Source of the DNA: a virus
Taxonomy: Duplodnaviria; Caudoviricetes
Length of the DNA: 64,000 nucleotides
Direction: 5' to 3' (one strand)
Virus record (IMG/VR): IMGVR_UViG_3300032285_003957
Span: 64,001-128,000 of that record
The notes beneath the pieces are model-generated. The model ran no database searches and was not told the origin of the DNA. It saw nothing but the letters and a program-made list of their open reading frames with translations. A program made the position numbers and the translations under genes. This document shows positions 1 through 64,000 of this stretch, in pieces (within the stretch, counting starts at the first letter, position 1; the number at the start of each line of letters is the position of its first letter).

Positions 1-310
1 TTTCAAGTGTTCGATATTTTTCATCGCTTAAAAATACGTTTAGGCTATCACAATCAACATATGTAACATCAGTTTTTAATTCCTTAATTAATTTAAAACT
101 AAAAAAGAATTTATCAAAATAGCTGAATATTTTTTTTTCGTATTGATATGTTGTGCAACCAACCCCTTCAAATTCTTGAGGTGTGTCTGTTAATATTCTA
201 ACATCAAAATTGAATTCATTAACTAAACGCTTAACATTATCAATGCATTGACTTGCATATGATAAACCGTCATCGTCCACACCGACACATATTAATGCTA
301 ATACTTTCAT
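1..310 (-). CDS. Partial GT-A-like protein, paralog of the adjacent 313..1053 gene (runs off the window)
   Basis: Manual translation MKVLALICVGVDDDGLSYASQCIDNVKRL...KIFSYFDKFFFSFKLIKELKTDVTYVDCD closely matches the neighbour; has a DxD-like DCD motif. Confidence 0.6.
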   Translation of the reverse strand, partial: MKVLALICVGVDDDGLSYASQCIDNVKRLVNEFNFDVRILTDTPQEFEGVGCTTYQYEKKIFSYFDKFFFSFKLIKELKTDVTYVDCDSLNVFLSDEKYRTLE

Positions 311-312
311 GT

Positions 313-1053
313 TTAAATCAATGTTTTACTTTTGTCTTGGAATATGACGTCATATCTTTCTCTAAATAACATTTGATCCTCAAGTTTTTCTTTACCAATA
401 TTATTAACATCTAAAGCGTATGAAAGAGCTAAACCTTCACCATGTCCAAATATTAATCGGTTATTTAAATTTATAGAATACAACGACATATATTCAAACA
501 CAGGTTTTATTTTTTCCAATTCATATTGAACATTATCGTAGTCCAAACCAACGGGAAAATACAATAAACGTTCGTGCATTGTCTCTAACTTAGATATATC
601 ATATTTTTCCATTTCAAAAAATTCCAATAACGGATGTGACCAAATATCAAACTTAAAATCTTTTAAAAATTGATATGTCACCCATTCTTTGCTATTTTTA
701 ACGGACCAATATGTTAAATATAACACCTTATTTTGACTTTCTAAATTTCTAAATTTTTCAATTTTAAGTAAATAATCGATACAATCACAATCAATGTAAG
801 TTACCGATTTATTTAACTCCTTAATTAACTTAAATGAAAAAAAGAACTTATCAAAGTAGCTGAATATTTTCTTATCGTATTTGTAAATTGAACATCCAAG
901 ACCTTCAAATTCTTTTGGTGTGTCAGTTAATAATCTAACATCGAAACCAAAAACATCAATCAATTGCTTTACATTCTCAACACATTGGGTGTAGTATGGA
1001 ACACCTTTGTAATCATTCCCAACAGATATAATTGCAACTGTTTTCATCTTCAT
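313..1053 (-). CDS. Hypothetical protein, possible GT-A glycosyltransferase
   Basis: ORF track; start moved to the ATG at 1053 because the track start lies inside tRNA-Glu; YIDCD motif. Confidence 0.6.
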   Translation of the reverse strand: MKMKTVAIISVGNDYKGVPYYTQCVENVKQLIDVFGFDVRLLTDTPKEFEGLGCSIYKYDKKIFSYFDKFFFSFKLIKELNKSVTYIDCDCIDYLLKIEKFRNLESQNKVLYLTYWSVKNSKEWVTYQFLKDFKFDIWSHPLLEFFEMEKYDISKLETMHERLLYFPVGLDYDNVQYELEKIKPVFEYMSLYSINLNNRLIFGHGEGLALSYALDVNNIGKEKLEDQMLFRERYDVIFQDKSKTLI

Positions 1054-1056
1054 ATG

Positions 1057-1128
1057 TACTCCCAACGGGATTCGAACCCGTGACTCATCCGTGAAAGGGA
1101 CGTGACTTAACCGCTTGTCGATGGGAGC
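1057..1128 (-). tRNA. trnE: tRNA-Glu(TTC)
   Basis: Cloverleaf GCTCCCA/TGGGAGT, anticodon arm CGTCC-CT TTC AC-GGATG, GGTTCGAATCC T-arm. Confidence 0.93.
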
Positions 1129-1142
1129 GTTTCGGGACGAGT

Positions 1143-1330
1143 CAGGTTAACTCTTGTGTCCCTACTTAATAGTTGTGTTTAGAGGGAAGTCCAAAACACG
1201 GTATTCACCAAAAGGGACTTTACTTTCGATTATCGCTGAAACTTTTAACTACGCTCAATGTATCTTTTAATTTGTTTCGTTTAACGTCCAAACAAATGTC
1301 CCAGTTGAGCGGGACAAAAAAGACGACCTG
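1143..1330 (-). ncRNA. Candidate structured ncRNA with two predicted pseudoknots
   Basis: Several 5-7 bp complementary segments in crossing topology; no credible same-strand ORF; fills the spacer between two tRNA-like units. Confidence 0.45.
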
Positions 1331-1461
1331 TGGGTTAGGAGTGGGAATCGAACCCATAACGATGCGTAATCTTCTACTTCAACTCCTTGTACTTCAGAGT
1401 CCGTCACCGCGTCCCGTATGTAGCCTCCATACGGTGCATCTTCCATTTCTGCTACCTACCC
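1331..1461 (-). ncRNA. Giant tRNA-like RNA A (131 nt)
   Basis: Acceptor GGGTAGG/CCTAACCC, Leu-type D arm GCAGAAATGGAAGATGC, 7-bp stem CCGTATG/CATACGG, about 60-nt variable region, T-arm TGGG-TTCGATT-CCCA. Confidence 0.65.
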
Positions 1462-1468
1462 AAATTTG

Positions 1469-1609
1469 CAATCAAGATAGGATTTGAACCTATAAGCCGT
1501 TTTCGTGTTCTTCCATTCCACTCAACGACATACCTATGTGATCCTGCGGGAAGAAATCGTCCATCTTGCGATGCCTACATAGGTGTGTATCACACTACAC
1601 TTCTTGATT
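1469..1609 (-). ncRNA. Giant tRNA-like RNA B (141 nt)
   Basis: Acceptor AATCAAG/CTTGATT, D stem GTGT/ACAC, 8-bp ACCTATGT/ACATAGGT enclosing 37 nt, long variable arm, T-arm ATAGG-TTCAAAT-CCTAT. Confidence 0.7.
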
Positions 1610-1613
1610 GTTG

Positions 1614-1701
1614 CGGAGAGAGTAGGATTCGAACCCACGGACCCCTTTCGAGATCTTCAGTTTTCAAGACTGACGCAATCGGCCAACTCTGCCATCTCTC
1701 C
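1614..1701 (-). tRNA. trnS: tRNA-Ser(TGA)
   Basis: GGAGAGA acceptor, TCAGT-CT TGA AA-ACTGA, long variable arm, G73. Confidence 0.95.
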
Positions 1702-1922
1702 AAATTCCCCACATTGAGATTACTTGTGAGTAGTTATTTCGGTTTTCTATTTCTTAAAAACCTGTGAGGCATCCCTCATTAAAACATCCGACCTAATACT
1801 TGGGGGAGAGTAGGTTCACAATCCTTATTCCCAACGAGTAGTTCTTAAGATGACACTACTAACGTCTAATCCATTGTTAAATGAGTCTTGGATCAAAGAC
1901 TGCTGAGTATCTCTTACTCATT
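1702..1922 (-). ncRNA. Candidate multi-hairpin ncRNA between tRNA-Asp and tRNA-Ser
   Basis: At least six short hairpins (TGAGTA/TACTCA, AGTCTT/AAGACT, AGTAGT/ACTACT, TGAGG/CCTCA, GGTTTT/AAAACC and others); no ORF. Confidence 0.4.
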
Positions 1923-1923
1923 G

Positions 1924-1997
1924 CGGAACGGACGAGACTCGAACTCGCGACCCCTACAGTGACAGTGTAGTATTCTAACCAACTGAACTACCGCTCC
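1924..1997 (-). tRNA. trnD: tRNA-Asp(GTC)
   Basis: GGAGCGG/CCGTTCC, CTACA-CT GTC AC-TGTAG, G73. Confidence 0.95.
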
Positions 1998-2083
1998 GTG
2001 TTTGATTCTAACTCACCTTAAATTGCACCATCCGAGTCACTGCTCTGGTTGACAAAGTCCTCGTTGAGTTAGTCTCAAAATTT

Positions 2084-2203
2084 TTACTTTTTTCTACGCT
2101 GTCTTAAAGCTGAACCTGCAACAGATTTGTAAGCTTTTGTTGTTTTCTTACTTCTCAATGCGCTACTTGCTTTCTTAGCAACTCTTCTTGACGTTCTTGC
2201 CAT
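2084..2203 (-). CDS. 39-aa highly basic peptide MARTSRRVAKKASSALRSKKTTKAYKSVAGSALRQRRKK (not in ORF track)
   Basis: Manual translation ATG to TAA with A-rich upstream context, directly after tRNA-fMet. Confidence 0.6.
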   Translation of the reverse strand: MARTSRRVAKKASSALRSKKTTKAYKSVAGSALRQRRKK

Positions 2204-2218
2204 AGTTAAAAGTTTTAG

Positions 2219-2290
2219 TTGCGAGAGAGGGAATCGAACCCCCGACCTAAAGGTTATGAGCCTTCCGAGCTACCGCTGCTCTATCTCGCG
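2219..2290 (-). tRNA. tRNA-Met(CAT), initiator-like (C1:A72 mismatch)
   Basis: CGCGAGA/TCTCGCA, GAAGG-CT CAT AA-CCTTT. Confidence 0.88.
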
Positions 2291-2302
2291 ATGTTTGTTT
2301 CA

Positions 2303-2332
2303 CAAAGATAAGAAATATTAATGATATACAAA
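2303..2332 (-). promoter_or_regulatory. Bacteroidota-type sigma70 promoter, internal to the array, upstream of the initiator-like tRNA
   Basis: TTTG-N18-TATCTTTG on the minus strand, matching the established -33/-7 consensus. Confidence 0.65.
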
Positions 2333-2352
2333 AATATTTCAAATCTTTTTTG

Positions 2353-2420
2353 TTGCGGGGCCAGGAGTCGAACCTGGAACACTCGGCTTATGAGGCCGGT
2401 GGGAAACCATTCTCCCCGCA
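2353..2420 (-). tRNA. tRNA(CAT) with shortened D arm (68 nt)
   Basis: TGCGGGG/CCCCGCA, CCGGC-CT CAT AA-GCCGA, canonical T-arm, D arm reduced to TGG-TTTC-CCA. Confidence 0.75.
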
Positions 2421-2425
2421 ATGTG

Positions 2426-2497
2426 GGTGTATGGACGGTATCGAACCGTCTTCCCGAGCTCCACAAACTCGTGCTTCACCTTAAAGCTTCAAACACC
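2426..2497 (-). tRNA. trnH: tRNA-His(GTG)
   Basis: G-1:C73 eight-pair acceptor, CGAGT-TT GTG GA-GCTCG. Confidence 0.9.
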
Positions 2498-2562
2498 GTG
2501 TGTGGAATCGAACCACTTTCCCATCTCCACGACAGGCGATACGTCCATTATCCTTTACCGGG
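2496..2562 (-). pseudogene. Degenerate tRNA-like remnant abutting tRNA-His
   Basis: T-arm GTGG-TTCGATT-CCAC and D-like GATA/TATC are present; acceptor and anticodon stems pair poorly. Confidence 0.4.
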
Positions 2563-2564
2563 TG

Positions 2565-2635
2565 AGTCAAGTACTGGAGTCGAACCAATCTAAAAAGTTT
2601 TGCAGACTTTCACCTAACCGCTCGGCCAACCTGAC
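2565..2635 (-). tRNA. trnC: tRNA-Cys(GCA)
   Basis: GTCAGGT/ACTTGAC, U73, AAAGT-CT GCA AA-ACTTT. Confidence 0.92.
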
Positions 2636-2639
2636 TTGT

Positions 2640-2694
2640 TTGTTCACTTTTTTCATCTGTTCACGGTCCGTGAACAATCAAATTTTGTGAACAG
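2640..2694. repeat. Symmetric element of four TGTTCAC/GTGAACA half-sites
   Basis: Heptamers at 2641, 2658, 2670 and 2687, with a dyad centre at 2667. Confidence 0.8.
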
Positions 2695-2766
2695 AGGTCT
2701 CTAAAGGATTTGAACCTTTACTAAAACATTCGTAGTGTTTCGTGCTATCCGTTACACCAAGAGACC
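2695..2766 (-). tRNA. trnR: tRNA-Arg(ACG)
   Basis: GGTCTCT/AGAGACC, AAACA-CT ACG AA-TGTTT. Confidence 0.93.
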
Positions 2767-2769
2767 TAT

Positions 2770-2958
2770 TTACTTCCATTGAGTCTTCCTTTGTTTTTTC
2801 CACGTTCTAAATTCTCTCCATTTGTGATTTGGTAGGTTACCATGATTAAAATTCCAACCATAATCCCAATCAAGTTCATATTTGTCCGGTGCTGTAACAA
2901 TTTTATACTCTTTGTTATGAGTGGTTTTTTGGCTTACCCTGCCTTTTACTGGTTTCAT
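2770..2958 (-). CDS. Small basic protein ending WKKQRKTQWK (paralog 1)
   Basis: ORF track; C-terminus shared with 3001..3174. Confidence 0.7.
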   Translation of the reverse strand: MKPVKGRVSQKTTHNKEYKIVTAPDKYELDWDYGWNFNHGNLPNHKWREFRTWKKQRKTQWK

Positions 2959-2972
2959 GCTATTAGGTTTAC

Positions 2973-2999
2973 CTAATGCATATCAAATTCTTTTTTCAT
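2973..2999 (-). CDS. 8-aa uORF MKKEFDMH (copy 1), stop codon inside hairpin ATTAGG-TAAA-CCTAAT
   Basis: ATG AAA AAA GAA TTT GAT ATG CAT TAG, starting 1 nt after the upstream stop. Confidence 0.6.
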   Translation of the reverse strand: MKKEFDMH

Positions 3000-3000
3000 T

Positions 3001-3174
3001 TTATTTCCATTTAGTTTTTCTGTGTTGTTTCCAACACTTATCAATTTTTTTTCTTGAACGATTGCAACCTTTATTAGGTCCACAGATAGGACAAGATAAT
3101 TCTCTACTCAACCAAACACGTTTAAATGTTTTACGGTCCGTAATTGTTTTGATGTTTCTTCTTGCTTTTGACAT
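3001..3174 (-). CDS. 57-aa Cys-containing basic protein ending WKQHRKTKWK (paralog 2, not in ORF track)
   Basis: Manual translation MSKARRNIKTITDRKTFKRVWLSRELSCPICGPNKGCNRSRKKIDKCWKQHRKTKWK. Confidence 0.72.
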   Translation of the reverse strand: MSKARRNIKTITDRKTFKRVWLSRELSCPICGPNKGCNRSRKKIDKCWKQHRKTKWK

Positions 3175-3190
3175 ATGATTAGGATTTTAC

Positions 3191-3217
3191 CTAATGCATG
3201 TCGAATTCTTTTTTCAT
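3191..3217 (-). CDS. 8-aa uORF MKKEFDMH (copy 2), stop codon inside hairpin ATTAGG-TAAAAT-CCTAAT
   Basis: ATG AAA AAA GAA TTC GAC ATG CAT TAG, starting 2 nt after the upstream stop. Confidence 0.6.
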   Translation of the reverse strand: MKKEFDMH

Positions 3218-3219
3218 GG

Positions 3220-3462
3220 TTACTTATATTTTCTTATTGTTTTAAAAACTTTTGTTATATCGGTCAATTCCATTACTTGGTCGTTTCTAATTGGATAAAA
3301 TGCAATTGTAAAACCGTGGTTTCCAAGATAGAAATCTTCCTTCATTATTCTATTGCCATTTACCTTTTCAAGATATATCCAAGGATAGTTACCAACCAAT
3401 TCAACGTTGATTCCTATCTTCTTTAATCTTGGGACTAACCTGTTTATTACGTTGTCTTCCAT
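3220..3462 (-). CDS. Hypothetical protein (80 aa, MEDNVINRL...)
   Basis: ORF track, trimmed to the ATG at 3462 because the longer start overlaps tRNA-Trp. Confidence 0.65.
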   Translation of the reverse strand: MEDNVINRLVPRLKKIGINVELVGNYPWIYLEKVNGNRIMKEDFYLGNHGFTIAFYPIRNDQVMELTDITKVFKTIRKYK

Positions 3463-3476
3463 AACTTTATTTTTAG

Positions 3477-3547
3477 CACGGGTGGAGAGATTCGAACTCC
3501 CATCGATGGTTTTGGAGACCATAATTCTGCCGTTGAACTACACCCGC
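3477..3547 (-). tRNA. trnW: tRNA-Trp(CCA)
   Basis: GCGGGTG/CACCCGT, ATGGT-CT CCA AA-ACCAT, G73. Confidence 0.94.
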
Positions 3548-3554
3548 GTATTTG

Positions 3555-3629
3555 TGACCCCTTTGGGACTCGAACCCAAAACCCACTGGTTAAAAGCCAG
3601 TTACTCTAATCCGATTGAGCTAAGAGGTC
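3555..3629 (-). tRNA. trnK: tRNA-Lys(TTT)
   Basis: GACCTCT/AGGGGTC, ACTGG-CT TTT AA-CCAGT. Confidence 0.95.
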
Positions 3630-3638
3630 TTACTCTTG

Positions 3639-3764
3639 TCACTTTCCATAGTTGTTGTTTTTAATTTGTTCAAATAACTTATTATGTCTTATCTTTTTAT
3701 CTTCTTGCATCTTCTTTATCAATGCAATAAAATCTTTGCTTGCTTTTACTTTAATCGTTTTCAT
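3639..3764 (-). CDS. 41-aa Lys-rich small ORF (MKTIKVKASKDFIALIKK...)
   Basis: Manual translation; fills the Phe-Lys tRNA spacer. Confidence 0.4.
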   Translation of the reverse strand: MKTIKVKASKDFIALIKKMQEDKKIRHNKLFEQIKNNNYGK

Positions 3765-3778
3765 AAAATACCTTTTAG

Positions 3779-3851
3779 TGGAAATGGTTGGTTTCGACCC
3801 AACTCCTGAAGATTTTCAGTCTTCCGCTTCTACCAAGTTAGCTTCATTTCC
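3779..3851 (-). tRNA. trnF: tRNA-Phe(GAA)
   Basis: GGAAATG/CATTTCC, GAAGA-CT GAA AA-TCTTC; T-loop starts with G. Confidence 0.92.
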
Positions 3852-3856
3852 TATTG

Positions 3857-3929
3857 TTCTTAGAGATGGGTTCGAACCATCAACCTTCCGCGTATCAGGC
3901 GGATGCTCTCACCATTGAGCTACCTAAGA
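3857..3929 (-). tRNA. trnI: tRNA-Ile(GAT)
   Basis: TCTTAGG/TCTAAGA, TCCGC-CT GAT AC-GCGGA. Confidence 0.93.
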
Positions 3930-3934
3930 ATATG

Positions 3935-4007
3935 TGGAGTAAGTGGAACTCGAATCCACAACCTCAAGAATGCAAATCTTGTGCTCATCCGCTAGAGCTT
4001 TTACCCC
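3935..4007 (-). tRNA. trnA: tRNA-Ala(TGC)
   Basis: GGGGTAA/TTACTCC with the G3:U70 Ala determinant, CAAGA-TT TGC AT-TCTTG. Confidence 0.93.
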
Positions 4008-4009
4008 AT

Positions 4010-4046
4010 AAAACAAAAAACCCCGAGATTTTTAAGTCTCAGGGTT
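4010..4046 (-). terminator. Intrinsic terminator (attenuator) immediately before the first tRNA
   Basis: 10-bp stem AACCCTGAGA/TCTCGGGGTT, 8-nt loop, then TTTTGTTTT. Confidence 0.8.
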
Positions 4047-4068
4047 CTTCAATATTGTTAGTTAAAAA

Positions 4069-4167
4069 TTACCAACCACTTGCTTCACTGAGACTATTGG
4101 ACATAGCACGCTCATCCGCCCATTTTGAACAGATAATAAACGACATTGTATGTTTTGTTTGTCTCAT
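4069..4167 (-). CDS. 32-aa leader peptide MRQTKHTMSFIICSKWADERAMSNSLSEASGW (not in ORF track)
   Basis: Manual translation; lies between promoter and terminator; contains the antiterminator arm AGTCTCAG. Confidence 0.7.
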   Translation of the reverse strand: MRQTKHTMSFIICSKWADERAMSNSLSEASGW

Positions 4168-4194
4168 CGAAGTTTTTTTTAATTTAATCTTTTA

Positions 4195-4226
4195 CAAAGA
4201 TAACAATAAGTATCCGAAAAAACAAG
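4195..4226 (-). promoter_or_regulatory. Bacteroidota-type promoter driving the leader and tRNA array
   Basis: CTTG-N20-TATCTTTG, about 30 nt upstream of the leader ATG. Confidence 0.7.
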
Positions 4227-4290
4227 AAAAGTTCAAAATATTTTTTTTCTTAAAATAGAATATAGAGATTGCCTAATGATATTTATCAGT

Positions 4291-4788
4291 ATGACAAAAA
4301 TATTGAAGGTATCTCTCCTACCTTTATTCATGCTGTTTATGGGCCAAACCCACGCCCAAAAAGTATATCTTGATAAGGTAGAGAACAAAGTTGTAATGGG
4401 TAAAATGGCCGGTAACCGTAATCTTGGTTTCGGTTGTAAAAACATTTTCTTAGAAATTTTACAGGACAAAAATTATGATATTACCGAAACTGTGGCAGAC
4501 GCTGACATGGTATTTAAGGCTGATATTATGTATTTTGATGTAAACAGAACAAAAAGAAATGTGTCTGTATTCCATTCCGATGTGGAAGAGACTTTGGTTG
4601 TAATCAAGGGGTATCTCTATGACAAAAGTGGTAAAAAAATTAAAGAGGCTGTTGCAGAAGAGTCAAGTTCAGAAATATCCACATCAACACTTATAACAGA
4701 TGAAGGAAGTAGCTCCATAAATCAACAAGCTTTATCGCAAGCCATTAAAAAAACTTGCGTTACATTAATAAATAAAATTTTTAAATAA
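4291..4788 (+). CDS. Secreted protein, CsgG/LptE-like alpha-beta fold (tentative)
   Basis: Signal peptide ending THA-Q; start preferred at 4291, after the TATTTAT motif. Confidence 0.55.
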   Translation: MTKILKVSLLPLFMLFMGQTHAQKVYLDKVENKVVMGKMAGNRNLGFGCKNIFLEILQDKNYDITETVADADMVFKADIMYFDVNRTKRNVSVFHSDVEETLVVIKGYLYDKSGKKIKEAVAEESSSEISTSTLITDEGSSSINQQALSQAIKKTCVTLINKIFK

Positions 4789-4790
4789 AC

Positions 4791-6446
4791 ATGAAAAAAA
4801 TAATAAATTTAATTGTATTAACAACATTAATACCATTCATTTCATTTGGCCAATTAACTGTAAACCAAACAGTAACCCCAACAACAGGGTTAAAAGTTGG
4901 TGATACCGTTTCGGTAAAGTATACTGTGGCAAGAGGAACTACGACACCTCGTTATTTTTGGTTAAGATACCAATATAATAACAAAGCTTTAGCTTATGTT
5001 TCAACAACATTCTCACAAGGAACTTCAGTTCAAACATATTACACAAACTGGTCTTCTTATAAATTCACAGCAAATGCAAATAAAGATGCTACCGATTTGT
5101 ATGAGCAATATAAATTAACACCATGGGCGTATACAACCAATGCTGATTGGAATGTTGGTCAGTTAACAGTTCAAAGAACTGACGCAGCAATTAATGGAGA
5201 CATTGCAACTCAAAAATATGTAATCAAAGATTTAGGTGATTATACAAACATCCATAAAATAGATTTATCCTATTCAATTGATGGAACAGGTGCTAATATT
5301 AGCCCAATCACAACTAATCCTGGTACAATGTCTTTATCAAACGTTGTTGGTAACACATCTCAATTTAAAGTAAGAGTTTTATTCCCAACAGGATACGATA
5401 TCACTTCTCATAGTGTGTCTTTATTACCATTAAAAACAACAGGTGAGGTTGATTGGACCGCAAGAGCCATTGCAACTAAACCATTGGATGCAAGTGGTGA
5501 AGCCATTTTTACAACGGAGGCTAAAGTAGGTGACACGTTTGCTGTATTTGTAAATGCGGCATTACAGAAAACATTTATGAATAACATCATAACAGTATCA
5601 GACGCTTATAAAGCATTCTTAGGTGTTTCCCAAACAGATATCAATGGTAACGCAACTTACTTTACATATCCTTCATTAGAGAAGAAAATTGGTTTAATTA
5701 CAAACGGAAAAACAGCATTTAGCGAAAGCGACTCATACAATTTATTTGCAAATGTTATGGGTATTGATGTTAGTTCTGTTGCAATGATTCCATCAAATGC
5801 TGCACCCGTAAATGGTGTGGTTAACTTCAAATGGTATAATGGTTTATTAAATCAAAGTTGGTTAGACGGCGTTCCAACATATAAAACAAAAGTAACATCA
5901 TCAAATCAAGCGGTTGATATGGTATTTGCATGGGGCGGTGATTTAGACTGGTCTCATTCATCTTCACCAACAGAAATTGCATCAAGAATTTCAAGTGGTA
6001 ATTACGCTAACTCGGTTAACCCATCAAACGGAACCATCAAAACCATGTCTTTAACAACTATGTCATATACACCAACAATAGAAAAAGCAACATTAGGTTT
6101 AGCTTCAACAATTGTTAATGGTAAAGTTGTATTAACAGGAACTTTAACTAAAGATGGTTTAGCAGGTTTAGAAGTTATTTTACAATATGATAACACAAAA
6201 TTAACATTTGATAATATTGCGTTTGATGCGGGTGCAAGTGTAACTAACTTTTCAACAAACACAGATGGTAGATTAACATTTGGTTCTATGGATCAAACAA
6301 AAACTGCAAGAATTAAAATAGGAACACCATATAAATTAACATTTACACCAAAAGAAACATTAACAAATACAGCGGGATTATTCTACACAGTTTTAGCTGA
6401 CGCTGTTGATGGAAATGGAAATAAAATCAACTTAACGGTTGAATAA
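4791..6446 (+). CDS. Secreted beta-rich protein with C-terminal cohesin-like domain
   Basis: Signal peptide (SFG-Q); GLEVILQYDNTKLTF cohesin-like pattern. Confidence 0.6.
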   Translation: MKKIINLIVLTTLIPFISFGQLTVNQTVTPTTGLKVGDTVSVKYTVARGTTTPRYFWLRYQYNNKALAYVSTTFSQGTSVQTYYTNWSSYKFTANANKDATDLYEQYKLTPWAYTTNADWNVGQLTVQRTDAAINGDIATQKYVIKDLGDYTNIHKIDLSYSIDGTGANISPITTNPGTMSLSNVVGNTSQFKVRVLFPTGYDITSHSVSLLPLKTTGEVDWTARAIATKPLDASGEAIFTTEAKVGDTFAVFVNAALQKTFMNNIITVSDAYKAFLGVSQTDINGNATYFTYPSLEKKIGLITNGKTAFSESDSYNLFANVMGIDVSSVAMIPSNAAPVNGVVNFKWYNGLLNQSWLDGVPTYKTKVTSSNQAVDMVFAWGGDLDWSHSSSPTEIASRISSGNYANSVNPSNGTIKTMSLTTMSYTPTIEKATLGLASTIVNGKVVLTGTLTKDGLAGLEVILQYDNTKLTFDNIAFDAGASVTNFSTNTDGRLTFGSMDQTKTARIKIGTPYKLTFTPKETLTNTAGLFYTVLADAVDGNGNKINLTVE

Positions 6447-8365
6447 TGAAAAAACTACTAACCTTTTTATTCTTATTAATTTGTTCAATAACCTACTCCC
6501 AATCAGGAGTGGGTTATTTGAATTATACGGTTTATAACATCATAAGTAATGGTGCGGGTCAATATGCTAATAATGCAACTAACTTTGTTAATATGTTTGA
6601 TGTTACAAAAGGTGCTAGTGTTTATGCAAGTGGTGTGACAACCGCCGCTAAGGCTTTATATTTTGTTAATAGTTGGACACCTTCAGGAGTTCCAAATGGT
6701 GGTGCATATACCGGTATTAAAATTACAGGATATTTTGTTCCAAAAGAAAGTGGAACATATTCATTTGGTATTGATGGTGATGATGGTGTGGATTTCTCAT
6801 TAGATGGTGTTGTTGTAACGTCATTTTATGGACCACATGGATTTGGTGGTTATCGTTTTGGAACAATTAATTTAGTTGCGGGTAAAACATACACATTTAT
6901 GGCTAGATATCAAAACTGGGGAGGTGGATGGGGTTTGGATTTAGCATGGAAAAGACCTTCACAGTCACAATGGACAGTTCAATCAAATGAAGTTTATTCA
7001 ACAAAACCCGCAGAACCATCTAAAAAAGGGTTGGTAAATTTTAATTTAAATACGAATTTAAATGCAACAACATTTTCAATAGGTTCATCGACATTAAGTT
7101 CAGCAGGTTCCGCCGATATAACAAATGATTTAGATAGTAATAAAATCGCTGCAGGTTATAAAGCCGCAATTACACCAGGTCAAGTTGAGTGGTCGTATAC
7201 AAATCCAAATGCAAATTGGTTAGGTGGTAATAGTAGATTATTAATTGATATGAGACAAGTTGGTAATATAGATCCAACTAAAATTAATAGTGCAAAAATA
7301 TTTGATGCGTATGATGGTGATATAACATACACATCACATGACCCAAATGGGTGGGCGATATATACGGTTCCATCACCATTAACAAAAATAACAGATGGAA
7401 CTTCAACATATAATTCATCAATTAGAAATGTAAATGGGTGGAATACCGACTATGCATTTCAAAGCACTATTACATTTTCACAAACTCAAGTGTATAAAAC
7501 ACAAACAATACCTGTAACAACAACTAATAATATATCAACATTGTATAATAGTATTGTAACGGTATCAGATGTTTATTTGGCATTCAAAGAAGTGTCAAAT
7601 GTGGGCTTATTTGGTAATCAAAGTGGTAATGAGTTTTCATATGGAATTCAATATAAAAATGCAGATGTAAATGACGACGGAGTATTCAATGAAGTGGATT
7701 GTTTCTTATTGTTACAAAATTTGACGGGTGCAAAACAATTAGTTGATACTTTTAATTTAAACAAAACATTAAGAATAATACCACAATCAACATATGACAC
7801 TATTGGTAAATCAAATTGGAATAATTTTATAACACCATTAGGTGGTTCATATTCATTTAACATAAACACCGGTAAACCAACTGACACATTTAAATTAGCA
7901 ATAGCTTGGAAGGGTGATGTGAACCTATCTCACTCAACGACACCTACGTCAAATACTTACACCACAATGTCATTAAAATCAATGAGTGTAAGTAATGAAA
8001 TAAACGCATCAATATTAACTGAAATAATAGGTGATAGTGTTTATACATACATTACATTGGACCCATTGCAACAAAATGTTGTAGGAACACAATTTCAATT
8101 GAATTATGATAATACATCATTAAAATTCAATAATGTAAAATTTACAACAAAAGGAGCGCCTACTAATTATTCAACGGATAAAGGTTCATATATTAATTTG
8201 GGTTCATTGGTTAGTGATGGTAGCACAAATTTAGATAACACCACAACATATAAAATATCTTTTACAGCAACGACTAAATTGGATAATGTATTTGGTTTGA
8301 TTTCGGTCGGTGCAACTGATGCTATTAATAAAAGTGGGACAACATTAAAAGTAAGAATGAATTAA
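6446..8365 (+). CDS. Secreted PA14-domain protein with dockerin-like and cohesin-like segments
   Basis: Signal peptide; PA14 pattern ITGYFVPKESGTYSFGIDGDDG; ADVNDDGVFNEVDCFLL; VGTQFQLNYDNTSLKF. Confidence 0.65.
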   Translation: MKKLLTFLFLLICSITYSQSGVGYLNYTVYNIISNGAGQYANNATNFVNMFDVTKGASVYASGVTTAAKALYFVNSWTPSGVPNGGAYTGIKITGYFVPKESGTYSFGIDGDDGVDFSLDGVVVTSFYGPHGFGGYRFGTINLVAGKTYTFMARYQNWGGGWGLDLAWKRPSQSQWTVQSNEVYSTKPAEPSKKGLVNFNLNTNLNATTFSIGSSTLSSAGSADITNDLDSNKIAAGYKAAITPGQVEWSYTNPNANWLGGNSRLLIDMRQVGNIDPTKINSAKIFDAYDGDITYTSHDPNGWAIYTVPSPLTKITDGTSTYNSSIRNVNGWNTDYAFQSTITFSQTQVYKTQTIPVTTTNNISTLYNSIVTVSDVYLAFKEVSNVGLFGNQSGNEFSYGIQYKNADVNDDGVFNEVDCFLLLQNLTGAKQLVDTFNLNKTLRIIPQSTYDTIGKSNWNNFITPLGGSYSFNINTGKPTDTFKLAIAWKGDVNLSHSTTPTSNTYTTMSLKSMSVSNEINASILTEIIGDSVYTYITLDPLQQNVVGTQFQLNYDNTSLKFNNVKFTTKGAPTNYSTDKGSYINLGSLVSDGSTNLDNTTTYKISFTATTKLDNVFGLISVGATDAINKSGTTLKVRMN

Positions 8366-8718
8366 TGAAAATTATAAAAATAATATTAATATTTTGTTTT
8401 ATTTCTGTGGTATCATGTAGAAAACCTGATTTACCGACACCTGTTGTTGCAAACAATAAGGAGTTCTTTTCGGTTTCTGAAAACGCGGTTAAAAACGGTG
8501 ATATTATAAATTTTAGTATATCAACAGGAGGTGTTTATACATTAACGATGATAGATACTGTTCAAAATCAAGTTGTATCAAGAGAAAGGTTTACAGGTAA
8601 AGCAGGTTTGAATTCACTTAAAATATTTACAAATTCCTTACCGACAAAATACCTAAGTGTCGTGTTAAAGGACCAAAATAATAATCAAATAGGTAAAACA
8701 AAAATAATTATAAATTAA
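8365..8718 (+). CDS. Lipoprotein with T9SS C-terminal-sorting-domain-like fold
   Basis: Lipobox VVSC; Ig-like strand pattern. Confidence 0.5.
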   Translation: MKIIKIILIFCFISVVSCRKPDLPTPVVANNKEFFSVSENAVKNGDIINFSISTGGVYTLTMIDTVQNQVVSRERFTGKAGLNSLKIFTNSLPTKYLSVVLKDQNNNQIGKTKIIIN

Positions 8719-8730
8719 AAAAAGACAAAA

Positions 8731-9099
8731 ATGAAAAAAATCTCTCTCCTAATTTTCGGATTAATTGCTCTTGCGGGTTGCACAAAACAAGATATTGTTC
8801 CACAACCACAAGCAATTAGTGATAACTTAAAAATCAGCAGTTCAGTTGGTTTAAAGTTGGAAACACCTTTTGTAACAAGTGAGGTGGCTATGAACATAAA
8901 AAGTGATGTAGCTCAAACCGTTACGGTTAAAATATTTGATATCTCTAATAGAGTTGTGTCAAAATCAACAAGTGACGTAAAAGTGGGTGATAATATCTTA
9001 AGAGTATACACCTCAGCTTTACCGTCTTCAGCTTATAGAATAGCTCTATATGACGCAAATGGTAATATGTTAACCATAACTGATTTTAATAAAATCTAA
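8731..9099 (+). CDS. Lipoprotein with T9SS C-terminal-sorting-domain-like fold
   Basis: Lipobox LAGC; VTVKIFDISNRVV...LPSSAYRIAL resembles the type A CTD. Confidence 0.6.
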   Translation: MKKISLLIFGLIALAGCTKQDIVPQPQAISDNLKISSSVGLKLETPFVTSEVAMNIKSDVAQTVTVKIFDISNRVVSKSTSDVKVGDNILRVYTSALPSSAYRIALYDANGNMLTITDFNKI

Positions 9100-9133
9100 G
9101 ATAATTATATATAAACACTAAACACAAAAAAAG

Positions 9134-9505
9134 ATGGCAAAAACAAAAAAAGAACAAACGCCTGACGAAGCGATGGCAAAAAATGAAAAACACAATGACG
9201 GTTCAATGAGCGGTTTAAAGAAAACCATTATTGGAACAGTTGGAACGTTAGTTACAGCGGGTGGAGCATTTTTAATGACTTACCTACAAAAACCAAAGGA
9301 GAGTGATGCTAAAGCTCAACCACAAACACAACAATCAATAAACATTAATATCCCTCAACAACAAGCTGCAGGTAAAACTGTAATTGTTCAAGGTGGTGGA
9401 AATGGTGCCGCATCATCAGCAAAACCTGCGGAAGCAGCAAAACCAGTACCTGCACCTAAGAAAAAAGAAGGTGATGAGTTTAAAGAAAAACCTGCTCAGT
9501 GGTAA
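9134..9505 (+). CDS. Single-pass membrane protein with Pro/Ala/Gln-rich tail
   Basis: One hydrophobic segment IIGTVGTLVTAGGAFLMTYL. Confidence 0.65.
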   Translation: MAKTKKEQTPDEAMAKNEKHNDGSMSGLKKTIIGTVGTLVTAGGAFLMTYLQKPKESDAKAQPQTQQSININIPQQQAAGKTVIVQGGGNGAASSAKPAEAAKPVPAPKKKEGDEFKEKPAQW

Positions 9506-9592
9506 TCTATTACCAAATAGGAACCTTAGCAGTTATAATAGGGGGATTATATCTCCTAATAAAAATGAGTTTTAAAATAGATAGAAAAAAAG

Positions 9593-10177
9593 ATGAGTGA
9601 CGAACAAAAAACCCCACAACCAAATACCGGTTTTAGGGATTTATTAAATTCAGTAATGAAAAGAAGATGGTATATTACTGCCATGGTATTGGGTGGTTTT
9701 ATGGTGATTATAGCAGGTGTATTTGCTGCTATTATGGCTAAAACACCCGCATCTGCAGAATGGAAAGAACTTCTATTATTGATGTTGGGCGCATTCATTG
9801 GTAGTTACGGTAAAATTATTGATTACTGGTTCAGCGACCAAGATAAGGATAAAATGTTGGTCCAAAAAATGGATGAAGAAGACGGAACAAGTTTATCTCA
9901 TACAAATGATATGAAGGAAACTAACACGCCGCCTACTCCACTTATCCCTGATGCGTTTGTCGCGGGTGCAGCTGCAGCAAGAGATTTAGCTGTTGTTGAA
10001 AACAAACAAAACTTTGAATTGGAGGTCGCTCAACAAAAACATGAGCATGAAATGGAAAAATTAGAATTTGAACATCATGCACACAGACAATGTGAGCACG
10101 AATGGGGTGATTCTGACCATGACGGACACGAGGAGTGTCAAAAATGTGGACTATTACGTGAAGACGTAGAAGGATAA
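9593..10177 (+). CDS. Two-TM membrane protein with His/Cys-rich C-terminus
   Basis: Two hydrophobic helices; CEHEW...CQKC putative Zn site. Confidence 0.65.
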   Translation: MSDEQKTPQPNTGFRDLLNSVMKRRWYITAMVLGGFMVIIAGVFAAIMAKTPASAEWKELLLLMLGAFIGSYGKIIDYWFSDQDKDKMLVQKMDEEDGTSLSHTNDMKETNTPPTPLIPDAFVAGAAAARDLAVVENKQNFELEVAQQKHEHEMEKLEFEHHAHRQCEHEWGDSDHDGHEECQKCGLLREDVEG

Positions 10178-10200
10178 ATAAACGACAAAAATAACAGACT

Positions 10201-10455
10201 ATGACATTTAAAGAATGGCTTATAGACCTTTTCAAAGATGAAAGAGGCACTATCTCGGTAAAACCGGTAATCGCATTTGTAGGCGCATTATTCCTATGTG
10301 GAACAATGTTAGCAAACTCATTTTCAAATAAAGATTTTGCACCTGCACCTGAATTAGTTAATGCGGTTATGGTTATAACTGCAATTGGTATGGGCGCAGA
10401 TACTTTGGATAAATTTACAAAGAAAGAAGCACCAAAAGAAGATTCTGAAGGTTAA
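10201..10455 (+). CDS. Small two-TM protein (holin-like topology)
   Basis: 84 aa, two TM segments, charged C-terminus. Confidence 0.55.
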   Translation: MTFKEWLIDLFKDERGTISVKPVIAFVGALFLCGTMLANSFSNKDFAPAPELVNAVMVITAIGMGADTLDKFTKKEAPKEDSEG

Positions 10456-10456
10456 T

Positions 10457-10486
10457 AAAAAGGGAGTTAAGACTCCCTTTTTTTTT
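10457..10486 (+). terminator. Intrinsic terminator
   Basis: AAAAAGGGAGT-TAAG-ACTCCCTTTTT plus T-run. Confidence 0.75.
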
Positions 10487-10512
10487 GGATATATTTATAT
10501 AAAAAACAGTTT

Positions 10513-10737
10513 ATGACTTTATCATTTAAAAACATCGGAGAAACACTGTTCAAAGGTTATTTAATACTTGTTGGTGTTTGGTTAGTATTTGCATTATCAT
10601 TTGATATTTTTGGGATTATACTTCATTTCACTAATCCTGATTTAGAACTAAAAATTTCAAACGAAATAGCATGGAAAATAGACGGAACTTATAAAAATAA
10701 TCCGGATAATATATGGTATGAAGGACCAAAGAAATAA
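10513..10737 (+). CDS. Small membrane protein
   Basis: ORF track; hydrophobic core. Confidence 0.6.
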   Translation: MTLSFKNIGETLFKGYLILVGVWLVFALSFDIFGIILHFTNPDLELKISNEIAWKIDGTYKNNPDNIWYEGPKK

Positions 10738-10742
10738 TTAAA

Positions 10743-11471
10743 ATGAAAAAATTATTATTAACAACAATATTAATGACATGTTCACTTTTTTATTACAAGT
10801 GTCATGCACAAACAATTGGTAGAACTAAAACAGAAGAATTTAAAGCGGATTTTGAAAAGAAAAAAGACATTTCGGCTTATTTGAACTATGATGGACCTCA
10901 AGTTCCAATTCAAATCCTTAAGTGTGGTATCAACGACGAGACCTATGAAATGTATCCTGAATTAAAGGAAAAACGTGTAGGCTTAGGTGTTGCAAACATC
11001 ACTTTGGAATATTTGGATAACCTTGGTCGTTTTATGTTTACTGAAGATAAAACGGAAATTAAGAACCGTATGGTAAAACAATTCCAAGCGTCTCAAGCAG
11101 GTATATCTGAAGATAAATTAGATGGTCGTGGAAAGATTCGTTTAGCTCATTATTTTGTTGAAATTGAGGTATATGATTACTCAGTATCTGAAGACGAAAC
11201 TATCAATCTAAAAGACGGTATTAAAGACAATATGGTAACTCGTATAGGTTTACAAGTAAGATTTACCGATGCTCAAACAGGAACCATCATTGGTGCTTCA
11301 GGTTTAGGTGAAGCTAAAACTAACAGAGAATTAACATTGTTATCTGATGCAACTGTAGACCCAATTAAATTTAATCAATCCACAATTAGTATTGCAACTA
11401 AAAAAGCTTTAGATATTGCATGTGCAAATATTCTTGATAAAATGATTAAAAAAGGTGTGTTTACCAAATAA
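10743..11471 (+). CDS. CsgG/HfaB-family outer-membrane channel-like protein
   Basis: Signal peptide; LGVANITLEYL...RFMFTE...QVRFTDAQTGTIIGAS pattern typical of CsgG-like proteins. Confidence 0.65.
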   Translation: MKKLLLTTILMTCSLFYYKCHAQTIGRTKTEEFKADFEKKKDISAYLNYDGPQVPIQILKCGINDETYEMYPELKEKRVGLGVANITLEYLDNLGRFMFTEDKTEIKNRMVKQFQASQAGISEDKLDGRGKIRLAHYFVEIEVYDYSVSEDETINLKDGIKDNMVTRIGLQVRFTDAQTGTIIGASGLGEAKTNRELTLLSDATVDPIKFNQSTISIATKKALDIACANILDKMIKKGVFTK

Positions 11472-11490
11472 AATATTTTAAGATAATGAT

Positions 11491-11516
11491 AAGGGGGACT
11501 AAATCCCCCTTTTTTT
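11491..11516 (+). terminator. Intrinsic terminator
   Basis: AAGGGGGA-CTAAA-TCCCCCTT plus T-run. Confidence 0.75.
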
Positions 11517-11529
11517 ATATTTATATGTT

Positions 11530-12459
11530 ATGGGAAAGTCAATTGTTATAACAGAATCACAACTTAAGCAAATCATAAGTAATGTGGTAAAACCTGAACC
11601 ATTAAACGAGTGCACAGTAGCAGGTGTTAGACTTAATGATGGGGTTGTTTTAGCCAAAAACAGAGATAGAGGTTATAATGCTGAAATGGAAATTGTTCAT
11701 GAAGTTTTAAATAACGTTGAAATAGCTTATTGGCATGATGTTGATACTGATTGGTCTGAAGGTATGAATGAATTTGGTATTGGTATTGTTAATTCTTCAT
11801 TAATGGTTAATGATGATGAAAAGGAAAGTGATAAAATTAAAGCCGCTAAAGAAGAAAAAGAAGAAAATAAAGATAAAAAAAAGAATCCAAGACACGCAAG
11901 TGACGGTGCTAAAATTAGACAAGCATTATTACAAAAAAATATAAGAGATTGTATTAAAGTTTTGATATCAACAAAAGGTGACGGTAGTGCAAAAGTAAAG
12001 GGTGTTACAGGACAATCAATTGTTAGTGATGGTAATGAAATTTACGTTATTGAACATTCAAGTATTGATGTTCCTGTTATTAAAAAATTAAAATCAGATA
12101 AAAAAATTGTGGTTAGAACTAATCACGGAATATTCCATAAAGATTTAGGTTACCAAAGTGGGCCCAAAAAAGAATCTTCACATAGTAGAATGGAATTAGC
12201 TAAAGAAAATTTGAAGAAGGCTAAAACAGATCAAGATGTGTTAGATTTATTAAAGAAAAAATATAAGAAAAATCCTTTTTTAAATCCATATAGAACTGAT
12301 AACAAATTTCATATGCAAACAGTTGGTCAAATTATGATGAACTGCGATAAAAAAACTATAACAATTCGTTTAGATAAAAAACATGGTGAATTTACCGGTA
12401 TGGAAACATTGTTACCAAAAGGTTATGAACCAAAAATAAAAATTAAAATAGAAAAATAA
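11530..12459 (+). CDS. Ntn-hydrolase (peptidase C45/C69-like) with 27-aa propeptide
   Basis: CTVAGV...VLAKNRD...EGMNEFGIGI...VRTNHG Ntn motifs, Cys28. Confidence 0.7.
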   Translation: MGKSIVITESQLKQIISNVVKPEPLNECTVAGVRLNDGVVLAKNRDRGYNAEMEIVHEVLNNVEIAYWHDVDTDWSEGMNEFGIGIVNSSLMVNDDEKESDKIKAAKEEKEENKDKKKNPRHASDGAKIRQALLQKNIRDCIKVLISTKGDGSAKVKGVTGQSIVSDGNEIYVIEHSSIDVPVIKKLKSDKKIVVRTNHGIFHKDLGYQSGPKKESSHSRMELAKENLKKAKTDQDVLDLLKKKYKKNPFLNPYRTDNKFHMQTVGQIMMNCDKKTITIRLDKKHGEFTGMETLLPKGYEPKIKIKIEK

Positions 12460-13268
12460 TGAAAAACATTTTATTCTTATTGTTACTTATCCCAACATTA
12501 ATGTTTGGGCAAGTATCTCATTGGAGAAGTAGTGCACCACAACAAGGAAGTGTGACTCCAAGAATGCAACAATCATTTCCACAACAAAATAACGTTAGTA
12601 GATGGAGAACACAAACAGAACCAATTAGACCGGGTCAACCTATCCCACAACAACCATTAGTAAGAACATATAGACCAACTATGATGAATCCATATGGTTT
12701 ATATTACGGAACATGGGGTTGGTATCAACCATACCCATATCTTTGGTATGATAACTATGGTTGGAGACATAGAAGTGTTGTTAGAATATATGAAAATGGT
12801 AAAAGAGATACTGTAGAAAAGGTTCAATACTTTAGCGCAGGTATTGGTCACACAAATAATAAACAAGCTTCTTTTTGGGGCGCCATAGGTGGTAATAAAG
12901 GATACTTTATTTTAGATTATACAATGTCGTATGATATTGACCGCAATGAATATTTTCCATATGGTAAAATTAATATGGTAGATTTCCCACTTAGTAAAAC
13001 TGATTTTATCAAGCAAGGCACATTATATCTTGGTGGCGGTAAACGATTTGGTAAATTAGGTGTTCATGGAATGATTGGATTTGGACACGAAGAGATTAGA
13101 TATCAAGGTAAAGATAACCTCGGTGGTATTTCATTTCCAAAATCAAACGCAAATTTTACAACATTTAAGTTTGGTGTTATAAGAGATTTCAAATTCTTTA
13201 CATTAAAATTAGATAGAGACCCAATTAGAAATTACAATCAAATATCTATTGGATTGCATAACTTATAA
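12459..13268 (+). CDS. Secreted protein with Pro/Gln-rich N-region and probable outer-membrane beta-barrel
   Basis: Signal peptide; alternating amphipathic strands to the C-terminus. Confidence 0.55.
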   Translation: MKNILFLLLLIPTLMFGQVSHWRSSAPQQGSVTPRMQQSFPQQNNVSRWRTQTEPIRPGQPIPQQPLVRTYRPTMMNPYGLYYGTWGWYQPYPYLWYDNYGWRHRSVVRIYENGKRDTVEKVQYFSAGIGHTNNKQASFWGAIGGNKGYFILDYTMSYDIDRNEYFPYGKINMVDFPLSKTDFIKQGTLYLGGGKRFGKLGVHGMIGFGHEEIRYQGKDNLGGISFPKSNANFTTFKFGVIRDFKFFTLKLDRDPIRNYNQISIGLHNL

Positions 13269-14899
13269 TGAAAAAAATATTAATACCTCTCCTATTACTA
13301 TTTTTTTGTGTTAAATCTTTCGGTCAAAGCACTATAACACAAACTTACATTGACCCATGTGACAATAAAGTTTATGTGGTTACAATTCCATTTGGTCAAA
13401 ACCAAACTATTGCAATTATTAGAGGACAATCAAGAATAGTTACGTTAGCTGACATGAATAGTGGAGCGTTTCAATTATGGGTTAATAAGATATTTTCAAC
13501 ACCATGTTCAACACAAAATGACGCAATAGCAGCCGCACAAGCGGCAGCAGCAAAAGCGGCGGCAGACGCAGCAGCTAAAGCAGCAGCAGATGCGGCAGCA
13601 AAGGCCGCGGCAGACGCAGCAGCAAAAGCAGCAGCGGCAGCTGCATCAAACGCTGCAGGTAATGCGGCTTCATCAGCAGCAAGTGGCGCAGCGAGTTCTG
13701 CGGCCAGTTCAGCAGCAAGCGGAGCGGCTTCTAATGCAGCAAGTTCAGCAGCATCATCATCTGCAAGTTCTGCGGCTAGTGGTAGCGCGAGTTCTGCGGC
13801 AGCAAGTTCAGCTGCGGCACCTCCACCTCCACCTGCGAGTGCACCACCGCCACCACCACCTGCGAGCGGAGGATCATCATCTCCACCACCGGCAAGTGGC
13901 AGCTCATCATCAGGAGGTGAAAGTAGCTCATCTTCAAGTAGCGGCTCATCATCAAGTAGTAGTTCATCTTCTTCTTCAAGTGGTGAAAGTAAATCAAGTG
14001 GAGGTTCTACTGAACAAAAATCAGAATCAAAAACCGAAAGTAAATCTGAATCAAAAACGGAAGAAAAGAAAACCGAATCAAAATCAGAAGAAAAAAAGGA
14101 AGAGTCTAAATCCGAAGAAAAGAAAAGCGACGATAAAAAAGAAGAAAAGAAAACAGAAGAAAAAAAGGAAGATAAAAAGGAAGAAGAAAAGAAAAAAGAA
14201 GAGAAGAAGAAAGAAGACGATAAAAAGAAAAAAGCGGAAGTTACTAATCCATTACTTTTGGCTTCAGATTTAACAACAGCACAACAGGCGGATGGTAGTT
14301 ATTTGGCGTCAATATCATTGGGTGTAAGTAAATCATCATTAATGGGTGATGAAAGTTATAGCGGAGGTTTAGTTGTTAATAGTAATTTAAGTTCAGTTGT
14401 TACAACAGCGGGTTATACTAAAATGGCTATGACAAAAGATGGACAATTAAGTGGTATCCATTCATATGGAACGGCATTTGCATATTTGGCAGGAAACTAT
14501 ATGAATTTGTTGGGATATACTTTCATAAAACCCACACCAAAAAGAGGAACGTATGGTTATAATTTAGGTGTGATTAATTTATTCCTTAAAAATGATAACG
14601 GAGGATTTGATTATAATGTAGCTTCATCGGCAATTGTCTTTTGGACCAAACCTTATGTATATTCAAAAAAACTTACGATATCACCACAAGTGTTTAGCAT
14701 GTTTTCACCCATTGCTTGGAATAGTGTTACTAACGTAACAACCGTAAATAGACATATGGGCTTTTTGTTAGGTTCTTCATTTGATTACAAACTAAGCAAA
14801 AGATTTGGGTTTAGTTTTAATTACAAATTAAGTGGTAACACAAAACCTGGTACACAATTCTTAAGTAACTTCTTGATTGGTTCAAGAATGATGCTTTAA
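13268..14899 (+). CDS. Secreted protein with Ala/Pro/Ser/Glu-Lys low-complexity stalk and probable C-terminal beta-barrel
   Basis: Signal peptide; AAADAAAK repeats, poly-Pro, poly-Ser, EK run, then aromatic-rich strands. Confidence 0.65.
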   Translation: MKKILIPLLLLFFCVKSFGQSTITQTYIDPCDNKVYVVTIPFGQNQTIAIIRGQSRIVTLADMNSGAFQLWVNKIFSTPCSTQNDAIAAAQAAAAKAAADAAAKAAADAAAKAAADAAAKAAAAAASNAAGNAASSAASGAASSAASSAASGAASNAASSAASSSASSAASGSASSAAASSAAAPPPPPASAPPPPPPASGGSSSPPPASGSSSSGGESSSSSSSGSSSSSSSSSSSSGESKSSGGSTEQKSESKTESKSESKTEEKKTESKSEEKKEESKSEEKKSDDKKEEKKTEEKKEDKKEEEKKKEEKKKEDDKKKKAEVTNPLLLASDLTTAQQADGSYLASISLGVSKSSLMGDESYSGGLVVNSNLSSVVTTAGYTKMAMTKDGQLSGIHSYGTAFAYLAGNYMNLLGYTFIKPTPKRGTYGYNLGVINLFLKNDNGGFDYNVASSAIVFWTKPYVYSKKLTISPQVFSMFSPIAWNSVTNVTTVNRHMGFLLGSSFDYKLSKRFGFSFNYKLSGNTKPGTQFLSNFLIGSRMML

Positions 14900-15031
14900 T
14901 ACTTCTTTATCTAACACTAACGGTTTAATATGTTGACGTTGTTTACGAAATCCATATTCGGTTGTGATTTTAGAAAGTGTAATTCCAAATGAGGAACAAA
15001 TTAAAAGAAGACCTATAAATAAATTTAACAT
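14882..15031 (-). CDS. Possible 49-aa membrane peptide (MLNLFIGLLLICSSFGITLSK...)
   Basis: Manual translation; hydrophobic N-half and basic tail; overlaps the convergent gene end by 18 nt. Confidence 0.3.
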   Translation of the reverse strand: MLNLFIGLLLICSSFGITLSKITTEYGFRKQRQHIKPLVLDKEVLKHHS

Positions 15032-15129
15032 ATTGTATTTTTTTTATATAACTATTAGAATAATACAACAAAAATATTAGTTTACCAAGAATAATTGGAT
15101 AATAACAAGAGGTTCTTGATATAATACAA

Positions 15130-15162
15130 TAAAAAAATCCTCGAAGTAAAAACCCCGAGGAT
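15130..15162 (-). terminator. Intrinsic terminator
   Basis: ATCCTCG...CGAGGAT stem followed by a T-run on the minus strand. Confidence 0.65.
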
Positions 15163-15193
15163 ATGACAAAAATAACAGCACCTCTCCAAGTAC

Positions 15194-15547
15194 CTAATCA
15201 ATAGTAACCAATAATTTTTTATTTGTCAAGCGTTCGTATAAATTTCTTATTTCAATACAAGTTTCGTAATCTTCTTTTTGCTCAAAGTAGGGCATAACAT
15301 CACGAATCAAAACAATTGTCTGCTCTCGATAGAATACAAATTCAGTATCCCACTCCAAGCCTTTGATTAAGCCTTTAAGGTAAAGACTTAGAACTTTTTT
15401 ATCGCTATCAGCAAAACCTTCATAAATTTCAATAATTTTTTTATAAATCATTTCCTTGTTTGTTTCATAAATTTCATCGAAATCTTGGTATCTACCTTTA
15501 AGATGAAGGGTTCTGTAAGGCGTGCGTGTTTTCTTGTGGTAAGCCAT
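15194..15547 (-). CDS. Hypothetical protein with UVR-like C-terminal helix
   Basis: ORF track; EQKEDYETCIEIRNL. Confidence 0.6.
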   Translation of the reverse strand: MAYHKKTRTPYRTLHLKGRYQDFDEIYETNKEMIYKKIIEIYEGFADSDKKVLSLYLKGLIKGLEWDTEFVFYREQTIVLIRDVMPYFEQKEDYETCIEIRNLYERLTNKKLLVTID

Positions 15548-15651
15548 TGTGTTAGAATTTATGTGTTTGTAATTATTTGAAGACTAAATTATATAATTTA
15601 ATTGATGCCGCCAAAAAAGATTCAGTATAAATACTGATTTTTTTTCAGAGC

Positions 15652-16137
15652 TTATTCACTATTTTTACTGCGGTCCCAACGTGCCTCTCTAACTTCAGGA
15701 GATAGTTGAAATTGTTCATCTATAGTGTGCTCAATTTTAACGTATTGAGCTATTTGATGTGTCCTACAATTTTTAAAATAATTATTAACATACCCTAATA
15801 TATTGTGTGTGCCGACGGGATTTGCTGAATGAACATAAATTTGTGGTAACGGTATTCCCCTATTCATACTTTCAGCTACAAGAAACTTTGCAGCATCTAA
15901 TCCTGTTTTCTCAGTAATGTTAGAATAATCAATCGTATAATTATTTTTTACATTTGTATAGTATTCAATCATAGCACTATCGCCTAAATCGTGGTCTAAA
16001 GATATAACTTCAAATCTTTCTAAACCATAACGTTTTACTTCCGTCACAAAATCATCGTAGTTCCTTACAACAATCCAATCTTCAGATATAGGCGTTCTCA
16101 CGTCATCAAGATATAATCTTTTTTTCTCAGTTTTCAT
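15652..16137 (-). CDS. Cyclic-phosphate-processing receiver-domain protein
   Basis: LYLDDVRTP, SLDHDLG, TGLDAAKFL, HSANPVG motifs; adjacent to the RNA ligase. Confidence 0.75.
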   Translation of the reverse strand: MKTEKKRLYLDDVRTPISEDWIVVRNYDDFVTEVKRYGLERFEVISLDHDLGDSAMIEYYTNVKNNYTIDYSNITEKTGLDAAKFLVAESMNRGIPLPQIYVHSANPVGTHNILGYVNNYFKNCRTHQIAQYVKIEHTIDEQFQLSPEVREARWDRSKNSE

Positions 16138-17170
16138 CGTTCTTAAATGGTTTTGAATATTTTGGATAAATAGTTTTCCAAATTATATGTTTATAATCCT
16201 TATTGTCAAACATAGCAAATAAAATAGCAGAGTTAGTGTAACTTAACGCATAATGCGCAAACGTTTTTTTATCTGTTATATTATTTCTTTCTGTAATATT
16301 TTTAAAAATTAATCGATATTCTAAATCAATCGTTTTAAATTGTTGTTCAAAATGTTCTTTGGTTTCTTTAACCCAATTGTAAAATTCATCAGGAACCTTA
16401 TCAAGTATTTCATCCAACGGTTTACCTTCTTTAACATATTCAAAAATATCTCTATTTGAGATATTTGTTAAAATTTTGTGAAGACGTTTATACTCATCAC
16501 CTTTGATTTTCATACGAAAACCATTTTTAAAACGAATCACATATCCTTCTTTATCCTTGGATATTTCTTCTTTTAATAAATCATAGCCTTCACCCCAAGT
16601 CTTATATGTGGTAACAACTTCAAATCCCGCGTCCTGCGTCCAAAACAAACTACTGTCAGGTATTTCTTCACCTGTTTCAGTATGGAAAGCACCAAGAACG
16701 ACTAACTTTTCTTCATTACCATAATCAACAACAATTCTATTTTCAGGATAAATGATTTCAAACAAATACGTATTGTCTTTTCTCCACGCACTTATGTCAT
16801 GCCTATCAAGAATTTCTTTTCCTTTAATTGCTTGCGGTGATGTGAAGGAACCACGAGTAGCTAAAATCCATTGATTTTGATAATTAAAAAGAATTCCTAA
16901 TGAACCATCCATTTTTTCATAAACAACATAATCTTCATTTGGAATATCTTCAGGTTTATATTCTTCGTAATTAAAAAATTTTTTAAATGGTCTTGCAACA
17001 ATCTCACCTTTTGAATTAGTAACTAATCCACGACATTGTATGGTGATTTCGTCCCATAATCTTTCATATTGAACTTTAGGTGAATAATTCCAAATAGTTA
17101 AATCAAGTGTTGGATGTATTTGCTTATGAAGTAAACCATCTTTGTAATATTTTTCTAATGTAGTTAGCAC
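16127..17170 (-). CDS. T4 Rnl1-like RNA ligase
   Basis: CRGLV, RPFKKFFN, EKMDGS (motif I), EGYV, KIK motifs. Confidence 0.85.
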   Translation of the reverse strand: MLTTLEKYYKDGLLHKQIHPTLDLTIWNYSPKVQYERLWDEITIQCRGLVTNSKGEIVARPFKKFFNYEEYKPEDIPNEDYVVYEKMDGSLGILFNYQNQWILATRGSFTSPQAIKGKEILDRHDISAWRKDNTYLFEIIYPENRIVVDYGNEEKLVVLGAFHTETGEEIPDSSLFWTQDAGFEVVTTYKTWGEGYDLLKEEISKDKEGYVIRFKNGFRMKIKGDEYKRLHKILTNISNRDIFEYVKEGKPLDEILDKVPDEFYNWVKETKEHFEQQFKTIDLEYRLIFKNITERNNITDKKTFAHYALSYTNSAILFAMFDNKDYKHIIWKTIYPKYSKPFKNDEN

Positions 17171-17237
17171 AGTTTTTGATTGGTGTTTTTTGTGGTGGAT
17201 TTACCGATTTAATAAAAGATTCGATAAACTGACTCAT

Positions 17238-17663
17238 TTACAATTTGATTTGAAATCTGTCCTTCATTTGCTGAAGTTTATCTTGCGGAACACCGTGAAC
17301 ATTTTCACCTTCGTGTCTATTTTCAACAATGACGCTATGAATACGATAATTATATCTTTCAGCCATTTCGTAATATTTTTCCATTTCCCATTCTTGGGTA
17401 AATGTATTAGCCACCACAATTTTTGATATTTCATATTTCATTCTTTCAGCACATTTTTCTTGACAAAAATTATGTGCCAATTTTATTTTCGAAGCATCAA
17501 AATTGTAATTACCCTTTTCATCAATAAAAAAATCGTCGGCAGATAAAACGTGTGAATCGTCAATCGATAAATTGCGCAATATTATTTGACCCAATGTTGA
17601 TTTACCTGAACCAGGTAAACCCCTTAATAATATTAAATCCCCTTTGTATATTTTTTCTTCCAT
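17238..17663 (-). CDS. P-loop polynucleotide kinase (AAA_33/N4BP2-like)
   Basis: LILLRGLPGSGKST, SADDFF, VANTF. Confidence 0.8.
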   Translation of the reverse strand: MEEKIYKGDLILLRGLPGSGKSTLGQIILRNLSIDDSHVLSADDFFIDEKGNYNFDASKIKLAHNFCQEKCAERMKYEISKIVVANTFTQEWEMEKYYEMAERYNYRIHSVIVENRHEGENVHGVPQDKLQQMKDRFQIKL

Positions 17664-17684
17664 TTGGAAGTTTTTTTTAAAGTT

Positions 17685-17716
17685 AAAAAAATAGGGGTCG
17701 GGTATACCAACCCCCC
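17685..17716 (-). terminator. Intrinsic terminator after the lipoprotein gene
   Basis: GGGGTTGGT-AT-ACCCGACCCC-type hairpin followed by a T-run. Confidence 0.6.
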
Positions 17717-17721
17717 ATTTC

Positions 17722-17916
17722 TTATTTTACAGTTGTTTCAGTTTTAGAACCACCTGTAGTAGAATCTGTTTTAACTGCAGTGCTGTCAGTTGCTTTAGCT
17801 GTTGAATCAACAATTGTTGCAGTAGAGTCAGTTGTTTGAGTTGCGGTTGACCCTGAACCACATGCTGTTAGTGTAAGTGCTACACCAAGAGCCAATACTA
17901 ATGTAATTTTTTTCAT
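17722..17916 (-). CDS. Small Thr/Ser-rich lipoprotein
   Basis: Lipobox LTAC; DSTA repeats. Confidence 0.75.
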   Translation of the reverse strand: MKKITLVLALGVALTLTACGSGSTATQTTDSTATIVDSTAKATDSTAVKTDSTTGGSKTETTVK

Positions 17917-17963
17917 ATACCTTAAATATACGAAAAATAAGGCAGATTACAAAATATATTAAT

Positions 17964-17992
17964 AAAAAAACCCCAACGAGTTGTCGGGGTTT
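17964..17992 (-). terminator. Intrinsic terminator
   Basis: AAACCCCGAC-AACTC-GTTGGGGTTT plus T-run. Confidence 0.7.
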
Positions 17993-18102
17993 AAGGTCTT
18001 TCAGTGAGTTCAACGTCACTTACTTTTGAAAAAAACGAAAAGGTAATCGACAAAGAGAACCTCCAAGGATATAAATATATAAATTTTAGAAAAAATTAAA
18101 TA

Positions 18103-20121
18103 TTAAATAACTTTTTTTGCAATAAATAATTTTTCATCCTTAAATTTAATGGTAATTGATTGATTTTCAACAATATTACCTTTTAAAATCTCTTCGCTTA
18201 AGAAATCCTCTAAAAGATTTTGTATGATTCTTTTAAGAGGACGTGCACCATATTCTTCTTGTGAGTTTAATTCAAATACTCTGTTTAATAAAGTTTTATC
18301 AAAATTAATTTTGTATCCTTTTTCTTTTAAACGATTTGATAACTTATCGATTTCAATGGCGATGATTTTTTTCATCGTTTCTTCATTAAGTGCGTTGAAT
18401 AAAATAATATCATCGATACGATTTAAAAACTCGGGATTGAATTGTTGCTTCAATGCTTTTTGAATCATTGATTTTCTAACCTCAAGTTGTTCTTCTTCTT
18501 TACCTTTTAAATTAAAGCCGACACCACCACCTAATTCAGATACACGTTTAGCACCAACATTAGATGTCATGATAATAATCGTATTTGTAAAATTAACTTT
18601 TCTACCAAATGAATCGGTTAAGTGACCTTCATCTAAAATTTGAAGTAAAATATTAAACACGTCTTTGTGTGCTTTTTCAATTTCGTCAAATAACACAACG
18701 GAGAATGGATTGTTTTTTATCTTCTCAGTTAATTGACCACCTTCATCATATCCAACATAACCCGGAGGTGAACCAATTAATTTAGATACGTTATGTTTCT
18801 CCATGAACTCACTCATATCAACGCGAATGATTTTATCAGGGTCGCCAAATAATAATTCCGCAATTGATTTAGCTAAGAATGTTTTACCAACACCCGTTGA
18901 ACCTAAGAATATAAATGAACCAATTGGTTTATTCGCATCTTTAATACCAACGCGATTTCTTCTAATCGCTTTTGATATTGTGGTGATAGCATCATCTTGA
19001 CCAATAACCTTAGCTTGTAAAATTTGTTCCATTTTTAAAAGCTTCTCAGTTTCTTTAGCATCCAATTTAGTAATTGGAACACCAGTCATATTAGTGATGA
19101 TAGTATAAACATCATCAACACTAACAGGGGTCTTATTATCTTTTAATGAATCAGCCCACTTTTGTTTTTCAACATCTAATTTAGTGTTAAGCTTTTTTTC
19201 GTCATCGCGTAACTTAGCTGCTTGTTCGTAATTTTGCTTTTTAACGACATCAAGCTTCTTATCCTTAATTTCATCAATTTCTTTTTTTAATTTTTCAATT
19301 GAATCGGGAACACGGCTTGTTACTTTCTTTTCAGAACCCAACTCATCCAAAACATCGATTGCTTTATCAGGGAATTGTCTATCGGTAATATATCTACCTG
19401 ATAATTTGACGATTGTTTGAATAACATCGTCTTGATATAATACCTTATGAAACGTTTCGTAAGATGGTTGTAAATTTTTTAAGATTTCAACCGTTTCAGC
19501 AGCTGTTGGTTCTTGTAAAATAATTTTTTGGAAGCGACGAACTAAAGCAGCATCTTTTTCAATATGTTTTTTGAATTCATCAAACGTTGTTGCACCAATA
19601 CATTGTATTTCACCGCGTGCAAGCGCAGGCTTTAATATATTAGCAGCATCCATTGCACCACTTGCATTACCAGCACCAACCATAGTATGTAATTCATCGA
19701 TGAAAACAATTACATTTGGTTCAGCTTGTAATTCATTTAATATTGCTTTAATTCTTTCTTCAAATTGACCACGATATTTTGTTCCTGCAACTAATGATGT
19801 TAAATCTAAAGAAACTAATCTTTTATCCAAAAGATTGGAAGGACATTCACCCTTTTGAATTAATAACGCAAGCTTTTCAACTAACGCTGATTTACCAACA
19901 CCAGCATCACCTACAATAACTGCATTATTTTTTTTCTTACGAGATAAAATTTGCGCAATGCGCTTTACCTCTTTATCTCGGCCAACGACAGGATCAATCT
20001 TTCCTTCTTCAGCCATTTTGTTTAAGTCGCGAGAAAAGTTATCAAGTATCGGCGTTGATGAGCCTTTTCTAACTTTCTTTGGACTGATGGGTGCACCATC
20101 ATCGAAATAATCTACTGACAT
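18103..20121 (-). CDS. clpC: ClpC-like AAA+ ATPase lacking the N-terminal repeat domain
   Basis: Two Walker A motifs (GDAGVGKS, GSTGVGKT), UVR coiled coil, VGF loop; start trimmed to MSVDYFDD. Confidence 0.88.
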   Translation of the reverse strand: MSVDYFDDGAPISPKKVRKGSSTPILDNFSRDLNKMAEEGKIDPVVGRDKEVKRIAQILSRKKKNNAVIVGDAGVGKSALVEKLALLIQKGECPSNLLDKRLVSLDLTSLVAGTKYRGQFEERIKAILNELQAEPNVIVFIDELHTMVGAGNASGAMDAANILKPALARGEIQCIGATTFDEFKKHIEKDAALVRRFQKIILQEPTAAETVEILKNLQPSYETFHKVLYQDDVIQTIVKLSGRYITDRQFPDKAIDVLDELGSEKKVTSRVPDSIEKLKKEIDEIKDKKLDVVKKQNYEQAAKLRDDEKKLNTKLDVEKQKWADSLKDNKTPVSVDDVYTIITNMTGVPITKLDAKETEKLLKMEQILQAKVIGQDDAITTISKAIRRNRVGIKDANKPIGSFIFLGSTGVGKTFLAKSIAELLFGDPDKIIRVDMSEFMEKHNVSKLIGSPPGYVGYDEGGQLTEKIKNNPFSVVLFDEIEKAHKDVFNILLQILDEGHLTDSFGRKVNFTNTIIIMTSNVGAKRVSELGGGVGFNLKGKEEEQLEVRKSMIQKALKQQFNPEFLNRIDDIILFNALNEETMKKIIAIEIDKLSNRLKEKGYKINFDKTLLNRVFELNSQEEYGARPLKRIIQNLLEDFLSEEILKGNIVENQSITIKFKDEKLFIAKKVI

Positions 20122-20180
20122 GTGTTTATAATTTAATGTTGATACAAATATAACAATAATTGTGATAAAAACCAAACCAA

Positions 20181-20223
20181 GACAAATTGTCAAAAAAAAT
20201 TTGTATATTATGACAAAGTGTCA
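20181..20223. promoter_or_regulatory. Two TGACA-N3-TGTCA-like palindromes in the clpC/hsp20 divergent promoter region
   Basis: GACAAATTGTCA (20181) and TGACAAAGTGTCA (20211), 30-bp period. Confidence 0.55.
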
Positions 20224-20277
20224 ATATTTTTGTTGTGGCAAATAATTTGATTAAATGTAATAAAAAAATATAATACT

Positions 20278-20646
20278 ATGATTACATTATTCAAAGACCC
20301 ATTCTTTCAAGGATTTGAAAGCGTGTTTGAAACATCAAAGTTTCTAAAAACTCCTGAAACTAAAGTTCAGAAAACCGAGACCGAATATAAGGTTTCATTA
20401 AGCGTCCCTGGTTTAACTAAGGACGATTTAAAAATAACAACCAAAGAAGGTGTCTTAACCATTCAATTTGAAAAAGACGAAAAGGATTTGGAACACCATT
20501 TCATTGGTTCGTTTGTTAAATCATATAATGTTCCTGATGACGTTAAAGAAAAGGATATCATCGGTAAGGTTGAGAACGGTGTGCTTGAATTGGTGCTACC
20601 AATTGATAAGAAGAAGTCATTGGAAAGACTAATTTCGTTGAATTAA
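20278..20646 (+). CDS. Hsp20/alpha-crystallin small heat-shock protein
   Basis: VPGLTKDDLKI...F.KSYNVP...ENGVLELVLP. Confidence 0.88.
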   Translation: MITLFKDPFFQGFESVFETSKFLKTPETKVQKTETEYKVSLSVPGLTKDDLKITTKEGVLTIQFEKDEKDLEHHFIGSFVKSYNVPDDVKEKDIIGKVENGVLELVLPIDKKKSLERLISLN

Positions 20647-20730
20647 CAAAATTTTTTAATATTTTTTGCTCAAAATTTTTTTTTACCGAATTTTTTGTAT
20701 AAATTTATTACACACCTAAATTATATACAT

Positions 20731-20979
20731 ATGAGTATTAAAAAAGAAAAAATCAACGGAAGGATGATTGATTTGAACATCACATCATCAAGTCTTAAAT
20801 CGGCTTCATTCGATTGTTTGACTGAAAAATTAGTTGTTAATTTTAACAACGGCGCATCTTACGAATACAGAAAGGTCCCAACTTTGTTATTCACAAAGTT
20901 CAGATTATCTGAATCGCAAGGTAAGTTTTTCAATCGTTACATTGCAAAGCAATTTAAGTTCAAAAAAGTTTCAAACTAA
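20731..20979 (+). CDS. KTSC-domain protein
   Basis: SSSLKSASFD...F..GASYEY..VP...SQGKFFN. Confidence 0.85.
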   Translation: MSIKKEKINGRMIDLNITSSSLKSASFDCLTEKLVVNFNNGASYEYRKVPTLLFTKFRLSESQGKFFNRYIAKQFKFKKVSN

Positions 20980-20983
20980 AGAT

Positions 20984-21012
20984 AAGCCCCGAGAAATCGG
21001 GGTTTTCTTTTT
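20984..21012 (+). terminator. Intrinsic terminator
   Basis: AAGCCCCGA-GAAA-TCGGGGTTTT. Confidence 0.75.
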
Positions 21013-21048
21013 GGTATTTATTAGATATATTATTAAAAAATAACTAAT

Positions 21049-21294
21049 ATGTCTATTTTATCTGAAGCAATAAATGGTAAAGAAATCTCTGTTACCATCA
21101 AATCATCTAACATTACGGCCGCCACTTATGACACCGAAGCGGAAACATTAGCAATAACATTTAATACTGGTGGTATTTATGTATATAATAAAGTTCCTTG
21201 GGCGCTATTCACTAAATTTAGAATGGCTGACTCCCAAGGAAAATTCTTTAACGAGAAAATCGCTAAGAATCACGAATATACCAAAGTAAAATGA
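21049..21294 (+). CDS. KTSC-domain protein (second copy)
   Basis: SSNITAATYD...GGIYVYNKVP...SQGKFFN. Confidence 0.85.
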   Translation: MSILSEAINGKEISVTIKSSNITAATYDTEAETLAITFNTGGIYVYNKVPWALFTKFRMADSQGKFFNEKIAKNHEYTKVK

Positions 21295-22037
21295 GTTTAT
21301 TTGAAGAATTAATTGAGGATAAGGAAGGTGACGAAAGGATTATTAAATCTTTTGAAACTAAAGAAGAATTATCCCCTCAAATATTTGAAGGTAACAAAAT
21401 GCGCGATGACATCAAGGATAAGTTATTGGAAATAGCTGACGACTTTATTGAAAGCCTTGGCGTTGATTTTTTTATTCATGATATTGTTCTTACGGGTTCG
21501 CTTGCAAATTACAATTGGTCTGATTTTTCAGACGTTGACCTACATATCATGATTGATTTTAAAGAATCGAAATATAATTCCGATATCCTAAAAGAGTTTT
21601 TTGATGCAAAAAAAGCGGTATGGAATGAAAAACATGAAGTAATTGTAAAAGGTTACGATGTTGAATTATACGTTCAAGATGTTGAAGAAGAGCATGTATC
21701 ATCCGGTGTTTATTCTGTTTTACACGATAAATGGTTGGTTAAGCCGAGTAAGAATAAGGCGAAGATTGATGACAGAAAAATATTAAGCAAAGGTGAGGAG
21801 TTTGCTAAGAAAATTGACGCTTTGATTGCGCAATCGCAAAAAGGTGTTAATGTTTTAGATAAAATCGAGTCCTTAAGAAAGAAGCTTAAGGAGTTTAGAC
21901 AAAGTGGTTTGGATACGGGCGGTGAGTATTCTTATGAAAATTTAACCTTCAAACTATTGCGTAGAAACGGATATATTGAAAAACTATTAAAATTAAAAAC
22001 AAGCATTACGGATAAAAAATTGTCTGTGGCACAATAA
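21291..22037 (+). CDS. Pol-beta-superfamily nucleotidyltransferase
   Basis: GSLANYNWSDFSDVDLH (GS...DxD) and third acidic residue in DVELYVQD. Confidence 0.78.
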   Translation: MSLFEELIEDKEGDERIIKSFETKEELSPQIFEGNKMRDDIKDKLLEIADDFIESLGVDFFIHDIVLTGSLANYNWSDFSDVDLHIMIDFKESKYNSDILKEFFDAKKAVWNEKHEVIVKGYDVELYVQDVEEEHVSSGVYSVLHDKWLVKPSKNKAKIDDRKILSKGEEFAKKIDALIAQSQKGVNVLDKIESLRKKLKEFRQSGLDTGGEYSYENLTFKLLRRNGYIEKLLKLKTSITDKKLSVAQ

Positions 22038-22106
22038 ATACCCTTATTTTTTTCCGTATTACAATGTATTTATATGATAAGAATAAGTTAACTTAATTAT
22101 TAAAAA

Positions 22107-23096
22107 ATGGCAGATTTGAAACCAGTCGGTAGCGAAAAGTTACAAGGTGACGAGAAAATGAAAAGAATTCTCGAATTAACATACTACGGTAACAATAAAA
22201 AATCCTCAACAACTAAACCTGAGTTAGTAAAAGAATCTAAAATAGGTGGTGTATATGGTATCGTTAAAGAAAAAGACGGTTACTATGTTAAAAGAGGTTT
22301 AAATGAATCATCACTCGATTATATCGGTGGTATGTTCATGAAAAATAAAAACAAATTTAGCTCATACGGCGAAGCTTTAAAAAGATTAAATCTTATTCAA
22401 GGTCAAGACGAGTTAAACGAAGCAACAAAGTATGTTTTAAAACCATCAAAACCTGAAGCGGAATTACCGGAACAAGACATGCCACCTGCACCGGCTCCTG
22501 CACCTGAAGATGCGGCTGCTCCTGCACCTGATGCCGCACCGGCTCCTGATGCTGCTCCTGCTCCAGAAATGGGCGATGCACCTGATGGTCCTGATACCGC
22601 AGATTCTGTAGGTAGTGGTGACGAAGAAGGAAAGCGTTCAAGCTATATGGCTGAAGTTCAAAAATACGCGGGTAAATTAGGTCAAGAATTAAGAGACCAA
22701 CATGAGAAAATGGAAAGCGATGATATCAAATACGTTTTAAACATGATTATATCTGCGGTTGATTTAGACAAATTAGACGATGAAGATATTGAAGAAATAG
22801 GTAAGAAATTTGAAAGAGACGAAGAAGGTGAAGAAGGTGGTGAACAACCAACAGGTGAAGAGCCTGCTGTTGAGCCAGAAGCTGCTCCTGACGCTCCTGA
22901 TCAAGATATGGGCGAGGGAATGAATGCTCTTGAGGCATTTGTAAATTCAGGCGCACCTGCTCAACAAAATGAAACAAGTTTATCTGACTACATGGATGAA
23001 AACAATTCTATGGATGGTGGTGATAAAACTGAATACATTGATTTAGAAGAAATAAAAAAAGCATTAGGTAATACTTTAAGCAAATACTTCAAATAA
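22107..23096 (+). CDS. Acidic, Pro/Ala-rich hypothetical protein (probable head-associated)
   Basis: ORF track; APAPDA repeats; several L/V-x-E sites. Confidence 0.7.
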   Translation: MADLKPVGSEKLQGDEKMKRILELTYYGNNKKSSTTKPELVKESKIGGVYGIVKEKDGYYVKRGLNESSLDYIGGMFMKNKNKFSSYGEALKRLNLIQGQDELNEATKYVLKPSKPEAELPEQDMPPAPAPAPEDAAAPAPDAAPAPDAAPAPEMGDAPDGPDTADSVGSGDEEGKRSSYMAEVQKYAGKLGQELRDQHEKMESDDIKYVLNMIISAVDLDKLDDEDIEEIGKKFERDEEGEEGGEQPTGEEPAVEPEAAPDAPDQDMGEGMNALEAFVNSGAPAQQNETSLSDYMDENNSMDGGDKTEYIDLEEIKKALGNTLSKYFK

Positions 23097-23099
23097 CAA

Positions 23100-23501
23100 A
23101 TGCATCTAATATATGTCAATGAAATCGGCTCCGATTACAAAGGTCAAAAGCAATACGAATTCATCTTCAGTGAATCCACTGAAATTGACATGGGTGAATG
23201 GTTTGTAATTCCCGCATCTGCATCAACCCAACCAAAATCTCCTGACATGGAATATGTCGATGTGGTTGGTTTATTAAAAAATACTGATTTACAATTAGAC
23301 TTAATTCAAGACTCCGATTATTTCGGAGTCATTGATGCTGTAGATGGTGTCATAGCGTTAGCATGGGAAAAATTCGATTTTGACGCCGAAAATGAAAGGT
23401 TAACTTTTAAATTCGGAGAATCGATTGATAGCGTAACTAAAAAATTAAAACAAAGGTCATTTGTTTTATTAAAAGAAGAAATAAATTTCAAGAATATATG
23501 A
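23100..23501 (+). CDS. Hypothetical protein
   Basis: ORF track, contiguous in the operon. Confidence 0.7.
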   Translation: MHLIYVNEIGSDYKGQKQYEFIFSESTEIDMGEWFVIPASASTQPKSPDMEYVDVVGLLKNTDLQLDLIQDSDYFGVIDAVDGVIALAWEKFDFDAENERLTFKFGESIDSVTKKLKQRSFVLLKEEINFKNI

Positions 23502-24772
23502 AACGTTCAGAATTAATACAAAAATTGGTTAATGAAGGAATGTCAGCAAAAACGTTGGCTAATTTCAATGACAACCAAATAAATGATTTAGCTAAAAGAA
23601 TGTTAGGTGAACAAGCGACACAAACATCAGGAAAAGCTCCTGTAACTGTAAGTGCAAAATTACCTAACGCTGCTCAAATTGCTACAGGTTTATCTAATTC
23701 AGGGACACCTGCAAATATTGGTGAAGAATTAAAAGGTGGTCAAAAGAAATTAGATAAAAATCATAACGGTAAAATTGACGCTCAAGATTTTAAAATATTA
23801 AGAGGTCAAAAAAAGAAAGAAGTTAAAGAAGATTTAAAAGGCGACCAAAAGAAAATTGATGCAAATCACAATGGTAAAATTGACGGTCAAGATTTTAAAA
23901 TATTAAAAGCTAAAAAAGAAGATATGAAGGAGGCTGATATGGGATTAACCGTTAAAGCTCCAAAATCAAGTGGTTCAGTATTTGGTGCACCTGTTAAGGG
24001 CGCAGCAAAAACAACACCTAAGAAAAAAACAGCCCCTAAAAAGAAAGAGGTTGAAGCAACTGAGGAAGATGAATCTGATGATTCATTGCATGATGTAATT
24101 CATAACGCAATTAAGGAAAAATTAACTAAGGATTTGGATAGAGAACCTACTGATGACGAGGTTAAAGACGCACATAAGAATTATGTTAACGATTGTAAAG
24201 ACGATTCAAATGAAGAAGAGTCTGATGAAAAATCTGATGATGAAAGCGATATGGATGAATCAAAACCATCTGCAGGTCTTTCTAAAGAGAAAAAAAGTGA
24301 AGTTGTAAAGAAAGCTAAGAAGGGTGGTGATATTGGTAAAAAAGGTAAAGGATTTGAAAAATTAGCGGATAAAGCAGCTAAGGAATATGGTAGTAAAGAA
24401 AAGGGCGAAAAGGTTGCAGCTGCAGCTATGTGGAAGAATCTTAATAGAGAACAAAAGGAAGTAAATAATTGGGTAAATAATTTGGCTGAAAGTAATTTTT
24501 ATCATAGTTTTACGTCAAAAGAAGAAATTATGGAACTTATCAGCACAAAATTAACAGAAGCAGACATGGCAGTTGCACACGGTCCAAACGTAAAAAAAGG
24601 TCACAATGGTGTTCCTGAATTTATGAGTTACGAATCAATTAAATCTGCGGGTCCCGCAACAGCACCAACAAAACCAACAGTTAAACCAGGAACTAAACCA
24701 GGTGAAAAACCAAAAACACCTTATAATCCGGGCAAAAAACCTAATCCAAAGCCAAAAGCTTCGTTTGAGTAA
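23498..24772 (+). CDS. Modular hypothetical protein with two EF-hand-like repeats
   Basis: LKGGQKKLDKNHNGKIDAQDF and LKGDQKKIDANHNGKIDGQDF. Confidence 0.7.
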   Translation: MKRSELIQKLVNEGMSAKTLANFNDNQINDLAKRMLGEQATQTSGKAPVTVSAKLPNAAQIATGLSNSGTPANIGEELKGGQKKLDKNHNGKIDAQDFKILRGQKKKEVKEDLKGDQKKIDANHNGKIDGQDFKILKAKKEDMKEADMGLTVKAPKSSGSVFGAPVKGAAKTTPKKKTAPKKKEVEATEEDESDDSLHDVIHNAIKEKLTKDLDREPTDDEVKDAHKNYVNDCKDDSNEEESDEKSDDESDMDESKPSAGLSKEKKSEVVKKAKKGGDIGKKGKGFEKLADKAAKEYGSKEKGEKVAAAAMWKNLNREQKEVNNWVNNLAESNFYHSFTSKEEIMELISTKLTEADMAVAHGPNVKKGHNGVPEFMSYESIKSAGPATAPTKPTVKPGTKPGEKPKTPYNPGKKPNPKPKASFE

Positions 24773-24787
24773 AAAATATTTGTATAA

Positions 24788-26149
24788 ATGAAATTTTCTA
24801 AAAAGAATTTGTTATCTTTGATTGAATCAAACATTAATGAGATGGCAATGGATTATGATACACCCGATAGACCGCATGGTGATATTACGGGTAAATTAGA
24901 AACAGGAGATACTCCGTTACAAAAAATTCCTTTACCTCAAACAGGTAGAGAAGAAGGTGCACCGGGTCAAAATTTCCAAGAGTTATTAGCATCTGAAAGA
25001 TATAAGCAAGTAGTAGCTAAAGTTAGACAATATACAGGTCAAAACGCACCAATGAACGCTGATAGAGGTATAGGTCCTTTAACTCAGATGATGATGGGTG
25101 CTCATAACAGAATTGTTCAAATTGAAGCATCACACAGAGCTGAGTTAGAACAATTAGCTGTTGAATTGGTAATGAAAGAAATGGGCATTCCTGAAGGTTC
25201 ATTCCAATGGGATGTTAAAATTGTAGGTATGGGTGAAATTAATACCGATAATTTTAATAGAGAACAACAACAAGAACCCCAAATACCTCAAGTAAACATT
25301 GAAGTTGAGGAGGAGTTAATGACAGATTTGGAGCAGTTGAATCTAGAGAAAGCCAAAAGAAGAATGATGAATGCTATGATACAAGGCGCATCTAAAAAAG
25401 GCCATTACATGTATCATTTAGTTCCTGAAAGAATACAGCAAATCACTGGTTCACAAACATTATTAAACGACTATGGCATATTGATGTCAATTAACGATAG
25501 CTTATATTGGCAATTGGGTGATGACACAATGCAAATGATGATGAATTCTGCAGGTGGTGTTGGTGGTAAAGAAGAGGTAGATACTCAAACAGACCCTCCA
25601 ACAATTAAAGTTAGAGCGTTGAATTTCCCTATATGTGTTCACGAATGTATAAAGGGTGTTATGGAAATATTTGCAATTCACGGTCAACCTGAAGATGACG
25701 AAATGAATCAAGCGGTTTCTGATAGTGAAGACACATTAGAAAAAGAAATGTGGGATTTACGTTTAGGACCTGCTATTTGGGATAGAATCAGATTACAAAT
25801 GCCAGAGGATATTTTAACCGATGAAAATAAAGTTGAAATACAAAACTACTTGTTAATGGAAATTTTCAAGTTACCTGCAAAAAAGTTTTTAGTTTTATGT
25901 AAGGAAGTGGTATCAGGTAGTGATGCAGGTAAGAGATTACTTAGTGAATTAACAGATAACATCATCAAAACGTTTAATGACGAAGAAATTAACGATTTAT
26001 TTAATAGTGATTTAGACCAATTGACTGATGAAGAAGATGACGACGAATTAAAAAGTTGGTTGAATTCAATAGGCGTTGATTTACCAAATAGTGGAAATGA
26101 CGACGAAGAAGATGACGATGACGGTGGGGAGTTAGTTCCTGCGAGATAA
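24788..26149 (+). CDS. Acidic hypothetical protein
   Basis: ORF track, 453 aa. Confidence 0.75.
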   Translation: MKFSKKNLLSLIESNINEMAMDYDTPDRPHGDITGKLETGDTPLQKIPLPQTGREEGAPGQNFQELLASERYKQVVAKVRQYTGQNAPMNADRGIGPLTQMMMGAHNRIVQIEASHRAELEQLAVELVMKEMGIPEGSFQWDVKIVGMGEINTDNFNREQQQEPQIPQVNIEVEEELMTDLEQLNLEKAKRRMMNAMIQGASKKGHYMYHLVPERIQQITGSQTLLNDYGILMSINDSLYWQLGDDTMQMMMNSAGGVGGKEEVDTQTDPPTIKVRALNFPICVHECIKGVMEIFAIHGQPEDDEMNQAVSDSEDTLEKEMWDLRLGPAIWDRIRLQMPEDILTDENKVEIQNYLLMEIFKLPAKKFLVLCKEVVSGSDAGKRLLSELTDNIIKTFNDEEINDLFNSDLDQLTDEEDDDELKSWLNSIGVDLPNSGNDDEEDDDDGGELVPAR

Positions 26150-26154
26150 TATTG

Positions 26155-26181
26155 AAAAGAGGGTTTTAACCCTCTTTTTTT
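26155..26181 (+). terminator. Intrinsic terminator
   Basis: AAAAGAGGG-TTTTAA-CCCTCTTTT plus T-run. Confidence 0.7.
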
Positions 26182-26193
26182 GTATTTATATAT

Positions 26194-27975
26194 ATGAATT
26201 CAAAAATAGAACAATTAAAAGAATACGCAAGAATTATTAAAGATACACCATATGCTTTGAAAACATATCTTCAAACATATGACAATACGCAGAAGAAATA
26301 CGTTCCAATGGATTTATTTCCTGACCAAATTCAATTGATTGAGGATTACGAAAAGTATAACGAAAATATCACAAGGAAATATAGACAAGCAGGTGTTACT
26401 ACAGTAACAGCAGCATGGTTATCAAAAAAATTACAATTAGCAAAACCTGAAAACCCCGAAAGAGTCTTAGTTATTGCGAACAAAAAAGATACTGCAGTGG
26501 AAATGGCTAACAAGATTAGACATTTCTTAGAACAATGGCCAGAATGGTTAAACGTAGGGTTTTCACCTGATAAAAACTCTGAAAGTAGATTTAGATTAAA
26601 CAATGGTTGTGAAGTAAAAGCGGTAGCAACATCTGCGGATGCATTACGTGGTTATACACCAACAGTATTGGTATTTGACGAAGCTGCTTATATTGAAGCG
26701 GGAGAAGATTTTTGGGCGGCGTCTATGGCCTCACTTTCTACGGGAGGTAAAATTATATTAGTATCAACACCGAATGGTTATGACCCGATTTATTATGGTG
26801 TTTTTGACCAAGCATTACGCGGTATAAATGATTTCCATATTACAGACTTAAGATGGTTTAAAGACCCTCGTTATACCAAAGATTTACGTTGGGTTAAGTG
26901 TAGTGATATTTGTCATTACATGTTAAACAGAGAACAATACAATGATGATGAAGTTGTTATGTATGATTTTGATATTGAAAAATATGAAGAATACATGGAA
27001 CAAGGTTACAAACCATTCTCATCTTGGTTTGAATCAATGTCAAAAAAATTCAAATATGATAGACGTAAGATTGCACAAGAGTTGGAATGTGACTTTTTAG
27101 GTTCGGGTGATGGTGTAATTCCTGGTGAAGTCCAAGAGAACATTGCTAAGAATTTAGTTAGACAACCAAAAGAAAAATATATGCAAGGAACTTTCTGGCA
27201 ATGGAAAGAACCAATTCAAGGACATCGTTATATTATGGGTGTCGATGTTAGTAGAGGAGATAGCGAAGACTTTTCATCAATTAACATTGTTGATTTTGAT
27301 GATAGAGAACAGGTTGTTGAATATATTGGAAAAATACCTCCTGATGACTTAGCTGCAATTGCATACAAATGGGGAATATTATATGACGCATTTATCGTTA
27401 TAGATATCACAGGCGGTATGGGTATCGCAACGTCAAGAAAGTTACAAGAATTAAATTATAAACACCTTTATATTGATGGTGTAAACACACAAAATATTTG
27501 GGAATACAATAAAAAAGCCATGGAGAAAATCCCTGGTTTAAACTTTAATAATAAAAGAACACAAATTGTTGCAGCATTTGAAGAACAAGTAAGAAAGGGA
27601 TTTGCAATTCGTTCTACCAGATTATTAAATGAACTTAACACGTTTGTTTACATAAATGGTAGACCTGATCACATGAAAGGAGCACATGATGATTCAATCA
27701 TGAGTTTATCTATGGCATTGTATGCTGGTGACATGTGTTTCAATCAGTTACAAAAAAATGATGCAAAAAATAAGGCCATGATTGAGTCTTGGGTATCATC
27801 AGAAAGAACATACGAAGCAAATAAAACCTTTTATTCATACGGAACATCTTTAGACCCAATAGGTTCTATGGCCATGGATGGTGGTGTTAATAACATATTT
27901 CATCAAAATAACGACACTCGATTACCACAAGAATCATATAAGGAGTTCGGTTGGTTATTCGGTAGACCAAGATAA
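26194..27975 (+). CDS. terL: Terminase large subunit (T4 gp17-like)
   Basis: KYRQAGVTT Walker A, LVFDEAA Walker B, STPNG, nuclease GVDVSRG and HDD. Confidence 0.92.
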   Translation: MNSKIEQLKEYARIIKDTPYALKTYLQTYDNTQKKYVPMDLFPDQIQLIEDYEKYNENITRKYRQAGVTTVTAAWLSKKLQLAKPENPERVLVIANKKDTAVEMANKIRHFLEQWPEWLNVGFSPDKNSESRFRLNNGCEVKAVATSADALRGYTPTVLVFDEAAYIEAGEDFWAASMASLSTGGKIILVSTPNGYDPIYYGVFDQALRGINDFHITDLRWFKDPRYTKDLRWVKCSDICHYMLNREQYNDDEVVMYDFDIEKYEEYMEQGYKPFSSWFESMSKKFKYDRRKIAQELECDFLGSGDGVIPGEVQENIAKNLVRQPKEKYMQGTFWQWKEPIQGHRYIMGVDVSRGDSEDFSSINIVDFDDREQVVEYIGKIPPDDLAAIAYKWGILYDAFIVIDITGGMGIATSRKLQELNYKHLYIDGVNTQNIWEYNKKAMEKIPGLNFNNKRTQIVAAFEEQVRKGFAIRSTRLLNELNTFVYINGRPDHMKGAHDDSIMSLSMALYAGDMCFNQLQKNDAKNKAMIESWVSSERTYEANKTFYSYGTSLDPIGSMAMDGGVNNIFHQNNDTRLPQESYKEFGWLFGRPR

Positions 27976-28029
27976 TATACATTTTATCAATTATTAATGT
28001 TATATTCTTAAAGAAAACTATTTATATAC

Positions 28030-29868
28030 ATGGCAGAGCAAAACATGACAGTCTTTCAGAAACTTACCAAGATGTTTGGTTATCCTGGTAAAGTTGACCA
28101 AGAAAAGTCACCTTCGTTTAATTTTTCAAAAGACGAGTTATTAAAAACAGATAGCAAAGAAGAATATGAAAAGGCCTTGTTACAAGCACAGCAATCATCA
28201 TACATTGCTGACAAATGGACAAAACTTGATCAATCTTTATACAATCAATCGGTTTATTATGAACCAAATAGATTAGCAGCATATTACGATTATGAATCAA
28301 TGGAGTTTACTCCTGAAATTTCAGCGGCGTTAGACATCTATTCAGAAGAATCTACAACGATGTCTGAAAAGGGTGAAATATTAACCATATTTTCGGATTC
28401 AGATAGAATTAAAACTGAATTGGATGATTTGTTTAATAACAAATTAGACATTAACACAAACTTACAAATGTGGGCTCGTGGTTTATGTAAGTATGGTGAT
28501 AATTTTGTTTACTTAAAAATTGACCCTGAAGCAGGTATTGTTGGTGTTCAACAATTACCAAATATTGAAATAGAAAGAATTGAAGGTGCTTCATCAAAAT
28601 CACCTGTTCAAAGAGAGATTAAATTACCATCAAGAGAATTACGTTTCCAATGGAAAAATAAAGAAATGGAATTCCAAGCATGGGAAGTTGCTCACTTTAG
28701 ATTATTAGGTGACGATAGAAAGTTACCATATGGAACATCAATGTTGGATAAGGTTAGAAGAATTTGGAAACAATTACTTTTAGCTGAAGATGCTATGTTA
28801 ATTTATAGAACAACAAGAGCACCTGAAAGACGTGTGTTTAAAGTGTTTGTGGGTAACATGGATGATAAAGACATCGAACCATATGTTCAACGTGTTGCGA
28901 ATAAGTTTAAAAGACAAGCTGTTCCTGATGCTCGTAATGGTCAAGTGGATATGAGATTTAATCAAATGGCGGTAGACCAAGATTATTTCATTCCTGTTCG
29001 TGACCCATCACAATCAAGTCCAATTGAAACTTTAGCAGGCGCTCAAAATTTAGGTGAGATTGCGGACATTGAATATATTCAAAAGAAAATGTTAGCAGCT
29101 CTTCGTATTCCTAAGGCTTTCTTAGGTTTTGAAGAAGTTGTTGGTGATGGTAAGAATCTTGCATTAATGGATATTCGTTTTGCAAGAACAATCAATAAAA
29201 TTCAAAAGTCTTTAATACAAGAGTTAAATAAAGTTGCGTTAATCCATTTATACCTTTTAGGTATGGAAGATGAATTAAACAACTTCCAATTATCTTTAAG
29301 TAATCCATCGACACAATCTGATTTATTAAAAATTGAATCTTGGAAAGAAAAAATAACATTGTATAAAGACGCAACATCTGACCAATCACAAATAGGTATT
29401 TTACCTGTATCACATACATGGGCTAAAAAGAACATTCTTGGATTTAGTGATAACGATGTTATTCTTGATTTACAACAACAACGTCTTGAAAGAGCTATCG
29501 GATTTGAATTAACGAACACACAAAACATTATTAAACGTTCAGGTGTGTTTGATGAAGTGGATGCTAAATACGGTATACCTGAAGAAGAAAGAGAAAAGCT
29601 TGAAGCATCTGGCCAATTAGGTGGTGAAGCACCTGGTGGTGGAATGGGAGCTATGGGCGGCGGAGCATCAGCACCACCATCACCTGCGGGTGGAGGAGCG
29701 GAACCATTAAGCGAAGGTTACTCTAAACCAAATAAAACGAAGAAATCTAAAATATTAAGTCTATTGGGTGATGAAAGTTCTGAATTTAAAGATTTATTTA
29801 ATATGGAAAAGGCTCAACAGAATATTTATGAGATAGAAACAAAATTAAACGAAATTATAAACGAATAA
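28030..29868 (+). CDS. Portal protein (T4 gp20-like)
   Basis: EDAMLIYRTTRAPERRVF, DYFIPVR, IETLAG, ALRIPKAFL. Confidence 0.92.
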   Translation: MAEQNMTVFQKLTKMFGYPGKVDQEKSPSFNFSKDELLKTDSKEEYEKALLQAQQSSYIADKWTKLDQSLYNQSVYYEPNRLAAYYDYESMEFTPEISAALDIYSEESTTMSEKGEILTIFSDSDRIKTELDDLFNNKLDINTNLQMWARGLCKYGDNFVYLKIDPEAGIVGVQQLPNIEIERIEGASSKSPVQREIKLPSRELRFQWKNKEMEFQAWEVAHFRLLGDDRKLPYGTSMLDKVRRIWKQLLLAEDAMLIYRTTRAPERRVFKVFVGNMDDKDIEPYVQRVANKFKRQAVPDARNGQVDMRFNQMAVDQDYFIPVRDPSQSSPIETLAGAQNLGEIADIEYIQKKMLAALRIPKAFLGFEEVVGDGKNLALMDIRFARTINKIQKSLIQELNKVALIHLYLLGMEDELNNFQLSLSNPSTQSDLLKIESWKEKITLYKDATSDQSQIGILPVSHTWAKKNILGFSDNDVILDLQQQRLERAIGFELTNTQNIIKRSGVFDEVDAKYGIPEEEREKLEASGQLGGEAPGGGMGAMGGGASAPPSPAGGGAEPLSEGYSKPNKTKKSKILSLLGDESSEFKDLFNMEKAQQNIYEIETKLNEIINE

Positions 29869-29870
29869 AA

Positions 29871-30617
29871 ATGAATAAATTTGGCATTGTTAAATCAAAA
29901 TTGTTAACTAAGTTAACTGAATCTTACGCAAACGAAAATAAGGCGGAGATTAAAGATATTTTAACAACTATAAAGGAAAATAAAGATTTTAAAGAAATGT
30001 ATTTGTTCTATGAAGAAATCGAAAACAAGTATATTGAAGATAAGGATACCGCAAGATTATACGTTGAGGGATTAAATACGTATTTTGGTCAACCAATAGG
30101 TAATTGGGGTAAACTAAACATGTTTTGTGAATCTTTACATAATAAATTAGGTGATGTTGAAATTGTAACAAACGATTTATATGAAGCATTAGATGTATTA
30201 TCTGAACCTGACAAATTATCCAATATTGAAAAGAAGGTAACCGCAAAAAAGAAATTGGTGGAACATTTATCAACTAAAAAGGAAATTAAAGAATCAAAAG
30301 AAACAACATTAGTTCCAAACGAAAATTTATTAAACGCTGTTTTGGCAAACAATTTTAACGTATTATATTCAAATACACTATCTGAATCGGAAAAAGATGA
30401 ATTGAAAAATATCTTATCAATTTCACACGATGAATTAATAACTAAATCAAACGAATTAGCAGAATCGGTTATTAACCAAGTATCTACACTTTTAAGTGAA
30501 TCAAATGATACGGATTTATCCAACAAATTAAAGGCGGTAAAGGATGAGGTGACTCAAATGTCCCCGTCGCGATACAATTACTTTAGATTAAACGAATTAA
30601 AAAATGGTCTTAATTAA
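29871..30617 (+). CDS. Hypothetical helical protein in the head module
   Basis: ORF track. Confidence 0.7.
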   Translation: MNKFGIVKSKLLTKLTESYANENKAEIKDILTTIKENKDFKEMYLFYEEIENKYIEDKDTARLYVEGLNTYFGQPIGNWGKLNMFCESLHNKLGDVEIVTNDLYEALDVLSEPDKLSNIEKKVTAKKKLVEHLSTKKEIKESKETTLVPNENLLNAVLANNFNVLYSNTLSESEKDELKNILSISHDELITKSNELAESVINQVSTLLSESNDTDLSNKLKAVKDEVTQMSPSRYNYFRLNELKNGLN

Positions 30618-30801
30618 GACCATTTCTTTTTTGTTGAATATACACCGCTTTTAGCTTTTGCGTTCTTTTCTTAACTGAAGGTTTTACAAATACTTGTCTC
30701 ATCCTTAATTCTTGAACTTGCTTAACTTTTTGAACTTTATTTTTATAAGTTCTTAACGCTGTTTCAATACTTCTTTCTTTAGATAAATCAACGATAATCA
30801 T
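30610..30801 (-). CDS. rpsU: Ribosomal protein bS21, Bacteroidia-type
   Basis: SIETALRTYK...ELRMRQVFVKPSVKKR...KAVYIQ; opposite strand within the head module. Confidence 0.88.
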   Translation of the reverse strand: MIIVDLSKERSIETALRTYKNKVQKVKQVQELRMRQVFVKPSVKKRTQKLKAVYIQQKRNGLN

Positions 30802-30903
30802 ATTATATAATTATATAACAAAAATATAAAAAATTTTTGGAATTCTAAAATATTTTATTTATTTTTTAAATAACACCATAAAATATAATAATATGAAAAA
30901 TTA

Positions 30904-31329
30904 ATGAAAACAGGTAAGTATATCCCATTGGGGATTTACAACAATGTAAAAATCGGGTATGGAACAGTAGATTTTAAAAATCTTAAAACAATCTACTTAA
31001 AACTTAATTCTTGGTTACAACCCGAAATTGAAGATGAAGATTATGACAATCTAATTTTTAAAACAAGAAAACAAATAAAGCAAATTATCTATAATATGGG
31101 TAATGCCAATTTCAAACAACAATGTATTGTTGATTTGGACATAAGGACCAAAGGTATTAAAATGGAAAAAAGGTCTTTTATGAATTTGGAAATCACATTA
31201 TATGTTGACAAATTCTTTGATGTTAAGTCAAAAGAAATAAAAACGTTAACAAGAACTATCATGGAAACCGTTGTTGATAATGGTTTAACGGATAAAAAGC
31301 TATTCAATTTTCATAATACTAAAAAATAA
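30904..31329 (+). CDS. Hypothetical protein
   Basis: ORF track. Confidence 0.7.
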   Translation: MKTGKYIPLGIYNNVKIGYGTVDFKNLKTIYLKLNSWLQPEIEDEDYDNLIFKTRKQIKQIIYNMGNANFKQQCIVDLDIRTKGIKMEKRSFMNLEITLYVDKFFDVKSKEIKTLTRTIMETVVDNGLTDKKLFNFHNTKK

Positions 31330-31367
31330 TAGCGATATCGAAGTATTTATAGAAATAAAATCTATAG

Positions 31368-32051
31368 ATGAAGATATTAGGACCAAAAGATTCCGGTCAC
31401 GGAATATTAATTGAATACGACGCGGGACATGTTTCCGCTGAAGAAAATAAGCATATTCTTAGAGAAGCGAAGGATATAGATTTTTCGCAAGATTTAATTT
31501 TATACGCAGTTTTACAAAAATATGACACTCCTAATAAGAATGGTAGGATTTATCCTAAACCCATTCTTATGAGGGAGAATGAGAAATATCAATCCGTAAT
31601 TAAAAAAGGTGGTGCTCTAAATGAATTAAACCACCCATCCTCATCCCTTATTGATTTAGACCGTGTATCACACTCAATTCTTGAGACTTGGTGGGACGGT
31701 AAAATGTTAATGGGAAAAATCAAATTATTCACATCACCCGGTTGGAGAAAAATGGGTATTGTATCCACTAAAGGAGACCAAGCTGCAATGTTATTAATGA
31801 ACGGAGCAACTTTAGGTATCTCATCACGTGGTGTCGGTTCTTTAAAGAACGTTAAAGGTGAAAACATTGTTCAAGACGATTATGAATTAGTTTGTTTTGA
31901 CTTAGTTTCTTCACCATCAACACCTGGTGCATATGTTTTCCAAGATTTAAAAGATAGGGATCAATATCAAGAATCAGTGCAAGAAAAACCCCAAGAAGTG
32001 GACAAAATGAAAAAATTAATGGGGAAACTTGATAATTTTTTAGGTAAATAA
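31368..32051 (+). CDS. Prohead core protease (T4 gp21-like)
   Basis: NKNGRIYP, ELNHP, VSH, GISSRGVGS, FDLVSSPSTPGA. Confidence 0.9.
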   Translation: MKILGPKDSGHGILIEYDAGHVSAEENKHILREAKDIDFSQDLILYAVLQKYDTPNKNGRIYPKPILMRENEKYQSVIKKGGALNELNHPSSSLIDLDRVSHSILETWWDGKMLMGKIKLFTSPGWRKMGIVSTKGDQAAMLLMNGATLGISSRGVGSLKNVKGENIVQDDYELVCFDLVSSPSTPGAYVFQDLKDRDQYQESVQEKPQEVDKMKKLMGKLDNFLGK

Positions 32052-32135
32052 GCAATTTTTTAGGTATAACAATATCAAAAACAAGTTTTTTATTAATAAC
32101 ACACTATTTATATAGTAATAAAACCAATTTAAATA

Positions 32136-33398
32136 ATGGCTGAAAAATCAATTTTAGAACAAGCTTTACTTCAAATCGAAACACTTGAAGAAGCAGTTAA
32201 AGCAAATGCAAAAGGTATAATTTCTTCAACTATGAAGAAAGAACTAAGCGAATTGCTTAAAGAATCTAAAGAAGAAGAGGATGAAAACTGGGCATCACAA
32301 GAAGAGGAAGCTAAGGCTTCTGAAGAAGATGATGACGAAAGTGCTATTCCTGACGAAGAGGAAGAAAATGATATGGCAAGCGACGACGAGGAATCAGATG
32401 ACGATGAGTCAGATGAAGAAGGAGAAGCTGCTGATGACACAGACCTCGATAATGAACCAAAAGGTATCGACTCATTAGATGCTGATTCTGACATGGATGC
32501 TGACGCTGATATGGATGATTACAATGCTGATGATGAAGATGATACTGATGTTGACGCGGACAACGACGTTATGGACATGACAGGTGCTTCAGATGATGAA
32601 GTTATGAAAGTGTTCAAAGCTATGAAACCAGAAGATGGTATCGTAGTTAAAAAAGACGGAGGTCATCTTAGCGTTAATGACGGTGACAATGAGTATATCA
32701 TTAAACTTGATGATGAATCTACACCATCTCATGAAGAAGAATCTGAGCCGTTTACGGATCATACTTCAGATGAGGAAGAAGAAGATGAATCAAATTTATA
32801 TGAAATAACATTGGATGAAGAAGACACTGACCCTACTACACCTGATACTAATTTAGGTGAAGAAGAGGATGAAGACGAAGATGATGACGATGACCACAAA
32901 GTTCAAGCTGATGAAGCTGCAAGAACTAAGTCTAATCCTCATGGTAACAAAAACGGTATGCATCGTGCAGGTTTACCAAGTAAGAAAAAATACAAAGCAG
33001 GTTCAACAATCAACGAAGAGGTTGAAACTTTGAAGAAACAAAATGGTGAATATAAAAAAGCCTTAGTTCTTTTCAAAGACAAACTTAACGAAGTTGCAAT
33101 CTTCAATGCAAACTTAGCTTACTTCACTCGTTTGGTGACTGAGCATTCAACAACAAAACAAGAGAAATTGAACATATTAAAGAGATTTGATTCAGTTTCT
33201 ACTATGAATGAGTCTAAAAACTTATTCAAAACTATTGAAGCAGAATTAGGTTCTAAAAAACCAGTAACCGAGTCTGTTGTAAATAAAATCTCTGCAACTC
33301 CAACAACATCTTCTTCTCAAGAGACATTGACTGAGTCAAAAGCTTACGAAAATCCTCAATTCAAGAGAATGAAAGATTTGATGAGTAAAATAAAATAA
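32136..33398 (+). CDS. Prohead scaffolding/core protein
   Basis: Very acidic, coiled-coil, located between protease and MCP. Confidence 0.75.
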   Translation: MAEKSILEQALLQIETLEEAVKANAKGIISSTMKKELSELLKESKEEEDENWASQEEEAKASEEDDDESAIPDEEEENDMASDDEESDDDESDEEGEAADDTDLDNEPKGIDSLDADSDMDADADMDDYNADDEDDTDVDADNDVMDMTGASDDEVMKVFKAMKPEDGIVVKKDGGHLSVNDGDNEYIIKLDDESTPSHEEESEPFTDHTSDEEEEDESNLYEITLDEEDTDPTTPDTNLGEEEDEDEDDDDDHKVQADEAARTKSNPHGNKNGMHRAGLPSKKKYKAGSTINEEVETLKKQNGEYKKALVLFKDKLNEVAIFNANLAYFTRLVTEHSTTKQEKLNILKRFDSVSTMNESKNLFKTIEAELGSKKPVTESVVNKISATPTTSSSQETLTESKAYENPQFKRMKDLMSKIK

Positions 33399-33430
33399 AA
33401 TAAAAATTAAAAAAAACAAAAACATACAAA

Positions 33431-35191
33431 ATGGGAGCATTATTAGAATCAGGTATGGTTGGTAACATCGGTCTTAAGCACTTACGTGTTATCAAAGAAG
33501 ATACCATCAAAAAATGGGATGACTTAGGATTTTTAGAAGGTCTTGAAGGTCACCAAAAAGATAACATCGCGCAATTATATGAAAACCAAGCGTCTTATTT
33601 AATCAACGAAGCTGCAACTGCAGATGCGTCTGGTTCTTTCGAGACTGTGGTATTCCCTATCATTCGTCGTGTATTCTCTAAATTATTAGCTAACGACTTA
33701 GTGTCTGTTCAAGCTATGAACTTACCAATTGGTAAATTATTCTACTTCATTCCTAAAATTCAGGAAAGAAATAGTGGAGACCATTACGGTCCTTACATGG
33801 GTGAAAACTCTAACTTTAGTGGAACAAACACATCTAAAGGTGCAGGATATCCTGATACAGCTAAAAGCCTTTACGATCGTTTCTATGAAAATAGTGATGA
33901 TGTAAACCAAGGTCTTTTTGATTACTCAAAAGGAGCTTTCACGCTTAACACTGCAACTGTTGCTGATATCGTTTCATTTGCTACTGGTACTGAAGCAAGT
34001 ATCAACCCAATCGCTACTGGTGTAACAGTAAATTCTGTAATATTGAAAGTTACTGGTTTCACAAGTGATGGTGCTGGTAAAATCGCAGGTCCAGACGGTA
34101 ACTTAATGGATACTGAAGAATTTTTAGCTTCTTTAACAGTTGCTTGTTCTCAAATTACAAATAGTAACACTGGTTACACTACAAACTTACCATTCAACAT
34201 TGTAACTCAAAAATATGGTAAAGGTATTGTAGAATACGGTAGCAAGCATACAGGTGCTTACACAACTGGTAAGTATTATGATATTTGTGATCAAACAGGA
34301 GTAATTTATCTTTCTGTAGATACACAATATTACGATGCAACTGGTTTCCACGGTTATTCAGTAGCAGGTTCAACTTTAGCGGTTGGTGATTTCACAGTAA
34401 CTTTCAGAAGTTATGACACATTAGAGTTTGAAGAAAACATCGGTGAAGTTTCTTTCGATTTACAATCAGTAACAGTTTCTGTAACTGAAAGAAAATTAAG
34501 AGCAAGCTGGTCTCCTGAATTAGCTCAAGACGTTAGTGCATTCCACAACATCGATGCTGAAGCTGAATTAACAGCTTTATTATCTGAGCAAATCGCAGCA
34601 GAAGTTGACCGTGAAATCTTACGTGACTTACGTAAAGGTGCAGCATGGACAGCTAAATGGGATTACAATGGATGGAAATACGGTGGAAACGGTAACTCAA
34701 CTTTACAAGGTTACACTCAAAAAGATTGGAACCAAACTTTGATTACTAAAATCAACCAAATTTCTGCTCAAATCCACAAAACAACATTAAGAGGTGGTGC
34801 TAACTGGATTGTTGTTTCTTCAGAAGTTTCTGCAGTATTCGACGATTTAGAATATTTCCACGTTTCTAATGCAGAGCCAGAGCAAGATCAATACAACATG
34901 GGTATCGAGAAAATCGGTTCAGTAGCAGGTCGCTACCAAGTTTACCGTGACCCTTACTTCCCAGCAGGTAAAATTTTGATTGGACATAAAGGAAAGTCAT
35001 TATTAGACGCAGGTTATATCTACGCTCCATATGTGCCTTTACAATTAACTCCAACAATGTATAACCCATTCAACTTTACTCCAGTAAAGGGAATCATGAC
35101 TCGTTACGCAAAGAAAATGGTGAACAACCGTTATTTCGGTGTAATCAACGTGAGTGGTTTACAAACTTTCGATATGAACACTTTAAGATAA
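33431..35191 (+). CDS. Major capsid protein (T4 gp23-like)
   Basis: VQAMNLPIG, RKLRASWSPELAQD, AEVDREI, YAPYVPL, GIMTRYA; predicted cleavage LINE/A at 60/61. Confidence 0.95.
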   Translation: MGALLESGMVGNIGLKHLRVIKEDTIKKWDDLGFLEGLEGHQKDNIAQLYENQASYLINEAATADASGSFETVVFPIIRRVFSKLLANDLVSVQAMNLPIGKLFYFIPKIQERNSGDHYGPYMGENSNFSGTNTSKGAGYPDTAKSLYDRFYENSDDVNQGLFDYSKGAFTLNTATVADIVSFATGTEASINPIATGVTVNSVILKVTGFTSDGAGKIAGPDGNLMDTEEFLASLTVACSQITNSNTGYTTNLPFNIVTQKYGKGIVEYGSKHTGAYTTGKYYDICDQTGVIYLSVDTQYYDATGFHGYSVAGSTLAVGDFTVTFRSYDTLEFEENIGEVSFDLQSVTVSVTERKLRASWSPELAQDVSAFHNIDAEAELTALLSEQIAAEVDREILRDLRKGAAWTAKWDYNGWKYGGNGNSTLQGYTQKDWNQTLITKINQISAQIHKTTLRGGANWIVVSSEVSAVFDDLEYFHVSNAEPEQDQYNMGIEKIGSVAGRYQVYRDPYFPAGKILIGHKGKSLLDAGYIYAPYVPLQLTPTMYNPFNFTPVKGIMTRYAKKMVNNRYFGVINVSGLQTFDMNTLR

Positions 35192-35208
35192 TCTTAATTG
35201 TCTATAGT

Positions 35209-35240
35209 AAAAAGCCCTCGAGAAATCGGGGGTTTTTTAT
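35209..35240 (+). terminator. Intrinsic terminator after MCP
   Basis: AAAGCCCTCGA-GAAA-TCGGGGGTTTT. Confidence 0.8.
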
Positions 35241-35272
35241 TTTGGTTAATTGGGAATTCTTATGTATATTTG
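35241..35272 (+). promoter_or_regulatory. Bacteroidota-type promoter
   Basis: TTTG-N20-TATATTTG upstream of the ATG at 35277. Confidence 0.7.
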
Positions 35273-35276
35273 CACC

Positions 35277-35615
35277 ATGACCAAAAAGAACCTTAATAAT
35301 ATCATTAATTCGGGTCCAATTGACTACGAAAAATTGCGCTTAGATGTTTTGTCTCGTTTAATTGACGAAAGGGGTATTTCTTGTAAAAACAAAAAGGATG
35401 AGATGATAAAATATCTCAAAATGGATGATGAGGGGAAATATATTCGTGAAACCACTTATGAGAAGTGGGAAGGTCGTTTATTAGTGGGTATAGACCTTAA
35501 AAATACAGCTCATTTATTACAAATGGGTAAGTTAGTGGAAAAGAGAGAAGCGTCCTCTAAAGGCTTATATGCATCAGATAGAGTATACTTTATATCTAAT
35601 CAAAAACTAATATAG
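35277..35615 (+). CDS. Hypothetical protein
   Basis: ORF track, trimmed to the ATG after the promoter. Confidence 0.65.
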   Translation: MTKKNLNNIINSGPIDYEKLRLDVLSRLIDERGISCKNKKDEMIKYLKMDDEGKYIRETTYEKWEGRLLVGIDLKNTAHLLQMGKLVEKREASSKGLYASDRVYFISNQKLI

Positions 35616-35616
35616 A

Positions 35617-36366
35617 TTACCAAGTTCTACAAGCCCAATAACGAGGTTTCCAACGTGGACCTGGATTGTCACAGTTCATACGTGCTCTAAAGGATTTTCT
35701 TCTCTTAGGGTTATTTTTCTTGATAACCATTCTTTTACCGTGAGCAGATTTACCGCCAAAACCAAAGTTTACTTTAACGACTTTACCTTTATCGTTTTTA
35801 ACATATACTTTAAATTTCTTGATGTCACCTTGCATGATTTTACCTAATTGAACCTTTTTACCGTGGTATTCAGCTTCATTTAAAAAATCATTGGCTTCAA
35901 AATTTGTATTTTGAACTGAACCAGTTTCATCTTCATAAATCAACACAGGTGTTTGTTCGTTATATTCAAAAAGTCTTTCGAATTGTTCTTCGCTTATTTG
36001 TATAATTGTTCTTTTTTCCATACTTTCATTATAATGTGTCATCGTTGGTTTATTACCCTTACCAATTTTAGGGTGTTTTTTTTCAGCCCTTCTTTTTTGG
36101 TTGGTCATTGCTTTTTTTTCTTTTTTATCGTAAGAGGATGCGATTTTTGGAGTTTCTTTGGACACTTTCTTTGAAGGTCTACATTTTGGATATGATTTAC
36201 CGTCAGCGTCTTTCCTACCACATGGTGGGTTTTTACCGTTAACTTTTTTGCTAACGTCTACCCATTTTTCTTTAAACCACCTTCTAAGGTCTTCTTTTAA
36301 AACCTCACCTGACTCTATGGACTCTTCAATATATTTTAAATCTTCTTTTGAAACTATAATATTCAT
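35617..36366 (-). CDS. Modular basic hypothetical protein (WFKEKWVDV...CRP and RKSFRARMNC...RYWACRTW modules)
   Basis: ORF track; modules typical of T4-like large phages. Confidence 0.7.
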   Translation of the reverse strand: MNIIVSKEDLKYIEESIESGEVLKEDLRRWFKEKWVDVSKKVNGKNPPCGRKDADGKSYPKCRPSKKVSKETPKIASSYDKKEKKAMTNQKRRAEKKHPKIGKGNKPTMTHYNESMEKRTIIQISEEQFERLFEYNEQTPVLIYEDETGSVQNTNFEANDFLNEAEYHGKKVQLGKIMQGDIKKFKVYVKNDKGKVVKVNFGFGGKSAHGKRMVIKKNNPKRRKSFRARMNCDNPGPRWKPRYWACRTW

Positions 36367-36379
36367 TTAAATAAATATT

Positions 36380-37147
36380 TTATAAACCCATATTATCTAT
36401 GAATTTTTTATGTGATTTTTTATACGATGATTCTTTTTCGTCATTTACGTCTTTAGTGTATTGCCAATTCCAATATAGATTTTTATTAGGTTTAAAACCA
36501 TAAAATTCATGGACTTTCATTTGAACTTTAGTAACTTCTTCTCCATTCCAATTTTGTCCTACACAAATGAAACCCGTTTCAATATTTTTTATGATATTAT
36601 CTTCACCTAAAGTGGTATGTCTGTTTTCAATCCAAGTAAGCCTTTCAATAAGATTTTGGTAATACATATTTGTTTGTCCCCACCTTATTGAACTGAAAAA
36701 TAAAACGGCGTCGCTTTCAAATAATTCTTTAGAAATCTTCCATAATTCATCCGTTTTATTGTTGAAACTGGCCCAACATCTGTGATAACCCGACGGATTT
36801 TTTTTATCATTGTCAAGTAATGCTTTTTTTACCCCACAACCATTACCATCTTTTCTTGATACATTACCCTCACAAGGAAATATTTTTAATTCGGAAACAT
36901 CAATCAAAACAGCTTTATCACCAAGTTCTTCTTTTAAATAAGTTGCAATGATTTTTGATTTTGGAATATCTTCATTTTTTTCATCCCAATTAAACCTGTT
37001 TGAACAGCTTAACAATAAAACCTTTTTATTGTTTTTCAATATGTCCAATGTAGCTTTTAGTTTTTTAGCGCCATTTTCTTGGACTAATTCTTCTAAAAGC
37101 ATCATTTTCCTAATTTTAGATACTTCTTCTTGTAGTATGTTGGACAT
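36380..37147 (-). CDS. Flavodoxin-like NAD(P)H:FMN reductase / iron-sulfur flavoprotein
   Basis: LLLSCSNR, Cys cluster, DAVLFFSSIRWG...LIERL; start trimmed to MSNILQEE. Confidence 0.72.
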   Translation of the reverse strand: MSNILQEEVSKIRKMMLLEELVQENGAKKLKATLDILKNNKKVLLLSCSNRFNWDEKNEDIPKSKIIATYLKEELGDKAVLIDVSELKIFPCEGNVSRKDGNGCGVKKALLDNDKKNPSGYHRCWASFNNKTDELWKISKELFESDAVLFFSSIRWGQTNMYYQNLIERLTWIENRHTTLGEDNIIKNIETGFICVGQNWNGEEVTKVQMKVHEFYGFKPNKNLYWNWQYTKDVNDEKESSYKKSHKKFIDNMGL

Positions 37148-37148
37148 A

Positions 37149-37796
37149 TTATTTACATTTTCTCCATCCACCGCCTTTTGCTTTGTAATTTTTTGCAGCC
37201 CAACCATTTGCGTAAGCGCTTGGGTATACATCAAATTTAGCTTTAGCAGCCGCTTTAGATGCAGCCCATTTTGCAGGGTCAGTAGGACAATTTTTACTTT
37301 CGTCTATTTCACCATGTGATTTATTTTTAGGTTTTTTACCTTTTTCTTTCATATGAATAGCGATAGCAGCTTGTTGTGCGGGATTTTTTGCTTCATTTGT
37401 TGGGACACAATTTGGAACCATTTTCCCGTTCTTTTTTTTACCGCCAACTTGTTTGTAACCATCCCAACATTTCTCATCAAGTTGTCCGTTTTCATTTAAA
37501 CTAAATTGATTCACATCTGCGGAAACAGATTGTTGATTATCGCTTCCTTTAGTTTCATTCATTAAAAAATCAAAAACTTGGTCGATATTTTCTTTAGCAC
37601 TTGAGATATGGTCGTCAGCCCAATCATGGCCATTTTCCAATATTTCATTAACCATGTTTTGGTCAAGTTTTAATAATAATTCACATTGTCTTTTTATTTG
37701 TTCTAAATTGCTAAAGAACATATAATTACCACCGTGTGATTCGTTTTCTTTAATAACATCTCTTAGATGTTTTTTGATTAATTCGTTTAAATTCAT
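37149..37796 (-). CDS. Modular hypothetical protein (CWDGY...VPNCVP and PSAYANGW...GGGW modules)
   Basis: ORF track. Confidence 0.7.
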   Translation of the reverse strand: MNLNELIKKHLRDVIKENESHGGNYMFFSNLEQIKRQCELLLKLDQNMVNEILENGHDWADDHISSAKENIDQVFDFLMNETKGSDNQQSVSADVNQFSLNENGQLDEKCWDGYKQVGGKKKNGKMVPNCVPTNEAKNPAQQAAIAIHMKEKGKKPKNKSHGEIDESKNCPTDPAKWAASKAAAKAKFDVYPSAYANGWAAKNYKAKGGGWRKCK

Positions 37797-37807
37797 GTAT
37801 ATAAATA

Positions 37808-39178
37808 TTATTTTTCTGAGACAATCTCAAATTTTATTAGTTCATTATGAAATATTTCTTCATCGTGTATTTTAGTTTTACACTCCAAATGATATTCTCT
37901 TGGGATATATATTTCAGTGTCAAAATAGAAGAAATTTTCGTTAGTTGAATCGACCATAGTCCAATCATGAACCATAACTTGGGTTCTACCTTCATAAATG
38001 AATATTCTATAATACGTTTCGCCAATAACCTGTGCTATAGGGTTCTCAATAGATTTTGTTGCGATTGTGATTTTTCTTTTTTCACCCTTTTTAATTTTCT
38101 CATTTAATTGAATACCATAGAATTGAATTACATAACGATTAGTGTCTCTTGGGTTTTCACCGACACTAAATAAAGAGGTATATGGTTTAGGTATGAATTT
38201 TTGACAAACGTCATTAATTGCAATTCCGTCTAAAACTAAGTTTTTCCAACAATCATAATAAAATCTCTTACCGTCACAAACAACACCATCAATACCAAAA
38301 TTCACCTTATATACACCTTTTCTAACTTTAACGGTTTCCAAGTCGTTTAGACCACTTATAACGTTACCTGAAGCGTCTTTAATATCGACCATAGGTAATT
38401 CATCTAAATCAAAAAAGTTTGTTCCTTTTGTAATGAAAAGATACAAATTTTGCATTTGTTTTTCGATAAAATTGTAACGATTATCGATAACCGTATCCTC
38501 AAAATAAGACTCAACAAATGGTTCAAAAAATGTTTGAGTATATTTGGTAAAGAATGCCACAGATTGGTCATTAGCAGGGTTTAAATCTTGGTAAATTACA
38601 GAAAAAGCAATACCTAATCCGTTATTAACATCACCCGATAATAATCCGTTAATATAGTCAGTTATATCAGCTTCTAAATTTTCATCACCATTATCAAAAT
38701 TCACTGTAGCTACTATGTCAGGGGAATCATTATAAACTCCTTCAATAGCCCATGTGTGTTCAGTATCTCGATAAAACCAGTTAGAAGGTCTAACGTCAAA
38801 TGTTAAATTACCCTTAGAGAAATCATATCCCCCATCCTCATAATCAAAACCAACACCTTCATTCCAAAATTCTGGAATTCTGAATATTATTAAATTAAAT
38901 GATGTTGCTCTATCTCTTCCCGTGCTTCTACCTTGACCCTTAAATCCTTCATCACCAAAAATGGTATTAGTCATTTTTAGAGTGTGTTTAGTGTTAGAAT
39001 CTATCACCAAATCACCAGAATTAATTCTATTTTGTAAATTTATAAGGTCAACTTTAAATAAAAACTTGGAAAACCCCGAACCATAGAAAATCTCGGTTGT
39101 TGGGTTTTTAGCTGTATTAGCTGAAGATTTCTTAATTATCGTATTGTTCTTCTCAAAATATGAACGGAAATATGACAT
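37808..39178 (-). CDS. Probable virion structural protein
   Basis: Beta-rich, 456 aa, next to the baseplate-like gene. Confidence 0.6.
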   Translation of the reverse strand: MSYFRSYFEKNNTIIKKSSANTAKNPTTEIFYGSGFSKFLFKVDLINLQNRINSGDLVIDSNTKHTLKMTNTIFGDEGFKGQGRSTGRDRATSFNLIIFRIPEFWNEGVGFDYEDGGYDFSKGNLTFDVRPSNWFYRDTEHTWAIEGVYNDSPDIVATVNFDNGDENLEADITDYINGLLSGDVNNGLGIAFSVIYQDLNPANDQSVAFFTKYTQTFFEPFVESYFEDTVIDNRYNFIEKQMQNLYLFITKGTNFFDLDELPMVDIKDASGNVISGLNDLETVKVRKGVYKVNFGIDGVVCDGKRFYYDCWKNLVLDGIAINDVCQKFIPKPYTSLFSVGENPRDTNRYVIQFYGIQLNEKIKKGEKRKITIATKSIENPIAQVIGETYYRIFIYEGRTQVMVHDWTMVDSTNENFFYFDTEIYIPREYHLECKTKIHDEEIFHNELIKFEIVSEK

Positions 39179-39201
39179 GTCTTTTATTATATAAATATCA
39201 A

Positions 39202-40731
39202 TTAGTTGATTCTAATTGAATGGTTCAACATTTCCTCTTCCAAAGTCTCAAGTTTACGTTTTAAAGTTTGAAAATTGTCATCAGATTGCTCAAGTGGTTC
39301 AAGAATATCGTGTTTGTGACTTGCAAATAAACTAAACATCATTTGTAAAACCTCTAAAAGAGTTTCACCTCTAACAGAAGCAAAGGTATTTGGCCAAATT
39401 TTATTAACATATTCATCCTGAGTTAATTCGTATTTTTCTAATGCGTCAAAATTAATATCCGTTGCGCCCGCAGATTTTGTGGGCATGGTAGATAAAAAGA
39501 AAACTTGGTCAGACTTAATTGTAGCAAAAGTTTGCTCACCAGTTTCTTCGGTAACAATAGATTGTTGGACAATCTTTTTGTTTGGTTGCGGCGTTATTTT
39601 CGTTGGGCTATACACCAAACCATGTTCTTTAATATTGAAGACATTTATACCGTCCAAAAATTGTTTTTTACCCGTTATATTTGTGGCACTTTCTTGAAAA
39701 TTTTTAGTAGGTCTAAAAAAGAATGGATGTAAATTACCGGTTGTAGTAAAAAAGGTTGTTCCATAGGTGTTATCATTTACTAATCCATTTGTGTGAAATT
39801 TTTGTAGAAAGTCATTTGTTTTTCTATATAAATTGTCAACTGTGGCTCCTGTAAATGATAGTGTTGTATTTTCATCTTTAGCATCTACATAAGATGATGG
39901 GAATGGCGGTATGTTTTTAACCAACTCGTAATAACCATCTAAAAGAGGTGCGCTCGATAAATATGGATTTTCCAATCTATATTGTTTTTCAGGGTCAGGT
40001 TTTAATTTATAAAAGTAAAAATTAACTGTATCCAATGCATCTGAAATTTCATATTCAACGATGTATTTTAAATCACCTGTTGGGAAATCAGTTACTTCGA
40101 CAGGACCTGTTGACCATTTTTTAGTTGTTGGGAATTTTTTAAGATAGATGTTAGACGTTTTATTTGACATAATTGGTCTATCAACCATGGATTTTTTTTG
40201 AGCTCCATCAGCACTATTCTTAGCTAAGAATTTACCACCGCGAAGCATTAAACCATTATCGGTAAAAATTAAATCTGAACCATATTTTCCATAAACACCA
40301 TAATGATTATGTTTGGCAAATGAACCCTTAGATTTTTTATCCAAGTAATTACCCAATTTATCTACAACGTCCTGACTTCTTTTAACTGGTCCACCATAAC
40401 TCGTAAATTCTAATTGGCCTAAATGTGTCTGAGCGTTATAATCAGACATTGTTGTAAATGGACCTGCAACGTATTCCTGATTTGTAAAATCTTTATCGGT
40501 GTTATAATTAATAATTTTTACTGACTGTCCAACTTCAGGTATGAAGTTAACATTTGTCGGTAAAAAGGGTGACGCAACAAATAAATCCTTTTTCGTCCAT
40601 TTTTCGGCTTCGGTTATATTGAATGTTCCTTCAATCTCACCCGTTTGTGAACTATAACGATTAACACGTATTCTACCCATATGTTGTGGATCTTGGTTAT
40701 CCACGCACATTGCTATATCAATTATTTTCAT
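39202..40731 (-). CDS. Baseplate hub/spike-like protein (gp5/VgrG-like OB-fold N-terminus)
   Basis: CVDNQDPQHMGRIRV...FIPEVGQSVKI. Confidence 0.65.
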   Translation of the reverse strand: MKIIDIAMCVDNQDPQHMGRIRVNRYSSQTGEIEGTFNITEAEKWTKKDLFVASPFLPTNVNFIPEVGQSVKIINYNTDKDFTNQEYVAGPFTTMSDYNAQTHLGQLEFTSYGGPVKRSQDVVDKLGNYLDKKSKGSFAKHNHYGVYGKYGSDLIFTDNGLMLRGGKFLAKNSADGAQKKSMVDRPIMSNKTSNIYLKKFPTTKKWSTGPVEVTDFPTGDLKYIVEYEISDALDTVNFYFYKLKPDPEKQYRLENPYLSSAPLLDGYYELVKNIPPFPSSYVDAKDENTTLSFTGATVDNLYRKTNDFLQKFHTNGLVNDNTYGTTFFTTTGNLHPFFFRPTKNFQESATNITGKKQFLDGINVFNIKEHGLVYSPTKITPQPNKKIVQQSIVTEETGEQTFATIKSDQVFFLSTMPTKSAGATDINFDALEKYELTQDEYVNKIWPNTFASVRGETLLEVLQMMFSLFASHKHDILEPLEQSDDNFQTLKRKLETLEEEMLNHSIRIN

Positions 40732-40931
40732 TAGTCAGTTTTTCTTTTGTCAATTTCTTCAATCACTTTATTATATAAATTTTCAATAGCGTCTAAATGT
40801 TTAGTCAAATCCAAAATCAATTCTTTTGTTTTTTGGAATTCTTCAAATAATTCATTTTCAACAGCAAATAAATCTTTGTTAGATTTATTCTCCACATCTT
40901 GCGTAATCTCAATAATTTTTTCTTTAGTCAT
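40731..40931 (-). CDS. Small coiled-coil hypothetical protein
   Basis: ORF track. Confidence 0.65.
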   Translation of the reverse strand: MTKEKIIEITQDVENKSNKDLFAVENELFEEFQKTKELILDLTKHLDAIENLYNKVIEEIDKRKTD

Positions 40932-40932
40932 G

Positions 40933-42852
40933 TTAGAAATTTTTTCCGTGTGAAGTTATTAATCCCGGAGGAACTATAATAGGTCCTGTTGGCCCTGGTA
41001 AAATTGTAAGATTGTTACCAGTTGATACATAACCAAATGAATCTTCGTGTTCTTGATGCCCATCAACCATTGCTGATACTAAAGCCTGTAAGTTAGTTGT
41101 TTGTTTATCAAATAGAGCACCTGTATTTACACCATGATTTTCAAGTTTACCAAATATTTGTGATTTCATAATATCTGTGCTTTTACCCGGTAAAAAGTTT
41201 GAAAAGCTAAGTAAAAATCCAGGAATACTTAAACCTGGTATTAGCGCACTACCTGCAATCAAAGCATCTATAGCTAAATTAATGGCATCAAACATACCTT
41301 TACAACTACCAAAATCAACATTATTTAATATACCTAATAATAAAGCAATTAAAGCGGCGATAATAACTAAGTATCTTTTTTGTTTATTCAATATAATTCT
41401 TCTAAGTAATTTTGCTAAAAATCTGTATAAATGTGGTTTTGATAAATCCCAAAAATGAACTCTAAATCTCCATAATAATTTTGTGATTATCGCGTTAAAC
41501 AATTTCCACATTTTTTTCATAACCACTTTAACATCTTCAACCACAGTTCCTAATGCACCATTAACGGCTTTGTAAACTATGATAATTGGTAAAAAATATT
41601 TAGGTGAAAGAACTGATTGTATTAATGCTTTTGGTAAATTTAATATTAAACTATTAATTAGGTTTATGTGAAAGCTTGCCATCGGAATACTGTCGCTACC
41701 TGATTGGTTGTGAGCATCTATAGCAGCATTTAAAATAGCATTATCTAGTTTTTTAGCTGTAGTTTGTCCTTGTAAATAAACAAAATTATCATAATGAGAT
41801 GGATTGATAGGGACTGTAAAATTATCACAATCTCTAAACCTTAAAACTTTATTTAATCTATCAGCTTCATCATCTAAATCAATACCCTCCACATCATCAA
41901 AATCAAAATAAAACTCAATGTCATCATCGGTTTCATTAAATTGTTGTTGTGGACTTTGTCCTAATCCCTTTTTATTGTCATCAGAATTACCACAATAGCC
42001 ACATAATTTAGCTAACAAACGATTTAATATGTTTGTGCTAATATCAAAAGCAAGTGGTTCTTTACCATCACCATGTAACGTCATATAAACTGCGGTGTTT
42101 AAAACGTTGTCAATGTTAACATGGTCTACCGCACCATAATACCCCAACATAAAGTCTTCTAACTTACCGGCGCCACCAGGATTAAAATCTGAAAATGTGA
42201 ATTTTTGTTCGTATTGGTCAAATCTTGCTTTGAACATGGTATCACCATTTTTACTCGATATATTAACGGTGTCACCTGTTATTGCGCTGTATAAGTCTCT
42301 ATTAACTGCACCCATTGACCCTTCAGGTTCATAAACAATTTTACCTGTTGTGCTTGTAGGGTCAACAGTCAAAGCATTTAAAAAATCAAACTCATAAGGA
42401 TGTAACGAACATTCAGTAAAATTTAATCCTTGGAATGTTTTGTCTGTTCCACATATGCCATCACCAACAAATAATGTTTGCATAACAGCATCCATTATTA
42501 TTTGTTTAGATTCATTTAAGGTTCTATTCATGGCAGCAATTGAGATTTGCTGAACCATTTGTTTTGATAAAAAAGGCTTGTTAGGGTCAGTGCTTGTAGG
42601 TCTTTCCTCACTAAAAAAACTTTCAACCACATGTATCAAATCTTTGAAAACATCATGGTGATTAGTATTTTTTTTCTTTTTCTTACTCGCTAAATCGGAA
42701 ATATTTTTACCGATATTTTCAGAAGACGGCACTTTTATAGATGAATCAATTGCATTATCAATTAATTTACCAAGAATATCGTCTGACCTGCTAAGTGATG
42801 ATATTTTTCCCGCAAGTCTATTTGCAGAATTTACGTTGTTTTGGAAACTCAT
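40933..42852 (-). CDS. Large hypothetical protein with hydrophobic C-terminal segment
   Basis: ORF track, 639 aa. Confidence 0.7.
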   Translation of the reverse strand: MSFQNNVNSANRLAGKISSLSRSDDILGKLIDNAIDSSIKVPSSENIGKNISDLASKKKKKNTNHHDVFKDLIHVVESFFSEERPTSTDPNKPFLSKQMVQQISIAAMNRTLNESKQIIMDAVMQTLFVGDGICGTDKTFQGLNFTECSLHPYEFDFLNALTVDPTSTTGKIVYEPEGSMGAVNRDLYSAITGDTVNISSKNGDTMFKARFDQYEQKFTFSDFNPGGAGKLEDFMLGYYGAVDHVNIDNVLNTAVYMTLHGDGKEPLAFDISTNILNRLLAKLCGYCGNSDDNKKGLGQSPQQQFNETDDDIEFYFDFDDVEGIDLDDEADRLNKVLRFRDCDNFTVPINPSHYDNFVYLQGQTTAKKLDNAILNAAIDAHNQSGSDSIPMASFHINLINSLILNLPKALIQSVLSPKYFLPIIIVYKAVNGALGTVVEDVKVVMKKMWKLFNAIITKLLWRFRVHFWDLSKPHLYRFLAKLLRRIILNKQKRYLVIIAALIALLLGILNNVDFGSCKGMFDAINLAIDALIAGSALIPGLSIPGFLLSFSNFLPGKSTDIMKSQIFGKLENHGVNTGALFDKQTTNLQALVSAMVDGHQEHEDSFGYVSTGNNLTILPGPTGPIIVPPGLITSHGKNF

Positions 42853-43226
42853 AATTGATAGTTAGCTTCACCTTTATTATCATTATCATTAATCATTTTG
42901 TCTAATAAGGCTCTATCTTCATCGGATAATTCAAGTTTACCCATAGGCATACTTTTACCTCCACCGCCTGTTGTTTGCTTTAGTAATGCACCTTGCAATT
43001 TAACTAATGATATTTTCTTTTCTGTGCAATCGTTCAAAATCTTTTGTTGTTCCTTAATTACAGGACCAATTACACTCATATCTTCCGCATCTTTCATAAA
43101 ACTCATCATTTTACGCATGATTTGGGAAGCTGTGTTACGATTTTCTACAACGTCATTGTAAATTTCTTGCATTAAGGATAATGCAGAATCGACATCAAGA
43201 CTGATATTATTTCTTTGTCCTCTCAT
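42849..43226 (-). CDS. Coiled-coil hypothetical protein
   Basis: ORF track. Confidence 0.7.
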   Translation of the reverse strand: MRGQRNNISLDVDSALSLMQEIYNDVVENRNTASQIMRKMMSFMKDAEDMSVIGPVIKEQQKILNDCTEKKISLVKLQGALLKQTTGGGGKSMPMGKLELSDEDRALLDKMINDNDNKGEANYQL

Positions 43227-43242
43227 AGTATATAAATAGGTT

Positions 43243-43944
43243 TTATTCTAAAAACCCACCTAAAATCCCGTCATACATTTTTTTGTATCTTTTCAGTGAA
43301 ATACGGATTTCTTTTGTTGAGAGCGATGTCATTTCCCTGAGGGATAATAGAATTAGATTTTTGTTGAATTTATTGCCATCACCTACTTGGAAAATTTTGT
43401 CAAAATTGCTAAAAATCTCCAATAGGGCGTAACCCAATTTTTGTTCATTATCTGACATATCTTCCTTTTCGATGAATTCTTCTAAGGATATGGTTAACTT
43501 AATAATTACATCTCTATAATCAATAATATGTTCATCAATCACATATGTTAAGTCGGGCCTACCTTCTTCAATATCGGATGAAATGTCATCGTAAGATATT
43601 TGTCTATTTTGTTCTTTGGTGTCCTTTTGAATGGCACCCATTAAGTAGTTTTTACAAATAGTTCCAAAATATGAATACGCTTTGGTATTCTTAGTGTGGT
43701 CAAATTTGTTAATTTTGGTGATTAGAAAAGACATCGTATCATTATGTATTTCGTCAAATTCTAAATCTTTCCTATATAATTTATAACGTCGAATAATTGA
43801 TTCAACCATTATAATTAGGGGTTCACGTAAATATTCATTGAATATCTTATTTCTTTCTGCCTCATCACTACTTTCTAAGTAATTGACTACCGCCTTCTCT
43901 TGATCCTCCCCAAAATAAATTTTTTGGGTTCGTTTTCTCGGCAT
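43243..43944 (-). CDS. Phage sigma-factor-like protein (T4 gp55-like, tentative)
   Basis: MVESIIRRY...FLITKINKFDHTKNTKAYSYFGTICKNYL resembles sigma region 2. Confidence 0.6.
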   Translation of the reverse strand: MPRKRTQKIYFGEDQEKAVVNYLESSDEAERNKIFNEYLREPLIIMVESIIRRYKLYRKDLEFDEIHNDTMSFLITKINKFDHTKNTKAYSYFGTICKNYLMGAIQKDTKEQNRQISYDDISSDIEEGRPDLTYVIDEHIIDYRDVIIKLTISLEEFIEKEDMSDNEQKLGYALLEIFSNFDKIFQVGDGNKFNKNLILLSLREMTSLSTKEIRISLKRYKKMYDGILGGFLE

Positions 43945-44735
43945 TAAGCTTCGGTATAATTTACATCGCGTTTATTTTTGAAGAAGAATTCTTTTTTAGC
44001 TGCGTCTAACCAAAACTTAACTTCTTTTTCATTCAATTTAAGTGTATCATCGTTTTTGTATAACCAAAATAACGAATCCTCTCTCATATTAAGGTGTGTA
44101 TAACCAATCTTAGGGATTGACATTATTTTAACATTGTTATTAGTTAATCTTAATAAGAATTCATAACTAAATGTCAATTTGATATTTTCTTTAAATTTAC
44201 CTTGCTCTTTAATAACGCTTGTTCTATAAATTCCGCCACTTGTTTGGTAGTTTTGGAAATCTAATAAAGCTTCATTATCTAAAAATCCTTGAACATCTGT
44301 AAATCCGTAAGCCCATACAGATTCATTAATATAACCGATAAATTTACCGTCTGTATTAACGTCTTTTACAATTGGTAAGAACACATCAACATCAGGATTT
44401 TCTTTTGAATAATCGTTAAATAATTTTAACCATTGTGAATTATATGTGTCATCAATTTCTAAAATTGAAAACCATTCAGTTTCACATGATTCAATACCAA
44501 TATTTAATTGATTACAAAAATCCGTTGGTTCGTTGTGAACTTTAAAATCAATGTTTAATGTTTGACTCAATGTCATTTTACTTACCTCATCTTTTACATT
44601 AGATGGACAAACGATTAAAAGATTTACATCGTTATGAAAGCTTTCAATAGAGCCAACTGCTTTTAACAATAACTCTTTATAAGTTTCATCAATTTTATGA
44701 ATAGGTAAAATAATTGTGATTAATTGTTGTTTCAT
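43944..44735 (-). CDS. Glycosyltransferase family 2
   Basis: ITIILPIH, EIDD DxD-like motif, YEFLLRL. Confidence 0.75.
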   Translation of the reverse strand: MKQQLITIILPIHKIDETYKELLLKAVGSIESFHNDVNLLIVCPSNVKDEVSKMTLSQTLNIDFKVHNEPTDFCNQLNIGIESCETEWFSILEIDDTYNSQWLKLFNDYSKENPDVDVFLPIVKDVNTDGKFIGYINESVWAYGFTDVQGFLDNEALLDFQNYQTSGGIYRTSVIKEQGKFKENIKLTFSYEFLLRLTNNNVKIMSIPKIGYTHLNMREDSLFWLYKNDDTLKLNEKEVKFWLDAAKKEFFFKNKRDVNYTEA

Positions 44736-45808
44736 ACAGTTTCTTCTTCTTTTTCTTCTTTTAAATTTTCTATCGCTTTATTGATAGCTTCAATTCGTTT
44801 ATTTTTTATCGATGTGAATAAGGAAATAATATTTTCTTCCGTTATTTTTGTTTCATAAGGTAATAACGTGTCTTTCATTTTTTGTTTAACGTCGTCAGTT
44901 AATTCAATACCTTCTAACCACGCTAAAACATAAGTTCCTAATGTTTCAGTAATTTTTGTTACGTCATAAGTCCACATACCATTTTCACCCATCCAATCAG
45001 GTTCGGTATTAGGAACTTTACCAATGACAGGAACATTACATTTCATTGATTCTAAAGGATATGTTCCAAATGTTGATTCATCATCAACCCAAACCGAAAC
45101 CATACATTCATTTAAATTTGTTGCAAAATCTTCATAACTTGTTTGAACCATGTCTCTAAAAGTAATCCAACGTAATTGTGGGTATTTCAAATAGAATTCT
45201 GAAATGATTCTTTTATTAACATTTCTATCTCTACAATTAATTGCAATCAATGGTTTTGTTTGTTTGTCAGTAGGCTTGAAATGGTCACCAATAATAGGTG
45301 GGATAATAAACACTAAAGACTCAGGGAAAATATCTAATATATATTTTTTAGCTGCTTCAGTTGTTGTAATAACTCTATCAAATCCATAATCACTCCATCT
45401 ACTTCCAATTGGTAACGTTTCAAAAATGTAATCTTTTTGTTGAACTAACATAATTTTTGAACATCTAATGTTCGCTAATTGTTGTAACGCGTTTGAATAG
45501 TGTTCAGGAACAACTAAAACATCATCAATTTTTAATTCAACTTTATCGTCTTTTATTGAAACAACTTCAAGGTCATCATAAGTGTTACCTAACCATCCGC
45601 TAACACCTGTGTAGCTGTTATTTTCTACAAGTATTTTAGCAATAAAGCCATTCTTTTTTAATGTTAAGGCTAAATCATAAATGTGCTTGATGGATGCTCT
45701 TGGGTTATTTTTGCTATCATATGTTAAGAAATAGACAATACTTTCATTTGTATTTAATCTTTCTAATGACGCTTTTAATTTTTCAATGTTTTCTTCTATT
45801 TTATTCAT
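44732..45808 (-). CDS. GT-B-fold glycosyltransferase
   Basis: ESTFGTYPLESMKCNVPVIG (E-x7-E motif). Confidence 0.72.
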   Translation of the reverse strand: MNKIEENIEKLKASLERLNTNESIVYFLTYDSKNNPRASIKHIYDLALTLKKNGFIAKILVENNSYTGVSGWLGNTYDDLEVVSIKDDKVELKIDDVLVVPEHYSNALQQLANIRCSKIMLVQQKDYIFETLPIGSRWSDYGFDRVITTTEAAKKYILDIFPESLVFIIPPIIGDHFKPTDKQTKPLIAINCRDRNVNKRIISEFYLKYPQLRWITFRDMVQTSYEDFATNLNECMVSVWVDDESTFGTYPLESMKCNVPVIGKVPNTEPDWMGENGMWTYDVTKITETLGTYVLAWLEGIELTDDVKQKMKDTLLPYETKITEENIISLFTSIKNKRIEAINKAIENLKEEKEEETV

Positions 45809-46082
45809 ATTCTTCAATTAATATTTCATTTTTTATAAGTGTATTGAACGCCAAGTTAAATGCGATTGAGGTTTGTTTAGCGGCGAATGCTCCCATTTCA
45901 TTATCGACATCTTGTATTTCAGATAAGACAGTTTCTAAACACATTTTAATAACTTCATATTTAAAAATGTTCACTTCTAAAGTGTCTTGATCATCTTCGT
46001 CCTTTATTGTTTTTCCTGTTCTACATCTGTCTGTGATTCCGTCAAGGTCAATGTAGTAGTATTTTCCAAAGATTTCAACCAT
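45801..46082 (-). CDS. Hypothetical protein
   Basis: ORF track. Confidence 0.65.
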   Translation of the reverse strand: MVEIFGKYYYIDLDGITDRCRTGKTIKDEDDQDTLEVNIFKYEVIKMCLETVLSEIQDVDNEMGAFAAKQTSIAFNLAFNTLIKNEILIEEYE

Positions 46083-46651
46083 GGTTCTTGTATTTCAGTT
46101 AATTTAGATATTTCTTTAGTATTTGTAAAGTATTGATTATAAATGTTATTAAATTTATACACGGTTTTATTTTCAGGACATGCGTTAATAATTTTTTCAT
46201 TGTCCGTAATCCAAACATCACAATTGTTCCAATTGGATTCAATATCGAATGAGTTGATAAATTTAATATTACTTCCTAAAAATCCATTTTTTGATAAAAA
46301 GAATAATGTTGCAGGCTTTGCTTTACCTAATTCATCTAAACCAACTAATGTAAAGTTGTGTTCGGGGTTTTGAAATATTATTTTATGTAAATCGGATATT
46401 GCTGTATTGTAACTTAAACCCGCGTGACCAAATATCTCTATTGGATATTCAATAAATAAAAAAAACTCAAACTCTTCCGTTGATTGGAATTTGTATGAGT
46501 TTAATAAATTATTATTATGTATTGGTTCTGTTATACCATATTCAAAATTGTTATCAAGAATTTCTGCATCAATATATGCGTCCTTGTAATGATAATCAAA
46601 TTTTTGAATTAAATTTCTTAAGACTCCGTCTATACTTACAAATATTTCCAT
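46004..46651 (-). CDS. HAD-like 5'(3')-deoxyribonucleotidase family protein
   Basis: IFVSIDGVLRN, CDVWITDN; the first catalytic Asp appears replaced by Ser. Confidence 0.6.
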   Translation of the reverse strand: MEIFVSIDGVLRNLIQKFDYHYKDAYIDAEILDNNFEYGITEPIHNNNLLNSYKFQSTEEFEFFLFIEYPIEIFGHAGLSYNTAISDLHKIIFQNPEHNFTLVGLDELGKAKPATLFFLSKNGFLGSNIKFINSFDIESNWNNCDVWITDNEKIINACPENKTVYKFNNIYNQYFTNTKEISKLTEIQEPWLKSLENTTTLTLTESQTDVEQEKQ

Positions 46652-46688
46652 AGATGTAATATAACACGATTTATGTCAGAAGTAAATG

Positions 46689-47420
46689 CTAATCGTATCT
46701 TTGTAAAATCTCTCCGATGATTGGATTTCTAACAATATCTTGGTTACCAAATTCAAACACACCAATACCTTTTACACCTTCTAATCTTTTCTTAGCGTCG
46801 AATAAACCTGACTTTGTTTTGTCTTTAAATTTGTCCGATTGTTCAAGGTCACCTGATAAGAAAAATTTAGAATTAAATCCGATACGAGTTAACAATAATT
46901 TAATCTGAGCAGGGGAAGCATTTTGAGCTTCTTCAAAAACTAAGATAGTATTGTCAACATTCCAACCTCTCATATAAGCAAGTGCCGCAACTTCAATATA
47001 ACCTTGATCTTTTAAAGTTTCGCGAGCTTCTTTACCTATAATCTTATTTAAAAGATAATATGATGGATAAATGTATGGGTCTAACTTTTCTTCCAAACCA
47101 CCAGGTAATGAGCCAAGTTTTTCTTCAGCTTCTACAGCGGGTCTAACAATAATAATCTTCTCATACTTGTTAGAATCGTCGTATAATAAGTCTACAGCAC
47201 GTTTCATTGCTATATAAGACTTACCTACACCCGCAGGTCCAAAACATAAGGTAATTTGATTTTCACCAAGAATGTTCCAATAGGTTTCTTGGTTTTTGGT
47301 TAGGAATTTTTCTTTAGGACGTTTAATTATTTGTCTAATCCTATCTTTATGTGATATTTTCTTTTCTTCGGTGATGGTGATGGTTGGTTCTACTTTCTTT
47401 GTTTTTGTTCTTAAGGCCAA
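46689..47420 (-). CDS. phoH: PhoH-family ATPase
   Basis: GPAGVGKS, RPAVEAEEKLGSLPG, MRGW, EEAQN, GDLEQSD. Confidence 0.92.
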   Translation of the reverse strand: MALRTKTKKVEPTITITEEKKISHKDRIRQIIKRPKEKFLTKNQETYWNILGENQITLCFGPAGVGKSYIAMKRAVDLLYDDSNKYEKIIIVRPAVEAEEKLGSLPGGLEEKLDPYIYPSYYLLNKIIGKEARETLKDQGYIEVAALAYMRGWNVDNTILVFEEAQNASPAQIKLLLTRIGFNSKFFLSGDLEQSDKFKDKTKSGLFDAKKRLEGVKGIGVFEFGNQDIVRNPIIGEILQRYD

Positions 47421-47464
47421 AATTTTAAGTTTTAAAATTGAACTTTATTCCTTATAAATATGTG

Positions 47465-48106
47465 CTATTTCCCTGTTGAACCAAATCCACCTGACCCTCT
47501 TTCGGTATCGGATAATTCGGGAACTTCGGTCATATATATTTTTGGATAAGGCATGATTATGATTTGTGCGCCTCTGTCACCGACATTGTATTTAATACTA
47601 TCCAACCCATTGGTTTTTTTAAATGTTGCTTGTATTTCTCCTCTATACCCGCTATCAATAACCCCAACGCAATTTGATAAAATCAATTCTTGGTTTCTAA
47701 CTGATGAGCGAGGGAACACAAAACCTACGAAATTTTTAGGTATTTCCATTGAAATACCAAAACCATAGGTTACACTAAATGATGTGTTTTCAATAATGCT
47801 TGTAATAGTTAAATCCATTCCTGCATCACCAACTTTAGAATAAGATGGGATTACCGCATTAGGACTTATTTTTTTTACTTTAATAAGAAATCCATCATTA
47901 AAAACGTTAAGGTCATTATATGATGTTTGTTGTGGTTGTGATGTAGCTATATTTTGTGGCTGCGCATTACCCATTTTCTCGTTAACCAAAGCCATGATGT
48001 CATCAATCTCTTTTAAGAAATTTTGGTCAACTTCGACATCATTATTAATATCCTGTTCAATTTGTTTTAACTTTTCAACGTAAGCTAAAATATCTTTACT
48101 ATCCAT
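47465..48106 (-). CDS. dut: Trimeric dUTPase with N-terminal extension
   Basis: AGMDL, PRSS, GVIDSGYRGEI, RGSGGFGSTG. Confidence 0.93.
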   Translation of the reverse strand: MDSKDILAYVEKLKQIEQDINNDVEVDQNFLKEIDDIMALVNEKMGNAQPQNIATSQPQQTSYNDLNVFNDGFLIKVKKISPNAVIPSYSKVGDAGMDLTITSIIENTSFSVTYGFGISMEIPKNFVGFVFPRSSVRNQELILSNCVGVIDSGYRGEIQATFKKTNGLDSIKYNVGDRGAQIIIMPYPKIYMTEVPELSDTERGSGGFGSTGK

Positions 48107-48320
48107 TTGTTTTCTTTTTTTCTTCTATCCATTTATCCAACGACTTAATTCTTTTTTTAAGGTCGTCATCTTGCGGTCTTAAAACGCATTCGACAAATAA
48201 ATCCGTAATTCTTTGTAATTCTTCTACTGAAATAATAATACCAACTGACGTAACATAATCAAGAGCTAACTTGCTTTGAGATTGGCGCATTATTTGAATG
48301 TCTCGACTATAAAATTCCAT
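48099..48320 (-). CDS. Hypothetical protein
   Basis: ORF track. Confidence 0.65.
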   Translation of the reverse strand: MEFYSRDIQIMRQSQSKLALDYVTSVGIIISVEELQRITDLFVECVLRPQDDDLKKRIKSLDKWIEEKKKTNG

Positions 48321-48340
48321 CAGTTGGTATATACCAATAA

Positions 48341-48577
48341 TTACTTAGACTTATAATATTCGGGTGTATTTTTTTGGTCAATGACACACTCGATAGCCAT
48401 TTTAACAACACTTAAACTTTCGCTACCTCTAATATCACCTTCGCGATATTTTGCGGCCACAATTGTCGCTTCTTCTACTGATTCGGCTTGAATCACGTAT
48501 TTTACTTTTTTGATACGTGGGTTACCTTCTTTGTCCATTTGTTCGGTTTCATAACCGATTGTAACTTGATAATACAT
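48341..48577 (-). CDS. Small hypothetical protein (DUF4494-like, tentative)
   Basis: YVIQAESVEEA pattern. Confidence 0.55.
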   Translation of the reverse strand: MYYQVTIGYETEQMDKEGNPRIKKVKYVIQAESVEEATIVAAKYREGDIRGSESLSVVKMAIECVIDQKNTPEYYKSK

Positions 48578-48580
48578 AAT

Positions 48581-49810
48581 TTACTTGTTTATAATTGATT
48601 TAAAAAATTCTACTCTATCTTGACAAACTTTTTTTAATGAGTATTTGTCTTTAACCGTCTCATATAATCTCATACCTAAATCCTCAATCATATTAGGGTT
48701 TTCAATTAAACGTTTCATATGTTTTCCCCAATCTTTGTGGTTTCGTTTTGGGTTAACAAATAATGCGTTTCCTTTATCATTGAATTTACCTTCGTCAACA
48801 GCTGAAATTAAATCTAACGTATATGGTTTTGTTTCACTTGCAATAATAGCTTTTTTATGAAAGCCCGCCTCAATAATTTTTAATTGAGATTTATTTGCAT
48901 TAAACTCACTTTCAACAATAGGAGCTAAAGATACATCAAATAAATTGTAATTAAATGCGTATTTTGTAATTTCTTGTGTCCATACTCTTCTATATGGTTT
49001 ATCAATATCGTTGTATGGAATTTGTATGAAGTCTGTAAGATAATTTTTATAATCTTCGTCTAAAACTTTATAGTTATCGGTAAAAATTTTTTCATATTTA
49101 TACCAAACAGTTTCCATTGGTTCAATTGGTCTTTGTTTTTGTTGACCAGTGTTTCTATCGATTTCATGAACAGTTCCTCTTAAATCAAATCCACATAAAA
49201 CAAATTGAACTTTATCTTTGAAGCTGTTATGTGTTGTTGAAATTCCTTGTTCTAATAATTCGATATCATATAAATGTGATGAACCACCTAACCACCCAAA
49301 TCTAACTTTATCCGATTTTGTTGGTTGAGATTTAAATTGTTCTTCATCTTCGTTTACCGCATTTGGAAAAACTAAGATATTCTCTATTTTTAATTTTTGT
49401 TTAATCGTATCTGCAAATATTGGTGTAGTCGTTGTAACATAATCAGCCAATTTTAACATTTCAATTTTCTTCTCGCCGACTTTGTTATGTTTAATATGTT
49501 GATACATTGGATGTCTATGGTCAACAAACCATAAATCGTCAATATCCATAACAACTTTAATACCATTTTCTTTTAACCACTTTATTCTATTGATGTTATC
49601 TTCATGTGTGGTTATATGGATAAAACTATGTAAAACAACGATATCGTAATTTCTAAAAAATTCATCGTCATTTGGATCAACCTTAGTTGCTAAATCAACA
49701 TGTATTTCGTCTTGATGATTTTCACCTATAAACGTGTATGGGTCAGACATTCTAAATTTACCCACGCCGTGCTTGTCAGATGGTATTGCTAATATTCTAA
49801 TTTTTGACAT
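48581..49810 (-). CDS. GT-B glycosyltransferase
   Basis: DIDDLW, GWLGGSSH, NKSQLKIIEAG; start trimmed to MSKIRIL. Confidence 0.78.
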   Translation of the reverse strand: MSKIRILAIPSDKHGVGKFRMSDPYTFIGENHQDEIHVDLATKVDPNDDEFFRNYDIVVLHSFIHITTHEDNINRIKWLKENGIKVVMDIDDLWFVDHRHPMYQHIKHNKVGEKKIEMLKLADYVTTTTPIFADTIKQKLKIENILVFPNAVNEDEEQFKSQPTKSDKVRFGWLGGSSHLYDIELLEQGISTTHNSFKDKVQFVLCGFDLRGTVHEIDRNTGQQKQRPIEPMETVWYKYEKIFTDNYKVLDEDYKNYLTDFIQIPYNDIDKPYRRVWTQEITKYAFNYNLFDVSLAPIVESEFNANKSQLKIIEAGFHKKAIIASETKPYTLDLISAVDEGKFNDKGNALFVNPKRNHKDWGKHMKRLIENPNMIEDLGMRLYETVKDKYSLKKVCQDRVEFFKSIINK

Positions 49811-49863
49811 TAATAATTCATTATATGATAAAATATAACGAATTAAAATCAAAAAACAAAATG

Positions 49864-50454
49864 TTACTTAGATTTATTTACCCCTGTGATTTTACCTTTG
49901 AATATTGAATCACCAACTTTTAATACAAGGTTTTCGCTAATTGTTTGTGTTTGTTGTGCAGTAAGGATTTGATTTAATTTCTCATCCATAACTTTGCGAA
50001 CTGTATTTTCAATAAGGGTTGCAATTGCATTCATATCTATATTAGATGTAACCGGTGCTTGCTGTCTTTGTAATGGTTGTCCTTTTTTAACTTGAACACC
50101 TTCTTGCTCCATTAATCTTTTAGCACCTTTAACAAAATCCATATCTAATGTTTCGTTTAAAGAGATTGACGGCATTTGTTCAATGGGATGCTCAATCATT
50201 GCTTTTTTAATTGCTTCAGGTAATTTAGAATTTTGTATTCTATCAACATTTACAGGACCACTTACAGGTCGAGTCAAAGATGATTGTGGCGCTTGTTGCA
50301 TTCCCATAGCTTCGCTTGGGTCAGATAATAACATTGACTCATTTACTTGACCTCTTTGATAGTTACCACCATCCACTTTATTCATTACTTTTTTAGCATT
50401 TACTAATTTACGCATTAAATCGTTTTCTGATATTGTTCCTTGACCTTGTGACAT
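49864..50454 (-). CDS. Hypothetical protein
   Basis: ORF track. Confidence 0.7.
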   Translation of the reverse strand: MSQGQGTISENDLMRKLVNAKKVMNKVDGGNYQRGQVNESMLLSDPSEAMGMQQAPQSSLTRPVSGPVNVDRIQNSKLPEAIKKAMIEHPIEQMPSISLNETLDMDFVKGAKRLMEQEGVQVKKGQPLQRQQAPVTSNIDMNAIATLIENTVRKVMDEKLNQILTAQQTQTISENLVLKVGDSIFKGKITGVNKSK

Positions 50455-50484
50455 ATTATGTGTTTTCTATAATAATAATGTTTT

Positions 50485-51273
50485 TTAATAAAACATTAAA
50501 CGTTTTATTTTTAAAATTGATTCATTTAATTGATTACCATCTTCTTCTTCCTTTTCTGGTTCTTCAGGATTAACTGATGGCTTTTGTTCAGGTTTTGGTT
50601 GAGGTAAATTTTTATCAATTGGTCCAACAGGTTCAGCCGTAGGTTTTTCAGTTGGTGGAACTTGTATTGGTTCAGCAGTTGGCGGAACTTCAGCTGTTGG
50701 TTTAGCTTTAGTTGTTGGTGTTGGTAATTCTGCTGATGGAACTTCTGGTTTAACTTCAGGCTCAATTGCAGGTTTTTCTTTACTAACTTTAGTTGTCGGC
50801 TTAGTTGGTTCCACTTTTGGTTTAGCAACTTTCTTAGGTTTAACTTCTTGATTCCAATCAGTTTTAGCATATACAACTGACATGCTTTTATCACCGCTTT
50901 CATTATAACCTGGTCTTTTAACATCAAATGTTTCATCTGTAATTTGAACGTTATTTGTTCTTGATAGAATAAATGTCCTCCAATTAGTTTTACTAAATCC
51001 CTTTTTAGATGTTGAAGGTGGCTCAACCCAAGCTCTTAACACTAAGTTACCCTTTTTATTTAAACCCATCGCAACAGGTTCAACTTTAACTCTATAACCC
51101 GCTTTTACATTATTTTTTTTAGGTCTTCTTGGGCCCGTGTAATAAAATGTAATTTTCTTCCTATTTTTAATAGCATCATAGATAGGCTTATTGCGCGTTG
51201 TTTTCAATATATTTTTGTTATATTGTTCATCGCTCATTAGCTCAGTTAATAATATGTTAGATAATGATATCAT
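50485..51273 (-). CDS. WYL-domain-like protein with Pro/Lys-rich tail
   Basis: AIKNRKKITFYY...RVKVEPVAMG...LRAW...WRTFILSR. Confidence 0.68.
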   Translation of the reverse strand: MISLSNILLTELMSDEQYNKNILKTTRNKPIYDAIKNRKKITFYYTGPRRPKKNNVKAGYRVKVEPVAMGLNKKGNLVLRAWVEPPSTSKKGFSKTNWRTFILSRTNNVQITDETFDVKRPGYNESGDKSMSVVYAKTDWNQEVKPKKVAKPKVEPTKPTTKVSKEKPAIEPEVKPEVPSAELPTPTTKAKPTAEVPPTAEPIQVPPTEKPTAEPVGPIDKNLPQPKPEQKPSVNPEEPEKEEEDGNQLNESILKIKRLMFY

Positions 51274-51992
51274 TAAAAATCGGGGTATCTTTTTGTTTCA
51301 CCAAATTTATTTTTATTAATCAAATTGGTTCTTTTAGTAATATCAGTGATAGAACCAACTGTTCCCGTATCACCAATTTGTCCTTTACCAAATTCATCGC
51401 CATTTGAAAGTGCGTCAAGATTTGTAGATGAATATTGATTATCAATACCATATCTATTTCTTGCAATACTACTAATTCTTTGTTGAATGTCAGTTGCAGA
51501 CCCAACTGTTCCTGTATCACCAATTTGACCTTTACCAAATTCATCACCGTCAGACAAAGCGTCTTTGTTTATTGATGAGTATTGGTTTGTGTCTTTATAT
51601 CTATTTCTTGCTAAACTTTCATTTCTAACATTAATATCCGTTAAAGAACCGATTGTTCCTGTATCACCTTTTTGTCCTTTACCAAATTCATCACCATCAG
51701 ATATTGCGTCCTTATTACTAACACCATATCCATTATTTGGGTTGTATCTGTTTCTTGCAACAGAATCAATTCTTGTATTAATATCGGTTAAAGAACCGAC
51801 TTGGCCAAACTCATTTTGACCTTTACCAAATTCATCACCATCAGATATAGCATCTTTGTTTGCCACATCATATCCATTTCCTGTGCCGTATCTATTTCTT
51901 GCAATACTTTCATTTCTAACAACAACACTTGCTGCCTCTAATGGACTTGGTTTGTCAGGATTTGAACCGTATACTTCTGTAAATTGCGCCAT
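51273..51992 (-). CDS. Tandem-repeat protein (four units of 48-49 aa)
   Basis: ARNRY...NKDAISDGDEFGKGQ...GSLTDI repeated. Confidence 0.8.
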   Translation of the reverse strand: MAQFTEVYGSNPDKPSPLEAASVVVRNESIARNRYGTGNGYDVANKDAISDGDEFGKGQNEFGQVGSLTDINTRIDSVARNRYNPNNGYGVSNKDAISDGDEFGKGQKGDTGTIGSLTDINVRNESLARNRYKDTNQYSSINKDALSDGDEFGKGQIGDTGTVGSATDIQQRISSIARNRYGIDNQYSSTNLDALSNGDEFGKGQIGDTGTVGSITDITKRTNLINKNKFGETKRYPDF

Positions 51993-51993
51993 A

Positions 51994-52485
51994 TTATAAC
52001 ATTAATTTTTTTATTTTTTCAACTTCTTCAAATAATTTCATAGATGAAAGAGCTGATATTGACGTTTTATGTGAATTGCTTTTCATTAAATTAACAGGAA
52101 TAGCAAAGCTTTGTTTTTTGGTATGCCTTTTTAAATGACTATTTTTTCTGCTACCTTCTCCTGCAATATTGTCAGCTTGCATTTTAGAATCTTTACGATT
52201 ACTAACTAAATCTCTTTCACCTTTTAAAAATTGGTTAGCCCATTTTTCCATTAAATCGCCACCCACCAAATCATACTTTTGTCTTTCATTAATTTTATCC
52301 ATATTTTTTAAATCGTGGATAATTCTTTTTAATTGACCGTATTTTACTTTTTTATCGGTAAGAATTTTTTGAGCACGATGAGCTCCATCAACATAATTCC
52401 CGTTTAAACCAACCAAGGTATGATTGATTTTATCCAAGATATTTTGAGGAACATCAAAAATTCGGCTTTTTAATTCTTTATTCAT
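51994..52485 (-). CDS. Hypothetical protein
   Basis: ORF track. Confidence 0.7.
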   Translation of the reverse strand: MNKELKSRIFDVPQNILDKINHTLVGLNGNYVDGAHRAQKILTDKKVKYGQLKRIIHDLKNMDKINERQKYDLVGGDLMEKWANQFLKGERDLVSNRKDSKMQADNIAGEGSRKNSHLKRHTKKQSFAIPVNLMKSNSHKTSISALSSMKLFEEVEKIKKLML

Positions 52486-53254
52486 TATCGTCGTCTAATT
52501 TATCTTCCAAATAATCAATCACATCTTCAATTTCTAAACCGTGACTTTTTAAATTGTTTTTTAATGATGTTAGTTGTCTTTTAAGAATTTTGTCAATTTC
52601 TTTTTTTTCGTTCTCAACAGACTTTTTAACAATGTCACCGTCTTTATGCTTCTTTTTTGATAAAACGCTTTCAATATATTCTTCCATGAATTTTTTAGGT
52701 GTTTCAATCAATCTTACCTTATCGTCACCCGCTGGTTCATCAGGAATATAACCCATTGCTTCTAATCTTTCTATAGATTCTTCATGAGATAAACCTAAGT
52801 CTTTGGTAAAATGGTTGTAAGCTTGTTTAAAATTTTCATCTTTTTCCATGGTATTTTCGTAACCCAAAGACTTACTCATGTCAGCTTCAGCCCAATATCT
52901 TAAAGATGTGTGTGTTCCATGAACACCATGAATACCCATTGAACCTGCACCTGTTTTAACAACTTTATCGGTTGTTGAATTTGATGTAATCCCTTTAGTA
53001 TTAAAATCACGAGGTTTTTTACCACGAGCTATGTTACCGTTTTTATCAACAATTTCATCAACTTCTTTCTCTACACCATCCTCATCAACTTTATTAGGTA
53101 TTTTTTTGTAATCAGTTTTGTCTGAGAATTCCTTAGCCCACTTAGCCCATTTCTTACCTTTTTTTCCTCCTTTACCCGCTTGAGCATAAAAGAATCTTTG
53201 TTGTGCTTTGGACTTAAACGCTTCCTCAATTATGTTTTCAATAAATTTATCCAT
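52478..53254 (-). CDS. Hypothetical protein (AFKSKAQQRFFYA module)
   Basis: ORF track. Confidence 0.7.
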   Translation of the reverse strand: MDKFIENIIEEAFKSKAQQRFFYAQAGKGGKKGKKWAKWAKEFSDKTDYKKIPNKVDEDGVEKEVDEIVDKNGNIARGKKPRDFNTKGITSNSTTDKVVKTGAGSMGIHGVHGTHTSLRYWAEADMSKSLGYENTMEKDENFKQAYNHFTKDLGLSHEESIERLEAMGYIPDEPAGDDKVRLIETPKKFMEEYIESVLSKKKHKDGDIVKKSVENEKKEIDKILKRQLTSLKNNLKSHGLEIEDVIDYLEDKLDDDNE

Positions 53255-53307
53255 TAGATAGACTTTTTATATAAATATCAAACGATACGAAAGATATTTA
53301 TATAAAC

Positions 53308-53670
53308 ATGAATACTCAGAATATTTTACGATTTTATGGCTCAAAATTGGATATTTCATTAGACTCTTCTGAGTTTTATGATTTCAAATTGGACACAAAC
53401 AAATTAGTTGATTTAACATTAGACGTGTCTGAACTATATGATTTTAAATTGGATACGTTGGTCGATAGAATGGATATTGTTGATTTAAAATTGGATTATT
53501 CTGAATATTATGATTTTGAGTTGGTTAATGTTTATGATTATCAAACCAACTATGTTAATGGTGATGAAATGATTATTAGCGTAAAAGTTGAAGATAATTA
53601 TTACATCTTATCAAAGGATGGCTTTGTGTTAATGACTGAAAATAATGAAAAAATACAATTTCAGTTTTAA
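53308..53670 (+). CDS. Small protein with three LDxSExYDF repeats; possible fibre adaptor
   Basis: Internal repeats; C-terminal LMTENNEKI motif. Confidence 0.6.
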   Translation: MNTQNILRFYGSKLDISLDSSEFYDFKLDTNKLVDLTLDVSELYDFKLDTLVDRMDIVDLKLDYSEYYDFELVNVYDYQTNYVNGDEMIISVKVEDNYYILSKDGFVLMTENNEKIQFQF

Positions 53671-53687
53671 AAAAAATATTTATTTAA

Positions 53688-55631
53688 ATGACAAATAAGA
53701 GAATTGACCAATTACAGGAATTTACGGGAGACACAACGGGGGCGTATTTTATAATGAATAATAGTGGTGAAACCACAACTTATAAAGTAAGAAGAGAAAC
53801 TATATTGGGTCAATCTCAAACATCAGGAACAAGTGGAACATCTGGTTCTTCAGGTTTAAATGGAACATCGGGTTCTTCGGGAACATCGGGTTCAAATGGT
53901 TTATATGGCTCAAATGGTAGTTCAGGAACCAGCGGCACATCGGGTTCAAATGGTTCATCAGGTAGTTCAGGGTCATCGGGCTCAAGCGGAAGCTCAGGAA
54001 TTAATGGTAACTCAGGTTCATCAGGAACATCAGGGTCGAATGGTAGTTCAGGAAGTAGCGGTTCATCTGGTGTTTCAGGTTCAAATGGTAGTTCAGGTTC
54101 ATCAGGAACTTCAGGAATAAATGGTAATAACGGTAGTTCTGGTTCAAGCGGAACATCTGGTAACGGAACTTCAGGAACATCGGGTAGCTCAGGTTCATCT
54201 GGTGTAAATGGAACTAATGGTTCGTCAGGAACATCAGGGTCGAATGGTAGTTCAGGTTCTAGTGGAACATCGGGAATAGGTTCGTCAGGAACCGCAGGAT
54301 CAAGTGGAACATCAGGTTCTAATGGTAGTTCCGGAACGTCAGGAAGTAATGGTTCATCAGGAACTAGTGGCACATCAGGTAGTAACGGTTCATCCGGAAC
54401 TTCGGGAACAAGTGGTTCATCCGGTACATCAGGTTTATTAACATTAACAGGGACAACCACAAATGGTGTAATAACATATAATGGTTCAGGAACAAATGCC
54501 ACCGTTCAGTCAGGAATGACATATAGTGGAACAACTTTATCATTAACAGGTTCATTAATTATAAGCGGTAGTTCAAATACCGTAAATAATAGGTTAACAA
54601 CATTAGAAAATTCTATAATAACAGGTAGCGCAAATTATGTTCAAGTATTGGGAAATCAAAGAACGGGTATAAATGCAGGTGGCGTTTCTATTATTAGTGG
54701 AAGTATCACTACAACAGGTAATCCTGTTCAAATAATGGTTACAGGTGACGCAAACCCAATAGGAGGAAGTGCTTGGGCTAGATTACAAATTTATAGAGAT
54801 GGTAATGCAATTGGAAACATTATTCAGGCGGAAAATGGTTCAAACTTAAATGTTCCGTATTGTTTAAATATAATAGACACACCGTCATCCGGAACTTATA
54901 CATATAGTATGAGAACCGTATTAATGGGTGGGACGATGGATTTTGGTGAGGCGACAGGTCCTCTTTTAACTGCAATAGAATTAAAAACAAATACTAATTT
55001 ACCAAGCACAAATAACACATTTACAGGAACAAATACATTTAGTGGTTCAACAACAATTAAAGGTGGATTAAATATAAATAATGCTGTTGGTAGTGGTGGT
55101 TCGTTGGAAGGTGGGGAAATAGATTTACAATATGCACCATCTACCACATTAACAGGTAGTTTTGCGGTATTTGATGTTTATGGTGATAAAATAAGAATTT
55201 TTGAGGGTGGTGGAAACTCAAGAGGTGTGAGTATAGATTTAAGTAAATCTCCCGTAGGTGTTGGTGGTGAATTGTTATGGAAAACAAGTGGGTTTGTAAA
55301 TGCTGGAACATTTTTAACATTAGATAATCTAAAAGTAACCGTAACAACCAGTGGTAATAGAGGATTAAGTATAGCTGCGGTATCCACAAATTTTACCGCT
55401 AACATATCGGGTTGGTATGGATATACTGGTGGTGGAAGTGGAAATTCCGCATATAGTGTATCATATACAACAACCGCATCTAATTCTCCGTTTGGTTGGA
55501 GTTTTACAACAGAAGGTGATACAGCTCAATACAACATATTAGATAAAACAAATAGTAGAATGTATAGAGTTACGATGATGATAGGGTTTGGTTTTAACAA
55601 TAACTTTATTTCAATAGAAAGATTATATTAA
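53688..55631 (+). CDS. Tail-fibre-like protein with about 200 aa of Gly-X-Y (Ser/Thr/Asn) repeats
   Basis: GTS/GSS/GSN triplets; N-terminal KRIDQL. Confidence 0.7.
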   Translation: MTNKRIDQLQEFTGDTTGAYFIMNNSGETTTYKVRRETILGQSQTSGTSGTSGSSGLNGTSGSSGTSGSNGLYGSNGSSGTSGTSGSNGSSGSSGSSGSSGSSGINGNSGSSGTSGSNGSSGSSGSSGVSGSNGSSGSSGTSGINGNNGSSGSSGTSGNGTSGTSGSSGSSGVNGTNGSSGTSGSNGSSGSSGTSGIGSSGTAGSSGTSGSNGSSGTSGSNGSSGTSGTSGSNGSSGTSGTSGSSGTSGLLTLTGTTTNGVITYNGSGTNATVQSGMTYSGTTLSLTGSLIISGSSNTVNNRLTTLENSIITGSANYVQVLGNQRTGINAGGVSIISGSITTTGNPVQIMVTGDANPIGGSAWARLQIYRDGNAIGNIIQAENGSNLNVPYCLNIIDTPSSGTYTYSMRTVLMGGTMDFGEATGPLLTAIELKTNTNLPSTNNTFTGTNTFSGSTTIKGGLNINNAVGSGGSLEGGEIDLQYAPSTTLTGSFAVFDVYGDKIRIFEGGGNSRGVSIDLSKSPVGVGGELLWKTSGFVNAGTFLTLDNLKVTVTTSGNRGLSIAAVSTNFTANISGWYGYTGGGSGNSAYSVSYTTTASNSPFGWSFTTEGDTAQYNILDKTNSRMYRVTMMIGFGFNNNFISIERLY

Positions 55632-55632
55632 T

Positions 55633-56619
55633 ATGTCAACAATATACGAAATAGGAACAAATGGTTTATCAAGAAGAACCGAAAAAGGATGGACAACCAA
55701 TTTTGTCTTTAATAGAAATAATTTACCTTGGAGTTCAGGTTCCGTTTTCTACTATTGGGGTATTGAAAATGAGTATATTAACACCAATTACTTAGATAAT
55801 AACTTATCATTTCAATTCACAAACGATGGAAGAGTTAATTGGACTGCAGTTCATTATTCAGGTAATTGTGATTCAACATCTGGATATACCACATCGTCAT
55901 ACGTAGCAACGGGCTCCACGGACATATTATGTAATGATGGGACAAGTAACGATTTTAATTTAACAATCACATTCGAAAGAAATTATCAATTAACTGATTG
56001 TGATATTGAAAACGCAGGTGGTTGGAATGATTTAATACAAGGTCCTCACGCGATTCCATATACGGACCAACTTTGGGAACCAACAGGTGATACAACAGGA
56101 TTTTTATCAGGAGCATTTATTGGTCATGCGGACCAAATTGTCACTGGTTATACCATGACAACAGGTTCTTTAGATTGGATTACAGGTGCCACAGAATATA
56201 CATATGTTGAAGAGTTAAATAAGAAATGGTCTCATGAAAAAGATAAGAGATTAGGGACACTGAAAATGTATTTGAATGGCGAACGAATATATAAATTAAA
56301 AAATTGGGAAGAAATTATTCCATCACAAAGGAGTTCCGAGAATAGATTAATTCAATCTTGGGGAGGGGGGACGTCAGGGTCTTTAGATTTACATATTGGT
56401 GACACTCAGTTTGAATTAAAACAAATAAACTATTTTGATATTCCTTTAGATTTTACCCAAGTTAAAGATTATTATTCAGGTTCAATTAAATCAAATTATA
56501 ATATTGTAGAATGTAGTTACCCATGTGAAAACCCTATTACTGTTTTCACCAATGTTGGAATTTTAACGGAAAACTTAGAATATCTGTTAAATGAAAGTGG
56601 TGACGTAATCATATATTAA
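55633..56619 (+). CDS. Beta-rich probable tail protein
   Basis: ORF track; C-terminal ILTENLEYLLNESG motif. Confidence 0.6.
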   Translation: MSTIYEIGTNGLSRRTEKGWTTNFVFNRNNLPWSSGSVFYYWGIENEYINTNYLDNNLSFQFTNDGRVNWTAVHYSGNCDSTSGYTTSSYVATGSTDILCNDGTSNDFNLTITFERNYQLTDCDIENAGGWNDLIQGPHAIPYTDQLWEPTGDTTGFLSGAFIGHADQIVTGYTMTTGSLDWITGATEYTYVEELNKKWSHEKDKRLGTLKMYLNGERIYKLKNWEEIIPSQRSSENRLIQSWGGGTSGSLDLHIGDTQFELKQINYFDIPLDFTQVKDYYSGSIKSNYNIVECSYPCENPITVFTNVGILTENLEYLLNESGDVIIY

Positions 56620-56632
56620 ACTATTTATGTAA

Positions 56633-59290
56633 ATGGCAAGTAAAAAAATTTCACAGTTACCAAGCGGTTCATTAGCAATACCTCTTTCAGGTCAAACTGC
56701 GGTTGTTTATTCAGGAATAACACACCAACAAACTTTATCATCACTTAGACAAATTTTAGTGGATAGTGGTTCTCACCATTTCACAGGTAGTCAATTTATT
56801 AACGGTAATTTAGTTGTTACTGGTTCAATTATAGCACAAGAATATATAATCAGTTCATCCGTATCACATATTACGGTTGAGACAGTTAGTGGTTCATCCA
56901 ATTTTGGTGACACATTAAACGATAATCATAATTTTACAGGTTCAGTTAAAATAACAGGTTCGTTAAATGTTAACGGTAATGTTGGCTACACAGGTTCACT
57001 TAAATTAAGTGGTTCGTTAAATGTTAATGGTAAAACATCATTAACTGGTAGTGTTTTAATCGGAACAGGTTCTTTTGAAACTGATAATCCTGAAATTTTA
57101 CATGTTGAGAATAGCGGAAGTTTTAATGTTGTTCATTTACAAGCCAATAACCAATATTATGCTCAAATAAATTTAAAAAATACAAATTCAGGAAATAATG
57201 CAAGTGGTGATTTTGTAATTACTGCTGATAATGGAAACGAAGGAATTCATTACGTGGATTTGGGTATTAACTCATCAACTTATACCGGTGGTTTAGTAGG
57301 TGCAGAAAATGATGCTTATTTATTGAATGTTGGTAATGATTTATATATCGGAACCGTAGGTGGTGGCTTTCATCCAGGTGATGTTAGAATATTCACACAA
57401 AATAGTTGGCAGGAACCTCAAATAGCTATTAGCGGTTCAGGCCAAATAATGTTTAATACTGGTTCAGTTTCTAATGGATTTGAATATGAATTTAGTGGTA
57501 GTGTTAAATTAGATAATGATTTAAAAGTTGATGGTGCAATTGAAACCGATTACTTATATGGTAATGCGCAACAATGGAATTACTTAGCTTTAAATGGTAG
57601 TGTTAGCGGTGCACCGGATGTTGAATTAGGTTCAAATAATAATATTTCACTTTGGGCTGAAGGTGGGACAGTTAATGTAACTGGTTCACTAATTGTTAGT
57701 GGCACAATTGATACTAATGGTTATGATATTAATACTAATGGCGGTAATTTAAATGGTGTTATTGCCAACGTCTCTAAATTACATTTATCAGATAATGACC
57801 CATTACCTTCAGGTATTTTAGGTGACTTAGCTGTTTCAGGTAGTAATTTATATTTTTATAATGGCACAGAATGGAAAGAAGTTTCGTTTGGAGGTGCTAT
57901 AAACAATCCAACACCAACTCCTACCCCAAGTCCAACTATGGATGTTACACCGACATCAACGCCAACACCTACGCCTACTTCAACAATGGATGTTACACCA
58001 ACACCTACACCAAGTAGCACGATGACTGTTACACCGACATCAACGCCAACACCTACGGTAACACCAACTTTACAACAATGTAATACAACTTCATTAATAG
58101 CAATTAATGCTAATATAACCGCAAACAGCGCAATTAAAACATCTGGTGGTGGTTGGGATTCAAGTGCTTATTCAACAGAAACATATTCAGGTCCAGTTAC
58201 ATTAACTTTTCAAGCTTCAGATAATGGTAATTATTTGATGGGTGGATTTTCTGTTAATCCAACATTGAATTCTGAAACTTATTTGAATACAACTTATGGT
58301 TTTTATTTACAAAATAATTTTTTAGAGATATATGAGTATGGTGCCCAAGTTACTGTTCCTGGTTATATCACTACGTTATCAACAGATGTGTGGAAAATAA
58401 TATACAATGGAGCAACTGTTACATATTATCAAAACGATAATTTAATTTACACCTCAACAAATCCAGTAACACAGCCATTACACGTATACTTTGCTCTTTT
58501 AACAGGGAATAAAGGGGTTACAAATATTTGTGCTAAAGGAACTGTTGATTCTGCACCAACCCCAACTCCTACCCCTACAACAACTTTAACACCAACTCCA
58601 AGTTCGGTAAGTAATGGTTTTTACTATAGTGCAAATAGCTATGTATGTTATTCAACCGGTTGTCAAGACCCTTCTTATTGTGTTGTTAATTCTACCACAC
58701 CATTAACAGTTGGACAATTCTATAAAAGCCCAACAGAATCAAACATAACATATGAAATATTATCTTTAATTGCTAATCCAAATTATAGTAGTGAAGATTT
58801 AACAGGTATATCTGGATTTGCCGATTGTTTTTCGGCTTGTTATCAATTACCAATTAGTTATTCGGGATACCAATATACATTAGTAACAGATCCAGGTTCT
58901 CCACAATATACACAACTTAAATTTACCGAAAACACAACATATCTGAATAATCCAAATTTAATTGGTCAATATGATGGAGATGGTGTTCAATATAATTTTG
59001 GTTTTAATGAACATGATATTACATTAGCAGATAGAACTTCATATTTTTATCATATGATTATGGTTCAACCTGGTAGTGATATAATAATATGGTTTGTTCA
59101 AAATGGTGACGCTGCGGTTTATTTAGCACCTAGAGGTAATAATAATTTTGTTGGTAGTCATCCTTCGGGAACTATAACTGGAGGTAGATTCGGTGAATTA
59201 GACAATTGGATTTTATTAAAACCATCAAATAATAATTTTATTACTGATGATGTTAATCAACTTGTGACCATAGGATATATGGCATTATAA
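56633..59290 (+). CDS. Tail-fibre/adhesin-like protein with (I/V)TGS beta repeats and PT-rich linkers
   Basis: N-terminal KKISQLP; TGSLNVNG repeats; PTPTP linkers. Confidence 0.7.
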   Translation: MASKKISQLPSGSLAIPLSGQTAVVYSGITHQQTLSSLRQILVDSGSHHFTGSQFINGNLVVTGSIIAQEYIISSSVSHITVETVSGSSNFGDTLNDNHNFTGSVKITGSLNVNGNVGYTGSLKLSGSLNVNGKTSLTGSVLIGTGSFETDNPEILHVENSGSFNVVHLQANNQYYAQINLKNTNSGNNASGDFVITADNGNEGIHYVDLGINSSTYTGGLVGAENDAYLLNVGNDLYIGTVGGGFHPGDVRIFTQNSWQEPQIAISGSGQIMFNTGSVSNGFEYEFSGSVKLDNDLKVDGAIETDYLYGNAQQWNYLALNGSVSGAPDVELGSNNNISLWAEGGTVNVTGSLIVSGTIDTNGYDINTNGGNLNGVIANVSKLHLSDNDPLPSGILGDLAVSGSNLYFYNGTEWKEVSFGGAINNPTPTPTPSPTMDVTPTSTPTPTPTSTMDVTPTPTPSSTMTVTPTSTPTPTVTPTLQQCNTTSLIAINANITANSAIKTSGGGWDSSAYSTETYSGPVTLTFQASDNGNYLMGGFSVNPTLNSETYLNTTYGFYLQNNFLEIYEYGAQVTVPGYITTLSTDVWKIIYNGATVTYYQNDNLIYTSTNPVTQPLHVYFALLTGNKGVTNICAKGTVDSAPTPTPTPTTTLTPTPSSVSNGFYYSANSYVCYSTGCQDPSYCVVNSTTPLTVGQFYKSPTESNITYEILSLIANPNYSSEDLTGISGFADCFSACYQLPISYSGYQYTLVTDPGSPQYTQLKFTENTTYLNNPNLIGQYDGDGVQYNFGFNEHDITLADRTSYFYHMIMVQPGSDIIIWFVQNGDAAVYLAPRGNNNFVGSHPSGTITGGRFGELDNWILLKPSNNNFITDDVNQLVTIGYMAL

Positions 59291-59304
59291 TATAATTTTT
59301 AAAT

Positions 59305-59661
59305 ATGGAATTTTTTATCAGACAAGGGGCGACAGACCCAATATTAAAAATGAGATTAATTGATGACGGTAAAAACGACAAGTCATCTTTTAATGATACA
59401 TTGGAAACCGCAACAATTACATTAGAAATGATGGATGCAACAACAAGCGAATATCAGGTATTGGATAGCCCTTGCTCAACTGTGTTAAGAACAAAAAAAT
59501 ATGGTTATCAAACTGATGAAATATATATCACACACAGATTTACAAAACAGCAAACTTCAACAATCGGTCGATTTGAAGGAAAAATTAATATTAACTTTGC
59601 TGATGGTAATCTTTTAATCGTTCCAATTAAAGAAAAATTATTTATCAACATAATTTCTTAA
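59305..59661 (+). CDS. Small Ig-like structural protein (BppU-like, tentative)
   Basis: FIRQGATDPILKMRL...FEGKININF. Confidence 0.45.
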   Translation: MEFFIRQGATDPILKMRLIDDGKNDKSSFNDTLETATITLEMMDATTSEYQVLDSPCSTVLRTKKYGYQTDEIYITHRFTKQQTSTIGRFEGKININFADGNLLIVPIKEKLFINIIS

Positions 59662-59752
59662 TACCCTTTTTTTTCGTTATACTTATTAATGTAAACAATG
59701 CAAACTGTGGAAAATCCACAAGCTAATACGTCACATTAAAAAAATATATAAA

Positions 59753-62650
59753 ATGAAAGAGGTTATCTCTCAGGAGGTTATTGAGGCATTTCTCAATGGC
59801 GGCGACGATGAAATGTATATCGTTGGAGTCGAATACGACTACAGAACAAACAAAATTCACAAAATTATTCAAGACCCTGAACAGGGTAAAATTATCAAAC
59901 CAGATACGTTCACACCATTCTTATGGGTTGGTGATTTATCGGGCTTAGGGTTTTATGGTAATTCTAAAGCAACGCAAAAAAAGGCGATGACCAAACATGG
60001 AATTATTATAGAAAAACTTGAAACCGATGGAAACGAACGATTAGAAAATGGCTTAAAGTATTTGGTTAAATCATTAAAGAGTTACACCAATTTAACAAGT
60101 TTTTTTAAAGAGGGTGGTATTGACCCATGGGGTGAAAATTTTAGACAATACTTTGCTATTTTATCGCCTGTTGAGCAATATCTAATAGATAAGAGAAAAA
60201 GATTATTTAAAGGTATTGATGATTATTCAGGTGTTCATCGATTTGTATTCGATATTGAGACGACAGGTTTGGAACCCGAAAATTGTAACATTATTTTGAT
60301 TGGTGTTAAAGATAATAGAGGGTTAAACAGAACTATTCCTGCGTTTGGTGAAGATGGTGAAAAAAAATGTATTGAAGAATTTTTCTTAATTATTAGAGAA
60401 ATAAAACCAACAATAATCGGTGGATATAACTCAGCATTTTTTGACTGGCCATTTATATTAAAGCGTGCTGAAATTTTAGGGGTCGATACTCAAGGCTTAA
60501 CCAAAATATTTACAAATGATGGTATTTCAGAAAAAGAAGGTATGCTTAAACTTGCTAATGAAGTTGAACCATACAAACAACATGTCATATGGGGATTTAA
60601 CATTGTTGATATTGCGCATGCTGTTCGTAGAGCACAAGCAATCAACTCAGAAATCAAATCATGGGGATTAAAATACATTACAAAATATTTGGAAAAAGAA
60701 AAACCTAATCGTGTTTATGTAGAAGGTTCAAAAATTTCTAAAATATATTTGGATAATGAAACATATTATGTAAATCCTAAAACAGGTGGTTACAAATTAG
60801 TTGGTGAACCTGGTACCGAAGATTTATTAATAAAATATCCAAATAAATTTGAAGTATGGGGTGGGCAAAAAATCGTGGAGCAATATCTTGATGATGACTT
60901 AACAGAAACTATGGTTGTTGATGATTCTTTTAGTCAATCAACATTTTTACTTTCTAAGTTAGTCCCAACAACATATGAGAGGATTGCAACAATGGGAACA
61001 GCTACATTATGGAAAATTATCATGTTAGCTTGGTCTTATGAAAATGGTTTAGCGATTCCCGCAAAAGATGAGAAGCGAGCAATCACAGGTGGTTTATCAC
61101 GTTTGTTAAATGTCGGCTATTCAAAGAATATCGTTAAGTTTGACTATGCATCACTTTATCCATCAATTCAATTAGTATATGATGTGTTCCCTGAATGTGA
61201 TGTTATGGGCGTTCAGAAATCAATGTTAAAATATTTCCGTAACATTCGTATTAAGTATAAACGTTTAGCGGGTGAATTGGCTAAAACAAATCCAGTTGAA
61301 GCTGAAATGTATGACCGTAAACAATTACCGATTAAGATTTTTATTAACGCTTATTTTGGTTCATTATCTGCACCACATGTATTTCCTTGGGGAGATATGA
61401 ATATGGGTGAAACAATTACTTGCACAGGTCGTCAATGTTTACGTATGATGATTATGTTCTTTATGAAAAAAGGTTATAAACCTCTTGTGATGGATACGGA
61501 TGGTGTTAACTTTGAAACGCCCTCAACAATTGATACACACACATATATTGGTAAAGGTTTAAATGAATTAACCGAAGAGGGTAAAGAATATAAAGGTATT
61601 GAAGCAGACACAGCCGAATTCAATGATATCTTTATGAGAAATGAAATGGGTTTAGATATTGACTATGTTGCGCCTGCTTGTATTAATGTATCTCGTAAGA
61701 ATTACATTATCAAAATGATGAAAAAAGGTAAAGAGAAAATTAAATTAACGGGTAATACTATCAAGTCAAAAAAATTACAACAATATGTTGTTGAGTTTTT
61801 AGATGAAGGTTTAAAATATTTGTTAAATGGCGATGGTCATGCTTTTGTGGAATTGTATTATGATTATGTAAATAAAATTTATAATAAGGAAATTCCATTA
61901 GCAAAGATTGCAAACAAATCTCGTGTTAAACAATCGTTAGAGGATTATAAAAAACACATTAAGAAAACTACTAAAGCAGGTTCATTAATGTCGAGACAAG
62001 CACACATGGAATTAATTTTGGAAAACAATTATCCTGCGGGTCTCGGTGAAACAATCTATTATGTTAATAACGGTATTAAAAAATCATCAGGCGATGTTCA
62101 AAAAATAACTAAACCAACTAAAAAAGCACAAGAAGAATTTTTAGCTAAACATGGTCACCCAATGCCAAATGATTATATTGAAATTAATTGTTATATGATT
62201 CCTGAAAAGGAAATTACTAATAATCCTGATTTGAAAGGTGATTATAATGTTGCTCGTTATTTGAATAATTTCAATAAAAGAATTGAACCATTATTATGTG
62301 TATTCAAAACAGATATTCGTGACGACATCTTAATTGAAGACCCAAAGGATAGACAATACTTTACTAAATCACAATGTGAACTTGTTAATGGTTTCCCATT
62401 AAAAGAAGATGGTCAAGATAAATTTGATGAAGTAATGACTTTATCTGATAGTGAAGTTTTGTTTTGGAACAGAGTTAAAAGAGACCCTTTCTTTATGTAT
62501 GTTGAAAACAGTTTAGAACTTGTTGACCAAAATTGGGTTGAGCACAATAGAAAAGTTGTTGCATTACAAGCAAATAGCACCGTAAGTAATGAAGATGAAA
62601 TCATTGAAACAAATGGACATGATTATGCTTATCATGCGATAGAAAGTTAA
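59753..62650 (+). CDS. polB: DNA polymerase family B with 3'-5' exonuclease
   Basis: FDIETTG, YNSAFFD, FDYASLYPS, KIFINAYFG, DTDG. Confidence 0.93.
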   Translation: MKEVISQEVIEAFLNGGDDEMYIVGVEYDYRTNKIHKIIQDPEQGKIIKPDTFTPFLWVGDLSGLGFYGNSKATQKKAMTKHGIIIEKLETDGNERLENGLKYLVKSLKSYTNLTSFFKEGGIDPWGENFRQYFAILSPVEQYLIDKRKRLFKGIDDYSGVHRFVFDIETTGLEPENCNIILIGVKDNRGLNRTIPAFGEDGEKKCIEEFFLIIREIKPTIIGGYNSAFFDWPFILKRAEILGVDTQGLTKIFTNDGISEKEGMLKLANEVEPYKQHVIWGFNIVDIAHAVRRAQAINSEIKSWGLKYITKYLEKEKPNRVYVEGSKISKIYLDNETYYVNPKTGGYKLVGEPGTEDLLIKYPNKFEVWGGQKIVEQYLDDDLTETMVVDDSFSQSTFLLSKLVPTTYERIATMGTATLWKIIMLAWSYENGLAIPAKDEKRAITGGLSRLLNVGYSKNIVKFDYASLYPSIQLVYDVFPECDVMGVQKSMLKYFRNIRIKYKRLAGELAKTNPVEAEMYDRKQLPIKIFINAYFGSLSAPHVFPWGDMNMGETITCTGRQCLRMMIMFFMKKGYKPLVMDTDGVNFETPSTIDTHTYIGKGLNELTEEGKEYKGIEADTAEFNDIFMRNEMGLDIDYVAPACINVSRKNYIIKMMKKGKEKIKLTGNTIKSKKLQQYVVEFLDEGLKYLLNGDGHAFVELYYDYVNKIYNKEIPLAKIANKSRVKQSLEDYKKHIKKTTKAGSLMSRQAHMELILENNYPAGLGETIYYVNNGIKKSSGDVQKITKPTKKAQEEFLAKHGHPMPNDYIEINCYMIPEKEITNNPDLKGDYNVARYLNNFNKRIEPLLCVFKTDIRDDILIEDPKDRQYFTKSQCELVNGFPLKEDGQDKFDEVMTLSDSEVLFWNRVKRDPFFMYVENSLELVDQNWVEHNRKVVALQANSTVSNEDEIIETNGHDYAYHAIES

Positions 62651-63759
62651 ATAATATTAATAGGGCTTGGCATTGCTCTGAACTTCAAAGATTTGTTAAG
62701 ATTTTCAGCCTCACCTGCTTTTCTTTCAAGCATTTTGTCGGGACGTAATCTTTCTAATCTTGCCATAAGTTCTTCAACTAATTTAGATTTTTCATCTTTA
62801 CCTTCGGTAAGTAATGAATTGTAATCTAATTTAACTGAATTATCAGGAACTTGTAAATCTCCTGAGAATTTACCCCAGATTCTACCCAAACCCTCTTTAG
62901 AGTAGGCGATAAGATATTTTCTTACCCAATTCTGAGAGGGTTTATTTAATGAATCCCATGTAAGCGCCTCAGTATCGACATCTGAAGGTAATTTAATAAC
63001 ATCTTTGTTTTTCTTTAAACAAGTGTCTCTATCCATAGTATCATAATACCAATACCAAACTTGATAACTATTTTGTAATGAACCGAAATCAAATCTGCCG
63101 CCCGGAACATTTAATAAGTGTAATAGCTTTTTACCTTCAGGACCTGCAGTGATTCTATATGTTAAATCACCACCAATCATTCTATTCTTAAGGTTTCTAT
63201 CACCCATTCTTAATAACAAGTCAAATGCAGGTAATAGGAAATAAGAACCTGAAGTTCCAACCTGAGCAAATCCACCCACGCCACCAAATCCAACACCACC
63301 AAGACCACCAAATCCACCCAAGAATGGGTCAACAATTGAATCGGTTAATGTTGCACGAGTAAACCATAAAACCTCATTTATTTCACGTCCTGCAGGTATT
63401 TCATATATTTGTTGTCCTTTTTCTAAAGTAATATAATCTTTCTTTAACTCCCAATCACCACCTGCTTGTAAACCAACTATTTTAGAATAAGAATGTGTAT
63501 ATTGAGTTTCAAAATCCAAACTTCTTGTTGTAAAAGCTCTACTCAAAGATTGAGTATCAACGTTTAATCCATATAATGATGACCATTGTGATTCTATCAA
63601 CCAGTCACTCACATATTGTTCATATTCGGAAATAGATAACTCCAAGAAAGTATCCATTTGTTCTTCCGTTAATTCCACACCACGAACAGGTAATCCCAAT
63701 AAATGGAATATCTGGGTGTATAATTTTTGTTTGTCAGATTGTGAAATAATGTCGCTCAT
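62647..63759 (-). CDS. Probable neck/head-completion protein
   Basis: LGLPVRGVELTEEQMD N-terminus and Gly-rich loop resembling T4-like neck proteins. Confidence 0.55.
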   Translation of the reverse strand: MSDIISQSDKQKLYTQIFHLLGLPVRGVELTEEQMDTFLELSISEYEQYVSDWLIESQWSSLYGLNVDTQSLSRAFTTRSLDFETQYTHSYSKIVGLQAGGDWELKKDYITLEKGQQIYEIPAGREINEVLWFTRATLTDSIVDPFLGGFGGLGGVGFGGVGGFAQVGTSGSYFLLPAFDLLLRMGDRNLKNRMIGGDLTYRITAGPEGKKLLHLLNVPGGRFDFGSLQNSYQVWYWYYDTMDRDTCLKKNKDVIKLPSDVDTEALTWDSLNKPSQNWVRKYLIAYSKEGLGRIWGKFSGDLQVPDNSVKLDYNSLLTEGKDEKSKLVEELMARLERLRPDKMLERKAGEAENLNKSLKFRAMPSPINII

Positions 63760-63760
63760 A

Positions 63761-63792
63761 TTTGATAAATATTTGAATTTTGCTTATATTTG
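63761..63792 (+). promoter_or_regulatory. Bacteroidota-type promoter
   Basis: TTTG-N20-TATATTTG before the ATG at 63798. Confidence 0.6.
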
Positions 63793-63797
63793 ATTAT

Positions 63798-64000
63798 ATG
63801 AACAGTAAACTATACGAACTATTTGAAATTGGCGGAAAAAACAATTTTGAGTTTTCATACAAAGCAAAGGAGGGTGAGGATAATGTATTTTCAATAGATT
63901 TTGAAAATAAACGAATATCCGCCTTGGTTGGAAACCCTGAAGACGAAAACCTAACAAACCTAATAGAAGATTGTATAAAACAACTAAAGGAGGCTCTTAA
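63798..64000 (+). CDS. Partial hypothetical protein (runs off the window)
   Basis: Open frame MNSKLYELFEIGGK... to the window edge. Confidence 0.55.
   Translation, partial: MNSKLYELFEIGGKNNFEFSYKAKEGEDNVFSIDFENKRISALVGNPEDENLTNLIEDCIKQLKEAL

Follow-up and report, generated by a model that had tools for sequence, protein, structure and literature searches.

Coupling of a main gene to the translation of a short leader peptide is established for plasmid rep genes, namely tap-repA, repY-repZ and repR-repA (PMC8053102). In R1 (tap-repA), in the IncI/IncB plasmids (repY-repZ, or repBA) and in IncI2 (repR-repA), a leader ORF of 19–29 codons precedes a main start that a stem-loop closes; termination on the leader ORF takes place at or within this structure, which the ribosome thereby opens, and re-initiation follows. 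The ermC, ermB, cat and cmlA attenuators also combine a short leader ORF with a start-masking hairpin that is opened by the ribosome on the leader, this opening relying on drug-dependent stalling and usually on alternative hairpins. Among phages, the start sites of T4 e, soc and I-TevI are masked by a hairpin, and coat-dependent opening occurs in the RNA phage MS2; these structure-closed starts are opened in another form of the transcript, made from a different promoter, or by translation of a full-length upstream gene. In T4 gene 60, the last sense codon is followed by UAG inside a hairpin and by a short gap before coding resumes.

Here we describe a module from the tRNA array of a phage, which is very probably a real and previously undescribed translational control element. 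Its geometry is like that of the plasmid rep leaders: a conserved leader ORF, a sequestered main start and termination in or next to the structure, as in tap-repA-type systems, are all present, and we infer a similar dependence of the main gene on the leader. In contrast to the plasmid systems, the phage leader has only 8 codons, a conserved peptide (K2, K3, D6) and a Shine-Dalgarno (SD)-less context, and it serves a small phage protein encoded within tRNA arrays; an antisense RNA or a pseudoknot is not evident for it. Whereas the erm, cat and cmlA leaders switch between hairpins, a single hairpin with the stop codon in its stem is found here, and in place of the different promoter or full-length upstream gene of T4 and MS2 we propose a dedicated 8-codon ORF. 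The logic of the device (leader-ORF coupling, start unmasking) is therefore known, and the novelty lies in form and setting: a leader of 8 codons with its stop in the stem, translation without SD sites, a location in phage tRNA arrays and a protein family dedicated to it. The element was not found in Rfam or in the literature searched; in the region from 1000 to 4300, Rfam 15 at E ≤ 1 returned only tRNAs and sub-threshold chance matches.

Organization of the locus

The module is located on the minus strand, inside the tRNA array of a 234-kb IMG/VR virus record, of which a stretch of 64,000 nucleotides (the window) was analysed. Read 5′ to 3′ on this strand, the order is tRNA-Trp, 80-aa ORF, mini-ORF 1, 57-aa ORF, mini-ORF 2, 62-aa ORF and tRNA-Arg, with the following features.

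3476..3547, minus strand: tRNA-Trp (CCA), upstream boundary of the module (ARAGORN, Rfam).
3220..3462, minus strand: 80-aa ORF, phrog_38683 (unknown function), starting 13 nt after tRNA-Trp.
3191..3217, minus strand: mini-ORF copy 1, MKKEFDMH followed by TAG (8 codons and stop), ATGAAAAAAGAATTCGACATGCATTAG; covariance model R1, 29.7 bits.
3175..3199, minus strand: hairpin 1, AUG-(C)-AUUAGG / CCUAAU-CAU with a 6-nt loop; from folding and from covariation in relatives.
3001..3174, minus strand: 57-aa basic, Cys-rich protein (CPICGPNKGCN) with C-terminal WKQHRKTKWK; family profile E = 8.5e-11.
2973..2999, minus strand: mini-ORF copy 2, MKKEFDMH followed by TAG, with TTT and GAT codons; R1, 34.5 bits.
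2956..2982, minus strand: hairpin 2, UAUGCAUUAGG / CCUAAU-(A)-GCAUG with a 4-nt loop; from folding.
2770..2958, minus strand: 62-aa basic protein with C-terminal REFRTWKKQRKTQWK; family profile E = 1.9e-23.
2694..2766, minus strand: tRNA-Arg (ACG), downstream boundary, 3 nt past the 62-aa gene.

The 80-aa ORF has no mini-ORF leader of its own. Its TAA is followed by CC and then by mini-ORF 1, and the TAA of the 57-aa ORF is followed by a single A and then by mini-ORF 2. The initial annotation, made from the sequence alone, was thus right that each mini-ORF starts 1–2 nt after the preceding stop (2 nt for copy 1 and 1 nt for copy 2); this arrangement is peculiar to the window, the mini-ORFs of relatives usually starting 12–15 nt past the 3′ end of a tRNA. 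Codons 1 to 4 of copy 1 are ATG, AAA, AAA and GAA, codons 5 and 6 are TTC and GAC, and codons 7 and 8 are ATG and CAT, ahead of the TAG. Comparison of the repeat (32 nt, 94% identity, spacing 218 nt) bears out the earlier description of two 27-nt copies with exactly two differences, TTT/TTC and GAT/GAC, both at synonymous third positions. Shuffled sequence gives 0.00 expected matches to the 28-nt pattern, which the window contains twice, and no further copy of it is present elsewhere in the 234-kb genome. A weak covariance-model match at G000 48857–48902 was rejected as a copy of the leader.

Both copies contain ATTAGG/CCTAAT with the His codon and the TAG in the hairpin, as noted before, and 3 nt separate its end from the next ATG in both of them, where the initial annotation had given 3–4 nt. 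Folding lengthens this stem, as AUG(C) of codons 7–8 pairs with (G)CAU just before the main AUG. Hairpin 1 (MFE −7.0 kcal/mol, z = −2.35) holds codons 7–8 and the UAG and abuts the main AUG directly, while the stem of hairpin 2 (MFE −9.9 kcal/mol, z = −3.29) takes in the A and U of the main AUG. The mini-ORF stop lies 16 nt before the ATG of the 57-aa ORF (3174) in the first copy and 14 nt before that of the 62-aa ORF (2958) in the second. From ATG to ATG the distances are 43 and 41 nt, which places the two copies in different frames and agrees with the earlier argument against an in-frame fusion.

The presence of tRNA-Arg downstream of the family gene is an order that is also kept in two relatives (L004 and L095). 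In L095, a homolog of the 80-aa ORF is followed by a single leader, a 64-aa gene and tRNA-Arg, which indicates that the window has one extra cassette of 218 nt, comprising a leader and the 57-aa gene.

Conservation of the mini-ORF in relatives

Pattern scans of IMG/VR recovered the same mini-ORF and hairpin from many contigs. Because part of the sequence had been fixed in the query of these scans, an independent sample was built without regard to the leader: relatives were gathered by the profile of the downstream protein only (80 loci), and 56 distinct upstream regions, including the window's own two copies, were analysed. A mini-ORF is present in 54/56 of these regions, against 8.4 expected and a maximum of 15 in dinucleotide shuffles, and a mini-ORF of exactly 8 codons with a paired stop is present in 43/56 against 0.19 expected from shuffles, the sequences being mutually related so that these counts are not independent events. 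Exceptions are L107, in which the gene comes straight after a tRNA and the leader is absent, and L144, in which a frame-shifted mini-ORF overlaps the main start.

The mini-ORF ATG is invariant. Most mini-ORFs have 8 codons (49), the others having 7 (3), 10 (1) or 11 (1); none of these five length changes disturbs the frame that links the homologous ATGAARAAR start to the stop in the stem. At the stop position TAG (32), TGA (19) or TAA (3) is found, never a sense codon. Among 37 distinct 27-nt versions the consensus is M-K-K-x-[F/Y]-D-x-[H/L/Y]. The initial annotation had left it to homologs to show whether the frame or only the nucleotides are kept. It is the frame that is kept, as the 8-codon length and the in-frame stop in the 5′ arm recur across dozens of diverged, uncultured phages. 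These comparisons support the view that the mini-ORF and hairpin represent a conserved cis-element and not an accident of local duplication.

The hairpin as an RNA structure

In folds of all the leaders, the stop codon falls within a hairpin, and two or more of its bases are paired in 48/54 leaders. All the folds show one hairpin only, and mutually exclusive alternative hairpins were not found among them. The stems are 8–14 bp long, and the sequences of hairpin and loop are highly variable. This variability includes the end of the mini-ORF: codons 7–8 encode MH, ML, NL, AH, FY, KY, KL, FL, GY or TH, to which a third scan with codons 7–8 left free adds AL, KH, GH, NH, RH and MY, and codon 8 alone encodes Leu (15), His (12) or Tyr (10) in the 37 distinct mini-ORFs. 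Since codons 7–8 vary together with the 3′ arm, it is RNA pairing that constrains them.

Evidence for this pairing comes from a swap test, in which native 5′ and 3′ arms pair with −9.5 kcal/mol compared to −4.7 for non-native partners, and of the partners that come from leaders whose 5′ arm is dissimilar, only 5% match the native binding. Further evidence comes from a covariance model that was built from six leaders and recovered and aligned the others. In the resulting alignment 90% of the cells are paired against 69% in column shuffles (0/500 reach the observed value), sliding the partner leaves 24–48% of the cells paired, and 8/9 stem pairs show changes on both sides; this alignment is fitted to the model, a weakness from which the swap test is free. 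RNAalifold on plain MAFFT alignments did not give a consensus structure because loop lengths differ among the leaders and shift the register.

The stop codon itself takes part in these compensated changes. One stem reads ..CTTTGAG/CTCAAAG.., while in a marine contig it reads ..CTTTAAG/CTCTAAAG.., so that the stop has been switched with its partner compensated, and a TAA stop is also found within a TTAAGTT/AACTTAA stem. The stems further contain G-U pairs on the sense strand only, which speaks for a structure in RNA of the coding strand and against one in DNA; a DNA-level operator was rejected on this ground.

Masking of the main start and proposed mechanism

In Flavobacterium johnsoniae, secondary structure and A residues at −3, −6, −12 and −13 set the level of initiation, and the vicinity of starts is depleted of AUG triplets (PMC6847099). 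By this depletion, a conserved and well-placed upstream AUG is unlikely to be idle. In the window, an SD-like motif precedes 1/46 genes and the regions upstream of starts are 50–60% A. From these features we infer a host which, like the phage, would translate without Shine-Dalgarno sites. Both starts of the module have an A at −3 and at −11 to −13, where A acts positively on initiation in F. johnsoniae. The probability of being unpaired from −12 to +5 is 0.35 at the main start and 0.74 at the mini-ORF start, compared with 0.54 ± 0.15 for 46 other genes of the window; the main start region is thus far more structured than either the mini-ORF start or the other starts. Among relatives, the stem ends between −3 and +4 nt relative to the main ATG, the distance from the mini-ORF stop to the main ATG is 13–28 nt, and ATA and GTG main starts occur as natural variants.

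The frame and length of the mini-ORF are conserved, the stem covaries, the main start is masked, and the element is tied to one gene family and to tRNA arrays. The reading that we prefer, with a probability of roughly 0.55, is that of a conserved translational leader in which translation of the mini-ORF unmasks the main start. Accepting it means that the mini-ORF would be translated and that the main gene would depend on this translation. An open, A-rich start would drive the 8-codon mini-ORF, whose codons 7–8 and stop form the 5′ arm of the hairpin, the 3′ arm being the last ~10 nt before the AUG of the small gene and sometimes the AUG itself. As start sites in SD-less translation would need unpaired, A-rich RNA, the hairpin would keep the main start closed. 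A ribosome that reaches the mini-ORF stop would unwind the hairpin and terminate 13–28 nt before the main AUG, and the main gene would then be translated either through re-initiation or by a new ribosome that enters while the site is briefly open. In this manner, production of the small protein would be tied to translation of the mini-ORF and reach only a fraction of its rate, and the leader would act as a gate or throttle for a gene within the very heavily transcribed RNA of a tRNA array.

This retains the core of the original proposal, namely a conserved mini-ORF and hairpin in which a ribosome arriving at the stop must melt the structure over the next start. The role given there to His is not supported, codon 8 not being conserved. 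The observation that tRNAs of the array serve all the codons of the mini-ORF holds in the window, where tRNAs for Met, Lys, Glu, Phe, Asp and His are present, but fails in relatives, whose mini-ORFs also use V, L, N, T, Q, Y, A, G and I. A sensor of His or of a checklist of tRNAs is rejected accordingly, neither His nor the codon set being conserved.

Conserved codons and the possibility of stalling

Simple coupling does not explain why K2, K3 and D6 are nearly invariant, which hints at sensing of the peptide or its codons, or at a protein-binding site. Conservation at these residues is accompanied by synonymous wobble: in the 37 versions codon 3 is AAA in 15 and AAG in 19 and codon 6 is GAC in 19 and GAT in 16, with invariant first and second bases, and codon 6 always fits NAY (GAY 35/37, TAY 2/37), while codon 4 is free. 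Use of the stop codon is also unusual, as TAA ends 3/54 mini-ORFs (6%) and 42/46 (91%) of the ordinary genes in the window. The mini-ORF might encode an arrest peptide or act as a sensor of hungry codons, as in the erm, cat and tna leaders. MKKx(F/Y)D, or its Lys-Lys and Asp codons, would pause the ribosome in response to a ligand, a shortage of release factor, or scarce or cleaved tRNA-Lys or tRNA-Asp, and a pause at codons 6–8 or at the stop would hold the hairpin open and induce the small protein. The near-invariance of K2, K3 and D6 fits this idea, as does the position of codon 6, which directly precedes the stem so that a paused ribosome would cover the 5′ arm. Avoidance of TAA is in agreement with slow termination, and the gene sits among tRNA genes of the phage. 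However, the two C-terminal residues change freely along with the stem, the alternative pairing of erm and cat leaders is absent from the single hairpin, and one Asp and two Lys codons would make a weak sensor of starvation. The bias against TAA can equally be explained by a need for G-C pairs in an AT-rich stem, so that either this need or a preference for slower stops may account for it. Taken together, we consider stalling of this kind to be unlikely.

Slightly less probable still is a true sensor, in which a pause before or inside the stem upon depletion or cleavage of tRNA-Lys or tRNA-Asp (for example by anticodon nucleases of the host), or under limiting release factors, switches on the small protein. 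If this were the case, the small protein would act on tRNA, on the ribosome or on host defence, and the module would be a phage-encoded switch for translation status in a host without SD sites.

The strong masking of the main start and the good context of the upstream AUG would also be expected of a leader that is purely repressive, in which the mini-ORF diverts ribosomes, the hairpin blocks the start, and the protein arises from rare spontaneous opening. Such damping would be useful in highly transcribed tRNA arrays. A repressive upstream ORF is, however, free to end anywhere, and the stop within the arm, the length of 8 codons and the gap of 13–28 nt between stop and AUG are all left without explanation, which makes this possibility a distinctly doubtful one.

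Genomic setting

The loci are located in tRNA arrays in 50/52 cases. The mini-ORF starts 0–15 nt (mostly 12–15) past the 3′ end of a tRNA in 28/52, and the gene ends at most 60 nt from the next tRNA in 15/52. Because of this proximity on both sides, an mRNA released by tRNA processing would have almost no 5′ leader. The module might accordingly be thought of as an element for RNA stability or processing, in which tRNA enzymes excise a short mRNA and either a ribosome at its 5′ end together with the hairpin protects it or the hairpin guides the cut, any effect on access to the start site being secondary. Against this, the 3′ arm is always at the main AUG, which is needless for a stabiliser, and stems of 8–14 bp are short for RNase III. 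Moreover, the leader follows a protein gene and not a tRNA in the window, L004, L005 and L038, of which the window, L004 and L038 were weighed against this explanation. The preceding gene has a putative HNH motif, read by eye, in L004 and L005 and is another member of the small-protein family in L038. We regard a role in stability or processing as improbable.

The nearest cultured relatives of the phage by DNA polymerase are Salinibacter phages, with 25% identity, and a search for T9SS or another host marker found none. A scan of cellular genomes found the family of the downstream proteins on no more than two MAG contigs; both carry the leader and are probably misbinned phage DNA.

The downstream proteins

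The two genes downstream of the mini-ORFs had been called related, and they do belong together: the downstream proteins align as a single family of 57–82 aa with a common, conserved C-terminus, R-x-Y-[RK]-[ST]-W-K-x-x-R-K-T-Q-[WY]-K. Proteins of this family are very basic, and some members have a CxxC...C insert. Searches of Pfam, PHROGs, PDB sequences and GenBank phages gave no significant match. Among 1.84 billion representatives, a profile search retrieved 193 clusters at 50% identity (44–123 aa), all 193 representatives of which are unnamed or 'hypothetical'; the family comes from freshwater and marine samples and is almost entirely inside phage tRNA arrays. AlphaFold2 modelling of the 62-aa protein yields a model of low confidence (mean pLDDT 66.6), in which nothing but a C-terminal helix over the conserved motif reaches moderate confidence.

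The leader is nearly exclusive to this family, with one clear exception, an unrelated 76-aa protein in L047, L069, L197 and L224. Ribosomal-protein leaders and the targets of T4 gp32 and RegA are precedents for autoregulatory operators, and the small protein might likewise bind its own leader, at the conserved, single-stranded AUGAAAAAR..UUYGAY segment or at the hairpin, and shut off its own synthesis. The near-restriction of the leader to one family, the single exception being a second small family, is in line with this, as are the basic nature of the proteins and their predicted C-terminal helix. On the other hand, the sequence of the hairpin and loop is highly variable, the same leader serves the unrelated 76-aa protein, and length changes that preserve the frame together with three kinds of stop codon point to translation and not to a site of binding. 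An autoregulatory operator is therefore very improbable as the explanation of the module, though it could be compatible with leader coupling.

The remaining readings were rejected. A fusion by read-through or recoding of the TAG is at odds with the different frames of the window copies (43 and 41 nt) and with the relatives, in which spacing follows no fixed frame (7, 32 and 15 of 54 leaders by distance modulo 3). For a bypass like that of gene 60, matched take-off and landing codons are present in only 2/54 leaders and every main ORF has its own start; CAT...CAT in copy 1 results from the palindrome ATGCAT. The stem is followed by CAUAUG or AGCAUG and not by a U tract, which speaks against an intrinsic terminator or an attenuator of the his or trp type, and the latter would also lack its run of regulatory codons, there being at most one His codon, which is not conserved. 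Slippage by −1 on A AAA AAR would lead to a stop a few nucleotides on and to no product.

Implications

Tight control of its translation, as proposed above, would point to a dose-sensitive function of the small protein, connected with tRNA or the ribosome. A conserved ORF of 27 nt such as the one described here is missed by gene callers. Under leader coupling as preferred above, phages of SD-less (Bacteroidota-type) hosts would gain their first described example of a conserved coupling device built from a uORF and a hairpin; such hosts choose start sites by unpaired, A-rich RNA and normally avoid upstream AUGs. Its natural variants, which span three stop codons, many stems, spacings of 13–28 nt and ATA or GTG main starts, would provide a test bed for termination-reinitiation and start masking in translation that proceeds without SD pairing.

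Leader in front of an unrelated protein

The leader MKKKFDMY, followed by TAG and the hairpin, is also present upstream of a 76-aa protein (MKTKKRWSWTEAQRRRH...CAGWIYF) in contigs L047, L069, L197 and L224, with the following locations in the first two.

L047:9726-9775, leader before the 76-aa protein
L069:8754-8803, leader before the 76-aa protein

Comparison by hhalign of the 76-aa protein with the family of small basic proteins encoded downstream of the leader (57 and 62 aa in the window) gave a probability of 0.07%, and the two are unrelated. As the same leader precedes this unrelated protein, it can serve a gene outside the family.

Genomic surroundings of the module

An HNH motif was read from the sequence of the gene immediately upstream of the leader in L004 and L005, and by the same kind of reading the corresponding gene in L003 looks like a homing endonuclease. 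In L119:1468-2200 (+), the reading frame of the family gene itself stays open through an HNH endonuclease-like domain and encodes ~235 aa in total. L185 (PLXT01000115.1, 170 kb, from a 'Methanobacterium' MAG) and L186 (from a Saccharibacteria MAG) each contain this phage leader together with a gene of the family; both contigs probably derive from phages and were assigned to cellular MAGs during binning.

Further features of the window are as follows.

2353-2420 (-), 13th tRNA (Rfam tRNA model, 35.7 bits, E = 4.4e-5), between tRNA-Met and tRNA-His; missing from the ARAGORN output
2084-2203 (-), 39-aa extremely basic ORF (MARTSRRVAKKASSALRSKK...), matching phrog_5079 (E = 6e-10)
2636-2690, half-sites GTTCAC and GTGAAC between tRNA-Arg and tRNA-Cys
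59753-62647 (+), family-B DNA polymerase, 965 aa

The 39-aa ORF sits between tRNA genes and is without a mini-ORF leader. The half-sites recur at the equivalent place in the relatives L004 (L004:1040-1110) and L005, so the GTTCAC/GTGAAC element is conserved. The closest cultured relatives of the DNA polymerase are those of Salinibacter phages, at only ~25% identity.

Leader exceptions and unusual start codons

Two contigs are exceptions to the leader arrangement. The leader is absent from L107, where the family gene begins directly 3' of a tRNA, and in L144 the mini-ORF is in a different frame from the TAG within the hairpin stem and has a 24-nt overlap with the main start (the start codon of the family gene). 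ATA replaces ATG as the main start in L010, L027, L094 and L097, the gene being otherwise intact and 82% identical to the 62-aa protein of the window, and GTG is used in L076. If translation begins by re-initiation, this might make ATA and GTG tolerable as main starts.

Follow-up and report, generated by a model that had tools for sequence, protein, structure and literature searches.

Upstream of a tRNA array in a phage genome lies a short leader, leader 1, whose codons list the tRNA species encoded just downstream. We consider it likely, with a probability of roughly 0.8, that leader 1 is a ribosome-mediated (leader-peptide) transcription attenuator gating the phage tRNA operon. The anatomy of the unit, the statistical match of leader to array, the replication of that match and its co-variation with array content in relatives are shown. 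Translation of the leader, the function of its terminator and the direction of the response are inferred, and there is no experimental or RNA-read evidence for them.

The window, meaning the whole 64,000-nt stretch analysed, comprises bases 64001-128000 of a 234-kb virus record (G000); positions are those of the window unless another record is named. The phage is uncultured and has a T4-like but distant terminase (no more than 28% identity, from PHROGs and Pfam searches with neighbouring ORFs), and comparison of those ORFs places uncultured huge phages and Flavobacterium phages as its closest relatives. Most of the neighbouring ORFs are without a match in PHROGs or Pfam. Promoters and terminators of the phage are of the Bacteroidota type. 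A scan of genome contigs with the terminator pattern gave nine matches (L092-L100) in Bacteroidota, Ignavibacteria and one Leptospira MAG, mostly terminators of ordinary genes (Flavobacteriaceae, Ignavibacteriales, Melioribacter and other Bacteroidota). The consensus of the window's terminator thus ends ordinary Bacteroidota and Ignavibacteria genes, and the phage therefore uses host-style terminators. A Ferruginibacter match to the pattern was considered as a further unit and rejected; it has a tRNA array nearby but no convincing leader.

Leader 1 and its tRNA array

The features of the unit are collected in Table 1. The leader ORF (4167-4069) is the short ORF between the -7 box and tRNA-Ala, on the same strand as both. 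Upstream of it on the minus strand there is only a divergent plus-strand gene, and the terminator at 4050-4008 therefore ends nothing but the transcript of this mini-ORF. The terminator, a GC-rich hairpin with a U tract, is predicted and its termination activity inferred; it stands between the leader and the tRNA genes. As tRNA-Ala begins at 4007, 1 nt after the end of the U tract, there is no room for a promoter between the two, and the sole route from the leader promoter to tRNA-Ala through tRNA-His crosses the intrinsic terminator. The preliminary description, made from sequence alone, had placed a promoter, a 32-codon ORF, an 8-nt complement, TGAGAC at the start codon, a terminator and tRNA-Ala here; all of these held on the minus strand.

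Table 1. Positions of the leader units, the tRNA array and associated elements
Feature	Position	Strand	Basis and remarks
Promoter, Bacteroidota type	4195..4226	-	Read from sequence; -7 box TATCTTTG at 4202-4195, TTG near -33 at 4225-4223
Region 1 (protector strand)	4161..4172	-	Includes start codon; TGAGAC at 4166-4161; pairs with region 2
Leader 1 ORF	4069..4167	-	32 codons plus TAA; ORF list; homologues in L004, L005, L021, L028, L060
Control codons 6-20	4108..4152	-	Codon labelling; run is HTMSFIICSKWADER
11-bp hairpin within control region	4112..4136	-	Minimum-energy and centroid folds; also forms in L004
Region 2	4083..4095	-	Codons 25-29; holds AGTCTCAG at 4095-4088
Intrinsic terminator (predicted)	4008..4050	-	Stem 4050-4015, 8-nt loop, -14.6 kcal/mol, U tract to 4008
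tRNA array 1	1056..4007	-	ARAGORN and Rfam; 13 tRNA genes
Internal promoter	2303..2332	-	Just upstream of initiator-like tRNA; full TTTG-N17-23-TAnnTTTG site
Leader 2	G000 63338-63231 = L035 3839-3732	-	Promoter, 35-codon ORF, related terminator
GTTCTTTGA motif	G000 63141	-	Also in L004, L006, L010, L011, L016, L019, L034, downstream of terminators
Terminator consensus			Common to the phage and L092-L100: AACCC..TTAAAAA..GGGTTTTTTGTTTTA

A TAnnTTTG box occurs at a similar upstream distance before the homologous leaders in L004, L005, L021 and L028 and before the leader-2 family. Scanning for sigma-70 consensus promoters did no better than on shuffles, which makes such a scan uninformative for a host of this type. 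At 193 nt, the leader RNA folds unusually well (z = -5.0; none of 200 shuffles folds as well). The 11-bp hairpin within the control region could be an RNA polymerase pause hairpin, a function that is only inferred. A cmscan of window positions 1-6000 against Rfam with E up to 1 returned only tRNA matches and weak noise, and no known leader, T-box or sRNA family.

The genes of array 1 run in the order Ala, Ile, Phe, Lys, Trp, Arg(ACG), Cys, His, an odd CAT tRNA, an initiator-like Met, Asp, Ser(TGA) and Glu. The odd one, a 13th gene (2353-2420, minus strand), is tRNA-like; its anticodon is CAT and its D arm is shortened. Rfam scores it at 35.7 bits, and ARAGORN missed it. It lies 4 nt after tRNA-His and just upstream of the internal promoter, and L004 has an equivalent element ahead of its own promoter. 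Several spacers of the arrays hold further sequence. A 709-nt insert between tRNA-Trp and tRNA-Arg(ACG) (2767-3475, minus strand) has three small ORFs of ~57-80 aa without a Pfam match, and L004 has an insert of nearly equal length, 711 nt, in the same place. The 148-nt spacer between tRNA-Phe and tRNA-Lys is filled by a Lys-rich ORF of 41 codons (3639-3764, minus strand), again without a Pfam match. Two minus-strand spacers are tRNA-like and uncalled by ARAGORN or Rfam: one of 67 nt at G000 66497-66563 (window 2497-2563) with a GGTTCGATTCC T-loop motif, and one of 117 nt at G000 62015-62131 with complementary acceptor-like ends.

The site at 2332-2303 is the only full TTTG-N17-23-TAnnTTTG site within the arrays, and in L004 a TAnnTTTG -7 box, TACATTTG, is found in the same place, just upstream of the equivalent CAT tRNA. 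It had been cautioned beforehand that this internal promoter can feed the initiator-like tRNA, Asp, Ser and Glu independently. That caveat held, and control of those tRNAs is therefore partial. As far as the sequence allows an inference, the attenuator probably has only partial control of four or five tRNAs, with the internal promoter able to bypass the switch.

Codons 6-20 of leader 1 contain all 12 amino acids of array 1, with a single Thr codon as the sole outsider. Each of the 12 tRNA species has one or two codons in this run, in the right isoacceptor boxes: TCG/TCA and CGT fall inside it, while AGT and AGA fall outside. When open 15-codon windows were enumerated in six frames over the whole 234-kb genome, just one of 201,278 covered all 12 array-1 tRNAs, and it is codons 6-20 of leader 1. 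The coverage, the Thr outsider and the isoacceptors had all been claimed in the preliminary description and all held; its chance estimate of 1e-5 is close to the 5e-6 per window obtained here. The codon match of leader 1 to array 1 is not due to chance. There is no collinearity between the order of leader codons and that of the tRNA genes.

A second leader and the leaders of related phages

A second unit lies on the minus strand ~4.8 kb downstream of leader 1, just outside the window. Its array begins with tRNA-Leu(TAA) and continues with 12 more genes: Arg(TCT), Pro, Asn, Leu(TAG), Tyr, CAT, Val, Gly(GCC), Thr, Gly(TCC), Gln and Ser(GCT). Array 2 reads 23 of the 24 codons from 3 to 26 of leader 2, a run that includes codons for both Gly and both Leu isoacceptors, AGT, AGA and an ATA. 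All 13 array-2 tRNAs are covered by one open 18-codon window in the genome out of 177,588, and this window lies in leader 2. The isoacceptors are split between the leaders, with AGT/AGA in leader 2 and TCR/CGT in leader 1. Together the two arrays make up a near-complete decoding set, and each leader spells out the half that belongs to the array immediately downstream of it. Leader 2 with array 2 is an independent replicate of leader 1 with array 1, for a complementary set of tRNAs. ATA codons are kept in all leader-2 homologues, and because of this we argue that the CAT tRNA of array 2 reads ATA (Ile2).

In both leaders, leader 1 (4069-4167, minus strand) and leader 2 (G000 63231-63338, minus strand), codons ending in G, which are wobble-read through U34 tRNAs, are enriched: they account for 10 of 27 A/G-ending codons (37%), against 16% in the long ORFs of the phage (Fisher p = 0.007). 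Such an excess would raise the sensitivity of a leader.

Units of the leader-2 type have 55-90 nt between the terminator and the first tRNA, with a conserved motif, GTTCTTTGA(C/A), that also follows some tRNAs. The motif may be a processing signal or an unrecognised promoter; considered as a promoter, its spacing does not fit the -33/-7 type. If it is one, attenuator control of array 2 is weakened. Between tRNA-Leu(TAA) and tRNA-Arg(TCT) of array 2 there is an ORF of 149 aa with an HNH endonuclease motif (L035 3042-3491, minus strand; G000 62541-62990). Its Pfam HNH_3 and HNH scores are just under the cut-offs, and from these sub-threshold scores we infer that it probably encodes a homing endonuclease.

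Related units were collected as 31 viral loci, from a neighbour-protein search and a scan for the terminator pattern, and 56 more from a metagenome scan. The metagenome matches are apparently mostly freshwater, judged by contig names. A blastn search of INPHARED phages with the leader region found no relative, its sole match being a 39-nt terminator stretch in LR745206.1. In most matches to the terminator pattern a short ORF ends ~20-35 nt before the terminator, and tRNA genes follow. The peptide sequence of the leaders is not conserved, and their composition follows the array. L004, which carries both leaders, has tRNA-Thr in array 1; its leader 2 has no Thr codon in the control run and its leader 1 has one Thr codon more. 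L021, L028 and L060 have a clear leader-1 homologue and the same terminator before a different array (Pro, Trp, Gln, Arg, Thr, Leu, Tyr/Asn, Met, Asp, Ser, Glu), and in their leaders the His, Phe, Ile, Cys, Lys and Ala codons are exchanged for Tyr, Thr, Pro, Gln and Asn codons. Smaller arrays are matched as closely. Six consecutive Gln codons and a terminator precede two tRNA-Gln genes, 4 nt on, in L011, L018 and L051; 16 consecutive codons of the L088 leader (3-18) specify only Asn, His, Thr, Lys and Ile, exactly the tRNAs found downstream; and codons 4-23 of the L037 leader specify only the seven amino acids of its array.

One unit has a synthetase gene in place of tRNA genes. LR745206.1 (L001), a 634-kb uncultured phage, has a 16-codon leader with four Phe codons, a terminator ~92% identical to that of the window, and then a PheRS gene, at 2928-4140 on the plus strand. 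The enzyme is of the monomeric type (Pfam tRNA-synt_2d with a weak, sub-threshold FDX-ACB match). Judged from its sequence, the unit resembles a Phe attenuator of the classical kind placed before a phage synthetase gene.

To score the match across families we used the harmonic mean of two fractions, the share of leader codons that the array can read and the share of array species that have a codon in the leader. With 8 families, the true pairing of leaders and arrays is the single best of 40,320 permutations; with 12 families, none of 1,000,000 random pairings matches the true one, and 11 of the 12 arrays rank their own leader first. Within homologous families we compared leaders for tRNA classes present in one array only. 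The leader with the tRNA has more cognate codons in 46 comparisons, equally many in 11 and fewer in 1, and these comparisons are not mutually independent. The permutation tests assume independence of the families. ARAGORN, the main program used to call the arrays, missed at least one tRNA, and contig ends truncate some arrays; scoring assumes that family boxes are read by a single U34 tRNA, and CAT anticodons are ambiguous. A survey of whether the leaders of relatives track their arrays and keep the antiterminator had been proposed in advance. It was run and came out positive: the tracking of leader content held, and nearly every unit retains the antiterminator segment close to the ORF end, in some cases with compensatory changes.

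Pairings in the leader RNA and a proposed switch

Three predicted pairings compete in the leader RNA. Regions 1 and 2 form an interrupted helix of 11 bp in the minimum-energy fold, in agreement with the earlier suggestion that TGAGAC at the start codon acts as a protector. The inner 6 bp of this helix are kept in 5 relatives, and a compensatory double change distinguishes four members (TGAGAC/GTCTCR) from L005 (TGAAAC/GTTTCG); the protector helix is absent in about half of the related units. In the second pairing, AGTCTCAG (4095-4088) exactly complements CTGAGACT (4042-4035) in the 5' arm of the terminator over 8 bp, and the third is the terminator stem itself. Region 2 is kept in L004, L021 and L028, and in L005 it is extended to 12 bp in a shifted register. 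When family 1 is aligned, three islands of conserved nucleotides stand out: the start-codon block, region 2 and the terminator. The family-2 peptides drift except at the AGT/TGT-TCG-GAY codons, which form the antiterminator and are conserved as nucleotides. A compensatory change in the antiterminator separates L009-2 from L010-2, which differ in the leader segment and the terminator arm alike.

The segment that pairs best with the terminator 5' arm has its end close to the stop codon, from 20 nt before it to 10 nt after it, in 20 of 22 units. Antiterminator duplexes range from -5.5 to -16 kcal/mol among the units; the terminators themselves fall between -12 and -17. Tested unit by unit against shuffles, the complementarity has p values of 0.006-0.05 in most families and 0.14-0.53 in leader-1 types except L005. 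The leader-1 antiterminator is short (8 bp) and not individually significant, and the evidence for it as an alternative that excludes the terminator is only partial.

We folded nascent RNA with a 30-nt ribosome footprint masked, which is a crude model. Without a ribosome, regions 1 and 2 are paired and the terminator arm is free, the state predicted to terminate. In leader 1 the antiterminator is part of the minimum-energy structure with the A-site at about codons 1-12 and 16-21, and in leader 2 at about codons 1-26. Region 2 is masked when the A-site is in the last ~ten codons. The antitermination zones give way to masking where the runs of cognate codons end, a zoning that is seen again across 22 units. 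Two positions in leader 1 do not fit the mask model: codons 13-15 give no antiterminator, and a ribosome on the stop codon does.

In the mechanism we propose, a ribosome slowed anywhere in the checklist by a scarce charged tRNA would leave region 2 free to pair with the terminator arm, and polymerase would read into the tRNA genes. With fast decoding, the ribosome would reach the last ~ten codons and cover region 2, so that the terminator forms and tRNA synthesis is off. Without a ribosome, regions 1 and 2 would pair and transcription would terminate. This would be a kinetic race of the trp type, in which the time a ribosome takes to cross the checklist signals how available each of the operon's tRNAs is. 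The outcome would be closed-loop control by the phage of its own tRNA supply, with the second attenuator acting likewise on the remaining 13 tRNAs. Leader 1 has only one or two codons per species and therefore probably integrates the total delay rather than giving an all-or-none response to one codon, although this too is inferred. It is possible that a single hungry codon, with one or two codons per tRNA, gives only a weak signal.

The attenuator interpretation had been put forward in the preliminary description and is supported by the comparative evidence. That the leader is translated, that the terminator is active and that stalling raises readthrough are still inferred, and the link drawn there to host defence nucleases that cut tRNAs is speculation. 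A bolder reading, which we also hold to be likely, is that large phages control their own tRNA pools in a closed loop through 'codon-checklist' attenuators with up to 13 codon classes per leader, the leader being re-coded whenever a tRNA gene moves between operons. These would form a widespread, undescribed regulatory class and a natural multi-input sensor of decoding capacity. Its extension, that phages could respond in this way to depletion or cleavage of host tRNAs, is no more than a possibility.

Alternative explanations and comparison with known attenuators

The rival that survives best is that translation of the leader senses the tRNA set, and the output is not a choice between antiterminator and terminator. 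The 8-bp complementarity would then be incidental, and the output might be Rho-dependent termination or polarity, ribosome-dependent protection from RNases, or precursor processing. In its favour, the codon match is very strong, yet the antiterminator pairing of family 1 is short and individually weak, and some positions in the masked folds are off the model. Against it, every unit has a canonical intrinsic terminator, the segment complementary to its arm holds its position close to the stop codon across unrelated leader families, there are covarying changes, and the masked folds give the expected zones in 22 units. We find this rival unlikely.

A second rival is somewhat less plausible still. 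The leader could be an independent small gene, for a micropeptide or a small RNA, with its own terminator; the array would be constitutive through leaky readthrough or unrecognised promoters, and the codon match would have some other cause. Promoter, ORF and terminator do make up a complete small transcription unit, an internal promoter exists, and the conserved spacer after the terminator in leader-2-type units could hide another. However, the peptide sequence is unconserved while its composition follows the array, there is no promoter space before tRNA-Ala, and we can conceive of no other reason for a micropeptide to list the neighbouring tRNAs and to be re-coded when a tRNA moves. A chance ORF beside an ordinary terminator, which an AT-rich genome with many short ORFs might suggest, is all but excluded by a checklist window that is unique genome-wide for each of two arrays, by the random pairings, none of a million of which equals the true one, and by the conservation of homologous leaders across many contigs.

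Next to nothing is known about how phage tRNA arrays are regulated, and they are commonly regarded as constitutive codon-usage patches. If the attenuator reading is true, textbook leader-peptide attenuation extends to tRNA genes, where the molecule sensed is also the product. The tRNA supply of these phages would be homeostatic and divided into separately controlled sets. A single leader would read a dozen tRNA species, a property relevant to the design of synthetic sensors for translational capacity, and phage tRNA genes would have a testable link to host conditions that lower tRNA availability, anticodon nucleases included. Leader content also predicts operon content, a computational handle that aids the assignment of ambiguous CAT-anticodon tRNAs.

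To our knowledge, no described leader-peptide attenuator regulates genes other than those for amino-acid biosynthesis enzymes or aminoacyl-tRNA synthetases. With 13 tRNA genes downstream, leader 1 departs from the described attenuators in the genes regulated. No description of leader-peptide control of tRNA genes was found in the literature searched (full text). Leader-peptide attenuation itself is known for amino-acid genes; what is likely to be novel is tRNA genes as its target and the multivalent checklist.

T-boxes bind uncharged tRNA directly through a specifier codon, without translation. As proposed for leader 1, they sense tRNA status and set terminator readthrough before translation-related genes. 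Unlike in a T-box, the signal in leader 1 is an ORF, and there is no T-box match in Rfam. A gene of the translation apparatus is under leader-peptide control in E. coli, where the pheST attenuator has the pheM leader. The Phe-rich leader, terminator and PheRS of LR745206.1 follow the same logic, whereas the output in the window would be the tRNAs themselves, many of them sensed at once.

Multivalent leader-peptide attenuators are known in enterobacteria, namely ilvGMEDA (Ile/Leu/Val) and thr (Thr/Ile), alongside trpL, hisL, pheL and leuL. The phage units resemble these in having a promoter, a short leader rich in regulatory codons (its translation is inferred here), an intrinsic terminator, predicted alternative pairings 1:2, 2:3 and 3:4, of which the 2:3 antiterminator is only partly supported, and no regulatory protein. 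The antiterminator is the weaker of the two hairpins, as it is in trp. They differ in several respects. Leader 1 is phage-borne, belongs to a Bacteroidota-type host system and has no sequence or Rfam similarity to the enterobacterial attenuators. Its region 2 is inside the ORF, 17 nt before the stop codon, and it would regulate tRNA genes rather than biosynthetic enzymes. Where the enterobacterial leaders repeat the codons of one to three amino acids, the phage leaders sample 12-13 tRNA species once or twice each.

What the first reader, a model, noticed from the sequence alone, without database searches (positions are those of the whole stretch)
4291..14899. About 10-kb phage-encoded cell-envelope/secretion module built around CsgG-like proteins
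Seen: about a dozen co-oriented, often overlapping genes nearly all carrying signal peptides, lipoboxes or TM helices. These are two CsgG-like proteins, large PA14/cohesin-like secreted proteins, two lipoproteins, inner-membrane proteins and two probable beta-barrels. Established: CsgG forms a secretion pore and PA14 binds carbohydrate. Inference: a trans-envelope apparatus assembled in the infected cell (surface adhesin display, aggregation, superinfection block or lysis aid), not typical virion genes.
Basis: partly seen in the sequence, partly recalled or inferred. Interest (0 to 1): 0.7.

Follow-up and report, generated by a model that had tools for sequence, protein, structure and literature searches.

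The report
Phage cassette of exported host-envelope proteins
A very large phage of Flavobacterium-type bacteria carries a conserved 13-gene block whose products nearly all go to the host's membranes, periplasm or surface, most likely to re-dress the infected cell's surface late in infection; the function is untested, and a cultured phage-host pair could test it.

Summary
Window 4291-14899 carries 13 co-oriented + strand genes in three transcription units:
- six have cleavable signal peptides with Gln at +1
- two are lipoproteins
- four are small membrane proteins
- one (g11) is a cytoplasmic Ntn-hydrolase-like insert.

What each part is:
- **g10** is a real but very distant CsgG/HfaB-superfamily protein (profile E 1.7e-4 to E. 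coli CsgG; fold Z 12-13). No homolog examined has a lipobox Cys, so it is not a canonical CsgG lipoprotein.
- **g1** is a shorter remote paralog. In 29 of 47 relatives it is fused to a g9-like membrane anchor, which argues against an outer-membrane pore.
- **g3** has PA14. g2 and g3 both end in a cohesin domain.
- **g13** has a small disulfide domain, a long disordered stalk and a confidently modelled 12-strand-type outer-membrane barrel (FapF/autotransporter-like).
- **g12** as a barrel is unverified.

The block is syntenic in all 34 related jumbo-phage contigs with full flanks. A reduced form is in cultured Flavobacterium phage immuto.

Best reading (about 0.5): a late, phage-built envelope and surface-display module. 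A true CsgG-type secretion pore is not shown.

This scan found the same block before in at least eight other genomes. The nearest publication is the csgG/csgF cluster of pelagimyophages.

The parts
4280..4286 (+). TATTTAT start-proximal motif before g1. It sets the g1 start at 4291, not 4276.
   Evidence: The motif lies 4 nt before ATG 4291. The same motif sits 4-24 nt before the ATGs of TerL, portal and other long ORFs (16 of 36 occurrences).
4291..4788 (+). g1: exported 165-aa protein, a short remote paralog of g10 (CsgG/LpoB-type fold lacking the helical insert).
   Evidence: Signal peptide ...THA|Q. Family profile against the g10 family: hhalign 93.8%, E 1.7e-7. No Pfam hit. Atlas leads: DUF4410 and YajG-like. 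29 of 47 homolog ORFs carry a g9-like TM anchor at the N-terminus.
4791..6446 (+). g2: exported 551-aa protein with a degenerate dockerin-like middle and a C-terminal cohesin domain.
   Evidence: Signal peptide ...SFG|Q. Its C-terminal ~290 aa are 28% identical to g3 (4e-17). Cohesin family evidence.
6446..8365 (+). g3: exported 639-aa lectin-type protein: PA14 head, a DxNxDG Ca-loop (dockerin-like) and a C-terminal cohesin domain.
   Evidence: PA14 5.1e-13; Dockerin_1 only 0.015. Cohesin 1.3e-4 for the window copy, 22.6 bits against a cut-off of 24.1. In relatives the head is swapped for C-type lectin + LCCL.
8365..8718 (+). g4: 117-aa lipoprotein with one Ig-like beta-sandwich domain.
   Evidence: Lipobox VVSC. 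Paralog of g5 (28% identity, 9e-10). The Cys is conserved in all 42 family representatives.
8731..9099 (+). g5: 122-aa lipoprotein with a T9SS-CTD-like / DUF3244-like beta-sandwich domain.
   Evidence: Lipobox LAGC. Por_Secre_tail 0.0075 (Pfam) and 0.00096 (TIGR04183), both below cut-off. Family tally: DUF3244 15, Por_Secre_tail 5, FlgD_ig 4.
9134..9505 (+). g6: single-pass membrane protein (N-in) with a low-complexity periplasmic tail ending ...EGDEFKE..P.W.
   Evidence: Sequence. 51% identical to immuto gp016, which directly precedes the g10 homolog there. The tail motif is conserved.
9593..10177 (+). g7: membrane protein with His/Cys-rich C-terminal region.
   Evidence: Hydrophobic segment 30-48. 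Only a weak match to phrog_1544, unknown function.
10201..10455 (+). g8: 84-aa two-helix membrane protein with a charged C-terminus (holin-like look only).
   Evidence: Weak match to phrog_1322 'membrane protein', E 0.0054.
10457..10482 (+). Terminator-like hairpin plus T-run ending unit 1 (g1-g8).
   Evidence: 11-bp stem with 4 GC pairs, then a T-run.
10513..10737 (+). g9: 74-aa signal-anchor membrane protein with the motif KIDGTYKNNPxNIWY. The TATTTAT motif lies at 10492-10498.
   Evidence: The same module is fused to the N-terminus of g1 homologs in 24 distinct sequences.
10743..11471 (+). g10: exported, non-lipidated 242-aa CsgG/HfaB-superfamily protein, the most conserved gene of the block.
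   Evidence: 17 of the 35 sequences in the g10 alignment hit Pfam CsgG. The family profile hits E. coli CsgG at 1.7e-4. AF2 pLDDT 85. Foldseek's top hits are CsgG. VIA Z 12-13 over 181-191 residues. All non-viral atlas rows are CsgG families. No lipobox in homologs. Median identity to related loci 84%.
11491..11511 (+). Terminator-like hairpin ending unit 2 (g9-g10).
   Evidence: 8-bp stem with 5 GC pairs, then a T-run.
11530..12459 (+). g11: cytoplasmic C45-type Ntn-hydrolase-like protein, a variable insert rather than a core part. TATTTAT lies at 11518-11524.
   Evidence: NCBIfam C45_proenzyme 2.4e-12, below cut-off. Pfam AAT 1e-4. Present in only 7 of 80 loci.
12459..13268 (+). g12: exported 269-aa protein with a Q/P- and W/G-rich N-half and a beta-rich C-half. 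Possibly a small outer-membrane barrel (unverified).
   Evidence: Signal peptide ...MFG|Q. Most homologs end ...GLGxNF. Atlas lead to OMP_b-brl families at 0.88 only. No Pfam, PDB or hhalign support.
13268..14899 (+). g13: 'stalked barrel': signal peptide, a ~55-aa two-Cys N-domain, ~250 aa of low complexity (Ala/Ser/Pro, then Lys/Glu), and a C-terminal 12-strand-type outer-membrane beta-barrel.
   Evidence: AF2 of residues 320-543: pLDDT 88.7, all-beta. Foldseek: FapF, COG4313, NanC/KdgM, autotransporter beta-domains. Atlas: autotransporter beta-domain TM 0.80. The N-domain motif is conserved in immuto gp018 and distant relatives.

Best explanation
A phage-encoded host-envelope and surface-remodelling module, probably expressed with the late genes in the infected Flavobacteriia-type cell.

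Proposed assembly:
- The Sec pathway exports g1, g2, g3, g10, g12 and g13, and the lipoprotein pathway exports g4 and g5.
- g6-g9 sit in the inner membrane.
- g13 inserts as a 12-strand-type outer-membrane barrel carrying a long flexible stalk and a small disulfide-bonded N-domain.
- g10 is a non-lipidated CsgG-fold protein. g1 is the same fold, and in many relatives it is tethered to the inner membrane by a g9-type anchor. Both act in the periplasm or at the inner face of the outer membrane as assembly or conduit partners of the barrel.
- The cargo is the pair of cohesin-tailed proteins g2 and g3. The sugar-binding head of g3 (PA14 here, C-type lectin/LCCL elsewhere) is swapped between phages. 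Each cohesin protein is matched by one small Ig-fold lipoprotein (g4, g5).

Net effect (inferred): sugar-binding, self-docking proteins are placed on or under the outer membrane of the virocell. They could mask surface glycan receptors (superinfection block, less loss of progeny on debris) or stick cells and particles together.

Shown: the export signals, the domain and fold identities, conservation and synteny, and host phylum by relatives.

Inferred: the timing, the pairings, surface exposure in this clade, and the biological pay-off.
For: - **Export signals are conserved across homologs**: Gln at +1 after every SPase I site, and lipobox Cys in all 42 g4/g5 representatives.
- **The block is conserved.** Order g1-g10, g12, g13 is kept in all 34 full-flank loci. 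204 viral stretches encode a g10 relative. g10 is the slowest-evolving gene (median 84% identity) and g3 among the fastest (48%).
- **A core survives in divergent phages.** The order cohesin protein, small TM protein(s), g10-like, g13-like recurs in cultured Flavobacterium phage immuto (gp015-gp018) and in contigs whose g10 homolog is only 35-45% identical.
- **Relatives route the cohesin protein through the outer membrane.** In the L085 relative the cohesin protein carries a bona fide T9SS sorting domain (Cohesin 1.5e-11, Por_Secre_tail 1.2e-10), and the L087/L088 cohesin proteins carry the same two families as precomputed Pfam hits.
- **g10 fold**: best matches are CsgG, then PelC, LptE, PqiC and TraT, which are outer-membrane-associated, mostly ring- or plug-forming proteins.
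- **g13**: a confident outer-membrane barrel.
- **Head swapping** between PA14 and C-type lectin + LCCL on a constant cohesin tail.
- **One lipoprotein per cohesin protein** in 46 of 46 loci: 43 have 2+2 and 3 have 1+1.
- **g9-type anchor** is fused to g1 in relatives and adjacent to g10 here.
- **The TATTTAT start-proximal motif** is shared by g1, g9 and g11 with TerL and portal.
Against: - No experiment exists and no expression data could be obtained.
- In this clade g2 and g3 lack a T9SS sorting domain, so their passage across the outer membrane is not shown. They could stay periplasmic.
- None of the physical pairings (g10-g13, cohesin-lipoprotein, cohesin with the g13 N-domain) could be tested.
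- The dockerin assignment is weak (Pfam 0.015; the PDB profile search found no dockerin).
- g12's fold is unknown.
- Sharing a motif with packaging genes fits late timing, but would equally fit a lysis or virion role.
- In relatives the slot between g9 and g10 can hold an endolysin or a class 3 lipase.
Confidence: 0.5

Rival explanations
1. A genuine type VIII (curli-like) secretion system. g10 forms a CsgG-type oligomeric outer-membrane pore that secretes unfolded substrates: the Q/N/W/G-rich part of g12, the g13 stalk, or g2/g3. These build fibres or a matrix that aggregates cells, as in the 'sibling capture' proposal for pelagimyophage csgG/csgF.
For: - g10 is closest in fold to CsgG: Z 12-13 with 181-191 residues aligned, more than for any other family.
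- The family's near-invariant YPEL motif aligns with the YPASN constriction loop of E. coli CsgG (alignment).
- There is a long beta-hairpin at residues 137-176.
- Phage-borne csgG/csgF clusters are published (PMC7029224).
- The g13 barrel's best solved match is FapF, the other amyloid exporter.
Against: - No g10 homolog has a lipobox Cys. By my recollection of the CsgG literature, non-lipidated CsgG stays a soluble pre-pore.
- The hairpin tip (SVSEDETINLKDGIKDN) is polar on both faces.
- No CsgE, CsgF, CsgA or CsgB family hit appears in the block.
- The same domain family is fused to caspases and kinases, where a pore makes no sense.
- The FapF match is no better than matches to generic 12-strand porins.
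Confidence: 0.13
2. A lysis or egress module. g8/g9 (and g7) act as holins or antiholins. g6 with the g4/g5 lipoproteins acts like a spanin pair. The outer-membrane proteins weaken the Bacteroidota outer membrane at the end of infection.
For: - g8 and g9 are small membrane proteins, and g8 has a charged C-terminus.
- In relative L024 a PG_binding_1 + GH19 endolysin sits between g9 and g10. In several others a class 3 lipase does.
- This phage's own endolysin homolog (contig 33619-34464) is an orphan with no holin or spanin beside it.
- The motif shared with packaging genes suggests late timing.
Against: - Ten kilobases with two 550-640-aa lectin/cohesin proteins and a stalked barrel is far more than any known lysis cassette.
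- g4 and g5 carry a folded Ig-like domain, unlike o-spanins.
- No PHROG holin or spanin match was found.
- In this genome and in immuto the endolysin lies elsewhere.
Confidence: 0.14
3. A strictly periplasmic function. The lectin/cohesin proteins and CsgG/LpoB-fold proteins act on peptidoglycan or periplasmic glycans, for example to stabilise or re-model the wall during a long jumbo-phage infection, with nothing displayed on the surface.
For: - g2 and g3 of this clade have no T9SS sorting domain.
- g1 is tethered to the inner membrane in many relatives.
- LpoB, a member of the same superfamily, regulates a peptidoglycan synthase (my own knowledge). 8 of 35 g10 relatives hit Pfam LpoB.
Against: - Relatives put a T9SS tag on the cohesin protein (and precomputed hits).
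- The block contains an outer-membrane barrel with a long stalk.
- Swapping of lectin heads is the pattern expected for contact with variable surface glycans.
Confidence: 0.1
4. Ordinary virion components: fibres or decoration proteins with lectin and Ig-like domains.
For: - Lectin, Ig-like and variable-head architectures are common in receptor-binding and decoration proteins.
- The start-proximal motif is shared with TerL and portal.
Against: - Eight of the 13 proteins have conserved Sec signal peptides or lipoboxes and four are membrane proteins. By established knowledge, tailed-phage particles assemble in the cytoplasm.
- No PHROG structural family hits.
- The block lies 11 kb from the packaging/head genes and is separated from them by oppositely oriented genes.
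Confidence: 0.04

Closest known systems
Partial curli (type VIII secretion) cluster csgG/csgF of pelagimyophages (HTVC008M group), Zaragoza-Solas et al. 2020, PMC7029224 (read)
   Same: A large myophage carries a CsgG-family gene inside a small cluster of exported proteins. Its function is unknown, and adhesion or aggregation ('sibling capture') or superinfection avoidance have been proposed.
   Different: - Those genes are recognisable CsgG and CsgF close to alphaproteobacterial ones, whereas g10 misses the Pfam model and has no lipid anchor.
- No CsgF is present here.
- This block adds cohesin/lectin proteins, paired lipoproteins, a stalked barrel and four membrane proteins.
- The host phylum is Bacteroidota.
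E. coli CsgG curli channel (PDB 4uv3, 4uv2, 6l7a) and the CsgG/HfaB family (Pfam PF03783)
   Same: - g10 shares the fold (Z 12-13).
- Profile-level homology at 1.7e-4.
- The conserved YP loop aligns with the CsgG constriction loop.
- It has a long beta-hairpin where CsgG has TM1.
   Different: - g10 has no lipobox and its hairpin tip is polar.
- There are no CsgE/F/A/B partners.
- Oligomeric state is untested.
- Mature g10 is about 40 residues shorter.
Type Va autotransporters and FapF (PDB 5o65-5o68)
   Same: g13 has an N-terminal extra-barrel part, a linker and a C-terminal 12-strand-type barrel. FapF and autotransporter beta-domains are among the best structural matches.
   Different: - No sequence-family hit.
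- The 'passenger' is only a ~55-aa domain on ~250 aa of low complexity.
- Which side of the membrane it faces is unknown.
- Generic porins (NanC, KdgM, COG4313) match equally well.
Cellulosome-type cohesin-dockerin assemblies, and T9SS cargo of Bacteroidota
   Same: - Cohesin domains are at the C-termini of g2 and g3.
- g3 has one DxNxDG calcium-loop segment.
- The relative L085 carries Cohesin + Por_Secre_tail on one protein.
   Different: - No enzyme subunits and no verified dockerin.
- In this clade the sorting-domain-like fold sits on separate lipoproteins (g4, g5) and scores below the family cut-offs.
Surface-exclusion lipoproteins (F-plasmid TraT, phage T5 Llp)
   Same: They are mobile-element-encoded outer-membrane proteins that change what the cell surface accepts. 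Decameric TraT appears among g10's fold matches (Z 7.4-7.8).
   Different: - The TraT match is weak and within the range of common arrangements.
- No sequence relation.
- Those systems are single genes.

Membership tests
CsgG/HfaB (Pfam PF03783; T8SS channel) | Sequence match to the family model at its curated cut-off | tested here: not met
   g10 and g1 give no Pfam hit at E <= 0.1. Membership is only transitive: 17 of the 35 sequences in the g10 alignment hit PF03783 (best 1.9e-17), and the family profile hits E. coli CsgG at 1.7e-4.
CsgG/HfaB (Pfam PF03783; T8SS channel) | CsgG alpha/beta fold | tested here: met
   For g10: AF2 pLDDT 85. Foldseek's top hits are CsgG at E about 5e-7. VIA Z 12-13, rmsd 3.1-3.6, 173-191 residues aligned. 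All non-viral atlas rows are CsgG families. For g1 the evidence is hhalign to the g10 family only (93.8%).
CsgG/HfaB (Pfam PF03783; T8SS channel) | N-terminal lipobox Cys (outer-membrane lipoprotein) | tested here: not met
   About 60 distinct g10 homologs have an SPase I site ...|QTIG and none has a lipobox Cys. g1 likewise reads ...THA|Q, or carries an inner-membrane anchor in relatives.
CsgG/HfaB (Pfam PF03783; T8SS channel) | Two amphipathic transmembrane beta-hairpins per subunit that form the barrel | tested here: inconclusive
   One long hairpin (137-155 / 159-176) and a third long strand (182-197) are modelled. The hairpin tip is polar on both faces. A second hairpin is not evident.
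CsgG/HfaB (Pfam PF03783; T8SS channel) | Nonameric ring | not testable with these tools
CsgG/HfaB (Pfam PF03783; T8SS channel) | Partner genes CsgE/CsgF and curlin subunits nearby | tested here: not met
   No such family among the Pfam and NCBIfam hits of the 13 proteins at E <= 0.1.
Autotransporter (type Va) / FapF-type exporter | C-terminal 12-strand outer-membrane beta-barrel | tested here: met
   g13 residues 320-543: pLDDT 88.7. FapF, NanC, KdgM and autotransporter beta-domains score TM 0.6-0.8. The strand count is read from the DSSP string and the matched folds, not from coordinates.
Autotransporter (type Va) / FapF-type exporter | Sequence match to the Autotransporter (PF03797) or FapF families; a pore-filling helix before the barrel | tested here: not met
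   g13 gives no Pfam family at E <= 0.1. The segment before the barrel was not modelled.
Cohesin (PF00963) | Match to the family model | tested here: inconclusive
   The window's g3 C-terminus scores 22.6 bits against a cut-off of 24.1. 28 of 32 family members match at E <= 0.01. Relatives L072 (33 bits) and L085 (45 bits) pass the cut-off. The family profile hits cohesin 4ums at 8.4e-5.
PA14 (PF07691) | Match to the family model | tested here: met
   g3 residues 65-179: 49.5 bits against a cut-off of 24, E 5.1e-13.
Dockerin type I (PF00404) | Duplicated calcium-binding loop-helix segment matching the model | tested here: inconclusive
   g3 residues 394-425 score 15.9 bits against a cut-off of 22.9. 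One canonical DxNxDG loop is conserved in the g3 lineage and degenerate in g2. The family profile finds no dockerin in the PDB.
T9SS type A C-terminal sorting domain (PF18962 / TIGR04183) | Match to the model, located at the C-terminus of a Sec-exported cargo | tested here: inconclusive
   g5 scores 17 bits (cut-off 27) and 19.1 bits (cut-off 23). Five of the 64 sequences scanned match, 44 of which are g4/g5 lipoproteins; the best E is 3.7e-4. More members match DUF3244. The domain sits on a lipoprotein with no cargo. The distant relative L085 carries a clear one on its cohesin protein.
Bacterial lipoproteins | Lipobox with invariant Cys at the end of the signal peptide | tested here: met
   g4 has VVSC and g5 has LAGC. 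The Cys is kept in all 42 distinct representatives and in the single lipoprotein of L070, L072 and L075.
Holin / spanin lysis cassette | Match to known holin or spanin families; adjacency to the endolysin | tested here: not met
   No PHROG holin or spanin hit. The endolysin homolog of this genome lies 34 kb away. Adjacency was seen only in one relative, L024.

The most novel reading that the evidence does not exclude
The block is a phage-built, cellulosome-like display device. g13 inserts in the host outer membrane and holds out, on a 250-residue flexible stalk, a small disulfide domain. That domain (or the paired lipoproteins g4/g5) captures the cohesin tails of g2 and g3. The virocell becomes coated with interchangeable lectins tuned to the host's own surface glycans. 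The coat either blinds the receptors used by this and rival phages, or glues sibling cells to the infected cell so that progeny find hosts at once. g10 and g1 would be a new, non-lipidated branch of the CsgG superfamily serving as its periplasmic assembly ring.
Probability: 0.22. Interest if true: 0.8.

Novelty: new variant of a known kind. Interest (0 to 1): 0.6.

Why it matters
Phages are known to alter host surfaces with single genes (exclusion lipoproteins, O-antigen modifiers). One paper reports csgG/csgF genes in SAR11 myophages without a known function.

Here a whole multi-compartment set of exported proteins is conserved across hundreds of uncultured freshwater and marine phage contigs of Bacteroidota (204 viral stretches encode a g10 relative). 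Its lectin heads are swapped like receptor-binding proteins.

If it coats the infected cell with lectins, it would be:
- a new way for lytic phages to control superinfection, progeny loss or host aggregation in dilute waters
- a new, lipid-anchor-free branch of the CsgG superfamily
- a natural outer-membrane display scaffold for Bacteroidota.

It is directly testable, because Flavobacterium phage vB_FspM_immuto and its host Flavobacterium sp. LMO8 are in culture and carry the core genes.

Tried and rejected
- **Megablast of the block against 50,697 phage records**: no match. Only a protein-level search found the immuto phages.
- **PHROGs on the block's proteins**: only weak, uninformative hits.
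- **g10 alone against the PDB**: nothing. A family profile was needed.
- **g1 profile against the PDB**: nothing.
- **g12**: no support from Pfam on 20 family members, from a PDB profile search or from hhalign against the g13 barrel. I do not call it a barrel.
- **Dockerin**: a PDB profile search of the conserved middle region found no dockerin.
- **g13 N-domain profile against the PDB**: nothing.
- **g13 barrel profile against the positional analogs in immuto and L085**: hhalign 6% and 0.5%. Orthology rests on the shared N-domain motif and architecture, not on the barrel.
- **Deep searches for g1 and the g13 barrel**: they returned only unnamed proteins of the same phage group, with no bacterial homolog of known function.
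- **Bacterial genome context of g10 relatives**: could not be obtained.
- **Tools not offered for this window**: complex prediction (ring formation, partner pairs) and the look-up of sequencing runs (expression).
- **Start at 4276 for g1**: rejected in favour of 4291, because the TATTTAT motif lies between the two.
- **One single operon**: rejected, because two internal terminator-like hairpins are each followed by the motif.

Full report
**Setting**

The window is bases 64001-128000 of a 234-kb IMG/VR viral contig, which CheckV rates about 70% complete. It also carries a large terminase, portal, major head protein and DNA polymerase, and 12 tRNA genes on the minus strand at 1056-4007. Related contigs reach 250-335 kb, so this is a jumbo phage.

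The finding sits between that tRNA array and a minus-strand set of RNA-repair-type genes: cREC_REC, a T4 Rnl1-type RNA ligase and an AAA_33 kinase.

**Anatomy**

Thirteen + strand ORFs fill 4291-14899. A TATTTAT motif lies 4-14 nt before the ATGs of g1 (4291), g9 (10513) and g11 (11530). Terminator-like hairpins with T-runs lie at 10457-10482 and 11491-11511. I therefore read three units: g1-g8, g9-g10 and g11-g13.

The motif is not over-represented in the window as a whole (36 found, 44 expected). But 16 of the 36 copies sit 4-24 nt before the ATG of a long ORF on the same strand, including TerL and portal. I take this as a hint, not proof, that the block belongs to the same late temporal class.

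**Export signals**

- **Signal peptides.** g1, g2, g3, g10, g12 and g13 begin with a Lys-rich, hydrophobic signal peptide whose predicted cleavage site is followed by Gln (THA|Q, SFG|Q, TYS|Q, CHA|Q, MFG|Q, SFG|Q).
- **Conservation of those sites.** In about 60 distinct g10 homologs the hydrophobic part varies freely, while the mature end QTIGxTKTE is fixed and no lipobox Cys occurs. All 21 g12 homologs read ...|QVSxWR.
- **Gln at +1.** By my own knowledge this is the 'Q-rule' described for Bacteroidota signal peptidase I substrates. I did not check that paper here.
- **Lipoproteins.** g4 and g5 have lipoboxes, and the Cys is kept in all 42 distinct family representatives.
- **Membrane proteins.** g6-g9 have one or two hydrophobic helices.
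- **The exception.** g11 has no signal. It is a C45-type Ntn-hydrolase-like protein (NCBIfam 2.4e-12, below cut-off) found in only 7 of 80 related loci. It is an insert, not a core part.

**The CsgG claim: g10**

Neither g10 nor g1 hits Pfam CsgG, and they are not detectably similar to each other by BLAST.

An exhaustive phmmer search with g10 found 209 cluster representatives. I aligned g10 with 34 diverse full-length hits (A1).
- 17 of the 35 sequences hit Pfam CsgG (best 1.9e-17) and 8 hit LpoB.
- The profile hits E. coli CsgG in the PDB at 1.7e-4.
- The AF2 model (pLDDT 85) has CsgG as its best solved match by Foldseek.
- By VIA-align it scores Z 12-13 with rmsd 3.1-3.6 and 173-191 residues aligned. 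Next come Cj1090c, PelC, LptE, PqiC, FlgT and TraT.
- All non-viral atlas matches are CsgG/HfaB clusters, in line with the language-model lead.
- The family's most conserved motif (Y71 P72. L74 ... G80. G82) aligns with the YPASN constriction loop of CsgG (alignment).

So g10 belongs to the CsgG superfamily. Three things keep me from calling it a CsgG channel:
- It has no lipid anchor.
- The tip of its one clearly elongated hairpin is polar on both faces.
- The same domain family occurs fused to caspase domains and to Ser/Thr kinases, where it must be a plain extracytoplasmic module.

Ring formation could not be tested.

**The CsgG claim: g1**

The g1 family profile matches the g10 family profile at 93.8% probability, E 1.7e-7. 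The alignment skips g10's helical insert. g1 is therefore a shortened paralog.

In 29 of 47 homolog ORFs (24 distinct sequences) g1 has no cleavable signal peptide. Instead it carries an N-terminal module that is homologous to g9: a signal-anchor helix plus the motif KIDGT(F/Y)KNNPxNIWY. In the window, g9 is a separate gene 5 nt upstream of g10.

This fusion/adjacency pattern links the g9-type anchor to the CsgG-fold proteins. It also places g1, at least in those relatives, on the inner membrane facing the periplasm. That is hard to reconcile with an outer-membrane pore.

**The large secreted proteins**

- g3 has a PA14 domain at 5.1e-13.
- g2 and g3 share their last ~290 residues (28% identity, 4e-17).
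- The final ~125 residues are a cohesin domain. 28 of 32 diverse family members hit Pfam Cohesin (best 1.1e-7). The window's g3 scores 22.6 bits, just under the 24.1 cut-off. The profile hits cellulosomal cohesin 4ums at 8.4e-5.
- Before the cohesin, the g3 lineage keeps one canonical DxNxDGxxxxxD calcium loop. It gives a weak Dockerin_1 hit (0.015) but no dockerin match in the PDB. I call this dockerin-like and unproven.
- In relatives the constant tail carries other heads: C-type lectin with or without LCCL. This is a cassette pattern typical of proteins that meet variable glycans.

**The lipoproteins**

g4 and g5 are paralogs with one Ig-like sandwich domain. That domain weakly resembles DUF3244, the T9SS type A sorting domain and FlgD_ig, all below cut-off.

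Their number follows the number of cohesin proteins. 43 loci have two of each. Three loci (L070, L072, L075) have one of each. This may reflect a single evolutionary event, so it is only a lead for pairing.

**The barrels**

g13 consists of four parts:
- a signal peptide
- a ~55-residue domain with invariant Q, T, D, C, G, W, C
- about 250 residues of Ala/Ser/Pro-rich and then Lys/Glu-rich low complexity
- a C-terminal 224-residue domain.

AF2 models the C-terminal domain with pLDDT 88.7 as an all-beta barrel. The best solved matches are FapF, the COG4313 channel, NanC/KdgM and autotransporter or invasin beta-domains. The best predicted matches are autotransporter beta-domain and Phenol_MetA_deg clusters at TM 0.80. 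It is thus a 12-strand-type outer-membrane barrel on a stalk. Which side the stalk faces is unknown.

g12 has a Q/P- and W/G-rich first half and a beta-rich second half that in most homologs ends ...GLGxNF. Only a 0.88 language-model lead points to OMP barrel families. Pfam, PDB and profile comparisons give nothing.

**Conservation and relatives**

- 204 viral stretches encode a g10 relative.
- In all 34 loci with full flanks, the genes g1-g10, g12 and g13 that are detected keep the same order. g10 is the best conserved (median 84% identity), while g3, g4 and g6 are the most divergent (43-48%).
- Deep searches returned 694 g1 relatives and 160 relatives of the g13 barrel. All are unnamed and from the same phage group.
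- The slot between g9 and g10 is variable. In different relatives it holds a PG_binding_1 + GH19 endolysin, a class 3 lipase, a GT2 glycosyltransferase, a metallophosphoesterase or two DUF2589 genes.
- This phage's own endolysin homolog lies 34 kb upstream, with no membrane-protein gene beside it.
- The cultured Flavobacterium phage vB_FspM_immuto (160 kb, host Flavobacterium sp. LMO8) has a reduced block:
  - gp013: C-type lectin
  - gp014
  - gp015: cohesin
  - gp016: 51% identical to g6
  - gp017: 55% identical to g10
  - gp018: same N-domain motif, stalk and beta-rich C-terminus ending in F as g13.
- Still more distant contigs (g10 homologs 35-45% identical) keep the order cohesin protein, small proteins, g10-like, g13-like.
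  - The L085 cohesin protein carries a clear T9SS sorting domain (Cohesin 1.5e-11, Por_Secre_tail 1.2e-10).
  - L087 and L088 show the same two families as precomputed hits, and add a DUF481 barrel and a stand-alone 146-aa Por_Secre_tail protein.

**Interpretation**

The shown facts are:
- a conserved phage block of Sec-exported, lipidated and membrane proteins
- a CsgG-superfamily protein always next to a stalked barrel
- cohesin-tailed lectins with swappable heads
- a T9SS tag on the cohesin protein in relatives
- a Bacteroidota host in the cultured relative.

From these I infer a module that assembles in the envelope of the infected cell and places lectin/cohesin proteins at or near its surface (confidence about 0.5). 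The purpose, whether receptor masking, a superinfection block, less progeny loss on debris, or cell-cell and particle adhesion, is inference only.

The rivals are:
- a true curli-like secretion pore (0.13)
- a lysis or egress role (0.14), kept alive by the endolysin and lipase inserts in relatives and by the orphan endolysin here
- a purely periplasmic role (0.10)
- virion components (0.04), made unlikely by the conserved export signals.

**Comparison with the known**

The only published phage precedent I could read is the csgG/csgF cluster of pelagimyophages. Its authors call its function a mystery and propose 'sibling capture' (PMC7029224). Literature searches for a Bacteroidota-phage equivalent found none.

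The present block differs in five ways: a far more divergent and non-lipidated CsgG-fold protein, no CsgF, cohesin/lectin cargo, paired lipoproteins and a stalked barrel.

Earlier follow-ups in this scan reached much the same description on at least eight other genomes, so the block is not new to the scan. It does appear to be undescribed in the literature I could search.

Noticed in passing
window 4280-4286, 10492-10498, 11518-11524, 26183-26189, 28019-28025, 53677-53683, 56622-56628 and others: TATTTAT (often TATTTATATA) lies 4-6 nt before the ATG of many long ORFs on both strands, including TerL and portal (16 of 36 copies lie 4-24 nt upstream). It looks like a phage promoter giving nearly leaderless mRNAs, or a start-site signal for a host without Shine-Dalgarno use.
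   Followed up: partly
L064:3650-4306, L026:1184-1840, L014:2048-2692, L024:452-1102, L079:1399-2055 (and 24 distinct sequences in all): In many relatives the g1 homolog is fused to an N-terminal g9-like signal-anchor module (motif KIDGT(F/Y)KNNPxNIWY). In the window, g9 is a separate gene just before g10. This is a Rosetta-stone link between the small membrane protein and the CsgG-fold proteins.
   Followed up: partly
L024:7990-8826; L018:9248-9991; L060:8444-9938; L016:8821-9940: The slot between g9 and g10 is a variable insertion site in relatives. It holds a PG_binding_1 + GH19 endolysin, a class 3 lipase, a GT2 glycosyltransferase plus a metallophosphoesterase, or two DUF2589 genes.
   Followed up: partly
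G000:C1:33619-34464 (locus L089 1501-2352), outside the window: This phage's endolysin homolog (PG-binding + GH19 type, 71% identical to the L024 one) stands alone, with no holin- or spanin-like gene beside it. The phage's holin and spanin equivalents are unassigned.
   Followed up: partly
window 11530-12459: g11 is a C45-type Ntn-hydrolase-like protein with no export signal, present in only 7 of 80 related loci. It has its own TATTTAT motif and follows a terminator.
   Followed up: partly
window 15652-17663 (minus strand): There is a cREC_REC (cyclic-phosphate processing receiver) domain gene, a T4 Rnl1-type RNA ligase and an AAA_33 kinase in a row. This is a tRNA-repair-like set lying close to the tRNA array.
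   Followed up: no
proteins P0087, P0116, P0128 (N-terminal g10-like domain + caspase) and P0122, P0133 (Ser/Thr kinase + C-terminal g10-like domain): The g10-type CsgG/LpoB-fold domain is fused to Peptidase_C14 caspase domains and to Ser/Thr protein kinases in bacteria. This suggests that this branch of the superfamily often serves as an extracytoplasmic binding or sensor module.
   Followed up: partly
window 18103-20193 (minus strand): A 696-aa protein gives a very strong match to phrog_4871 'ATP-dependent protease' (2.9e-246). It looks like a Clp/Lon-type AAA+ protein encoded by the phage.
   Followed up: no
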